A stretch of DNA of 34,800 bases from Candidatus Tayloriibacteriota bacterium (lineage in GTDB: Bacteria; Patescibacteriota; Minisyncoccia; Phycocordibacterales; PALSA-1337): assembly GCA_025353045.1 (NCBI GenBank), contig JANXRK010000045.1, positions 1-34,800 of the forward strand. Direction: 5' to 3'. Under the pieces are notes generated by a model. The model did not search any database and was not told where the DNA came from. It saw only the letters and a list, made by a program, of their open reading frames with translations. Positions 1 through 34,800 of the stretch are shown here, piece after piece. A program made the position numbers and the translations under genes. The stretch's first letter is position 1; the number at the start of each line of letters is the position of its first letter.

Positions 1-15
1 GCCATAAACACAAAA

Positions 16-31
16 TCCTGCCGAGGCAGGA
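16..31 (-). terminator. Possible rho-independent terminator (6-bp stem, 4-nt loop) followed by a T-run on the minus strand
   Basis: The hairpin tcctgc-cgag-gcagga lies at 16-31. The reverse complement of 1-15 reads ttttgtgtttatggc. No minus-strand gene lies immediately upstream (pyrE ends at 467), so the assignment is tentative. Confidence 0.35.
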
Positions 32-171
32 CCTTATGTAGACATTTTATATTGAAGTACTGACAGCTAAGCCAAAGGCTTTCTCGTACTCACATGATTA
101 CATTATATCGTGATGATGAAATAGTGCAAGGCGATTGCGTAAAGGCCATTTTTGGGGTATTTTAGTGATAT

Positions 172-245
172 TGCCGGATCGTATAAAGGTAGTACGTCGC
201 TCTCTGAAAGCGAAAATTTTGGTTCGATTCCAAGTCCGGCAGCCA
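172..245 (+). tRNA. tRNA-Gln (anticodon CUG), CCA encoded
   Basis: Hand-folded cloverleaf. Acceptor TGCCGGA/TCCGGCA; D arm GTAT-AAAGGTA-GTAC; anticodon arm TCGCT-CTCTGAA-AGCGA (CTG at 34-36); T arm TTTGG-TTCGATT-CCAAG; discriminator G followed by CCA. Confidence 0.88.
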
Positions 246-466
246 ACTAGTTTTTCATACCTGGTAACCTAGAGGTATCATTTGTCGTACGAAATGTTAA
301 AATTAAATTATGAAAATCAAACTACAATTTCTATAGTACGATTTCTGGATAGGTGCTTTTTATGATCGAAATAGTAAAGTTTTATATATTTGCTCACTAT
401 CAATGTGTGTAATAAGAATTTCAAAGATATAATGGAAAATATTCAAGGAATCAATTCCCTCCTAAC

Positions 467-961
467 CTAAATAAAATCGGTATATCTTAAAACACTCACC
501 ACCTCCCCTTTGTCTGACCTATCAAGAACAACCACTGATTTTGCAAATTTACATTTTGTCATTTTTAAACTTTCTTTAGTTTTTCCTATACTCGTGCCCA
601 TGGTAAAAACATCATCAATAATGCATATAGTGTCCTTGTTTGTAGGAACATAACCATCAATGACTTTCTTCGTCCCATGCCCTTTGGCCACATCTCGCAC
701 GAGAACCAATGGCAGTTTCATTTTAAAAGCAACTAGAGATGCAAGGGTGATTCCTCCATATCCAGAACAGGCGATACATGTTGCTTTCTTTGGAATGAGC
801 TGGAGTAAGTGCATAATGATAGCATTGAGGATTTTTGGATCGCCGAAAGCTTGTTTTATATCACAATAGTAAGTCGAGTATTCACCATTTTTTAATTTAA
901 AATTTCCGTACTTAATGATGTGAGCTTTTTTTAGAAGATTTATAAGATTTTTAGTATTCAT
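467..961 (-). CDS. pyrE: Orotate phosphoribosyltransferase-like type I PRTase (short form)
   Basis: 164 aa. PRPP-binding loop ICIIDDVFTMGTS, and an N-terminal GNFKLKNGEYSTYYCD motif typical of OPRTases. An ATG start is preceded by TATACT 6 nt upstream. Confidence 0.8.
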   Translation of the reverse strand: MNTKNLINLLKKAHIIKYGNFKLKNGEYSTYYCDIKQAFGDPKILNAIIMHLLQLIPKKATCIACSGYGGITLASLVAFKMKLPLVLVRDVAKGHGTKKVIDGYVPTNKDTICIIDDVFTMGTSIGKTKESLKMTKCKFAKSVVVLDRSDKGEVVSVLRYTDFI

Positions 962-984
962 AAGATAAGTATAAGATACTTTTA

Positions 985-1389
985 TTGTGGCGAAAAGTCA
1001 AAAATAAAGAATACTTTGTATTCCCTGGTGGAGGACAAGAGGTAGGAGAGACTCTTGAAGAGACAGTGTGCCGAGAGTTACTCGAAGAAACCTCAATTAT
1101 AGTTTCAGTCGAAAAGTTACTTTACAAATTGACCGATGAAAATACTGAACAAAATTTCTATCTCTGTAAATATATTTCAGGTGAACCAAAATTAGGAAAA
1201 GGTAATGAATCTATTGATACAAATGAATCAAATCAATATAAACCACTCTGGAGAAATATAGAAGAAATAGCCAGCCTTCCTGTTCTTCCGCTGGAAGTAC
1301 GAGATTGGTTTTTAGAAGATTATAAAAATAACTTTTCCTACTCTGTTCGAGAAGACTTCATTTTGACCACTGACCGTAGAAAGAAATAA
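985..1389 (+). CDS. Nudix hydrolase, apparently N-terminally shortened, with a TTG start
   Basis: The Nudix box GGGQEVGETLEETVCRELLEETSI begins only 15 residues into the ORF. The frame is closed by TAA at 961-963, and pyrE starts 24 nt away on the other strand. Confidence 0.65.
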   Translation: MWRKVKNKEYFVFPGGGQEVGETLEETVCRELLEETSIIVSVEKLLYKLTDENTEQNFYLCKYISGEPKLGKGNESIDTNESNQYKPLWRNIEEIASLPVLPLEVRDWFLEDYKNNFSYSVREDFILTTDRRKK

Positions 1390-1409
1390 TATTGATTCTT
1401 TCAAATAAA

Positions 1410-3974
1410 TCAATAACTAGTATAAGGAAGTGGGGTACCTGAATTATAAAGTGTTGACCGTTCAGACGTTCCTAGTGCTCGTGACCATATAGATAGCTGG
1501 TCCATATGAGCATCTATAGTATACCCTGCATAGAAGCCGTAGTCTGGTTCAAAATAATGTCCGAGAGAAAGATTCTGTGATGGATACGTTGAGACGGTTC
1601 CAGTATATGTAACTGAACTCACGACTCCATTGTCGATTTGAATATTTATTTGTTTTGAAGAAGCTACATGCCAAGCTACGATACGATGCCAACCTGTATC
1701 TGGACTGACATTTGCGCTATGAACAGTCTGATATGACGAACCTGTCCAGACAGAGAAATCATAGCGCAGTGGTATACCATAATTATCTCCCCATAAATAC
1801 CAGTTCCTTGGTTTTGTAACGAGATAGTAAGGATTAAAATTTAGCGAATCAAACTTAACCCATGTTTGTACACTAAAGTCTCCACTCAAATCAAAAGCTG
1901 TATCAGTAGATCCCACTTGAGTCCCAAAAGGTCCAGCTGCATATCCAGATGGAGAACTGGCAGCGGCCACAGACCCTGACAAAACTTTTGATGCATATGA
2001 GCCAACTCTATCAATAGCAGTTGTCTCATTCATTTCCCAAACCTCAATAAGGTTATCAGTGAGAAGTGGCGCTGTGACTGTGATACTTGTACTCTGAGTA
2101 GTAGTTTGACTATATCCAGTTACACGTAAAGTAAAGTTGGTTGTTCCTATGCCTGTTGGTGTACCTGTGATTGCTCCTGTTAAATAATTTAAAGTTAATC
2201 CAGATGGTAGAGAACCTGAAGAAATATCCCAAGTAAATGGACCTGTACCTGACGCAGTCGGAGTAAATGAATATGATACACCAAGTGTCGCCGCCGTTGG
2301 TGCTGAACTGGTAATCGTTGGAGTAGCATCTGTTACTCTGATAGCTCCACTTCTAAACCATGTATCAGCTAAAAGTGTATAACCTCTTTGTGTTGGATGG
2401 ACGTTATCCGTATTGAAAAAAGATGAAGGTGAGCCATCTGTAAGGTTTGCAGCTACCATTGCTGAATAATGATCAGCTAAGAAAATTCTCTTACCCGCAG
2501 CACGACGACTGATTATTTGAGCTTTTATAAAGTTATTGTATGTCTGCATTGTAGCATCACTGATAGTCTGCCCTGCTGGGAATTTTGGATAAGTACCGAT
2601 CACGTAAACAGCATCTGGATATATTGCCATTATTTCATCGAGGCCACTTGAAAAATATGTTTCTGTATCAGCCTCACTAGCACCGTAACCAATATCATTA
2701 ACTCCAGCAAGAAGATAGATCATATCAGTTGGAAATTCAGAAGTAGTAGATGCGCCACTTGAACCTGTTATAAAATCTTCAAAAGAATAAGACCCACCAG
2801 CCACCCTCCAACCAGCACCGGGCGCAGAAAAACTATGGTCATCCAAAGGTGCAGAAGGACCATTTCCAGAAAAATTAGTATGTGGCATCCATCCGACCGG
2901 TTGGTATTTACCCGAAAGATCTCCGTAATTAATATAATCATTTTGTAAATATCGACGATACCCTCCTTGACCAGAAGAACCAGCATCAGATCCCCACGTT
3001 ATACTATCTCCAAAGAACATAACCTTGAGTGGGTTACTTGCACTATATTGGGATGGAATTATCGATATACTATTTTCAGGCATATAAACACTTAGACTCA
3101 AAGAAGATAAACCTGTTGTAGTTGCTGTATTTGTAAGTGCCAATGTACTCAATCCATAATTAATAGATGTTATAGAAAATGTCTTAGTGCCACCTGCACT
3201 TTCTAGATTATCGATGATACCTGAATAAGTAAAAGTTCTAGATTTTGATGCTGGAATTGCAAAATAACCTAAAAGAGTTTTCTCCGAGGAATCACCACTC
3301 ACCGATATAGGAAAAGTGCTGACGCCGGAAAGTGGGAGACTTGATGAAGCCAGAAGTCCAGAACTGGATGTTGCAAGCGCCAGTGCTGGATTGGAAGAAA
3401 TAAATATATCCTTACTCCCAGCGGTCAGGGTAAATGAATAGCTAACATGGTATGCAGTGGTCGTTGCGTATTTATTTATAGCCGATCCGAGAGTCGCAGA
3501 AAGATTACTTATTATTGGATCACTGTTTTCGTCTGTAGCATCAGTTCTATGGTGATTTACTAAGTCAGTATTTTGATGAATAATACTAGACAGTATTGGT
3601 GACAATCTTTCAGATTGAGAATGATGAATAATACTAGACAGTATTGGTGACAATCTTTCAGATTGAGACTTTTGAGCTATTTTTGAATTTAATAAGTTAC
3701 GAGTCAGAGGACCAAAAAATCCTGTATTTGGAAGATTTACGGTCTTTTGATATTTAGAAACTGCACCCATAGTCAAATAACCAAAATACCCTTTTGCAAT
3801 ACCTTTTGGAATTACTAAAAAATTATTTTCAACCAACCAATCCTGCAATTGCGCAACATTTTTGCCGGATGAACCAAGTTTTAGACTATTGGAAAAAGAG
3901 TATGCATAAACAGTATTGAAAGTAGCACTAAGGATAAGCAGTGAGACTGCAGTTAAGTATATAGTTTTAGACAT
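1410..3974 (-). CDS. Large secreted multidomain protein: signal peptide, peptidoglycan-binding-like segment, 16-aa tandem repeat, SGNH/GDSL hydrolase, Ig-like segment, C-terminal LamG/concanavalin-like region
   Basis: 854 aa with a hydrophobic N-terminus (LTAVSLLILSATFNTVYA). PG_binding_1-like stretch GKNVAQLQDWL...YFGYLTMGAVSKYQK. GDSL block VMFFGDSITWG and a late DNVHPT block. FTWDISSGSLPSGLTLNYLTGAITGTPT resembles putative-Ig repeats. The C-terminal lectin-like call is inference. Confidence 0.8.
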   Translation of the reverse strand: MSKTIYLTAVSLLILSATFNTVYAYSFSNSLKLGSSGKNVAQLQDWLVENNFLVIPKGIAKGYFGYLTMGAVSKYQKTVNLPNTGFFGPLTRNLLNSKIAQKSQSERLSPILSSIIHHSQSERLSPILSSIIHQNTDLVNHHRTDATDENSDPIISNLSATLGSAINKYATTTAYHVSYSFTLTAGSKDIFISSNPALALATSSSGLLASSSLPLSGVSTFPISVSGDSSEKTLLGYFAIPASKSRTFTYSGIIDNLESAGGTKTFSITSINYGLSTLALTNTATTTGLSSLSLSVYMPENSISIIPSQYSASNPLKVMFFGDSITWGSDAGSSGQGGYRRYLQNDYINYGDLSGKYQPVGWMPHTNFSGNGPSAPLDDHSFSAPGAGWRVAGGSYSFEDFITGSSGASTTSEFPTDMIYLLAGVNDIGYGASEADTETYFSSGLDEIMAIYPDAVYVIGTYPKFPAGQTISDATMQTYNNFIKAQIISRRAAGKRIFLADHYSAMVAANLTDGSPSSFFNTDNVHPTQRGYTLLADTWFRSGAIRVTDATPTITSSAPTAATLGVSYSFTPTASGTGPFTWDISSGSLPSGLTLNYLTGAITGTPTGIGTTNFTLRVTGYSQTTTQSTSITVTAPLLTDNLIEVWEMNETTAIDRVGSYASKVLSGSVAAASSPSGYAAGPFGTQVGSTDTAFDLSGDFSVQTWVKFDSLNFNPYYLVTKPRNWYLWGDNYGIPLRYDFSVWTGSSYQTVHSANVSPDTGWHRIVAWHVASSKQINIQIDNGVVSSVTYTGTVSTYPSQNLSLGHYFEPDYGFYAGYTIDAHMDQLSIWSRALGTSERSTLYNSGTPLPYTSY
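3574..3668. repeat. Perfect tandem duplication with a 48-bp period inside the 854-aa CDS
   Basis: 3574-3620 and 3622-3668 are identical 47-mers (tgatgaataatactagacagtattggtgacaatctttcagattgaga). They encode QSERLSPILSSIIH twice, in frame. Confidence 0.95.
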
Positions 3975-3998
3975 TGTTTATATGAGTCCCTTTCGTTA

Positions 3999-4832
3999 CT
4001 ATTTTACCACTTTCAATAGAATTGTCACTGTTGTTCCCTTATCGACTCCAGGTGAAGAAATCTTTAATTTTCCTGAATGTTTTTTAACTATAGAATTTGC
4101 TAAATAAAGCCCAACTCCGAAACCTTCTGTATCCATAGACTTAGCATTTTTTGCCCTAAAGAACTTTGAAAATATTCTAGGACTATCCGCAGGATCAATA
4201 CCGATTCCTTGATCTATAACAGAAACTGCCACCTTCCTTCCCTCTTTTTTAACTTGTATATCAACATTCTTCCCAGTATAACTGTAGTTTATAGCATTTT
4301 CCATAATAGTCTGAAAAACGAATTCCATTCTGGTTCTATCTATCTTCACAAAAATCTCTGGATCAGAAAAATTCGTTCCAACAAAAAGATTTTGTTCATG
4401 GAAACGAGTATTTAGAGCGTCTGTAATTTTTTTGACGAATTCACAAATATTTACTTTTTCAAATTTATAAGAGGTCAAAGCATCATCAGCAGAATCAGTG
4501 AGTTCTATGAGAGTACCAGTTAGATTTATTAGGGTTTGATTTGAATTACTTAGATTTATGAGATTTTCCTTTTTAAAAGAGTCCTTTTCAATGTCCAAAA
4601 TGCCTTCGATTATCCATTTTATCTTTGTCAGAGGTGTACGAAACTTGTGAGCGATGATAGTGATGAATTCATATTTCAAAGTTTCATAAGCAATAAGTTT
4701 TATCCAGATCATCATACATAGATAGATGATGAGTAGAATTATAAGAAGGAAAATGAAAGCCAGAGTAACTACATTCCCTCCTAAGATCTGATTTTGATCA
4801 ATAAAAATTTGATAGTTCATCGAGAGATACAT
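3999..4832 (-). CDS. Membrane-anchored sensor histidine kinase with no extracytoplasmic sensor domain and no adjacent response regulator
   Basis: 277 aa with one N-terminal TM segment. H-box FITIIAHKFRTPLT, N-box MENAINYS, G1 VIDQGIGI, G2 GFGVGLYLA. Confidence 0.85.
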   Translation of the reverse strand: MYLSMNYQIFIDQNQILGGNVVTLAFIFLLIILLIIYLCMMIWIKLIAYETLKYEFITIIAHKFRTPLTKIKWIIEGILDIEKDSFKKENLINLSNSNQTLINLTGTLIELTDSADDALTSYKFEKVNICEFVKKITDALNTRFHEQNLFVGTNFSDPEIFVKIDRTRMEFVFQTIMENAINYSYTGKNVDIQVKKEGRKVAVSVIDQGIGIDPADSPRIFSKFFRAKNAKSMDTEGFGVGLYLANSIVKKHSGKLKISSPGVDKGTTVTILLKVVK

Positions 4833-5009
4833 TTTACTATGGATAGCCTCAATTGTGTAGTGGATTGAATCCTTGCTATAATATATCTGATTGTTTCAAG
4901 TGTTGACGACCGGCTGTACTCACATCTTAATTTAGACATTATATTTGGAGCTAACACCCGTTCGTCAACATTCGGTGCAATCACCTTTCAAACATGATAT
5001 AACTATGCC

Positions 5010-6029
5010 ATGTCAATCCAAAAAGATATCCTCCTCAAAGATCTAACGACTTTTCGCATTGGTGGGCCAGCCAAGCATTTTTGTGTTGTTCGAAATGAAG
5101 ATGAATTAATCGAAGCAGTTAATTTTTCAAAAAAATATAGAGTTCCCTTTTTTGTTCTGGGTGGGGGCTCAAATATTCTCGTAGCCGATGAAGGCTTTGA
5201 AGGAATCGTTATTAAGATGGAAATGAAAGGTGTTACATATAAAGAAGAAGGTACGGATGTTTTCGTGACTGCCTCAGCTGGTGAAAACTGGGATAGTTTT
5301 GTTAGTCAAATTGTCGAGAAAGGTCTTTATGGTTTAGAAAACCTTTCATATATTCCTGGAACAGTCGGTGCTGCTCCAGTCCAAAATATTGGCGCATATG
5401 GAAGTGAATTAAAAGATACGGTTATATCAGTACACGTTCTTGATGTCGTTAAAGACGAATATAAAGATCTTTCAAATACCGAATGCAAGTTTTCATATAG
5501 AGATAGTATTTTTAAAGAAGATCCAAAAAAATATATCGTACTTTCAGTTACTTTTAGACTAAGCAATCGAGGGACATTAAATATTGGTTACAAAGACGTT
5601 CAAGAATATTTTGATTTTAAAAAGATAAAGGAACCAACTCTCAAGCAAGTTCGAAATGCCGTTATCGAGATCCGCCAAAGAAAACTTCCTGATGTAAAAG
5701 AATATGGAACTGCTGGTTCGTTTTTCAAAAACGTCATTGTGCCAAATGCTCAAGCTCAAGCCCTTTTGAAAAAGTATCCTGAAATGATTTTACACAAAGT
5801 AAATGATAAAAAAGTAAAGATTCCTATCGCTTGGATTCTCGATCATGTTTGCGGTTTTAGAGGAGTGAAAAAAGGAAATGTTGGAACTTTTCGAAATCAG
5901 GCTTTAGTCCTCATAAATCATGGTGGAGCGACTGCGGCAGAGATTATTGCCCTAGCCCAAAAGATGGTTGATGAAGTATACGATAAAACAGGAATTGAGA
6001 TTGAACCAGAGGTAGAATATGTGCTATGA
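5010..6029 (+). CDS. murB: UDP-N-acetylenolpyruvoylglucosamine reductase
   Basis: 339 aa. N-terminal LKDLTTFRIGGPA and FVLGGGSNIL FAD-binding motifs. TATAAC lies 6 nt upstream of the ATG. Confidence 0.9.
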   Translation: MSIQKDILLKDLTTFRIGGPAKHFCVVRNEDELIEAVNFSKKYRVPFFVLGGGSNILVADEGFEGIVIKMEMKGVTYKEEGTDVFVTASAGENWDSFVSQIVEKGLYGLENLSYIPGTVGAAPVQNIGAYGSELKDTVISVHVLDVVKDEYKDLSNTECKFSYRDSIFKEDPKKYIVLSVTFRLSNRGTLNIGYKDVQEYFDFKKIKEPTLKQVRNAVIEIRQRKLPDVKEYGTAGSFFKNVIVPNAQAQALLKKYPEMILHKVNDKKVKIPIAWILDHVCGFRGVKKGNVGTFRNQALVLINHGGATAAEIIALAQKMVDEVYDKTGIEIEPEVEYVL

Positions 6030-8533
6030 TGCCTTCTACTATGGCATTTTCATTAAAGAATATATTCGGCGATCCTAATAAGAAATTACTGAAAAAATAC
6101 GAGACTATTCCAGCACTTGTAAATACTTTTGAACCTGCTATTTCTACCCTTTCTGATGAGACTTTACGAGCCAAAACCACTGAATTTAAGACCAAACTAG
6201 CTAACGGCGATACTCTCGAATCTATCCTCCCTGAGGCCTTCGCCGTGGTCAGAGAGGCCTCAAAACGTGTTTTGAAGCAAAGACACTTCGATGTACAGCT
6301 TATAGGAGGCGCAATACTAAATAGTGGAAGTATTGCAGAGATGCGAACTGGAGAAGGAAAAACTCTTGTGGCTACTTTGCCAGCCTATCTCAATGGACTT
6401 ACAGGAAAAGGAGTTCACGTTGTAACCGTTAACGATTATCTTTCAAGACGAGACGCTGTTTGGATGGGTCAAATCTACAATTTCCTCGGACTTTCAACGG
6501 GAGTTATCAATCATGAATCGTCTTTTATGTATGATCCAAATCACAAGGAATTGGACGAGACCCGTGATGAACTCGGTTCATTCAAAGTCGTTCACGAATA
6601 CCTTCGCCCAGTCACACGACACGAAGCGTATATGGCTGATATTACGTATGGGACAAACAATGAATTCGGTTTTGACTATCTACGAGACAATTTGGAATAT
6701 GAAGAAAAAAATCTCCGACAAAGAGAATTCAATTATGCCGTTGTAGACGAAATCGATTCTATTCTTATCGATGAAGCTCGAACTCCTCTCATCATTTCTG
6801 CACCAACAACTGATTCAGAAAACCTCTATCAAATCTTTGCGGCCATGGTTCGAGATTTTGTGAAAGACGAAGACTACACTGTCGATGAAAAGCAAAGAAG
6901 TATTTCTTTGATTCCAAAGGGAATTGAAAAAGCGGAAAAGAAACTTGGCGTTGATAATATTTATACAGAAAAAGGAATAAAGTACGTTCACCATTTGGAA
7001 ACTGCAGTTAAAGCCAAGGCACTTTATAATCTAAATACAGAGTACGTGATCAAAGAAGATGGCATCGTTATCGTCGATACTTTTACAGGACGCCTTCAGC
7101 CAGGACGACGTTGGTCAGAAGGTTTGCACCAAGCGATCGAAGCCAAAGAAGGTGTAACTGTTCAAAAAGAAAGTCGAACATTTGCTTCTATTACGTTCCA
7201 AAATTACTTTAGACTATACAAGAAACTATCAGGTATGACAGGTACAGCATCAACCTCTGCTGAAGAGTTCTATAAAGTGTATGGATTGGAGACTATCATG
7301 GTTCCAACAAATAAAATTCAACAAAGAAATGATAATAATGATTTGATTTTCCAAACTGAAATAGGAAAATATAAAGCTATTGCAAAGAAAGTTAAAGAAT
7401 TAAATAAAGCTGGCCAGCCAGTACTTATTGGTACAGTTTCTATAGAAAAAAATGAAGTGTTATCTGATTTTCTAAAAGCTGAAGGTGTTCCACATGAAAT
7501 TCTAAATGCCAAGAACCACGAACGTGAAGGAGAGATCATCGCTCAAGCAGGTAAAAAAGGTGCGGTGACTATTGCCACAAACATGGCAGGTCGAGGAGTG
7601 GATATTAAGCTTGGAGGCAATCCTGGAGGAAAGGATGTGTATGAAGAAATAAAATCAATTGGAGGTCTCTTTGTTCTTGGAACAGAACGACACGAAGCTC
7701 GACGAATCGACAATCAGCTTCGAGGACGATCAGGTCGTCAGGGTGATCCAGGTGCAACACAATTCTTCGTATCGCTCGAAGACTCTCTCATGCGTGTCTT
7801 TGCTTCAGATACCGTTAAAAGTCTGATGGGTAAACTTGGCGTTGCCGAAGATGAAGCAATCGAAAATCGTATTATCACCAGGTCTCTCGAAAGTGCTCAG
7901 TCAAAGATTGAAGGCTTTAATTTTGATTCTCGAAAGCACATCTTGGAATACGATGATATTTTGAACCATCAAAGAAAAACCGTATATGAACGACGACGAG
8001 CAATCCTTCTTGGAACTCCAGAAGTAGTAGAAACGAAAATTATGGAAGTAATTGGTGACAATGCAGATCTAAAGAAAATTGTTCGGGAAAAAATAGATCT
8101 ACTTTCAAAAGAGCGCTTCCTTGCAGTGGTTAGACAGCTTATGCTCCAATCTATCGATACATTCTGGGTTGAACATCTAGAAGTTATGGATTATACGCGA
8201 TCATCAGTAAACCTACGAGCATACGGTCAAAGAGATCCTTTGGTTGAATACAAGAAAGAGGGCTTGCGCCTTTTCAAAGAAATGCAGGCCGCGATCAACA
8301 ATCAAATCGTCAATCTCCTACCCCACGTTGGTGGCGGAATAATAACTCCAGAGGCAGTTGAGCTCAAAGAAGTGCATGAGAATGCGCAAAGTATTACAGG
8401 TGAGACAAATCAACATGAACAGACTCAAGCTCCAAAGAAGCCAGAAGTTGGAAGAAATGACCCTTGCCCTTGTGGATCAGGCCTTAAATACAAAAAGTGC
8501 GGAATGATACATGCTCCAGAGCATAAGAAATAA
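6026..8533 (+). CDS. secA: Preprotein translocase ATPase SecA
   Basis: 835 aa. Walker A MRTGEGKTLVA, a DEAD-like VDEIDSILIDEARTPLIIS, and a C-terminal zinc motif CPCGSGLKYKKCG. The ATGATG overlaps the murB stop. The conserved N-terminus (MAFSLKNIFGD) suggests the real start may be 6041. Confidence 0.95.
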   Translation: MMPSTMAFSLKNIFGDPNKKLLKKYETIPALVNTFEPAISTLSDETLRAKTTEFKTKLANGDTLESILPEAFAVVREASKRVLKQRHFDVQLIGGAILNSGSIAEMRTGEGKTLVATLPAYLNGLTGKGVHVVTVNDYLSRRDAVWMGQIYNFLGLSTGVINHESSFMYDPNHKELDETRDELGSFKVVHEYLRPVTRHEAYMADITYGTNNEFGFDYLRDNLEYEEKNLRQREFNYAVVDEIDSILIDEARTPLIISAPTTDSENLYQIFAAMVRDFVKDEDYTVDEKQRSISLIPKGIEKAEKKLGVDNIYTEKGIKYVHHLETAVKAKALYNLNTEYVIKEDGIVIVDTFTGRLQPGRRWSEGLHQAIEAKEGVTVQKESRTFASITFQNYFRLYKKLSGMTGTASTSAEEFYKVYGLETIMVPTNKIQQRNDNNDLIFQTEIGKYKAIAKKVKELNKAGQPVLIGTVSIEKNEVLSDFLKAEGVPHEILNAKNHEREGEIIAQAGKKGAVTIATNMAGRGVDIKLGGNPGGKDVYEEIKSIGGLFVLGTERHEARRIDNQLRGRSGRQGDPGATQFFVSLEDSLMRVFASDTVKSLMGKLGVAEDEAIENRIITRSLESAQSKIEGFNFDSRKHILEYDDILNHQRKTVYERRRAILLGTPEVVETKIMEVIGDNADLKKIVREKIDLLSKERFLAVVRQLMLQSIDTFWVEHLEVMDYTRSSVNLRAYGQRDPLVEYKKEGLRLFKEMQAAINNQIVNLLPHVGGGIITPEAVELKEVHENAQSITGETNQHEQTQAPKKPEVGRNDPCPCGSGLKYKKCGMIHAPEHKK

Positions 8534-8601
8534 GATAAAAAGAAAGACGATCAAAAAGAAGATCGCCGCTGGAAAAAATAATCATTTATAACCCTTACAG
8601 T

Positions 8602-8635
8602 AAACACCTTATCGTGTACCCCCGATAAGGTGTTT
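8602..8635. terminator. 13-bp perfect hairpin between convergent secA and pyrG (possible bidirectional terminator, no clear U-tract)
   Basis: aaacaccttatcg (8602-8614), loop tgtacccc, cgataaggtgttt (8623-8635). Confidence 0.4.
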
Positions 8636-8765
8636 CTGCAGATAGAAAAACAAACTCAAACATGAACATTTGTTATATCGACCTTATAACTTCTTTATCG
8701 TAGCAAAAGGAGATGAAATCCTAATAAAAAATCAATAAAATCTAAATAAAAAATTTATCAGAATT

Positions 8766-10454
8766 TTATTTCAGACCCTTATTCTTAGCCGCTTTGATAA
8801 ATTGAGTAAAAAGAGGATGTGGAGAAAGTGGTCGAGCGAGGAATTCTGGATGGAATTGTGTGCCCAAGAAAAATGGATGCTCCGTGACAGGAAGTTCGGC
8901 GATTTCCATCAACGTTCCATCTGGTGACGTTCCAGAAAATACCAAACCAGCATCGCTTATCTCTTTAATATATTTTGGATTTACTTCGTATCGATGTCGA
9001 TGTCGTTCGAGAATGGTTGAAGTTCCATAGGCACTCTCAGCAATTGAGCCTTTTAAAAGGTTCGCTTTATATGTCCCGAGCCTCATACTTCCTCCATAAT
9101 TTTTATCTAAAAGTTTTTGCTTTTGATCTGGCATAATATCGATGATAACGTGAGGTGCTTTAGGATTTATCTCAGCAGTATGAGCGCCATCGAGACCGAG
9201 AACATTTCGAGCGTACTCAATAGTCATTAGCTGCATACCATAACAAAGTCCAAAATATGGGATCTTATTTTCTCGAGCGTAACGTATAACATTGAGCTTT
9301 CCCTCAATTCCCTTTTCTCCAAATCCTCCAGGAACCACGATTCCATCAAATTTATCGAGAACAGAATAATCAGCATTTTCTTTTTCGAAATCATTTGCAT
9401 TGACTGTATGAATCTTAGGCTTAACTTTTTGTGAATATGCAGAGTATTTGATGGCTTCCAAAACCGAAACGTATGCATCAGTAAGAACAAAATCTCCCGT
9501 ACTAAAATATTTTCCGACAATAGCGATATTCACTTCTTTTTCAGTATTCTTTACAGCTTGAGCAAATTTCTTCCAAGCTCCGAGTCCTGGGCCCTTTCTT
9601 TTTTCGAGTTTAAGTGATTTCAAAATAATATTGCCAATCTTATCTTTCTCAAAGTTCAAAGGCACATCGTAGACACTATCAATATCTGGCGCAGAGATGA
9701 CATTTTCTGTAGAAATATTACATGCGATACCAATTTTTTCCTTTCTCTTTTGATCCACAAGAACTTCAGATCGGGCGATGATAATATCAGTATGGACACC
9801 GTATCCTGCTAGCTGATTCACTGCATTTTGAGTTGGTCGAGTTTTCATTTCACCAATTTTATTTGGAATTGGAAGGTAACTAACCATGACAAAGATTATA
9901 TCTTCTGGGTGCTTAATTTTCAAAACACGAGCTGCTTCGATGAACATAATGTTTTGATAATCTCCAACAGTACCACCAATTTCAATAATTGAAATTTCTG
10001 ATTTATTTAACTTAGCAGCATTTTCATATCGACTAACGATTTCATCACGAATATGCGGCACAGCCTCGACGCATCGTCCACCAAATCCCAAATTTCTTTC
10101 TTTATCAATGACATACTTATACACCATTCCTGAAGTAATATAATCCTCATGTTTCAAATCTCTATTCAAGAAACGTTCGTAGTTTCCCATATCTTGATCA
10201 GTCTCCAATCCAGAATTTAAAACAAAAACCTCACCGTGTTCAGTGGGGTTCATTGTTCCTGCATCGACATTTAAATAGGGGTCAGCTTTAACAAGATTAA
10301 CTTTGTACCCCTTCGCCTGAAGAAGGGTGCCTAAAGAAGATGTAGCAATACCTTTTCCCACTCCAGACATAACTCCACCAACGACGAAAATATATTTATG
10401 ATTGGTTTTCTTATTCTTTACTTTCTTTTCTTTCGTAACAGTCTTTCGTCTCAT
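8766..10454 (-). CDS. pyrG: CTP synthase
   Basis: 562 aa. VVGGVMSGVGKGI, glutaminase GLCYGMQ, HRHRYEVN. A roughly 20-aa Lys-rich N-terminal extension precedes the conserved KYIFV start. Confidence 0.95.
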   Translation of the reverse strand: MRRKTVTKEKKVKNKKTNHKYIFVVGGVMSGVGKGIATSSLGTLLQAKGYKVNLVKADPYLNVDAGTMNPTEHGEVFVLNSGLETDQDMGNYERFLNRDLKHEDYITSGMVYKYVIDKERNLGFGGRCVEAVPHIRDEIVSRYENAAKLNKSEISIIEIGGTVGDYQNIMFIEAARVLKIKHPEDIIFVMVSYLPIPNKIGEMKTRPTQNAVNQLAGYGVHTDIIIARSEVLVDQKRKEKIGIACNISTENVISAPDIDSVYDVPLNFEKDKIGNIILKSLKLEKRKGPGLGAWKKFAQAVKNTEKEVNIAIVGKYFSTGDFVLTDAYVSVLEAIKYSAYSQKVKPKIHTVNANDFEKENADYSVLDKFDGIVVPGGFGEKGIEGKLNVIRYARENKIPYFGLCYGMQLMTIEYARNVLGLDGAHTAEINPKAPHVIIDIMPDQKQKLLDKNYGGSMRLGTYKANLLKGSIAESAYGTSTILERHRHRYEVNPKYIKEISDAGLVFSGTSPDGTLMEIAELPVTEHPFFLGTQFHPEFLARPLSPHPLFTQFIKAAKNKGLK

Positions 10455-10475
10455 AATCGTATATTATCACATATT

Positions 10476-11426
10476 TTAAACCCGTAAATACCTCTTAACA
10501 GCCATATAACTTGATATGGCTCCAAGAATAATTCCAGAGCCCATGATGATGCCAAATATTTGACCAAAGTTTTGAAGGAAATAACTTGAGAAGACATTTG
10601 TAAGAATTGGGAAGTCATTTACATTTTGAATACCAGCAAATTTCATAATCATGGCGTCACTATAGAATGCAAAAGCGCCGAGGATAATCAAAGTCAAAAT
10701 CCCTGAGAATATTCCATACATTGCACCAGAAATAACAAATGGACCTCGAATGTAAATATTTGATGCACCAACAAGCTTCATAACTGAGATTTCATCTTTT
10801 GCTGTAAAAATAATAAGTCGTACGGTATTAAATACGATAACAATAGCAACTATTACGAAGAGAATAGCGATGATTGAACCTGTCTTTTCAACGGCTGGAA
10901 TTATTCGACCGAGACGATCAATGATTAGTTTATTTTGATTGTAGTTAATCTTATCAATGATATCAGTGCCATTTTGAGATGAATTTTTACCGTTGAGGAA
11001 TGTGGCAATACCAGCGTATTGAGATGGCTCTTTGGCTTTTATATTTAGAACTGCTGGAAATGGATTTGAACCGATTTCATCAAGTCCTTGCATGATAAGT
11101 GCATTATCTTGCCATTTTGTTTTAAAATCTGTAAGAGCCTGATCACGAGAAATGTATTCAACTTTGAGAACTTCCGGTAATGCTTCTATAGTCTTTCTTA
11201 GTGAAAAAATATCCGATTCTTGAGTATCAAGAGTAAAATAAACGTTTATATCTACTTTATTTTTAACTGCTTTTATCAAAGCGCGACCGAAGGCACTACC
11301 AAAAATCAAGGCTCCAAAAACGGTAAGCGAAAGGGTGATAACAATCACAGCTGAAAAAGAAAGAAATCCATTTCTCCAAAAATTTATAAAACCCGTGCGA
11401 ATTATTCTTTTAAAATATGTAAACAT
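10476..11426 (-). CDS. ftsX: Cell-division ABC transporter permease FtsX
   Basis: 316 aa. One N-terminal TM, a large loop, then three C-terminal TMs. It lies directly downstream of ftsE. Confidence 0.85.
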   Translation of the reverse strand: MFTYFKRIIRTGFINFWRNGFLSFSAVIVITLSLTVFGALIFGSAFGRALIKAVKNKVDINVYFTLDTQESDIFSLRKTIEALPEVLKVEYISRDQALTDFKTKWQDNALIMQGLDEIGSNPFPAVLNIKAKEPSQYAGIATFLNGKNSSQNGTDIIDKINYNQNKLIIDRLGRIIPAVEKTGSIIAILFVIVAIVIVFNTVRLIIFTAKDEISVMKLVGASNIYIRGPFVISGAMYGIFSGILTLIILGAFAFYSDAMIMKFAGIQNVNDFPILTNVFSSYFLQNFGQIFGIIMGSGIILGAISSYMAVKRYLRV

Positions 11427-11435
11427 GAATACTTA

Positions 11436-12116
11436 TTATAAAACGTATTTGCCGTGCTTATCGTCGCGGATAACTTTACCTTTTTCCATGGTGATCACTC
11501 GGCCTCCAATCTCATCGACAACGCTTTTATCGTGAGTGGTAAGTATAACGGTTGTACCAAGCTTATGAATCTTTTGGAAAATTTTGATGATCTCAAGAGT
11601 GTTTACTGGATCAAGATTTCCTGTCGGTTCATCGGCCATAATTATATCAGGTTGAGTAACGATAGCACGTGCGATCGCCACTCTCTGTTTCTCACCTCCT
11701 GAAAGCTCGTGAGGAAAGTTCCATATCTTATTTCCCAAATCCACAAGCTCAAGAACATGCGGAACATCACTCTTTATTTCACTATCAGTCCTCCCAACCG
11801 CCTCCATAGCAAATGCAATGTTTTCATATGCCGTCTTATTCGCAATCAACCTAAAATCCTGAAACACCGTCCCTATTCGGCGGCGAAGCTTATTCATCTG
11901 ACCTTTTCCAAGCTTATGAACATTGGCTGATTCAAAGAATACAGATCCATAAGTTGGCTTATCCTCAGCGATAATCATCTTCATCAAAGTGGTCTTTCCA
12001 GCCCCAGAATGCCCCACAATAGTAACAAACTCTGCCGGTTCAACAGTAAAACTAACCTTATCAAGGGCCATAGATTCATCAGGGTAAATTTTGCTTACTT
12101 TATCGAAGTAAATCAT
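11436..12116 (-). CDS. ftsE: Cell-division ABC transporter ATPase FtsE
   Basis: 226 aa. Walker A GHSGAGKTT, signature LSGGEKQRVAIARA, Walker B IIMADEPTGNLD. Confidence 0.9.
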   Translation of the reverse strand: MIYFDKVSKIYPDESMALDKVSFTVEPAEFVTIVGHSGAGKTTLMKMIIAEDKPTYGSVFFESANVHKLGKGQMNKLRRRIGTVFQDFRLIANKTAYENIAFAMEAVGRTDSEIKSDVPHVLELVDLGNKIWNFPHELSGGEKQRVAIARAIVTQPDIIMADEPTGNLDPVNTLEIIKIFQKIHKLGTTVILTTHDKSVVDEIGGRVITMEKGKVIRDDKHGKYVL

Positions 12117-12137
12117 GGCCTAATTATATCACAAATC

Positions 12138-13031
12138 CTAAAGTGCACGCTCGGCGGCGATGAAATCATCGAGGTCTCCTTCAAGTACTTTGTCCACCTG
12201 GCTCGTCTCAACATCTGTCCTATGATCTTTAACCATTTTATATGGATGAAAAACATATGATCGTATCTGATTTCCCCACTCTATAGAAGTAGTCTTACTA
12301 ATATACATTCCCTTTTCTCGAGCAACTCTTTCCTCTTCCATTTGTTTAAAAAGTTTACCTTTCAAAATATCCAAAGCTTTTTCTTTATTTTGTGCTTGAG
12401 AACGCTCAGATGTTACATGAACAGAAAGTCCTGTCGGCCTATGAATGATGCGCACAGCCGTTTCTCTTTTATTTACATTCTGACCTCCAGGGCCGCCAGA
12501 TTTTGCAATGGAAATATCGAGATCTTTATCTTCCAAAACAAGATCTGCACTATTTGTCTTTTCAAATTTAGGAATAATTTCAACCATTGAAAAAGAAGTA
12601 TGCCGCAGTTGTTTAGAATTGAACGGAGAAATTCTTACAAGACGATGCACACCACTTTCATTTTTTAAAGTTCCATAGACATCTTTTCCACTTATTTCAA
12701 CTGTAATGTTTCGATAGCCGCCATGATCGTTTGTATTTTCATGAATAAGTTCCATTCCCCAACCTTTATTCTCAGATAATTTTCTATACATACGATAAAG
12801 GATTGCTGAAAAATCCTCAGCATCGTCACCTCCTGCTCCAGAAAAAATCGTCAATATGGCATTACCCTTATCGAATTTACCTATACCAACCAAAGCATCT
12901 TTGAGATCCTGAAGCTCTTTAATCATGCCCTGAGCTTTTTGAGGATTAGACCAAAATTCAGCATCGGCTATAGCTGTCTCTATCTCTGATATTCTTACTT
13001 TGGTCTTTTCTATATTATTTTTTACTATCAT
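12138..13031 (-). CDS. prfB: Peptide chain release factor 2, short form
   Basis: 297 aa. Contains the SPF tripeptide (RISPFNSK) and GGQ (SGGPGGQNVNK). Only about 60 residues precede the FSGAGGDDAEDF block. It is a single uninterrupted frame. Confidence 0.9.
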   Translation of the reverse strand: MIVKNNIEKTKVRISEIETAIADAEFWSNPQKAQGMIKELQDLKDALVGIGKFDKGNAILTIFSGAGGDDAEDFSAILYRMYRKLSENKGWGMELIHENTNDHGGYRNITVEISGKDVYGTLKNESGVHRLVRISPFNSKQLRHTSFSMVEIIPKFEKTNSADLVLEDKDLDISIAKSGGPGGQNVNKRETAVRIIHRPTGLSVHVTSERSQAQNKEKALDILKGKLFKQMEEERVAREKGMYISKTTSIEWGNQIRSYVFHPYKMVKDHRTDVETSQVDKVLEGDLDDFIAAERAL

Positions 13032-13033
13032 TT

Positions 13034-13555
13034 TTACTGATGAGTCTCTTTAGAAGGAGAATTTGTTTTTGTATTGAGTTTTGAATTTTGAGATTTACGA
13101 ATATTAATAAAAGACACGGTTACGGGAACTGGCAGATGATTTGTAATCAGAGAAGTCATCGCATCTGGAAGTTGATTTGGCTTAGTCAGTTTTGGTGTTA
13201 ATTTAGATTTATTTTTATTGATTGAGTTATTGGGGATATTATTAATTAAAGAATGAAAGTCTATAGTGTCATTAATCTTCACCAAAGAAAATCGTGAACG
13301 ATTTAGTTTTTTGGTTGAGGTTGAGATTGCTTCAGTCAAATGCCAAGTTGTAGTTGCGTTATTATCTACTGTTTGAGCATCTATTGCACCATCTAAGACA
13401 CTGATTACTAGAGCATTTTTTACAAAAAGATTGTTGGGAAGAAAATATATACTGGTCTGATCTTTTTTATTTGTTTTAGCACCAAATACAATAGATGGTG
13501 TCAAAATCAAACCAAATAATACAAGAGACACTAGAAGATTATTTTTAATTTTCAT
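13034..13555 (-). CDS. Hypothetical secreted Asn/Thr/Lys-rich protein
   Basis: 173 aa with a signal-peptide-like N-terminus (LLVSLVLFGLILTPSIVFGA). The stop is 2 nt from the prfB start. No recognisable motif. Confidence 0.6.
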   Translation of the reverse strand: MKIKNNLLVSLVLFGLILTPSIVFGAKTNKKDQTSIYFLPNNLFVKNALVISVLDGAIDAQTVDNNATTTWHLTEAISTSTKKLNRSRFSLVKINDTIDFHSLINNIPNNSINKNKSKLTPKLTKPNQLPDAMTSLITNHLPVPVTVSFINIRKSQNSKLNTKTNSPSKETHQ

Positions 13556-13589
13556 ATTTATTTTAATTTAATTATAACACAGATCATTT

Positions 13590-13665
13590 TGGAGCCAAAG
13601 GTGAGAATCGGACTCACGACCTACGCTTTACGAAAGCGTTGCTCTACCAACTGAGCTACTTTGGC
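13590..13665 (-). tRNA. tRNA-Thr (anticodon CGU), CCA encoded
   Basis: Minus strand: GCCAAAG-TA-GCTC-AGTTGGTA-GAGC-A-ACGCT-TTCGTAA-AGCGT-AGGTC-GTGAG-TCCGATT-CTCAC-CTTTGGC-T-CCA. The T loop reads TCC rather than TTC. Confidence 0.85.
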
Positions 13666-13671
13666 TTAGGG

Positions 13672-13744
13672 AGCCGTTGTCCGGGATTGAACCGGAGACC
13701 TCGTCATTACCAATGACGTGCTCTACCAACTGAGCTACAACGGC
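13672..13744 (-). tRNA. tRNA-Thr (anticodon GGU)
   Basis: Minus strand: GCCGTTG-TA-GCTC-AGTTGGTA-GAGC-A-CGTCA-TTGGTAA-TGACG-AGGTC-TCCGG-TTCAATC-CCGGA-CAACGGC-T. No CCA is encoded. Confidence 0.9.
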
Positions 13745-13845
13745 AAACATTTTAACACTGACTAAGAATAGTCTATTTACTAAATGTTTTCAATAATTAG
13801 TACATATATAAGCCACTATTGAAGTCTTACAAATAATTTACTTTG

Positions 13846-13919
13846 CGCGATCGGCGGGACTCGAACCCGTAACCTCCCACGTGACAGGCGGGTGCTCTAA
13901 CCAGTTGAGCTACGATCGC
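13846..13919 (-). tRNA. tRNA-Asp (anticodon GUC)
   Basis: Minus strand: GCGATCG-TA-GCTC-AACTGGTTA-GAGC-A-CCCGC-CTGTCAC-GTGGG-AGGTT-ACGGG-TTCGAGT-CCCGC-CGATCGC-G. Confidence 0.88.
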
Positions 13920-13977
13920 AATGACTCTAAATGTATCAAAAATAAGCAAAAACGCAAGAAAATGATAGACCCAATTG

Positions 13978-14048
13978 TGTCGGTGAATGGAATCGGACCA
14001 TTGTCTGAGGCTTATGAGTCCTCCGTTCTACCATTGAACTACACCGAC
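13978..14048 (-). tRNA. tRNA with CAU anticodon, elongator-type (Met, or Ile2 if lysidine-modified)
   Basis: Minus strand: GTCGGTG-TA-GTTC-AATGGTA-GAAC-G-GAGGA-CTCATAA-GCCTC-AGAC-AATGG-TCCGATT-CCATT-CACCGAC-A. G1:C72 is paired and U11:A24 is present. The T loop is TCC, and there is an A31/G39 mismatch. Confidence 0.8.
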
Positions 14049-14059
14049 ATATATCCTTG

Positions 14060-14131
14060 TTGCGGAGGTCGGAATCGAACCGACAATCTTCAGGTTATGA
14101 GCCTGACGAGCTACCGTTGCTCTACCCCGCT
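14060..14131 (-). tRNA. tRNA-Met (CAU), probable initiator
   Basis: Minus strand: AGCGGGG-TA-GAGC-AACGGTA-GCTC-G-TCAGG-CTCATAA-CCTGA-AGATT-GTCGG-TTCGATT-CCGAC-CTCCGCA-A. Positions 1:72 are unpaired (A/A) and A11:U24 is present, as in bacterial initiators. Overall it resembles E. coli tRNA-fMet. Confidence 0.85.
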
Positions 14132-14172
14132 ATGACTATGCATATTAACACAAAAGTAGCGAGGTAGGCAAG

Positions 14173-14772
14173 CTATATATAGAAAAACTCCTCGAAGACC
14201 TTACGATACTGCTGAATAGTGCGCCGTGCATCTGATTGACTAAATAGATAATCGGACCCTGCATGCGCCAATTCATTTCGCACTTTATGTGCAGACCATG
14301 CATCGTCGAGGGTTTTAAAATCACCTTTATTTGCACGTTTAAGCTGTTCACCAATCCCCTCACCTTTATATCCTAATTGAGTCAAAAGATCGCCTAAAAT
14401 AATATCAGCTTCGATGATAGCCTGTCTCCAATCATTTTCGTTTTGCGATTCAACATGTTTCGTCGCTGAATCCCATTTTTTAGCAATTTCTGGATTACCC
14501 TTTGGTTTTGTGGGACTTGTTTCGGTATATCCCATCTCAATTGGTTTATCAAAAATTTCTGCTTCTTTTCGACGAACGGTCTTTAATTTTTCAATGACAA
14601 TAATAATACAAATAAAGAGTACGAGACATAGCGGCAGCGAAAAAATTACAAGAAAAGTGAAAACTGGCTTTATATAAGGTGCGACTACAGAAAAATTAGT
14701 AGTTATGAAATTAATAGTCGGACTAATATCAATTGTTGATCCGTGTATGATACCTATTGAATTATTTTGCAT
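14173..14772 (-). CDS. Single-pass membrane protein with a C-terminal HEPN/DUF4145-like domain (Rx4H motif)
   Basis: 199 aa. TM segment PVFTFLVIFSLPLCLVLFICIIIVI is followed by KLKTVRRKEAE, so the C-terminus is probably cytoplasmic. The C-terminal helical region ends in AWSAHKVRNELAHAG (RNELAH = R-N-x3-H). The start is 1 nt after the gatA stop. Confidence 0.7.
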   Translation of the reverse strand: MQNNSIGIIHGSTIDISPTINFITTNFSVVAPYIKPVFTFLVIFSLPLCLVLFICIIIVIEKLKTVRRKEAEIFDKPIEMGYTETSPTKPKGNPEIAKKWDSATKHVESQNENDWRQAIIEADIILGDLLTQLGYKGEGIGEQLKRANKGDFKTLDDAWSAHKVRNELAHAGSDYLFSQSDARRTIQQYRKVFEEFFYI

Positions 14773-14773
14773 A

Positions 14774-16186
14774 TTATTCTTTCAAAAATTCCTTCCCTGC
14801 TTTAAAAAGCAAAGCCTCATTTCCATGCAGCGCGGTCATTTGGATTCCTAGTGGAAGCTTTCCACTTACACCTGAAGGAATCGAAATAGCTGGCATTCCA
14901 GTGAGATTTGCAGTGACCGTAAATATATCTTCGAGATACATTGCTACAGGATCTGAAATCTTTTCACCAATCTTGAAAGCCGGAGCGGGAGTTGTAGGTG
15001 TTAGTATTATATCAACAGTTTTAAAAGCTGTCTCAAAGTCAGAGGTGATAACTCGTCGAAGTGCATTTGCGCGGTTGTAGTATGCATCATAGTATCCAGA
15101 AGAAAGAATGTAGGTTCCAAGAAGAACTCTCCGCCTTACTTCTTTTCCAAAACCAGCTCCACGAGTCTCAAAGTAATCATCGATACCATCTTTTCCATCT
15201 TTATGAAGACCGAATCTAACACCGTCAAATCGCGAAAGGTTTGAACTTACTTCAGCAGGCATAATTACATAATACACAGGAAGTGAATACGCAATATTTG
15301 GAAGCTCAACATCTTTTATTTCATATCCCAGTTTTTTAAAGTTTTCTATTGATTCTTCAAAGTTTTTTAAGACATCTTTATTAATTCCATCTCCTTTTAG
15401 AAAAGCCTTAGGAATTCCGATAGTTAATTTTTTATCAGTTTTTTTAGTTTTGTAAGTAGTATCAGAAATAGTAGTACTATCTAAACTATCATTTCCTTTT
15501 ATAGTATTAAAAATAATTTCTGCATCAGTGACTGTTTTTGCAAAAGGACCGATCTGATCCAAAGAAGATCCCATAGCCATCACGCCATTTCGTGAGACTG
15601 CTCCGTATGTTGCCTTGAGTCCTACCAATCCACAGAACGATGCCGGCTGTCTAATAGATCCTCCCGTATCAGATCCGAGTGCAGCTAAAGCCCCGTCCAT
15701 AGCAAGAGCTGCAGCAGATCCACCAGATGATCCTCCAGCCACTCGCTCTGTATCATATGGATTCTTTGTAACTCCATATGCAGAGTTTTCTGTTGAACCT
15801 CCCATGGCGAATTCATCCATATTAGTTCGACCGATAAATACAGCACCTTCTCTTTTTAATTTTTCGATGACTGTCGCGTCGTAGGTAGCATGATAGTTTT
15901 CAAGAATTTTTGATGCTGATCCAGCTCGTCTTCCTTTTATTAAGATATTATCTTTTATCGCAAAAGGAATTCCAGTAAGCAGAGTTGCTGCTCCAGCTTT
16001 AAATCGTGTGTCTGCTGCTTGTGCCTGTTCTTCAGCGTCTTTGAAAACCTCGAGATATGCATTGATTTCAGGATTTTTCTTTTTAATTTCTTCTAAATAT
16101 GCCTTGGTCAAATCAACAGCAGAATATTTTCCAGACTTGATATCTTCATGAGCCTTTTTGATTGTGAGATTTTTGAGGTCGATCAT
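14774..16186 (-). CDS. gatA: Glu/Asp-tRNA amidotransferase subunit A
   Basis: 470 aa with the amidase signature GGSSGGSAAALA...GSDTGGSIRQPASFCG. Confidence 0.95.
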   Translation of the reverse strand: MIDLKNLTIKKAHEDIKSGKYSAVDLTKAYLEEIKKKNPEINAYLEVFKDAEEQAQAADTRFKAGAATLLTGIPFAIKDNILIKGRRAGSASKILENYHATYDATVIEKLKREGAVFIGRTNMDEFAMGGSTENSAYGVTKNPYDTERVAGGSSGGSAAALAMDGALAALGSDTGGSIRQPASFCGLVGLKATYGAVSRNGVMAMGSSLDQIGPFAKTVTDAEIIFNTIKGNDSLDSTTISDTTYKTKKTDKKLTIGIPKAFLKGDGINKDVLKNFEESIENFKKLGYEIKDVELPNIAYSLPVYYVIMPAEVSSNLSRFDGVRFGLHKDGKDGIDDYFETRGAGFGKEVRRRVLLGTYILSSGYYDAYYNRANALRRVITSDFETAFKTVDIILTPTTPAPAFKIGEKISDPVAMYLEDIFTVTANLTGMPAISIPSGVSGKLPLGIQMTALHGNEALLFKAGKEFLKE

Positions 16187-16197
16187 ATTGAGTCAAA

Positions 16198-16491
16198 TTA
16201 GTCTTGAGCAATTATTTTCTTAACCGCAACAAAATCTCCTTCCCGCTCCGGAGCTTGTTTCAAAAGTGCTTCTCGGTCTTCTGGCGGAAGAACTCGAGAT
16301 TCATCTTCGCGGAAGATGTTGTGAACGATTCCAACTATAGGAGTGTGATCAATATCAAGAGTGGCTTTCTTTATTTGATCGATGTAAGTAAGAATAGAGT
16401 CAATTTCTTTGGTAAGGCCTTGTTTTTCGGCATCAGTGAGCTTTATACGGGCCAAAGTAGCCAATTTCTCTATTTCAGTGACGGTTATCAT
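16198..16491 (-). CDS. gatC: Glu/Asp-tRNA amidotransferase subunit C
   Basis: The tracked ORF runs to 16557, but the conserved GatC N-terminus MITVTEIEKLATLARIKL starts at the ATG at 16491, directly behind a good promoter. This gives 97 aa. Confidence 0.85.
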   Translation of the reverse strand: MITVTEIEKLATLARIKLTDAEKQGLTKEIDSILTYIDQIKKATLDIDHTPIVGIVHNIFREDESRVLPPEDREALLKQAPEREGDFVAVKKIIAQD

Positions 16492-16498
16492 AAAGAAG

Positions 16499-16527
16499 AT
16501 TGTAACAGCAAAATCTGACTCTTGCAA
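16499..16527 (-). promoter_or_regulatory. Sigma-70-type promoter for gatCA: TTGCAA-17 nt-TACAAT, with the -10 ending 7 nt before the gatC ATG
   Basis: Minus-strand read: TTGCAA (16527-16522), gagtcagattttgctgt, TACAAT (16504-16499), cttcttt, ATG (16491). Confidence 0.5.
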
Positions 16528-16578
16528 TTTGAAATAAATAAAGTATGATATTATCATATTAAATTATAATACAAATAC

Positions 16579-16800
16579 ATGACTACAATATCAGTGCCAA
16601 TCCCTGCGCATATGGAGGAATTCATTAAACAACAAATCAAAAGTGGAAATGCAGCAAATAAAGCGGACGTCGTTCGCAAGGCACTTTTGCGTATGAGTGA
16701 GGAGGAAGCTGTAAATGAAATACTGGAGGCAAGTAGAGAGGTTTCTGAAGGAAAAATTCTTCGAGGTGATCTTAGAGAGCTTGCAAAGAAGTTTAAATAA
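16579..16800 (+). CDS. ParD/CopG-type ribbon-helix-helix antitoxin
   Basis: 73 aa. MTTISVPIPAHMEEFIKQQIKSGNAANKADVVRKALLRM matches the ParD-family pattern (beta strand, helix, then a SEVVR-like helix). It lies 8 nt upstream of the toxin gene. Confidence 0.75.
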   Translation: MTTISVPIPAHMEEFIKQQIKSGNAANKADVVRKALLRMSEEEAVNEILEASREVSEGKILRGDLRELAKKFK

Positions 16801-16808
16801 TTTCCGAT

Positions 16809-17069
16809 ATGCTTATTGTCTCGTTCACACCAAAATTCATGCGGAGATATAAGAACCTTGAGGTTAGTCTCCAGAATGAGATTCTGGAGAAAATTGAATT
16901 GATCAAAGATCCCAGGAATCATAATAAACTCAAAGTTCATAAATTAAAAGGAAGATACGCTAATATTTTTAGTTTTTATGTAAATTACAAAATTCGTATC
17001 GTTTTTGAATATCTTTCCAAAAAAGAAGCTGTCTTACTTACTGTAGGAGATCATGATGTTTACAAATAA
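16809..17069 (+). CDS. RelE/ParE-superfamily toxin
   Basis: 86 aa. KLKGRYANIFSFYVNYKIRIVFEY...AVLLTVGDHDVYK is the typical RelE/YafQ-like C-terminal pattern. Confidence 0.8.
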   Translation: MLIVSFTPKFMRRYKNLEVSLQNEILEKIELIKDPRNHNKLKVHKLKGRYANIFSFYVNYKIRIVFEYLSKKEAVLLTVGDHDVYK

Positions 17070-17323
17070 CCCTCTGCTCTCAATATATAAATTTTGAAGT
17101 TCGTAATGATTGAGAAAAACTTAATCGAGCTTGGTGAATACTGCTATCTATAAGTGAAGCATAATTTCCAGAGGTCGCAGTTGAAGTATCCAGCATACTA
17201 GTTTGAGCTGTAGAATCTGCCTGTGGGACTTTACCAGGTAAAGACTTCCAATATAAATTACTGCTGTCGAACCTTTTTGTGAAGTTATCATAGAAATAGT
17301 ATACAATTAATGTTACTTAAGCT

Positions 17324-19312
<1,989 letters not shown>

Positions 19313-19332
19313 CTAAGAATATCACAGAGGAT

Positions 19333-19824
19333 TTAGTAGGTATAGTAGAGGGCACGTTCTACCTTTTTAGGGCTGGCTTTATCGCAAGTATTTGTACTTT
19401 TTGTCTCTCCAACATTATAGCCGCGCGATTCTATACTAGTGCTAATAGGACCCCCTACTGCAAACTTTTGGATGATAATTCTTGCGCATGAAATATCATT
19501 TCTATTTATGTCAAAAGTATAAATCTGAGGTGATCCAGCGGTATATGTTGGCGTACCAACACTAGAATTACTACAAGTCATTCCGTTAGCAAAGGTATTA
19601 TCTGTAATCGAAAACTTACCGAGATTATCATAATAAACGGCACATTCTATACCACTATCTGCAGCATAAAATGCTGTGGTTGATTCTCGAGCTGATGATG
19701 CCAAAAGAAATTCCTTTTTACTGATATTTAAGATTGAAATACCTACAGATAAAGTGAGCGCAGAAACAAGCACAGCGAAAAGTAATGTATAGCCTTTATT
19801 TTGTTGTGAATTTTTATACATCAT
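19333..19824 (-). CDS. Minor pseudopilin-like protein lacking Glu5 (PilX/GspK-like)
   Basis: 163 aa. N-terminus NKG/YTLLFAVLVSALTL has a prepilin-like hydrophobic helix with Phe at +5. It overlaps the upstream gene by 4 nt. Confidence 0.7.
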   Translation of the reverse strand: MMYKNSQQNKGYTLLFAVLVSALTLSVGISILNISKKEFLLASSARESTTAFYAADSGIECAVYYDNLGKFSITDNTFANGMTCSNSSVGTPTYTAGSPQIYTFDINRNDISCARIIIQKFAVGGPISTSIESRGYNVGETKSTNTCDKASPKKVERALYYTY

Positions 19825-20300
19825 AATGATACATCAAATAAATCGTCAGTAAAAATAACAGAATTTTTCGAACCATCCCATAGAACAATGACTGTCGCTT
19901 CTGCCTCATGATTACTAAGACCATAAAATAATACATATCCTTGTCGAGAGAATTTCGTCTGCGTGCCTGTCGTATATTTTACATATGTACCATCAGAAGT
20001 ACTTACTCCCAATTGACAGGGTGAGTCATTGCAAGGATTTGAAGCTTTATAATTTGCGACCCATGTCGCAAAACTCATACCGCTAGCGAGAGCTGAATCT
20101 CTTTGATTTTTTATATCTTCCATCAAATCTTGGGCTAAAAAGGATGCGGTGACTTGGTCCTTAGCATAAATCGCTGCCATCAAACTTTTGTTTGCAATAG
20201 TTAATGGGCCAGCGATAGAAATCATAAGTATCGTAATCGCTACTAATGTTTCTATGATTGTAAATCCCCTATTCTTTTGTATATAATTTATTTTTATCAT
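19821..20300 (-). CDS. Minor pilin with a prepilin-type N-terminal cleavage/methylation motif
   Basis: 159 aa with KNRG/FTIIETLVAITILMISIAG. 4-nt overlaps on both sides. Confidence 0.8.
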   Translation of the reverse strand: MIKINYIQKNRGFTIIETLVAITILMISIAGPLTIANKSLMAAIYAKDQVTASFLAQDLMEDIKNQRDSALASGMSFATWVANYKASNPCNDSPCQLGVSTSDGTYVKYTTGTQTKFSRQGYVLFYGLSNHEAEATVIVLWDGSKNSVIFTDDLFDVSL

Positions 20301-20920
20301 TTTACTCTTTGTGACACTCTCGTTTGAATTGAGAAATCTGTTCTATCTTTAGCCTTGATTCCTGAATAGCCCTGGAAAAGGAAGAGTGCATATGGCTGGC
20401 TATTTGCATCAACGATAATAACTGCATTAGTTATCTTTATATCTGAAGAAGTCACATCAATAAAATCACTATCGGTAACAGAGTCGGTACAGTCTGTTTG
20501 TTGACCTTTTTGAAGCTTTTTATTTGCTGAATCATATCTATAAACATAGATGAGATTACAAATTCCATTTACATTACTTGTTTTTGAAGAAGTGAATGCA
20601 ATAAGCCAATCCCCAGAACTTATCTCTGATTTATTTCCTGGTGACGGAGAAGCTGAATAGGTGCTACTAATTCCACCACCAATACTTGTACCAAGATAAT
20701 ATTTACTACCAACTCTCATTTCGCGCGACATTGATTCTAAAGAAAAATTCAAATTGTTTACGGCAGTTTTTAAACTAAGAGACTTTTTATTTGCATCCAT
20801 GACCCTCAAAAGAGCTCCGATCGCCACAAGAGCTACTACAGTAAAAATAGCCAAAGAAACAATAATCTCAACAAGAGTGAATCCTTTCTGTGATGATTTT
20901 TTAAAATAAAGTGATCTCAT
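20297..20920 (-). CDS. Minor pilin with a prepilin-type N-terminal cleavage/methylation motif
   Basis: 207 aa with SQKG/FTLVEIIVSLAIFTVVAL. Confidence 0.8.
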   Translation of the reverse strand: MRSLYFKKSSQKGFTLVEIIVSLAIFTVVALVAIGALLRVMDANKKSLSLKTAVNNLNFSLESMSREMRVGSKYYLGTSIGGGISSTYSASPSPGNKSEISSGDWLIAFTSSKTSNVNGICNLIYVYRYDSANKKLQKGQQTDCTDSVTDSDFIDVTSSDIKITNAVIIVDANSQPYALFLFQGYSGIKAKDRTDFSIQTRVSQRVK

Positions 20921-20922
20921 AT

Positions 20923-21498
20923 TTATTGAACTGATATTTGGCCTGTCGAACGAACAGTGATATTCTTTACACTTACACCGTCACTAGCCATAACTTTAAT
21001 CGTGGCATCGGAATATGTCTTTGTATTGTCGTTATTAGCATATATAATAGCATTAGGATCTGGACGTTTGAAAATTATATCGAGTGGACTAATGTTATTA
21101 GTGCAATTACTTTTACACAATGTGGATATCTTACTTCCTCGAGTGATAGTAGTTTGAGAAATAATTTTATCAGTACCTGCATCATATCGTCCATTAGTTG
21201 GATTTGAATCAGCAAAGAAAATAAATGTTGTATTTTGTGATGCTGAAGAATCAAAGTGTACGCCGTAAGGATAATTATAAAGATCAGAGTTTCTATCGGC
21301 ACTTTTCACATTCAGTCCATATGACTGTGCATTTCGTATTGTTAAAGCAATGTCATATGCAAGATTAGTTAAAAGAATGCCTTGATTGAAAGTTCCATAT
21401 TTTGAGAGAAGAAGCACCGTCATCAAAGCAAAAATAGCGATTGAAACAAGAAGTTCAAGTATAGTAAATCCTTTTTTATTTGTTAAATATATCTTCAT
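20923..21498 (-). CDS. Minor pilin (FimT/GspH-like by size and position)
   Basis: 191 aa with NKKG/FTILELLVSIAIFALM. It overlaps the pilD stop by 4 nt. Confidence 0.8.
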   Translation of the reverse strand: MKIYLTNKKGFTILELLVSIAIFALMTVLLLSKYGTFNQGILLTNLAYDIALTIRNAQSYGLNVKSADRNSDLYNYPYGVHFDSSASQNTTFIFFADSNPTNGRYDAGTDKIISQTTITRGSKISTLCKSNCTNNISPLDIIFKRPDPNAIIYANNDNTKTYSDATIKVMASDGVSVKNITVRSTGQISVQ

Positions 21499-22271
21499 AT
21501 TGGTAATTCGATTACTCGTATTCCGAAGAATAAAACAATATACATTCCAAAAATTAAATATGGTCCAAACGGTATTTCATAGCGAGCTTTTACTTTTCTA
21601 AAAACTATATACATCCATACTACACTCACAACCGCCCCGATCCAAAAAGCCAAGACAATTGCTGATAATCCTGACATCAGTCCCAATGTCCAACCGATAC
21701 CAAGCACAAGTTTAGAATCTCCCAATCCCATCCAAGTCCCTTTTGAAAAAAACCACATTAAGAAAAATGGTAAAGCTAAAACCGGCCCAGCCAAAAGATC
21801 TGAAGCTGGAGGGATTACAAAAGAAAGATCTGCTGAAAAAAATAATTTTATAAAGGCGATAGCAGCAAAAGTATACACCAACGAATCTGGGATAATTTTA
21901 TGTTTAATATCATAGATAGTGATAATCAAAAGCAGAGAGGTGATGAAAAGATAAAAGAGGGTTGTAACTGCTGCCTCGATAGTAATTGGAGGGAAATAAT
22001 AGAAAATTAAAACAAATAGAAAGCCCCCAAGAATTTCGATTGTTGGATATTGCCACGATATCTTACTTTTACAATTTCGACACTGACCTTTTTGAAAAAG
22101 AAAACTAAAAACTGGCACAAGCTCATACCAATTGAGATTTTTTCCACAAGAAAAGCATTTCGATCTTCCCTTCAGGGTCATACCGGTATTAAATCTCAAA
22201 GCAACAACATTTAAGAAACTGCCTATGAGAGTTCCGAGTACAAATGAAAATATGATAAAGAAACTTTGCAT
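21495..22271 (-). CDS. pilD: Prepilin peptidase / N-methyltransferase (A24 family)
   Basis: 258 aa, polytopic. Two Cys pairs (CFSCGKNL...CRNCKSKI) and two Asp motifs (IIPDSLVY, MGLGDSKLVLG). Confidence 0.9.
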   Translation of the reverse strand: MQSFFIIFSFVLGTLIGSFLNVVALRFNTGMTLKGRSKCFSCGKNLNWYELVPVFSFLFQKGQCRNCKSKISWQYPTIEILGGFLFVLIFYYFPPITIEAAVTTLFYLFITSLLLIITIYDIKHKIIPDSLVYTFAAIAFIKLFFSADLSFVIPPASDLLAGPVLALPFFLMWFFSKGTWMGLGDSKLVLGIGWTLGLMSGLSAIVLAFWIGAVVSVVWMYIVFRKVKARYEIPFGPYLIFGMYIVLFFGIRVIELPI

Positions 22272-22742
22272 CTATTTTGGTTGAACGCAATAATAAAAAC
22301 TTGGCGAAGTCTTGGTGCAATCTAGATTTAAGATATTGTTATTATTCGGCGCATCTGTCAAAGCAGCATTTGAACTTTCTAATTTAGCTTGAATTACATA
22401 ATCCGTACCAGACATAGCATAATTATATACCGCGAGCGTTGTTGGATCTTTAGGTATCACTGCGATAAAATCACTTAATTTAGTTCCAGATACCAGACAA
22501 CCATTAATACTATTTGATGGAATCGCATATTCTGCAGGTGATGGAAAAACTGAACATTTATCAAAAGCTTGTTCGAGGGCGAGTTGGATCTGATTTACAT
22601 CAGAAACTCTTTTTGCATCTCGAGCTCGAGCTCGGGCAGTTGTGAAATTAGCAGTAACAATAGCTGTTAAAATTCCAATAATTGCAATAACGACTAGTAA
22701 TTCTATTAATGTAAACCCTGACTTAAAAAGTGTTTTTTTCAT
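22272..22742 (-). CDS. Type IV major-pilin-like protein
   Basis: The tracked ORF uses a TTG at 22802. The ATG at 22742 gives a canonical short leader, MKKTLFKSG/FTLIELLVVIAIIGILTAIV. TATAAT (22755-22750) ends 7 nt before this ATG. The stop abuts the pilD start. Confidence 0.85.
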   Translation of the reverse strand: MKKTLFKSGFTLIELLVVIAIIGILTAIVTANFTTARARARDAKRVSDVNQIQLALEQAFDKCSVFPSPAEYAIPSNSINGCLVSGTKLSDFIAVIPKDPTTLAVYNYAMSGTDYVIQAKLESSNAALTDAPNNNNILNLDCTKTSPSFYYCVQPK

Positions 22743-22853
22743 TAGACTAATTATACCCCATGTCAATATAAAAACGAATCCCCCAAAGATGTACCAGCGC
22801 AAACTAGTGTCTCTTCGGGGGATTGTGGGTTTTGATCGTGGTCGCGCAGTTCG

Positions 22854-23123
22854 TCACTGCAGACAAGGATCAGGCGCATGAGTCGGCGTGGCCATCATCT
22901 GCTCGAGCACGAAGTCAATGATTTCGTCCAGCATACCAATGACGTTCTTGATCAGTTTGGTGACTCCAGCCAATTTGATCAGCATATAGCTACCGTCGCA
23001 GACGACGTACTCGATCTGAGTGTCCACAAATTCAATATTTTTGGTGGTATTGAACCCTTTGCGAGCCCTCAATGCTCTTATGAGCTGCTTGTGGATTATG
23101 GGCCTTTTAATCTTCTCGGACAT
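22854..23123 (-). CDS. Hypothetical 89-aa protein in a GC-rich, compositionally foreign insert
   Basis: The ATG ORF has 58 of 89 codons ending in G or C (hand count), very unlike its neighbours, and first codon positions are purine-rich. An equal-length antisense ORF (22878-23147) also exists, so the coding strand is not certain. No motif recognised. Confidence 0.45.
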   Translation of the reverse strand: MSEKIKRPIIHKQLIRALRARKGFNTTKNIEFVDTQIEYVVCDGSYMLIKLAGVTKLIKNVIGMLDEIIDFVLEQMMATPTHAPDPCLQ

Positions 23124-23152
23124 TTTATTAGGGGGTCAAGTGAGTAGGTGCA

Positions 23153-23184
23153 CGGATACGTTGTCGCCAGACAACGCACATCCG
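23153..23184. other. Two-tier stem-loop: in the putative 5' UTR of the 89-aa ORF, or just 3' of the antisense ORF
   Basis: cggat (23153-57), a, cgttgtc (23159-65), gcca, gacaacg (23170-76), cac, atccg (23180-84). Confidence 0.5.
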
Positions 23185-23200
23185 GAACATCTGGACAATA

Positions 23201-23228
23201 ACTATACTACGATTATTTAAATCGTCAA
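23201..23228 (-). promoter_or_regulatory. Near-consensus sigma-70 promoter TTGACG-16 nt-TATAGT facing the 89-aa ORF and the pilin operon
   Basis: Minus-strand read: TTGACG (23228-23223), atttaaataatcgtag, TATAGT (23206-23201). This predicts a leader of about 70 nt before the ATG at 23123. Confidence 0.5.
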
Positions 23229-23239
23229 GAAAATAAAGA

Positions 23240-24391
23240 TTAGTTATGCACAGTTGAACTAGCGGCTTGAAGTGCTGAAGCTGTGTAAACATTTGAAGCA
23301 TTCCATAACATCCAACTTGTTAAGCCCGAATCATACGTGGCTTGTATCTGGGCACGCACCATATTTGGAGTATACTCTACTCCACCAATACTAAAATCTT
23401 GTAACCAAGGTCGAAGTTTGGTTGCTGTTGTACTTGCAAGATCTGCTTTCTTAACTGCCTCACCCATTGCATATTTAATAACTTCATATGGTTTCGCAGC
23501 AGGCTTTGGATATCCTAAAAATGTTGCTGGATAATGCGACGGATAGACCATCGGCGCCACGAAATCAAAATGTACGAGCGCATCACCCAAGATTTGTCCG
23601 ATTCCCAGATCACCATGAGACGATGTTGTCATACCAAAAAGATCTGCAGAAATTGGAATTTTCTTTTTGTGGAATGTTGTATCGAGATATGCAAAAAAGT
23701 CTTTGAGTGCATCTGGCTTACTTTTTCTTTGGCTAAACGGAAAAGCGATATCCTCCATATTTCCATCAGAAGGAAAACGAATATAGTCAAAATTTAATTC
23801 ATCAAAGCCAGCTGCATATGACTCTTCACCAATGAGTGTTAGATAGTCCCATACGGGTTTTGCGCTGACATCCAACCAACTGATTCCCTTTCGATCTTTC
23901 CAAAGTTTTCCAGCCTTATCAGTTACAGCCAATTCTGGTTTTGAATGAACAAGAAATGAGTCTTGGAATGAAGAAATTCTTCCAATAACGTAGATACCTT
24001 TATCATGAAGTTTTCCGATAAATTCTTTTATGTCTGGGATGCGATTTTCTACGGAATTGTAAGCTTGGAGCTTGGGGTCATCCACTTTAAAACTGATACG
24101 ACCTGTATAGTCCTTGATATCTATCACAACCGCATTAATCTCTGTTTTATCCATAAGGTCAACAAGATTATTTCTAAGCTTACTATTACCAGCCACCCAA
24201 CTCGACATATAAATAGCTTTCAAAGGAACTGGGGTCTGTATATGAGTAACAGCAAAGGGCGTTGGAATAGTTGTTGTTGCTTGAACAATATTTTTAGTTC
24301 TGTATGTTTGATATTCAAATGGATAGAAGTAGGCAGTAACAAGCACACCGATAAAAATTGCTATTGTCACTATATACAAAACCCTACTCAT
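23240..24391 (-). CDS. Membrane-anchored putative glycoside hydrolase (DUF4015-like TIM barrel)
   Basis: 383 aa with an N-terminal TM. KAIYMSSW...INAVVIDIKDYTGRISF...GIYVIGRISSFQD...FDELNFDYIRFPSDG matches my recollection of the DUF4015 family pattern. Confidence 0.7.
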   Translation of the reverse strand: MSRVLYIVTIAIFIGVLVTAYFYPFEYQTYRTKNIVQATTTIPTPFAVTHIQTPVPLKAIYMSSWVAGNSKLRNNLVDLMDKTEINAVVIDIKDYTGRISFKVDDPKLQAYNSVENRIPDIKEFIGKLHDKGIYVIGRISSFQDSFLVHSKPELAVTDKAGKLWKDRKGISWLDVSAKPVWDYLTLIGEESYAAGFDELNFDYIRFPSDGNMEDIAFPFSQRKSKPDALKDFFAYLDTTFHKKKIPISADLFGMTTSSHGDLGIGQILGDALVHFDFVAPMVYPSHYPATFLGYPKPAAKPYEVIKYAMGEAVKKADLASTTATKLRPWLQDFSIGGVEYTPNMVRAQIQATYDSGLTSWMLWNASNVYTASALQAASSTVHN

Positions 24392-24570
24392 CAGATATTT
24401 AAAGAATCGTTATTGTTTTCTCTCTTTTCGTGAGGAAGGTTATAGGAAATCAGGATAATAAGTAAACCAGAGACGCTTGCAATTATTTTATGCCAAAGTG
24501 AAGGCACTCCGAGGAAAAGGAATACCGTCACCCAAATCCCAAATAAACATAATAACTGTCTCTTTGACAT
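24391..24570 (-). CDS. Untracked 59-aa two-TM membrane protein, stop overlapping the DUF4015 gene start
   Basis: Hand translation: MSKRQLLCLFGIWVTVFLFLGVPSLWHKIIASVSGLLIILISYNLPHEKRENNNDSLNI*. Its TGA shares one base with the downstream ATG (TGATG). TATAAT (24583-24578) ends 7 nt before its ATG. Confidence 0.5.
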   Translation of the reverse strand: MSKRQLLCLFGIWVTVFLFLGVPSLWHKIIASVSGLLIILISYNLPHEKRENNNDSLNI

Positions 24571-24589
24571 AATTAGTATTATACTTGTT

Positions 24590-25261
24590 TTACTTTACAG
24601 ACACAATAACTACTAATTCTCCTTTTTGTTTTTCAGGAATTTCAGTCATTATTTTTAATATTTCCTCGGCACTCCCCTGCAAAACTTCTTCATAAATTTT
24701 TGTAATTTCTCGAACAATAGTTATTTTTTTGTCGATTTTTTTCAGCGACTCTAGAGTTTTCAAAATTCTATGCGTTGATTCATAAAAAACAATTGTTCTT
24801 TCTGATTTTGCAATCTCTTTGAAGAGAGTTTCTCTACCCTTTTTGTGTGGCATAAAACCAAGAAAAATAAATTCGTGTGTTGGCACTCCAGAAATAGAAA
24901 GTGCAGAAGTTAAAGCTGAAGGACCGGGTACAGCTTCTATTTTTAAATCAGGATATTTTTCTCGAATGATAGAAATGAGCAAGGAACCTGGATCAGAGAT
25001 CCCTGGGGTTCCAGCGTCGGTAACGAGAGCAATATCTTTTCCCTTTTCAATTTTTTCTAAAATAAGTTCGACTTTTGTCTCTCCACTTTGGGCATGATAA
25101 CTCAACATCTGAGTAGAAACTCCATATTTTTCAAAAATTCTTTTTGTAACTCGAGTATCTTCGCAGAGGACGATATCGACTTCTTTAAGAATACGAAGGG
25201 CTCGAAGAGTTATATCTTCGAGGTTCCCAATTGGAGTAGCGATAACATAAAAAGTAGACAT
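24590..25261 (-). CDS. rsmI: 16S rRNA (cytidine1402-2'-O)-methyltransferase
   Basis: 223 aa. IATPIGNLEDITLRALRILKEVDIVLCEDTR and the overall tetrapyrrole-methylase-like pattern. Confidence 0.9.
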   Translation of the reverse strand: MSTFYVIATPIGNLEDITLRALRILKEVDIVLCEDTRVTKRIFEKYGVSTQMLSYHAQSGETKVELILEKIEKGKDIALVTDAGTPGISDPGSLLISIIREKYPDLKIEAVPGPSALTSALSISGVPTHEFIFLGFMPHKKGRETLFKEIAKSERTIVFYESTHRILKTLESLKKIDKKITIVREITKIYEEVLQGSAEEILKIMTEIPEKQKGELVVIVSVK

Positions 25262-25288
25262 TACGATATAATATACTACACTATCTAT

Positions 25289-26464
25289 ATGGCAAGCATT
25301 CTCTACATCACACGAGATATCGAACGAACTTTAGGGAAAACCCCTGGAGAAGATTACTACGTTGTGACAAATAAAACTCCTTACGCTGAAGAAGTCCAAA
25401 AATGTTATCCTGACTTTGTATTTCTCGTGGAATCAGAAAAAATTCTTAGTACGCTTGAACTTCTTCAACATTCTCAAGTACGAGAAATTATTGAAGAATA
25501 CAAATTTCCAATTGTTGTTTTCAAAAATAATCTTCAGATCGAAGAATTATGCAAAGATAAAGGTTGGCTACTTCTAAATCCAAGCGCTGAGCTTGCGGAG
25601 AAAGTAGAAAATAAAATTACTCAAGTAGATTGGCTTGGTGAATTAGAAAATCTCTTGCCACCACACGAAATCAAAATAACAAAAGACATTGTTTGGAATA
25701 AAAAAGCTTTTATTCTCCAATGGGCACATGGACACACAGGAAGCAGCACCGTTCTTGTCCAAAATGAAAAAGATTTGAAGGCTTTGCAAGAAAAGTTTCC
25801 ACAACGAGAAGCTCGTGTAACGGATTTTATAAAAGGACCAATGCTTACATCAAATATTGTGGTCACAAAACATGCGCTACTTCTTGGAAACATTAGTTAT
25901 CAAATTACTGGCATTTTACCTTTCACAGAGAATCCTTTGAGCACAATCGGAAATGATTGGAGTCTTCCCCATACTATTTTAAGTGAAGCGCAGTTAGGTC
26001 AATTTTCATCGATCGCGAAAAAAGTTGGTCAAAAAATGCAAGTTTCTGGTTGGAAAGGACTTTTTGGTATTGATGTTATCTATGACGAAGAAAGAAATCT
26101 TATGTATTTAATAGAAATAAATGCTCGCCAACCAGCAAGTACTTCGTATGAATCAATTCTTCAGGCGACATTTGATCTTAAAGGCCTGACGACATTCCAA
26201 GCGCACCTCGATGTTCTAAGTGAAACTACGATCGATTCATCTCTTATACAAATTAATGATGGCTCACAAATTCTTCAAAGAGTTACGTCTCAGATCAAAA
26301 AACTTTCAACAGCAAAACTAAAAAAAGCTGGGTATAAAGTTATTTCTTATGGAAATGAAAAGGTAAATGAAGATCTTCTACGAATCCAATCTTCACGAGG
26401 AATCATGGAGACCCACAATAAATTTAATTTGAGAGGAAAAGATATTTTGGAATTGCTTGAATAA
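25289..26464 (+). CDS. ATP-grasp family enzyme of unknown substrate
   Basis: The tracked ORF starts at 25088, but that part is antisense to rsmI. The ATG at 25289 (MASILYITRD) gives 391 aa. The ATP-grasp C-terminal core is GWKGLFGIDVIYDEERNLMYLIEINARQPAS, preceded by ILQWAHGHTGSSTVLV. Confidence 0.7.
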   Translation: MASILYITRDIERTLGKTPGEDYYVVTNKTPYAEEVQKCYPDFVFLVESEKILSTLELLQHSQVREIIEEYKFPIVVFKNNLQIEELCKDKGWLLLNPSAELAEKVENKITQVDWLGELENLLPPHEIKITKDIVWNKKAFILQWAHGHTGSSTVLVQNEKDLKALQEKFPQREARVTDFIKGPMLTSNIVVTKHALLLGNISYQITGILPFTENPLSTIGNDWSLPHTILSEAQLGQFSSIAKKVGQKMQVSGWKGLFGIDVIYDEERNLMYLIEINARQPASTSYESILQATFDLKGLTTFQAHLDVLSETTIDSSLIQINDGSQILQRVTSQIKKLSTAKLKKAGYKVISYGNEKVNEDLLRIQSSRGIMETHNKFNLRGKDILELLE

Positions 26465-26531
26465 GACTGAATCATAGATATTTTTTTCACTCTACACTTT
26501 CACTTCTTGTTTTTGCATCATTTTAAAAATA

Positions 26532-26598
26532 TGCGACTGAGTTGCATTTAAATTTTATTTCACCTATAGAAACTTTTTCTAGATGCGATTCAGTCGCA
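26532..26598. repeat. Two copies of a 15-bp palindromic motif TGCGA-N5-TCGCA, 52 bp apart, in a convergent intergenic region
   Basis: tgcgactgagttgca (26532-46) and tgcgattcagtcgca (26584-98) are mutual inverted repeats matching at 13 of 15 positions. A third half-site, gactgaatc, lies at 26465-73. Confidence 0.6.
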
Positions 26599-26625
26599 CT
26601 TATAATAATCTGAGGAATTTCGGAA

Positions 26626-27057
26626 CTAGTCAGGCATCATGACAATATATCCTTTATTTTGGTCTGGAACAATATTATCAAAATATCTTTTAAATAACCT
26701 TATTCGGGACATCTCTCTCCTTGTTCTATCCTCTTCTGGCGCATCTCCATAATATGGATAAAACCAAAATTTATTGATTCTTGCATCTCTCATGGCAACT
26801 TTTATACATTCTACAACATAATTCATGTCAGCATCATCAATTTTTATCTCGGGTTGGTCCGTACTTGCTAAACCATTCTCAACCTTCGTTCCGAACAAAA
26901 CTTCTGGCAGATCTTTATAATTTTTTCCAGTTGTATCTATCCCTATTTCAACATTTTTAAAATCATATTTAATAACATCATCCCGAACTTCAATTCTCTG
27001 AAATGGTAGCTCTTGAATTTCATGATTTTCTAATTTGTTGATTGATGATTCATTCAT
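26626..27057 (-). CDS. Hypothetical cytoplasmic 143-aa protein, partner of the upstream Cys-His protein
   Basis: No signal peptide and no recognised motif. It lies 6 nt downstream of the 247-aa gene. Confidence 0.6.
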   Translation of the reverse strand: MNESSINKLENHEIQELPFQRIEVRDDVIKYDFKNVEIGIDTTGKNYKDLPEVLFGTKVENGLASTDQPEIKIDDADMNYVVECIKVAMRDARINKFWFYPYYGDAPEEDRTRREMSRIRLFKRYFDNIVPDQNKGYIVMMPD

Positions 27058-27063
27058 AAAGTA

Positions 27064-27807
27064 TTAATTAAACCAATTTAGTCTTCGAAGTTCTGTCACT
27101 GATTTCTTTGCTCGCATATGAGTATAGTTTTCTTCTCCTTCTTTTTCCAATTCGATCCATCTTTGCTCAACAAGAGATTTTCCATTATCAATTATTTCTA
27201 TTTTCCCCTTATGAATTCCATGTCCAAATTCTCCATCAGTCGGCCATGCGACAGCGTGCGTATAATGCAAAGTTTTTGGTACAGCGTTTTCAAAATCAAT
27301 CTTATACACAACAAGAATATGATCTCTTTCAGTATTTGAAACCATCGTGATGATATCACCCGCTTGAACAGCCTTTACCTGAATCACTTTAGAATTTAAA
27401 TCATGAGCAAATGTTTTTACATCAGTATTTTCAATCGGTCGCAATTTTGCTCGAATAGAACCGATAATTCCTGAACTAAAAGGAAAACGTAAATATTTAT
27501 CAAGATTTCCTTTTCTACGACTGTTACTTTCCTCATTCAAAACATAATAGACAAAACCAGAGCATTCAATTCCAATATCATTTTCAACCATGAACTTTTT
27601 AAGATCTTTTGGATTAAAAGATCTTAAATCTCTCTTTTGTAAAATGGCTTTATGTTCAACCTCTTCGAAAATTTCTTTGTGACTACCTTTGCCGATTTCA
27701 ACCTTTAAACCAGCTCTTCGGCCAGTGGTTTTATTATTGAAATAAGGCACATCTTTATAAGCCTCTATAACCCTCAAAGCGGCTTCAGATAGGACTTGTG
27801 TGTTCAT
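27064..27807 (-). CDS. Cytoplasmic NlpC/P60-like (papain-fold) Cys-His protein
   Basis: 247 aa with no signal peptide. The motif order IECSGFVYYVL ... AGDIITMVSNTERDHILVVY ... HYTHAV matches the Cys / GD-x-His / polar triad layout of NlpC/P60 enzymes. This is inference from motifs only. Confidence 0.55.
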   Translation of the reverse strand: MNTQVLSEAALRVIEAYKDVPYFNNKTTGRRAGLKVEIGKGSHKEIFEEVEHKAILQKRDLRSFNPKDLKKFMVENDIGIECSGFVYYVLNEESNSRRKGNLDKYLRFPFSSGIIGSIRAKLRPIENTDVKTFAHDLNSKVIQVKAVQAGDIITMVSNTERDHILVVYKIDFENAVPKTLHYTHAVAWPTDGEFGHGIHKGKIEIIDNGKSLVEQRWIELEKEGEENYTHMRAKKSVTELRRLNWFN

Positions 27808-27852
27808 ACAATAAGATTAACATATAAGCCATTTTATGCTAATCTAAGGCCT

Positions 27853-28980
27853 ATGATCAGCATATTAGAAGGGACGGCAGATTTGGCTAGTATACTGGGT
27901 TTTGCCCTCCTAGCCTGCGTTGTGGCCTTCGTATGGTCACCTATTTTGATATGGTTCCTCTATCGCTTCAATATCGTCAAAAGTAAAAAAATAGAGCTCG
28001 AAAATATTGAATCTCAAAAAGGTAAAGAAAAAGCTCCAGTTATGGGTGGACTTTTAGTTATCATAACTGTTGCGGTCTTAACCTACTTTTTTAATTGGCA
28101 TAGAAATTATACCTGGGTACCTGTTGGCGTCATGCTTCTTTCTGCACTTCTCGGTGCTGTTGATGATCTTTTAAACGTCTTTGGTGTTGAGAGACGTTCT
28201 CGAAAACTTAAACAAATCTTTACATTGATAAGAGTCCATAAAAATTTAAAAATGCGTTTGTGGTATGCCATAACGTTGCCTTGGTCAATGTTTAAAAGAA
28301 CTTCAGTGTGGATTGGTTCAAGAACTAGTAAAGGAATCCACGTTCACGAAAAACTCCTTCTCCAATTCGCTGCTGGTTCCATAACTGCCTGGTGGATCTA
28401 TGATAAGCTCGGAACTGCCTGGCATTATATTTATTTACCATTTGATATTGATATTTATGCAGGCTGGCTCATCATTCCTTTGATTATTCTTATTGTGATG
28501 TTTACCGCAAACGCTGTAAACATTGCTGACGGTATGGATGGTCTGGCTGGAGGAATGCTTATCTCATCTTTTAGTGCTTTAATTATTTTAAGTTGGATAA
28601 ATGGATTTTCTGAGATCGCCATTTTAAACGCCGTAACTGTTGGAGCATTGGTGACCTATACGTATTTCAATATTAAACCTGCCCGCTTTATGATGGGTGA
28701 TGTGGGATCACTTGGACTTGGTGCTCTATTTGCAGTAAATACTATTGCCATCGGTGAGATCGGTTCAATCTTTTTCCTTGGATTCGTTTTTTATATCGAA
28801 GCATTAAGTGTTGTGATCCAAATCGCTGGACGATATACTCTTGGCCGAAGAATTTTCCGCATGGCTCCTCTTCACCACCATTTTGAATTAAAAGGTTGGA
28901 GTGAAGAAAAAACTATTATGCGTTTCTGGATTATTCACTTTATTTTTGTTGTTTTCGGAGTTTGGTTGGCTTTGCATTAA
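27853..28980 (+). CDS. mraY: Phospho-N-acetylmuramoyl-pentapeptide transferase
   Basis: The tracked ORF uses a TTG at 27796. The ATG at 27853 (MISILEGTADLASILGF) is more plausible. Motifs PVMGGLLVI, NAVNIADGMDGLAGG, GDVGSLGLGA, APLHHHFELKGWSE. Confidence 0.9.
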   Translation: MISILEGTADLASILGFALLACVVAFVWSPILIWFLYRFNIVKSKKIELENIESQKGKEKAPVMGGLLVIITVAVLTYFFNWHRNYTWVPVGVMLLSALLGAVDDLLNVFGVERRSRKLKQIFTLIRVHKNLKMRLWYAITLPWSMFKRTSVWIGSRTSKGIHVHEKLLLQFAAGSITAWWIYDKLGTAWHYIYLPFDIDIYAGWLIIPLIILIVMFTANAVNIADGMDGLAGGMLISSFSALIILSWINGFSEIAILNAVTVGALVTYTYFNIKPARFMMGDVGSLGLGALFAVNTIAIGEIGSIFFLGFVFYIEALSVVIQIAGRYTLGRRIFRMAPLHHHFELKGWSEEKTIMRFWIIHFIFVVFGVWLALH

Positions 28981-28989
28981 TTTTTATCT

Positions 28990-29628
28990 ATGGAATATTT
29001 GCATTGGAAAGAAGAGAGAATGACTGACGATTCAGCTGAAAGTATTTGCCGTATGTATGACAATGGTTTTGTTTTTACTCGTTTGGATAAAGGAATGATG
29101 CATCAAACAAGATCAGTGCGTATTGATTTAAGTAAATTCGAAATCTCAAGTGAAAATCGGCGTATCATGCGTAAAGGTGAAGAAATTATGATGGATAAGC
29201 ATACTATTCCTTTTATGAAATACGATTGGAATATTGGAAAATTAGCCAAAGATTTTTATGATAAAAAAGCTGGTGGAGCTTTTAGTGCAAATAAAATAAA
29301 AGAGCTTATCACTACTCCGCACAACTTCAATAATCTTTTTTCTTTTTCAAATCTTGGTTTTGCAATCTGTTACGAAAATTCTCATATGCTTCACTATTGC
29401 TATCCTTTTTATGATTTAGAAAAAAGTGTTAAAGATATGGGATTGATTATGATGACTAAAAGTATTGCGAAGGCACAAATGGAAGGTAAAAAATATGTAT
29501 ATGTGGGTTCACTACAAAGACCGACTGACACTTACAAGCTCCAGTTTTCTGGGATAGAATGGTTTGATGAGAAAGGGTGGAGTGATGACATAGAAAAAGT
29601 TAAAATAATTCTTAATGAAGGAAAATAA
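28990..29628 (+). CDS. Aminoacyl-tRNA-protein-transferase (ATE/Bpt)-like protein
   Basis: 212 aa. NGFVFTRLDKGMMHQTRSVRIDLSKFEISSENRRIMRK and the C-terminal GKKYVYVGSLQRPTDTYKLQFSGIEWFDEKGW align by eye with the Bpt/arginyltransferase core (NGFRRSG..., ...LSRSQKRLL..., WLYLGYQI...MNYKVRF...). The N-terminal Cys cluster is absent. It lies 9 nt after mraY and overlaps the next gene by 14 nt. Confidence 0.65.
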   Translation: MEYLHWKEERMTDDSAESICRMYDNGFVFTRLDKGMMHQTRSVRIDLSKFEISSENRRIMRKGEEIMMDKHTIPFMKYDWNIGKLAKDFYDKKAGGAFSANKIKELITTPHNFNNLFSFSNLGFAICYENSHMLHYCYPFYDLEKSVKDMGLIMMTKSIAKAQMEGKKYVYVGSLQRPTDTYKLQFSGIEWFDEKGWSDDIEKVKIILNEGK

Positions 29629-31012
29629 TAAACATATTCATATTGTAGGGATTTGTGGCGTAGGAACTGGCGCTTTAGCTATTGCCCTACACCAAGCTGG
29701 ATATAAAGTAACCGGTTCTGACAAAGGTTTCTTCCCTCCTGTTTCAGATGAATTGAAAGATGCTGGTGTGAATTTCCATGCAGGCTGGCATCCTGAAAAT
29801 TTTGAGACCTTAGGAATTCCTGAAATTTTCGTAGCTGGTGGCGGAGGGACAGCAAGTACCAATCCTGAACTGATCTGGGCAAAAGAAAAAAATATTCCAA
29901 TTATTACTTTCGCTGAGGCTGTCGGAAAGTTTATCACAAAAAAGAATTCAATCGTCTGTACGGGAACGTGGGGTAAAAGTACTTCCACCGCCCTTCTCTC
30001 GCATATTTTTGAATATGCAAAAATGGATCCGAGTTATTTTATTGGTGCAGTTCCGCTTGGAATGAAAGCTGGTAAATTAACTTCAACCAATATAAGTATT
30101 GTCGAAGGTGATGAATATCAAGCCGCTATTTTTGACAAGCGTGCAAAGTTTTTATTTCATAATCCCTCTCATCTTCTTCTTACTGCGGTTTCTTGGGATC
30201 ATGCTGATCTATATCCAACAATTGAAGACTATTTAAATGCTTTTAGAAAACTGATTACGCTTCCAACTCTTACGACCATTGCCGCTTGTGCTGATAATGA
30301 AAATGTAAAAAATATTTTAAAAGAAACACAAAAAAATGTGGTGTGGTATGGAAGTTCAGAAAAAGCAGACGCACGATATGAAAAAATAGACATGGATCAA
30401 GATGGAATTACTTTTGATATTTCTTTTAAAGGAGAAACATATAAAATTAAAAGTCACCTTTTAGGAACATATAATGCGGAAAATATTACAGGATGCTTTT
30501 TAATGGCTGCTCAATTTAATATTCCGATTGAAAAAATAATTGAAGGAATTGCTTCATTCAAAGGAATGCGACGAAGAATCGAGAAGCGATTGGATGGAGA
30601 TATAAAAGTAATTAGTGATATCGCTCATTCACCCGCTAAAGTCCAGGTCGTCCTTGAAACCCTGCGAAAAGTTACGAAAGGTAAAATCTTGGCTGTTTTT
30701 GAACCAAATATTGGAGCACGAGAAAAGTCCACATTACATTACTATGATAATGCTTTTAAAGATGCAGATATGGTCGTAATTCCAAAACTTTCGAGTCTAA
30801 AGATAGAAGAAGGGAAAGAAGTTACCGCGGTAGATGGACAAGGACTCTATGAAGCCATTTCAAAAACACACATTAATGCAAAATATATTGAGGATGATCT
30901 CCAATTAGTCACACTCCTTTCAACCACAGCAAAAAAAGGTGACGCTATTGTCTTCCTAGGATCTCACGGTTTCCGTGGGATGATTGAGGAAATCATCAAG
31001 AAACTTTCTTAA
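29615..31012 (+). CDS. mpl: Mur ligase of the MurC/Mpl family, closer to Mpl (UDP-MurNAc:peptide ligase)
   Basis: 465 aa. IHIVGICGVGTGALA, FFPPVS, P-loop GTWGKSTST, and EGDEYQAAIFDKRAKFLFH plus WDHADLY, which match the E. coli Mpl blocks EADEYDCAFFDKRSKFVHY and FDHADIF rather than the MurC blocks EADESD and EADHMD. Confidence 0.75.
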   Translation: MKENNKHIHIVGICGVGTGALAIALHQAGYKVTGSDKGFFPPVSDELKDAGVNFHAGWHPENFETLGIPEIFVAGGGGTASTNPELIWAKEKNIPIITFAEAVGKFITKKNSIVCTGTWGKSTSTALLSHIFEYAKMDPSYFIGAVPLGMKAGKLTSTNISIVEGDEYQAAIFDKRAKFLFHNPSHLLLTAVSWDHADLYPTIEDYLNAFRKLITLPTLTTIAACADNENVKNILKETQKNVVWYGSSEKADARYEKIDMDQDGITFDISFKGETYKIKSHLLGTYNAENITGCFLMAAQFNIPIEKIIEGIASFKGMRRRIEKRLDGDIKVISDIAHSPAKVQVVLETLRKVTKGKILAVFEPNIGAREKSTLHYYDNAFKDADMVVIPKLSSLKIEEGKEVTAVDGQGLYEAISKTHINAKYIEDDLQLVTLLSTTAKKGDAIVFLGSHGFRGMIEEIIKKLS

Positions 31013-31015
31013 TAA

Positions 31016-31180
31016 TTACTTCCCTTCGTCAACGATCTGAGTTGTAACTGAGTCTCCTTCAATCTTTTTTACAAGCAAAGTAATTCCGCAATGATTACAC
31101 TCAATAATCATTCCTTCTTTAATTGATGGATACCTTGAAAGGTCTAATTCATTCTTACATTCTGGGCAAATTGCTTTCAT
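31016..31180 (-). CDS. Untracked 54-aa LysW-like zinc-ribbon protein
   Basis: Hand translation: MKAICPECKNELDLSRYPSIKEGMIIECNHCGITLLVKKIEGDSVTTQIVDEGK*. CPEC...CNHC spacing and the following beta-hairpin resemble the LysW/ArgW amino-group carrier proteins. TAATAT ends 6 nt before the ATG. Confidence 0.5.
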   Translation of the reverse strand: MKAICPECKNELDLSRYPSIKEGMIIECNHCGITLLVKKIEGDSVTTQIVDEGK

Positions 31181-31238
31181 ATTTTGATATTATTTGTCAA
31201 TACTTCTAATACTACCCAAAAGGTTGTAATATATCAAG

Positions 31239-32114
31239 ATGATCACACGCCAGGAACCTGTACCAGAATTAGCAAAAGCCTTAGAGATGATATCTCTATA
31301 CTATAAAAGAGAGGATTTGCACCCTTATGGTTCACATAAGGGGCGATCTCTTCCGATCATGATTGATACTTATATAAAAGATGGTGTAGACCATTTTGCT
31401 GTTTCTTCTTCCGGAAATGCCGCCCTCGCTTCGGCTTTTTACATAGAAAAATTGAATAAAGATAAATCTTTAGATATCAAACTCGACATCTTAGTTGGTC
31501 AACACATTACAACAAAAAAACTTAGAAAATTAGAGCAGTTTAAAAGTGAATATATAAAGATCACAAGCCACGACCGCCCTCTTCAGACACTTTTTGCAAT
31601 AACAAAGGATTCTACTATCAAACCACTGCGACAATCAAACGACGATACTGCGCTTTTAGGTTACGATGCATTAGCAAAAGAGCTTTTGGAGATTAAAGAT
31701 CTTCAAGCGGTTTTTATAGGCACGTCTTCTGGAACAACAGCTCAAGCATTGGCACAATACTTCAAATCACAAGATAAAAAAATAGAAATTCATATCGTTC
31801 AAACATCATCATGCCATCATATTTCAGATAATTTCGTAAATGATCAACTCATTGAAGAACAATCGATCGCTGATGCTATTGTCGATCAGACAGCATTAAG
31901 AAAAGACATCGTTTTCAAATTACTTAAAGAAAACGATGGGGGTGGGTGGATCGTCTCAAATGAACAGATACGAGCAGCTCAGGAATTGAGTAAAAAGCAT
32001 GCGAAAATCGATGTCTCCACAAACAGTGCCCTCTCTTTGGCCGGCCTTATGCAAGCAGTGTATACCGGCAAAAGTTGGTCTGGTTCAGTTGTCTGTATGA
32101 TTTGTGGGGACTAA
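31239..32114 (+). CDS. Fold-type-II (Trp-synthase-beta-like) PLP-dependent enzyme, specificity unknown
   Basis: 291 aa. KREDLHPYGSHKGRS (putative PLP lysine), AVSSSGNAALASA, and a phosphate-loop variant IGTSSGTTAQAL. Confidence 0.7.
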   Translation: MITRQEPVPELAKALEMISLYYKREDLHPYGSHKGRSLPIMIDTYIKDGVDHFAVSSSGNAALASAFYIEKLNKDKSLDIKLDILVGQHITTKKLRKLEQFKSEYIKITSHDRPLQTLFAITKDSTIKPLRQSNDDTALLGYDALAKELLEIKDLQAVFIGTSSGTTAQALAQYFKSQDKKIEIHIVQTSSCHHISDNFVNDQLIEEQSIADAIVDQTALRKDIVFKLLKENDGGGWIVSNEQIRAAQELSKKHAKIDVSTNSALSLAGLMQAVYTGKSWSGSVVCMICGD

Positions 32115-32127
32115 AGATTGGGCTATT

Positions 32128-33426
32128 TTAGAGACTTCTAACTGCTTTCACAAATCTCTCCCCTCTTTCTTTTCTAGAAATATCAATTCCCACCGCATCA
32201 AAAGCTGGACTAAATAAGACCTTATCACCCTTCTTTGCATTTTCATATGCTAATTTAACGGCCTCTTCTAGAGTTAATGTTTGAATAAGATTAATATTTT
32301 CTAGTGCCTCAATATGAGGACGAATTCCTAAAGTTCCACTTCCTGGTAGAAGGATTACAGTCGATACATACTGTGGAATATCTTTTATAAGTTCTTGGTA
32401 GTCATAACCAGTATAAGCACCACCCAAAATGAGGATAGTATTTTTTCCTGAAGACAATGAACGAAGAGCAGATAATGTGGCTTTTGGAGTGATCGAACTT
32501 GCATCATTATAGAATTCAATAGCTGAGACTTTTTTAATAAATTCAATACTTCCTCTCAAACCAAGAAATCCCTGTATGACCTCTTTTGTAAATTCTTTTG
32601 GAACTTTAAATAGTTCGACAGTCTGAAGGACGAGTACAGCGTTATCTCTATCATGAGACATTTTGGTTGAGAGATTCCAATCTACAGGAATTTGATTACT
32701 TCGAGTTCTTAACATTTTTGCTTTTGAAGGAAAGTTTTTCTCTTTGCTAATCGCATCAATAACCTCATCAGTGGAAACTATAAAATTGTTATAGGTCTGG
32801 TATTCTAGAATATCAAGATCAATTTGTGAAGTGATGACTGCTACATGAGGACTGATATGAATTTCATAATAGTACGGTATGAGTCGGTCAGGGATTCTAG
32901 CCAAAACAACATCATCTTTTTTAATTTTCTTTAGGTGAGTCAGTGCTCCATTTGTAGAATCAGGGTCAATAAAGAAAAGTCCTTGATCTTTATACCCTGA
33001 AAAAGCCTTTTTAAGAATTGTGTATATCATGTGAGCAACTGAACTCTTTCCATACAATCCCAAAACTCCAATCAAAGTTATAGGCGGAGAAAGTTTAAAG
33101 AAAAGTGTATCTGGAAATTCGATCTGTATCTCAGCTTGTATGGCTTTTTTAAGAAATAGTGATTTCTTGGATATCTCGGGTGAAATAATAATTAGGTCAA
33201 AATTAATCAATTCTTCCTCAGGAACTTTCCCAAATGTATACATTTCTAAACCAACATCTTTTAATTCAGGAATAAAAACCTTGAGACGCTTTTCACTTCT
33301 CATATCATAAAGAGAAACATTAGCCTTATTTCTCAATAGAAACTTGATATCTGCCATCATTTCACCATGAGGCCCTAGGCCTATAATAGCCACTTTTTTA
33401 GCGTTAAAAAATTCTTTATAGTTCAC
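32128..33426 (-). CDS. murD: MurD-like Mur ligase with divergent motifs, GTG start
   Basis: 432 aa. N-terminal KKVAIIGLGPHGEMMADIKFL...VSLYD, a P-loop-like VLGLYGKSS, and a C-terminal VLFSPAFDAVGIDISRKERGERF typical of MurD. Confidence 0.7.
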   Translation of the reverse strand: MNYKEFFNAKKVAIIGLGPHGEMMADIKFLLRNKANVSLYDMRSEKRLKVFIPELKDVGLEMYTFGKVPEEELINFDLIIISPEISKKSLFLKKAIQAEIQIEFPDTLFFKLSPPITLIGVLGLYGKSSVAHMIYTILKKAFSGYKDQGLFFIDPDSTNGALTHLKKIKKDDVVLARIPDRLIPYYYEIHISPHVAVITSQIDLDILEYQTYNNFIVSTDEVIDAISKEKNFPSKAKMLRTRSNQIPVDWNLSTKMSHDRDNAVLVLQTVELFKVPKEFTKEVIQGFLGLRGSIEFIKKVSAIEFYNDASSITPKATLSALRSLSSGKNTILILGGAYTGYDYQELIKDIPQYVSTVILLPGSGTLGIRPHIEALENINLIQTLTLEEAVKLAYENAKKGDKVLFSPAFDAVGIDISRKERGERFVKAVRSL

Positions 33427-33447
33427 AGGTACACATTATACCAAATA

Positions 33448-33765
33448 TCAATCTCCATCAACTTCTTCACCACCAGTACCCTCAATTAGTCTTTTAACCT
33501 TAATGAGCTCTTGTAGCAGGGCTTGCATTTTCATAGCTTCCTCATCATTTGTATGCTCAAACATAGCAAAAGAAGAGAGTTTCCTTAAGAATAGATTATA
33601 AATGTCATTGAAATATTTTTCTAAAACACTGACGCTATCTTCTGAATTTAATCCTTGATCTCTAACAGTAAACATTTCTGAAGGACGATAGATTCCCTCA
33701 AAATACAGATGGTCATCAGAAAGCACACCATCCAAAGATGGAGAAGTTATTGTATATGTTTTCAT
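33448..33765 (-). CDS. Hypothetical 105-aa acidic protein
   Basis: No recognised motif, acidic C-terminal tail (GGEEVDGD). It sits between radC and the murD-like gene on the same strand. Confidence 0.55.
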   Translation of the reverse strand: MKTYTITSPSLDGVLSDDHLYFEGIYRPSEMFTVRDQGLNSEDSVSVLEKYFNDIYNLFLRKLSSFAMFEHTNDEEAMKMQALLQELIKVKRLIEGTGGEEVDGD

Positions 33766-33799
33766 TAACTTTATTAATTAGTGATTTGTAATGAGAACA

Positions 33800-34573
33800 T
33801 TAATATTGAGCATTTATACTAATGTAGGTACTTTTTGTGATGATCACATGATCGAGAACGTTTATTCCAATTATTTTTCCAGCTTGAATAAGCTGTTGGG
33901 TAATCTCTATATCTTGTGCGCTTGGTGTAGCAATATTCGAAGGATGATTGTGGGCTAAAACTACAGCGGCTGCACTGTGCTCAATAGCTGAACGGAAAAC
34001 TTCTCGAGGATGGACTATGTTTGTATTTATTGTTCCAATAGAAATGACTTCGTCATGGATAACACGATTATGACTATTCAGATAAAGACCTCTTAGATGC
34101 TCCTTGGGTAGATTGTGCATATCTTGAAGATAATCGTATACGTCTTTTGCGCTTCTTATAACAACAAAGCCTGAATCGTTCTTTTCATAGAGTCTGCGTC
34201 CGATCTCACCACATGCAACTATTTGTGCAGCCTTCATAATAGGGATATTTAGCTCTGTAGAAAGTTTTTCTGTATTCTTTTCAGATAAGATACTTTTCTC
34301 CCCGTATTCTCGAATAATACGCGATGACATTTCCAAGACCCCCTCACTTTTTGAACCTACATTGAGAATAATCGCGAGAAGTTCCTGCAATGAAAGTGCT
34401 TCTGGACCCTGTCGTACCATTTTCTCCCTTGGCTGACTTTCCAAAGGTAAATCGTGCACCTTGAGAACATATTTCCTGTCACTTTTATCAAGAAATAAAT
34501 CGGTATCCATAAGACTGTAGAGCCGTTCTGAAGAATTCTTATTTTTAATTGTGTTGTTTGTTTTTGCTATCAT
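33800..34573 (-). CDS. radC: RadC-family JAB/MPN domain protein
   Basis: JAMM motif VLAHNHPSNIATPSAQD and HhH-like LSLQELLAIIL. The tracked ORF uses a GTG at 34621. The ATG at 34573 sits 6 nt behind a TATAAT box, but the start remains uncertain. Confidence 0.85.
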   Translation of the reverse strand: MIAKTNNTIKNKNSSERLYSLMDTDLFLDKSDRKYVLKVHDLPLESQPREKMVRQGPEALSLQELLAIILNVGSKSEGVLEMSSRIIREYGEKSILSEKNTEKLSTELNIPIMKAAQIVACGEIGRRLYEKNDSGFVVIRSAKDVYDYLQDMHNLPKEHLRGLYLNSHNRVIHDEVISIGTINTNIVHPREVFRSAIEHSAAAVVLAHNHPSNIATPSAQDIEITQQLIQAGKIIGINVLDHVIITKSTYISINAQY

Positions 34574-34617
34574 ACATGCATTATACCTATACGCAAAATA
34601 TGCCACAAGGGCATATT

Positions 34618-34800
34618 TCACAAAAATTTTATCCCTTTTTTATTTCGTGGGGATAACTTCACGTGTATCCCCTCATGGCAGTAATGGCGTGTTAAACTGA
34701 ATGCATGCACAAAACGCAGAGGTATGGCGTTCCAAGCCTGAGGCGGCAGTTTCCAACCAATAATGCCTGTTTGGAACACCTTTTCGATATGCACCACAAG
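34618..34800 (-). CDS. Possible 3' end of a minus-strand CDS running off the window (or an ncRNA region)
   Basis: A minus-strand frame is open from the window edge to the TGA at 34620-34618 (...GIIGWKLPPQAWNAIPLRFVHAFSLTRHYCHEGIHVKLSPRNKKGIKFL*). The region is GC-richer than its surroundings (28-29 G+C per 60 nt over 34681-34800, hand count). Confidence 0.25.
   Translation of the reverse strand, partial: LVVHIEKVFQTGIIGWKLPPQAWNAIPLRFVHAFSLTRHYCHEGIHVKLSPRNKKGIKFL

Follow-up and report, generated by a model that had tools for sequence, protein, structure and literature searches.

Several described systems resemble parts of the locus reported here. Some mRNAs are stabilised by stem-loops at their 5' ends, as in the ompA 5' UTR of Escherichia coli and the aprE and ermC leaders of Bacillus subtilis. 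Accessory genes lie at pilin loci, e.g., tfpO and tfpX-Z beside pilA in Pseudomonas. ORFan small-protein genes, acquired genomic islets and GC-rich structural RNAs (tRNA, RNase P RNA, tmRNA, 6S RNA and SRP RNA) were the other classes used for comparison. A search of the literature on small proteins of bacteria of the Candidate Phyla Radiation (CPR), on DUF4015 and on pilin-adjacent genes found nothing relevant.

The locus lies in a 34,800-nt stretch of contig JANXRK010000045.1 (the window), from a Paceibacteria/Taylorbacteria-like CPR bacterium, between a DUF4015 gene and a major prepilin gene. Like ORFan small-protein genes, it contains an ORF (89 aa) with no detectable homologue or domain and a rapidly changing protein. 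Unlike them, it keeps its regulatory frame and position over a broad clade but not its protein, and its GC content at third codon positions (GC3) shows a large excess that is common to AT-rich relatives. As in the ompA, aprE and ermC transcripts, a stable hairpin is found at or near the predicted 5' end, here of a leader of ~70 nt; the hairpin is conserved while its stem sequence turns over, and CPR bacteria retain RNase J, the 5'-end-dependent nuclease that such hairpins block. The locus departs from those stabilisers in that the hairpin may begin ~9 nt from the predicted 5' end, and in that the lower stem (GGAUG...CAUC) is conserved, which a pure stabiliser would not need. As with tfpO and tfpX-Z, a variable small gene adjoins a variable major pilin gene, but here the small gene is upstream rather than downstream, has its own promoter and terminator, has its conserved linkage to DUF4015 rather than to the pilin gene, and shows no sequence or domain similarity to the Pseudomonas genes. 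Composition and codon usage depart strongly from the genome, as in acquired islets; unlike an islet, the unit is present in all sampled relatives, is without repeats, integrase or tRNA target, and has a composition that is maintained rather than decaying to the genome average. Finally, the GC peak is comparable to that of the window's tRNA cluster, as for a structural RNA, but there is no covariance-model match, the composition has a codon-position-3 periodicity, and the ORF is kept open. The reading we favour, with moderate confidence, is that 22770-23228 of the minus strand is a self-contained transcription unit at a conserved site past DUF4015 in CPR bacteria of the Paceibacteria type, and that it encodes a fast-evolving orphan protein on an mRNA that is probably stabilised.

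Features of the DUF4015-pilin spacer

The features of the segment and its flanks are listed in the direction of minus-strand transcription.

23240-24391, minus strand: DUF4015 putative glycosyl hydrolase gene (PF13200, 3.5e-96), the upstream neighbour of the small-gene site
23223-23228, minus strand: -35 hexamer TTGACG, from a consensus scan, 11 nt past the DUF4015 stop codon
23201-23206, minus strand: -10 hexamer TATAGT, separated from the -35 by a 16-nt spacer; the TAnnnT box is kept in relatives
23188-23194, minus strand: start box CCAGATG (consensus TATCCRGATG), at the predicted transcription start (~23191-23192)
23146-23192, minus strand: 5' leader hairpin, core stem-loop 23153-23184; -19.5 kcal/mol, z -2.66
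22854-23123, minus strand: small orphan ORF with GC3 excess, 89 codons plus TGA, MSEKIKRP...DPCLQ; its start ATGTCCG is common to the closest relative, L001
22878-23147, plus strand: antisense mirror ORF, 89 codons, codon-aligned with the sense ORF; judged an artefact
22770-22824, minus strand: intrinsic terminator, a 13-bp outer stem plus inner stem (22777-22824), CG, then TTTTT (22770-22774)
22750-22755, minus strand: pilin -10 box TATAAT, 7 nt before the pilin ATG
22272-22742, minus strand: major prepilin gene (N_methyl motif, 8.7e-08); true start ATG at 22742 (MKKTLFKSG|FTLIELL)

The promoter that the initial annotation had placed at 23228-23201, TTGACG-16-TATAGT, was found there and matches 10 of the 12 consensus positions. 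TTGAC recurs at the equivalent place in the related loci L001, L004-L007, L009, L015 and L073, and the hexamers, their spacing and this conservation are those of a candidate sigma-70-type promoter. The transcription start was placed by its spacing to the -10, and the CCRGATG box, 6 nt past the -10, is conserved in about 30 loci. The box is duplicated in the window, where the second copy is CCGGATG at 23179-23185 (minus strand), and in L001. Were transcription to begin at the first copy, these two loci would have their main hairpin ~9 nt from the 5' end, and such an offset would weaken a role purely in 5'-end protection. The minimum-energy fold of the leader still pairs the 5' end. The sequence conservation of CCRGATG is not accounted for by a stabiliser role and could reflect an operator in the DNA or a contact of the RNA with a protein; together, the conserved box and hairpin form a candidate new cis-regulatory motif. 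The box was rejected as a wider operator in this window, no enrichment being found elsewhere in it.

The stem-loop noticed earlier at 23153-23184 is real, forming the core of the leader hairpin. Between this hairpin and the ATG of the small ORF lies an A-rich linker in which no Shine-Dalgarno match occurs. An alignment of leaders by MAFFT and RNAalifold failed, the stems being unalignable, and per-sequence folding statistics were used instead. For 29 non-identical leaders the mean folding z was -2.36, with 17 of the 29 below -2; stem interiors vary in sequence among loci and the hairpin itself is retained.

At the other end of the unit, the hairpin at 22770-22824 (-36.6 kcal/mol, z -5.0), with TTTTT 2 nt past its stem, has the form of an intrinsic terminator; a simple terminator scan missed it, the loop being longer than 8 nt. 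L001, L004, L005 and L006 have exactly the same 3' arm and tail, GGGGATTCGTTTTTATA, and of 29 loci, 23 have a hairpin with a T-run past the ORF. The pilin gene beyond it has a promoter element of its own, with TATAATTA-N4-5-ATG conserved in L001, L003-L007, L009 and L073, and because the -10 box sits 7 nt before the ATG, a leaderless pilin mRNA is implied. Alignments of the prepilin to relatives by tblastn start at the Met of 22742; the TTG start at 22802 given by a mechanical ORF listing would traverse the terminator and was rejected. The identities and common strand of the flanking genes, DUF4015 and a prepilin with its N_methyl motif, agree with the initial annotation, as does its remark on -10 boxes abutting native start codons: in at least 12 other window genes a -10-like box precedes the start codon by 6-8 nt. 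Its view of a small gene set apart from leaderless neighbours by a promoter and structured leader of its own is supported. The wider neighbours are pilins, PilD and RsmI-like housekeeping genes.

Composition and the orphan protein

Earlier hand counts for the six 60-nt lines of 22861-23220 (34, 26, 26, 28, 28 and 24 G+C) were all reproduced and amount to 46.1%, against a window mean of 36.7%. The 400-nt window 22801-23200 (48.5% GC) is the highest across the 34.8 kb; the runner-up, at 44.8%, is the tRNA cluster. At the scale of 270 nt, 0.8% of windows have a GC content at or above that of the small ORF, one of them inside an amidase gene (Pfam PF01425), and because of these the GC content of the ORF is by itself unusual but not unique. 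The decisive anomaly of the segment is third-position GC. GC3 of the small ORF is 0.644 vs 0.272 +/- 0.043 in 32 other window genes, whose maximum is 0.392, a distance of ~8.6 SD. The previous count of 58 of 89 sense codons ending in G or C was confirmed (0.652 without the stop codon), C-ending as well as G-ending codons being enriched. GC1 and GC2 are normal; the excess falls only on codon position 3 and has period 3 in the ORF frame. The entire predicted transcript is GC-rich, with 52% in the leader, 64% at third codon positions and 51% in the 3' UTR.

Both of the 89-codon ORFs listed in the initial annotation are present, as codon-aligned mirrors. A sense-strand ATG ORF of at least 89 codons arose in 3.1% of dinucleotide shuffles, and for this reason the ORF by itself is weak evidence for a gene; comparative data make the case strong. 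An open frame is kept at the same position and on the same strand in relatives, which, with the period-3 composition, is as expected of a protein-coding gene. The BLASTP and HMM searches suggested at the outset turned up no family or homologue. Profile searches with both 89-aa translations against Pfam, PHROGs and NCBIfam gave only noise, and the small-ORF protein had zero matches in a HMMER search of 1.84 billion (1.84e9) representative proteins and in a word-indexed search of 5.8e9 proteins. A scan of viral and metagenome contigs found no relative of the ORF. An AF2 single-sequence model of the 89-aa protein had a pLDDT of 52.8 and no Foldseek match, and a model of the relatives' ORF family had a pLDDT of 63.9 and no PDB match with E below 2. 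By eye, the small protein has neither a signal peptide nor a membrane segment.

The small ORFs of the relatives are likewise singletons, annotated just as "hypothetical protein". Comparison of the window ORF with the L003/L006 pair by BLASTP and hhalign was not significant. With Smith-Waterman scoring against the L003 ORF, 3 of 5000 shuffles scored as well, a hint only, as 38 comparisons were made. A MAFFT "alignment" of the window and L001 small proteins was judged spurious. For pairs of related ORFs at the site dN/dS is 0.14-0.51; the window ORF, with no alignable homologue, lies outside these pairs. The small protein is probably a cytoplasmic factor specific to the lineage, with constraint that is weak or diversifying.

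The unit in relatives and alternative explanations

With DUF4015 as anchor, 160 related loci were examined. The DUF4015 protein of the closest, L001, is 85% identical to that of the window, and a metagenome scan with DUF4015 gave nothing nearer. A spacer of 440-590 bp with the same layout is present in the eight relatives that keep the DUF4015-pilin order (L001, L003-L007, L009 and L073): -35 and -10 hexamers, CCRGATG box, 5' hairpin, a same-strand ORF of 49-112 codons and the pilin -10, with a strong intrinsic terminator in most of the relatives' loci. In about 30 more distant Paceibacteria loci the unit is again found downstream of DUF4015. By pattern, the leader box occurs past DUF4015 in 50 of 137 loci, a few false matches included, 43 of them with a small ORF. 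Only in the closest clade is the unit linked to the pilin gene; its linkage to DUF4015 is far wider. The alignment of the window with L001 holds over the promoter, the box and ATGTCCG, fails in the ORF body and returns at the terminator. In sum, the predicted regulatory frame is conserved among the relatives and the encoded protein is not.

Among AT-rich relatives the ORFs at the site have GC3 values of 0.43-0.74 vs a background of 0.23-0.30 (z 5-17 for most); GC-richer relatives show no GC3 excess in these ORFs. In comparable relatives the site ORF protein changes 1.4-10 times faster than DUF4015. At synonymous sites the order is reversed, with dS for ORF vs DUF4015 of 0.62 vs 0.90, 1.01 vs 2.65 and 1.03 vs 2.49 in three pairs. 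Because AT-rich relatives share the GC3 excess and ORF dS is below that of DUF4015, the composition of the ORF appears to be maintained locally rather than imported.

One alternative is turnover by recombination, in which the promoter and leader on one side and the terminator on the other would serve as homology arms, the ORF body would be swapped repeatedly for others from a common pool, and GC3 would be raised by GC-biased gene conversion. The sharp drop and recovery of window-L001 similarity at the ORF boundaries fit such exchange, as do an ORF GC3 of about 0.45-0.7 irrespective of host GC and the falling of the site ORFs into several mutually unalignable groups. The DUF4015 dS between the window and L001, however, is about 1.4, which is saturated, and unconstrained sequence would be randomised at that distance anyway. 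Moreover, comparable ORF pairs diverge gradually (61%, 69% and 80% identity), the near-identical pair L026/L027 has the same ORF with one substitution, no ORF recurs across lineages or contexts, and the faint similarity of the window and L003 ORFs suggests descent. We regard turnover as improbable.

A second alternative, for which we see a small chance, is that the functional product is an RNA, whether structured, regulatory and non-coding, or dual-function, with the ORF incidental or secondary. Structural RNAs typically stand out as GC-rich in AT-rich genomes, the full transcript folds with z -3.46, synonymous sites are constrained, and ORF bodies over 22 loci are slightly over-structured (mean z -0.95 vs +0.14 for controls). 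But the window ORF body folds no better than its shuffles (z -0.10), the GC excess follows the ORF frame with period 3, the same-strand frame is open in every relative, and dN/dS is below 1 where measurable. The Rfam covariance models matched only tRNAs at the gathering threshold over the whole window, nothing relevant at E up to 10 over 22600-23450, and nothing in 13 related loci, and ARAGORN found no tmRNA. The structured RNA entertained in the initial annotation was not borne out by these results.

That annotation also suggested that transcription from the unit may feed into the pilin operon. As a cis-regulator, the strong upstream promoter would read through into the pilin promoter or interfere with it. 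The unit does adjoin the pilin gene on the same strand, and the conserved GGGGATTCGTTTTTATA, containing the 3' arm and T-tract, overlaps the position expected for the pilin -35. Against this, the -36.6 kcal/mol terminator intervenes, the pilin gene has its own leaderless -10, a read-through mRNA would bear an untranslatable leader, and the linkage to the pilin gene is confined to the closest clade. Such regulation is unlikely, though some interference or partial read-through may occur.

The segment was originally read as a recently acquired, foreign insert, i.e., a small gene from a GC-richer donor placed between DUF4015 and the pilin gene. The strongly atypical codon usage and the orphan status of the protein are what such a reading would explain, but it is already contradicted by synteny. 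The segment is not an indel: a spacer of the same layout is found in L001 and seven further relatives, and no sampled relative lacks the site, promoter, start box, hairpin or ORF, while most have the terminator too. What is conserved is position, architecture and composition, not sequence. The GC3 excess extends to AT-rich relatives, and ORF synonymous sites diverge more slowly than those of DUF4015, unlike drifting foreign DNA. There are no flanking repeats or mobility genes, the segment and its ends are single-copy in the window, and viral and metagenome contigs held no donor-like sequence. Recent acquisition is very improbable. Explanations of the segment based on repeats were rejected, there being no repeat of it in the window: no template/variable repeat pair of a diversity-generating retroelement target was seen, as no part has a second copy in the 34.8 kb, and there was no reverse transcriptase among 32 window ORFs scanned against Pfam.

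We give next to no credence to the plus-strand ORF 22878-23147 as a real gene, alone or with both strands coding, for although it equals the sense ORF in length, and 89 codons were reached on both strands in only 0.2% of dinucleotide shuffles, it is an exact codon mirror that stays open because the sense ORF has no TTA, CTA or TCA codons, no relative has a full-length antisense ORF, the plus strand upstream lacks a promoter-like site, and Pfam, PHROGs and NCBIfam gave no family matches.

Proposed function and significance

In the transcription-unit reading favoured here, the small gene would have been inherited vertically and diverged in place. Selection acting on the RNA or on the locus, and not a past transfer, would account for its GC enrichment, because the excess recurs in every AT-rich relative and ORF dS is below DUF4015 dS. 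The most likely purpose would be a long-lived, highly expressed monocistronic mRNA, with both expression level and stability predicted from sequence features. RNase J, RNase III and PNPase have all been kept in CPR genomes (PMC12641178). RNase J would be stopped by the 5' hairpin and PNPase by the 3' hairpin, and the GC-rich body would present few AU-rich sites for cleavage. A further role of the terminator would be to shield the leaderless pilin mRNA, whose translation would require a start at its own AUG.

A broader and more tentative reading is that Paceibacteria have a dedicated, conserved "expression frame" past DUF4015, made up of a strong promoter, a leader hairpin with the CCRGATG box that is absent from Rfam, and a terminator. 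Inside it, a small protein would keep diverging or be invented anew, with selection on the mRNA keeping GC3 high. The site would be a hotspot of small-protein innovation, perhaps in host or phage conflict, and its leader a novel cis-regulatory RNA or operator motif. We consider this possible but doubtful.

A sharp GC and codon anomaly in an AT-rich genome is usually read as foreign; here such an anomaly appears to be vertically inherited, locally maintained, and part of one unit. The small proteins encoded at the site form a very fast-evolving family whose members are now annotated as unrelated hypotheticals. Practical importance is moderate. If the mRNA-level explanation is true, the unit would offer a natural setting in which to study how selection acts on synonymous sites and on the stability of mRNA in CPR bacteria, which have a minimal RNA-decay machinery and mostly leaderless genes. 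If the "expression frame" reading is true, these surface-attached symbionts would have a site for small-protein innovation and a new leader motif.

Composition and coding capacity

The segment 22803–23239 had been described in the initial annotation as a recently acquired, GC-rich insert or a structured RNA. Its G+C counts over six 60-nt lines (22861–23220) were reproduced (34, 26, 26, 28, 28 and 24, or 46.1%, against a window mean of 36.7%), as were its flanks, a DUF4015 protein (3.5e-96) and a prepilin. The elements concerned are:

23240–24391, minus strand, DUF4015 gene
23228–23201, minus strand, promoter TTGACG-16-TATAGT
23188–23194 and 23179–23185, minus strand, copies of the CCRGATG start box
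23153–23184, minus strand, leader stem-loop
22854–23123, minus strand, 89-codon ORF (small gene)
22770–22824, minus strand, terminator
22272–22742, minus strand, pilin gene

The top 400-nt GC content in the 34.8 kb is that of 22801–23200 (48.5%); the second peak (44.8%), near 13600–14400, is due to a five-tRNA cluster. That cluster (13590–14131, minus) comprises Thr-CGT, Thr-GGT, Asp-GTC and two Met-CAT; a separate tRNA-Gln lies at 172–245 (plus). At the 270-nt scale the same GC content is also reached within the amidase gene (Pfam PF01425; 14774–16186), so that GC alone is not unique; this second 270-nt peak, 50.4%, spans 15540–15809. The unique feature of the minus-strand ORF among the window's genes is its third-position GC (GC3), 0.644 versus 0.272 ± 0.043 (maximum 0.392) in 32 other genes, with GC1 (0.467) and GC2 (0.311) both ordinary. 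Because codons ending in C and in G are both enriched, and GC is also high in the leader (52%) and 3' UTR (51%), the excess characterises the transcript as a whole rather than reflecting tRNA adaptation.

We predict with good confidence that the minus-strand ORF is a protein-coding gene. The GC excess has a period of 3 in its frame, every relative keeps an open same-strand frame at the same offset, and dN/dS of related ORF pairs at the site was 0.51 (L004/L005), 0.18 (L037/L056) and 0.14 (L048/L049; L-numbers are loci fetched by their DUF4015 gene). For the window ORF alone the coding evidence is indirect, a sense ORF of at least 89 codons arising in 3.1% of shuffles. Both 89-codon ORFs claimed earlier are present, and the plus-strand one was judged an artefact: it is an exact codon mirror of the sense ORF, whose 8 Leu and 2 Ser codons include no TTA, CTA or TCA (would-be antisense stops), the mirror frame would be open only 3% of the time under the genome's usual codon usage, and no relative has a matching antisense ORF.

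As a structured RNA the segment is neither known nor evident. Neither it nor 13 related loci matched an Rfam family, and folding of the window ORF body did not surpass that of dinucleotide shuffles (z −0.10). The ORF bodies of 22 loci were only mildly over-structured (mean z −0.95, versus +0.14 for DUF4015 segments), with structure concentrated at the two transcript ends, leader and terminator.

The unit and its linkage to DUF4015

Using DUF4015 as anchor, 80 genome and 80 metagenome loci were fetched. A spacer of 440–590 bp separates DUF4015 from the downstream pilin gene in L001, L003–L007, L009 and L073; it holds, in order, TTGAC-N17-TAnnnT, a (T)ATCCRGATG box 6 nt past the -10, a hairpin, a same-strand ORF of 49–112 codons, a terminator, and TATAATTA-N4-5-ATG of the pilin gene. 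In some 30 more distant loci promoter, box, hairpin and small ORF follow DUF4015, and the gene after them is something other than a pilin; the conserved linkage is thus to DUF4015, not the pilus.

In the window, the promoter was confirmed (10/12 consensus matches), as was the stem-loop, the core of a hairpin of −19.5 kcal/mol (z −2.66). Leader hairpins had a mean z of −2.36 over 29 non-identical leaders (below −2 in 17/29), and at least 4 of the first 5 nt from the box start were paired in 19/29, versus 39% in shuffles (P = 0.003). Stem interiors are unalignable across loci, yet each forms its own stem. The start box is found at one place per locus and shows no enrichment in the rest of the window. 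It is in tandem duplicate in the window (23179–23197, minus; CCAGATGTTCCGGATG) and L001 (5461–5480; CCAGATGTTCAGATG), where the hairpin uses the second copy, and single in other relatives. In three loci, L024 (~5140–5330), L025 (~6220–6400) and L026 (~6130–6320), DUF4015 and the small-gene leader are separated by an additional GC-rich unit of ~150 nt that has a TTGAC/TATATT promoter and a terminator of its own. It resembles a structured RNA and, judged by eye, contains a 4.5S/SRP-like AGGUCC...GAAAG...AGCAGC stretch; no Rfam family reached gathering score on it.

The window's terminator hairpin is strong (−36.6 kcal/mol, z −5.0), and in 23/29 loci the ORF has a similar hairpin and T-run after it. 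Given this terminator between the units and the linkage to DUF4015, the small gene probably does not feed the pilin operon, a role suggested for it in the initial annotation. The terminator's 3' arm and T-tract (22770–22786, GGGGATTCGTTTTTATA) are identical in L001, L004, L005 and L006, the 5' arm and loop varying with compensating changes; remaining loci have variant hairpins. The conserved part lies at the position that a pilin -35 or upstream element would have and may serve both as terminator and as pilin promoter part. A mechanical ORF list starts the pilin at TTG 22802 (176 aa), an extension (22743–22802, minus) crossing the terminator and pilin -10 box; the real start is ATG 22742, with the classic prepilin leader MKKTLFKSG/FTLIELL. 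Downstream lie the prepilin peptidase gene and four minor pilin-like genes.

Most operon-first genes in the window have, without a Shine-Dalgarno, a -10 box, often TG-extended (GTGATATAAT, GTGATAATAT), 6–8 nt upstream of the start, and leaderless mRNAs therefore seem to be how this CPR genome expresses its genes by default. Examples of such starts are:

5010, plus strand
10454, minus strand
11426, minus strand
12116, minus strand
16557, minus strand
19309, minus strand
22742, minus strand
24570, minus strand
25261, minus strand
31239, plus strand
33426, minus strand

The small gene, with its -35/-10 promoter and ~70-nt leader, is an exception, an autonomous unit of promoter, structured leader, ORF and terminator amid leaderless genes. 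A purpose of the terminator would be to keep unproductive read-through away from the leaderless pilin mRNA. Its conserved 3' arm and T-tract reach into the stretch immediately before the pilin -10, which makes a degree of promoter interference conceivable.

Origin of the small gene

Recent foreign acquisition is contradicted by a site and regulatory frame common to relatives, a shared GC3 excess and constrained synonymous sites. In AT-rich relatives GC3 of ORFs at the site was 0.43–0.74 versus a background of 0.23–0.30 (z 5–17 for most); in GC-richer relatives there was no excess. For the same genome pairs (L004/L005, L037/L056 and L048/L049), dS of ORF and DUF4015 was 0.62 versus 0.90, 1.01 versus 2.65 and 1.03 versus 2.49, the opposite of decaying foreign DNA, and this points to selection on synonymous sites of the small-gene transcript. 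Amino-acid divergence of the ORF exceeded that of DUF4015 despite the lower synonymous divergence. The segment has no flanking repeats, and no relative of the ORF was found in viral or metagenome contigs.

The window ORF had zero matches in 1.84e9 representative proteins or any profile library; relatives' ORFs are also near-singletons, annotated "hypothetical". In the alignment with L001, the nearest genome, conservation extends from DUF4015 across the promoter and box into the first codons (ATGTCCG), falls to random within the ORF body and returns at the terminator and beyond. Replacement of the ORF through recombination is possible but not needed: ORF dN is 1.4–10 times DUF4015 dN in comparable pairs, and DUF4015 dS between window and L001 is saturated (~1.4), so that in-place divergence of a weakly constrained 70–90-aa protein is enough to erase similarity. 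A faint likeness to the L003 ORF (3/5000 shuffles as good; 38 comparisons made) fits descent better than replacement. The near-identical pair L026/L027 has the same ORF with one substitution.

Setting and significance

The window belongs to the core chromosome of a Patescibacteria (CPR) genome and encodes MurB, SecA, CTP synthase, an FtsE-type ABC ATPase, FtsX, a release factor, five tRNAs, the amidase with GatC (Glu-tRNA-Gln amidotransferase), NAD-dependent DNA ligase and Mur ligases. L001 is a Candidatus Taylorbacteria metagenome-assembled genome (85% DUF4015 identity). The release-factor gene (12138–13031, minus; PCRF and RF-1 domains) encodes only 297 aa, its match beginning at PCRF model position 81. 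With no CTTTGAC frameshift site close to its 5' end, the gene is not obviously a prfB with a frameshift and may encode a shortened release factor.

Inspection by eye shows neither a signal peptide nor a membrane segment in the small protein, whose N-terminal third is basic and whose C-terminus is acidic and helical. Its AF2 model was of low confidence (pLDDT 52.8) and gave no match in a fold search; nor did a beta-hairpin-plus-two-helix family at the same site in other lineages match solved structures. The favoured reading is a cytoplasmic factor specific to the lineage, with constraint on it that is weak or diversifying. RNase J, RNase III and PNPase are retained in CPR genomes (PMC12641178), and a 5' hairpin, GC-rich body and strong 3' hairpin would make for a stable, abundant mRNA.

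In sum, the observations of the initial annotation all hold, and of its interpretation a small gene that carries its own promoter and structured leader stands; recent acquisition and a known or evident structured RNA fall away, and driving of the pilin operon is improbable. As an orphan small-protein gene it is of an ordinary kind; its package is unusual and conserved, striking for its locally maintained codon-composition anomaly and its undescribed leader motif.

Follow-up and report, generated by a model that had tools for sequence, protein, structure and literature searches.

In the 34,800-nucleotide stretch of Candidatus Tayloriibacteriota DNA analysed here (the window), one gene encodes a 212-amino-acid protein whose homology to bacterial Bpt and eukaryotic ATE1 is real, though distant. 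The gene is conserved mid-operon among the peptidoglycan genes of the ultra-small Patescibacteria, an observation that suggests a so far undescribed, tRNA-dependent step in cell wall synthesis. We put a probability of about one half on the reading that this soluble enzyme of the ATE/Bpt lineage, built of a single GNAT domain, has been recruited to peptidoglycan precursor synthesis, where it would transfer an aminoacyl group from tRNA to the free amine of a soluble precursor in the manner of FemX. This FemX-like reading draws on gene context and conserved residues, from which we infer tRNA dependence, the donor, the acceptor and the biological outcome.

Patescibacteria account for a large share of bacterial diversity and are mostly uncultured, episymbiotic and surface-dependent. 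To our knowledge, all tRNA-dependent enzymes of peptidoglycan synthesis described so far are FemABX proteins, and the only role described for ATE/Bpt enzymes is that of modifying protein N-termini. The first-pass annotation of this DNA had considered a cell wall role to be undescribed for the ATE/Bpt family, and our literature search likewise found no paper on such a role of ATE/Bpt-like proteins.

Gene model and neighbouring genes

The open reading frame occupies positions 28990–29628 of the forward strand, from an ATG start at 28990 to a stop at 29628. It begins after a 9-nt gap from the end of mraY at 28980 and overlaps by 14 nt the downstream Mur ligase gene, which starts at 29615; on position, gap and overlap the first-pass annotation was right. 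One database gene call uses an alternative start, M11, giving 202 aa, but we favour M1 because MEYLHWKEE is conserved among homologues. The upstream mraY (phospho-MurNAc-pentapeptide transferase; 27796–28980, forward strand) matches TIGR00445 (E 1e-52) and Pfam Glycos_transf_4; its listed TTG start is doubtful, and the ATG at 27853 (MISILEG...) is more likely. The downstream gene (29615–31012, forward strand) had been labelled Mpl-type, a label we do not retain, since TIGR01082 murC scores higher than mpl (261 vs 195 bits), each score lying under its cut-off. We refer to it as a MurC-like Mur ligase of the MurC/Mpl clade.

The three genes had been taken to be co-translated. They are better described as co-transcribed and probably translationally coupled. 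In several close relatives 0.4–3 kb of unrelated, mobile-looking DNA lies between the gene and murC, which indicates that tight coupling is not required. A scan for promoters and terminators across 26400–33600 found sites no commoner than in shuffled sequence and was uninformative for operon limits. Two further neighbours on the forward strand are an uncharacterised ATP-grasp protein (25088–26464; Pfam ATP-grasp_3), whose position is conserved in relatives and whose gene also adjoins MraY and PALP in locus L115, and a fold-type II PLP enzyme (PALP; threonine synthase, dehydratase or racemase-like; 31239–32114; Pfam PALP, E 1.7e-33), which has weak NCBIfam matches to threonine synthase and dehydratase and is a conserved neighbour by synteny.

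Homology to Bpt and ATE1

The first-pass annotation had proposed a profile-HMM search against Pfam families. NCBIfam arginyltransferase models matched the 212-aa protein significantly over aa ~40–199 (E 7.7e-10 to 1e-7), whereas Pfam ATE_C remained sub-threshold (19.4 bits vs a gathering score of 25) and no match to ATE_N was found, nor any to Leu_Phe_trans (PF03588) or FemAB at E <= 1. Six more distant family members exceed the ATE_C gathering score (27–41 bits). In hhalign comparisons with three canonical Bpt proteins, the family of close relatives reached 96.1% probability (E 3e-9) and the wide family 99.1% (E 8.5e-19, 190 columns).

The AlphaFold (AF2) model of the protein (pLDDT 90.7, pTM 0.88) consists of one GNAT domain. 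Foldseek ranked ATE1 first (E 1.6e-7, TM 0.69), and ATE1 chains made up most of the 50 matches listed, with TM values of 0.55–0.69 normalised to the query, followed by aa-PG synthases and FemX; Aat was absent among the 50 matches listed. Searches of PDB sequences with the single sequence or the close-family profile found nothing, and the wide-family profile gave a stronger match with an ordinary GNAT acetyltransferase (3d8p, E 1e-4) than with ATE1 (E 0.56), so the case for homology rests on NCBIfam, hhalign and fold. These three lines of evidence agree with the original assignment of the protein to the ATE/Bpt family without its Cys cluster.

The family comprises 1348 homologue clusters, each about 210 aa, and a metagenome scan for it was run with a 10-sequence alignment. 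The 212-aa protein falls into a separate small clade (about 373 clusters at 50% identity), which has lost the Cys site and kept the Tyr-Lys pair and the basic SENRR helix. Identity between groups within the family is 27–31%, and a search with the clade profile at E 1e-3 did not reach canonical Bpt.

Conserved and lost residues

The sequence blocks on which the first-pass annotation was built, namely NGF..R, a second block rich in Arg and the C-terminal YK signature, are all present, with the correction that the first Arg of the second block is followed by five residues and not four. The NGFVFTR block (N25-G-F-V-F-T-R31; 29062–29082, forward strand) corresponds in the alignments to GGFRRSQ / YRP, the region that closes ATE_N in Bpt, and its G26 is invariant throughout the family. 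The second block (R41-S-x-R44...F50...S53-S-E-N-R57-R58-I-M-R-K62; 29110–29175, forward strand) forms a strand and a basic helix and is aligned by hhalign with Bpt 'SVRI...F..TRSMRRVL'. Its R44 and R58 are invariant and S-E-N is near-invariant in the family alignments, and its spacing, R44-x5-F50-x2-S53-x3-R57R58, is that of S. meliloti Bpt (R73-x5-F79-x2-T82). In the AF2 model the SENRRIMRK stretch, residues 54–62, is helical, and this basic helix sits at the place of the tRNA-binding alpha3 of ATE1, to which it is probably equivalent residue by residue. The alpha3 helix of ATE1 is basic, tRNA-binding and essential, and other GNATs are without such a helix (PMC9351520).

Further along, H135-Y-C-Y-P-F-Y-D142 (29392–29415, forward strand) is a conserved GNAT core strand whose Bpt counterpart in the alignments is 'SMVYSFFDP'. 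The C-terminal signature combines the YLG strand Y169-V-Y-V-G173-S with the Tyr-Lys pair Y182-K183 (together 29494–29538, forward strand), the latter running on into L-Q-F186. Both residues of the pair are invariant in 55 diverse family members, and they align with yeast ATE1 'YYYLGYY...NYK' and, in hhalign, with Y229 K230 of Bpt. The corresponding pair in klAte1 is Y303/K304, where K304 is the catalytic Lys, with K305 as the FemX equivalent (PMC9351520).

Other hallmarks of the family are missing. There is no CxxC cluster, because the only Cys of the 212-aa protein are at 20, 127 and 137; all ATE_N metal-site Cys are lost in the clade, and the four canonical Bpt Cys are without an aligned counterpart. 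Compared with S. meliloti Bpt, the protein lacks the N-terminal ~35 residues as well as C19, C63, C66 and C69. The Arg pair of Bpt GFRRSQ is not aligned in the family and the N-terminal, acceptor-side region differs from that of Bpt/ATE1, which, together with the loss of the Cys, is compatible with a different acceptor. The His equivalents at the tRNA CCA end (H178 in ATE1, H206 in FemX, H120 in Bpt) are not conserved either: the position of H120, which lies by the tRNA 3' end, is occupied by Ala94/Gly95 in the window group and by Phe in other groups (hhalign), whereas the preceding Tyr is kept (Y90 = Bpt Y115), so that the Y115/H120 pair of Bpt is cut to Tyr alone. The acetyl-CoA pyrophosphate loop Q/R-x-x-G-x-G/A is absent; the stretch reads V-K-D-M-G-L-I-M, with a single Gly, like R-S-L-G-T of Bpt. 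While the donor pocket of ATE1 is made of Ser/Glu/Tyr, the aligned residues here appear to be small or hydrophobic (M154, V170 and a small residue at 158), a pocket that might suit a small or hydrophobic amino acid over Arg.

Linkage to cell wall genes

According to the first-pass annotation, a gene found at unrelated loci in close relatives would speak against a cell wall role; its placement among peptidoglycan genes is in fact conserved. The order MraY / gene / MurC is found in 39 Paceibacteria-type genomes, and among close relatives MraY is upstream in 37/38 cases and a MurC-like gene downstream in 33/34. A ~31%-identical subgroup has MurE upstream at 34/38 loci and a MurC-like gene downstream at 28/33. 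The second patescibacterial group shows a full dcw operon, MraZ-RsmH-PBP-MurE-X-MurC-MurB-MurA-MurF-MraY, in which X is the gene under study, and at one of its loci (L049) MurE and the gene overlap by 4 nt. A third, low-GC group has MurA...MurE and then the ATE/Bpt-like gene. For Verrucomicrobiae the linkage is partial, with alanine racemase (Alr) upstream of the gene in 15/26 loci and unrelated neighbours, e.g., Dus, peptidases and ROK, in the other 11. Homologues of MurC, MurD, MurE and MurF are present in the family loci. The MurE that adjoins the gene reads A-E-D-P-R at its DNPR-motif site, where the Arg is kept; this site is not diagnostic for the acceptor residue.

Proposed function

Under the FemX-like reading, the basic SENRR helix would hold the acceptor end of the aminoacyl-tRNA and the Tyr182-Lys183 pair would stabilise the tetrahedral intermediate, while the amino acid would pass to a free amine on a cytoplasmic peptidoglycan precursor. 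The likeliest acceptor would be the side-chain amine of the third, MurE-added residue of UDP-MurNAc-tri- or pentapeptide, and transfer onto this residue would start a branch or cross-bridge. The position of the gene directly after MurE in the second group is in keeping with action of the enzyme on the MurE-added residue. Against the FemX-like reading speak the unconserved tRNA-end His, the stronger profile match with 3d8p than with ATE1, the partial linkage in Verrucomicrobiae and the inserts before murC; nor do we know of a branch residue in the peptidoglycan of these lineages that would need explaining. More tentatively, and at somewhat less than even odds, we propose that a non-Fem enzyme of the ATE/Bpt fold is a core component of the dcw operon in many Patescibacteria, and is also found in Verrucomicrobiae, adding a residue from aminoacyl-tRNA to the stem peptide.

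Under this more tentative proposal, the acceptor may be an acidic D-amino acid that is provided or attached by the ATP-grasp and PLP enzymes conserved alongside. An assignment of the ATP-grasp neighbour as an analogue of Ddl or D-Asp ligase was considered and dropped, as it had no PDB sequence match and is weakly PurK-type by profile, not Ddl-like. Replacement of a Mur ligase by the 212-aa protein was also rejected: an aminoacyl-tRNA is an acyl donor and has to be met by an amine, but in stem elongation the accepting group must be a carboxyl, and MurC/D/E/F homologues are present.

Comparison with known enzymes

Bpt (leucyl-tRNA-protein transferase; PF04376 + PF04377; NCBIfam PRK01305 'arginyltransferase') is homologous to the protein over ~190 columns that start at the GGF motif and reach the C-terminus, is of comparable size with a single GNAT domain, and has in common with it R-x5-F-x2-S/T-x-x-RR, the SMVYSF-type strand, the xxLG loop, YLG and YK. 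However, identity is just 18–21%, and the gene for the 212-aa protein lies inside cell wall operons, while the one canonical bpt locus checked, that of S. meliloti (hemB / RDD / bpt / DMT), is without cell wall neighbours. ATE1 (PDB 8tzv, 7tif, 7wg1, 8e3s) is the best structural match, with its catalytic Tyr-Lys aligned and the basic helix at the alpha3 position, but it is 2–2.5x longer, has a C-terminal domain as well as a Cys site for Zn or Fe-S, shares 11–13% identity and transfers Arg to protein N-terminal Asp, Glu or oxidised Cys.

The proposed functional analogues are FemXAB, MurM and FemX(Wv) (PF02388), which use an aminoacyl-tRNA donor and an amine of a peptidoglycan precursor as acceptor. 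The likeness lies in the GNAT fold, in a catalytic Lys that follows an aromatic residue, and in a genetic association with peptidoglycan precursor synthesis (MraY, MurE, MurC and Alr as neighbours), which is an association and not a function. FemX(Wv) is a significant Foldseek match (E 8e-6), but with a TM of only 0.45–0.47, and Fem enzymes have two GNAT domains in 330–420 aa where the 212-aa protein has one and no FemAB Pfam match. The examples of Fem genes known to us are located outside the dcw operon. Precedent for transfer from aminoacyl-tRNA to small-molecule amines comes from the FemABX-like GNATs of natural-product pathways (PacB, VlmA, DhpH-C, Orf11/Sba18), of which Sba18 (9wqy) is a Foldseek match (E 3.9e-5); these are set in biosynthetic gene clusters rather than among primary cell wall genes.

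Alternative explanations

The protein could be an ordinary N-degron enzyme, a leucyl- or arginyl-tRNA-protein transferase of Bpt type, whose cell wall location is an accident of compact genomes. Bpt is indeed its nearest sequence family and ATE1 its nearest fold, the catalytic YK pair is kept, and many members carry the JGI label arginyl-tRNA--protein-N-Asp/Glu arginylyltransferase, although NCBI keeps members as 'hypothetical protein'. We nevertheless consider this unlikely. The best score against the NCBIfam Bpt equivalogs, 38.4 bits, is far below their cut-offs of 170–358 bits, the protein lacks both the Cys site of ATE_N and the first ~35 residues of Bpt, and the clade stands apart from canonical Bpt in its profile search. 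Moreover, linkage to cell wall genes recurs with different partners, in groups that are 27–31% identical and in two phyla, for which chance is hard to invoke.

Two other readings change the donor or the acceptor. A GNAT acyltransferase independent of tRNA, using for example acyl-CoA or acyl-phosphate, could N-acylate a D-amino acid, a dipeptide or a peptidoglycan precursor, with links to the Alr/PALP racemases and ATP-grasp, and the recurring presence of a racemase (Alr) or PLP enzyme plus ATP-grasp beside the gene would fit such an activity. The best PDB sequence match of the wide profile is an acetyltransferase (3d8p), certain members match Acetyltransf_6 and Acetyltransf_1, and the tRNA-end His of ATE1/FemX is unconserved. 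One member, P0248, is also a fusion of an ATE-like domain with PPDK_N and PEP-utilizers (an ATP-dependent module). In the Rosetta-stone sense this fusion might hint at a donor other than tRNA, but we gave it little weight, since it is a singleton that does not recur in the best 120 of 571 relatives and its Mur ligase neighbour is distant. The missing acetyl-CoA loop with its Bpt-like replacement, the invariant YK pair and basic helix that mark aminoacyl-tRNA transferases, and the first rank of Bpt/ATE1 in profile-profile and fold comparisons make this reading distinctly unlikely. With tRNA kept as donor, the acceptor could be a lipid, either a phospholipid hydroxyl or amine, as for the aa-PG synthases, or lipid I/II rather than a nucleotide precursor. 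The aa-PG synthases (MprF C-terminal domain; PDB 4v36, 4v34, 5vrv) belong to the same superfamily of GNAT aminoacyl-tRNA transferases, the L-PGS/A-PGS catalytic domains rank second among the structural matches (E 1.7e-6), and MraY, the maker of lipid I, is immediately upstream in the window group. Yet their TM values (0.40–0.47) are lower than that of ATE1, they are membrane-domain fusions that acylate a lipid hydroxyl whereas the 212-aa protein is small, soluble and without a membrane domain, no flippase fusion occurs in the family, and the upstream partner elsewhere is cytoplasmic MurE or Alr instead of MraY. We rate a lipid acceptor as very unlikely.

Implications and remaining neighbours

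If the FemX-like reading is true, ATE/Bpt chemistry would extend to a non-protein acceptor, an unrecognised modification of peptidoglycan would be predicted in Patescibacteria and likewise in soil Verrucomicrobiae, and the widespread automatic label 'arginyltransferase' would be corrected. The reading would also bear on the origin of eukaryotic arginylation, and the small, soluble 212-aa protein would be a readily expressed target for assays. Under the more tentative proposal of a core dcw component, the aminoacyl-tRNA transferase superfamily would have been recruited to cell wall synthesis a second, independent time, these uncultured lineages would have a branched or otherwise modified peptidoglycan, and the ancestry of the protein-arginylation and N-degron enzymes would be tied to cell wall chemistry.

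Two reverse-strand genes complete the neighbourhood. Downstream of the PALP gene is a MurD-like Mur ligase (32128–33426; TIGR01087 murD, E 1.9e-42, below cut-off; Pfam MurD-like_N and Mur_ligase_C). Upstream, a weakly NlpC/P60-like protein is encoded at 27064–27807 (Pfam NLPC_P60, E 0.003, sub-threshold; synteny); it is a conserved neighbour whose orientation differs between relatives.

Homology, fold and distribution

The product of the ATE-like gene (28990..29628, + strand; 212 aa) is almost certainly a distant homologue of ATE1, the eukaryotic arginyltransferase, and Bpt, the bacterial leucyl-tRNA-protein transferase, as the first-pass annotation had proposed. Profile searches support this kinship through NCBIfam and not, for this protein, through the Pfam families which that annotation suggested: ATE_C matched below threshold (19.4 bits, cut-off 25) and ATE_N, FemAB and Leu_Phe_trans did not match, while seven NCBIfam Bpt ('arginyltransferase') models matched residues ~40-199 (best E 7.7e-10), all with scores far under their equivalog cut-offs. 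Using hhalign against three canonical Bpt genes taken from alphaproteobacterial replicons, the close family reached a probability of 96.1% (E 3e-9), and an alignment of 55 members from across the clade 99.1% (E 8.5e-19, 190 columns). An AlphaFold2 model built from 30 homologues was confident (pLDDT 90.7, pTM 0.88), and its top PDB matches were the ATE1 proteins of human, yeast and Kluyveromyces (E 1.6e-7, TM up to 0.69), followed by aa-PG synthases, FemX(Wv) and Sba18.

Near the window protein lie 1348 clusters at 90% identity, nearly all ~210 aa, and the few named hits and the 39 related genome loci belong to Patescibacteria. A second set, 2673 clusters centred on a member with high GC, derives largely from MAGs of Verrucomicrobiae. 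When 1.84 billion representatives were searched with the family HMM, only 373 clusters were recovered at E <= 1e-3 and the profile stayed clear of canonical Bpt, a much larger family. Members are annotated by JGI as 'arginyl-tRNA--protein-N-Asp/Glu arginylyltransferase' and by NCBI as 'hypothetical protein'. In one metagenomic homologue of 809 aa, P0248 (L123 8001-10430), residues 1-220 are an ATE-like domain, fused to PPDK_N and PEP-utilizer swivel domains. P0248 forms a singleton cluster; its contig measures 57 kb and has a Mur ligase 4.4 kb upstream of it, and no other such fusion was found among the best 120 matches listed.

Residues kept and lost

The NGFVFTR and YVYVG...YKLQF blocks noted in the first-pass annotation are present, as is its Arg-Phe-Ser-Arg-Arg block, although this reads R44-x5-F-x2-S-x3-RR, with five rather than four residues after the first Arg. 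Across 55 homologues (mean identity 26%) the Gly of the GF motif, R-S-x-R, S-E-N-R-R, the H-Y-x-Y/F core strand, the xLG loop, YLG, a Tyr-Lys pair and a C-terminal Trp are kept. The Tyr-Lys pair aligns with 'NYK' of yeast ATE1 and with Y229-K230 of Bpt; in Kluyveromyces ATE1 (klAte1) it is Y303/K304, where K304A is inactive and K304 corresponds to K305 of FemX (PMC9351520). In the model, SENRRIxRK forms helix 54-62, which we infer to occupy the place of the basic alpha3 helix of ATE1, an essential tRNA-binding element reported to be conserved in aminoacyl-tRNA transferases and absent from other GNATs (PMC9351520).

Compared with Bpt, the window protein lacks the N-terminal ~35 residues and all four metal-site Cys of ATE_N, the loss of the Cys cluster having been recognised from the start; its three Cys are scattered. 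The His that contacts the tRNA 3' end (klAte1 H178, Bpt H120) is replaced by Ala/Gly in the window protein and by Phe in other groups. It is therefore a member of the ATE/Bpt superfamily that lacks two of the features by which the characterised enzymes are defined.

Gene neighbourhood

In the window, which has a G+C content of ~36% and carries housekeeping genes typical of Patescibacteria (murB, secA, pyrG, ftsEX, prfB, gatCA, ligA and type IV pilins), the ATE-like gene starts 9 nt downstream of an mraY homologue (27796..28980, +; TIGR00445, E 1e-52) and shares its last 14 nt with a Mur ligase gene (29615..31012, +), with ORF coordinates and spacing exactly as first annotated. The ligase had been called Mpl-type; a Mur ligase it is, but MurC-like is the better label (murC 261 bits, mpl 195 bits).

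Neighbours were labelled by phmmer, Pfam and NCBIfam at 39 genome and 80 metagenome loci, and the linkage to cell-wall genes proved conserved. The window's own group (group 1; 53-79% identical) is arranged ATP-grasp / NlpC-like / MraY / ATE-like / MurC-like / PALP / MurD-like. Of its informative loci, 37 of 38 have MraY upstream and 33 of 34 have MurC-like downstream. Other low-GC Patescibacteria (group 2; ~31% identical to group 1) have MurE upstream in 34 of 38 loci (TIGR01085, 409 bits) and MurC-like downstream in 28 of 33. At one such locus, L049, where murE and the ATE-like gene overlap by 4 nt, the single-strand order MraZ-RsmH-PBP-MurE-X-MurC-MurB-MurA-MurF-MraY (X being the ATE-like gene) makes the latter an internal gene of the dcw operon; a very low-GC set reads MurA-...-MurE-X. 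Among Verrucomicrobiae (group 3; ~27% identical to group 1), 15 of 26 informative loci have alanine racemase as the gene just upstream, often with an overlap or a gap of a few nt; at the others the neighbours are unrelated, e.g., Dus, M3/S9 peptidases and ROK. No cell-wall genes flank the one canonical bpt locus inspected. Since cell-wall neighbours persist, with differing partners, at ~30% identity and in two phyla, we favour a functional link to peptidoglycan precursor metabolism, with a probability of about 0.6.

The coupling to murC is not absolute, as several group 1 genomes carry inserts of 0.4-3 kb between the two genes, and the three window genes, first described as co-translated, are better termed co-transcribed and probably translationally coupled. 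The extra DNA separates the ATE-like gene either from murC or from mraY (L001 6625-9655, L005 6625-9426, L011 6625-7498, L006 4935-6000); judged from their first residues alone, the insert ORFs are reverse-transcriptase-like, four-helix-bundle-like and a toxin-antitoxin-like pair, which suggests a mobile-insertion hotspot inside the operon of close relatives.

Proposed function

The clade is a Cys-less branch of ATE/Bpt with a conserved cell-wall context, and its acceptor is probably not a protein. An ordinary Bpt of the N-degron pathway is disfavoured, given the lost ATE_N features, scores under cut-off, a separate clade and the conserved gene context. We give even odds to a FemX-like, tRNA-dependent transferase adding a branch to a peptidoglycan precursor. 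A rival, a GNAT acyltransferase working without tRNA, would fit the missing tRNA-end His, a weak profile match to the acetyltransferase 3d8p and the racemase, PLP and ATP-grasp genes nearby, but the acetyl-CoA loop is absent, and neither the Tyr-Lys pair nor the basic helix varies. An MprF-type lipid aminoacyl transferase is possible, though the fold match is weaker and the window protein has no membrane domain.

For the FemX-like transferase, aminoacyl-tRNA is an activated acyl donor, therefore the acceptor must be an amine or hydroxyl and the product cannot replace a Mur ligase; substitution for one is ruled out by this chemistry, and the loci in any case encode homologues of MurC, D, E and F. 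Within the pathway, the evident candidate would be the side-chain amine of residue 3, installed by MurE, and in group 2 the gene directly follows murE. Because the protein is small and soluble, a nucleotide precursor is favoured over lipid II, as with FemX(Wv). At the DNPR site, named after the D-N-P-R of DAP-adding MurE, the MurE adjoining the gene in group 2 has A-E-D-P-R. Speculatively, the Arg kept there hints at a diamino acid bearing a carboxylate, and a pocket derived from a binder of N-terminal Asp/Glu would be well suited to an amine with a carboxylate beside it. By spacing, M154, S158 (variable, small) and V170 correspond to the donor-pocket residues of ATE1/Bpt, and the pocket may, tentatively, be closer to the hydrophobic one of Bpt than to the Ser/Glu/Tyr pocket of ATE1.

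The tRNA-dependent peptidoglycan enzymes known so far are FemABX proteins. The known small-molecule GNAT aminoacyl-tRNA transferases covered in a 2026 review are FemX-like double-GNAT proteins (PMC12945691). Our literature search, incomplete in coverage, found no paper in which ATE/Bpt proteins are connected with peptidoglycan, Patescibacteria or Verrucomicrobia.

Other observations

Genes for an ATP-grasp protein not recognisable as Ddl (25088..26464), a weakly NlpC/P60-like protein (27064..27807) and PALP, a fold-type II PLP enzyme (31239..32114), accompany mraY, the ATE-like gene and murC in 39/39 close relatives, and PALP and ATP-grasp also adjoin MraY in a distant group (L115 10139-12380; L089 10446-11555). 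These neighbours might provide an unusual amino acid, possibly a D-amino acid, or attach it. The group 2 MurE is short (~405 aa, model matched from ~position 89; L049 4787-6004). L087 and L089 have two MurE paralogues (2436-3923; 4739-6004), the second with S-V-D-P-G at the DNPR site, and an opposite-strand NlpC/P60-like gene between them. Some MurC-like proteins encoded after the ATE-like gene reach ~700 aa (L108 6834-8927, L111 385-2595, L115 6786-8873), with an extra C-terminal ~250 aa that has no Pfam match and is not a Ddl domain. Verrucomicrobiae homologues directly follow alanine racemase in L078, L090, L091, L113 and others (about 4500-6004), and at single loci MR_MLE (Ala-Glu epimerase-like) or tRNA dihydrouridine synthase adjoins (L078 6806-7849; L096 6809-7846).

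Within the window, the mraY ORF, at 394 aa, is longer than the 321-position model, which it matches in two stretches, and its N-terminal half seems to carry an insertion; the listed TTG start overlaps a divergent upstream gene by 12 nt, and ATG 27853 is more plausible. Five clustered tRNA genes (13590..14131, -; Thr-CGT, Thr-GGT, Asp, two Met-CAT) lie 15 kb away; as none adjoins the ATE-like gene, nothing points to a tRNA dedicated to the cell wall. The release factor 2 ORF (12138..13031, -) has only 297 aa, with PCRF matched from model position 81, which agrees with the programmed +1 frameshift usual for this gene or with an N-terminal part that lies in a different frame. An 854-aa protein (1410..3974, -) combining peptidoglycan-binding, GDSL lipase/acylhydrolase and He_PIG Ig-like domains may be a secreted enzyme that acts on the envelope of a host.
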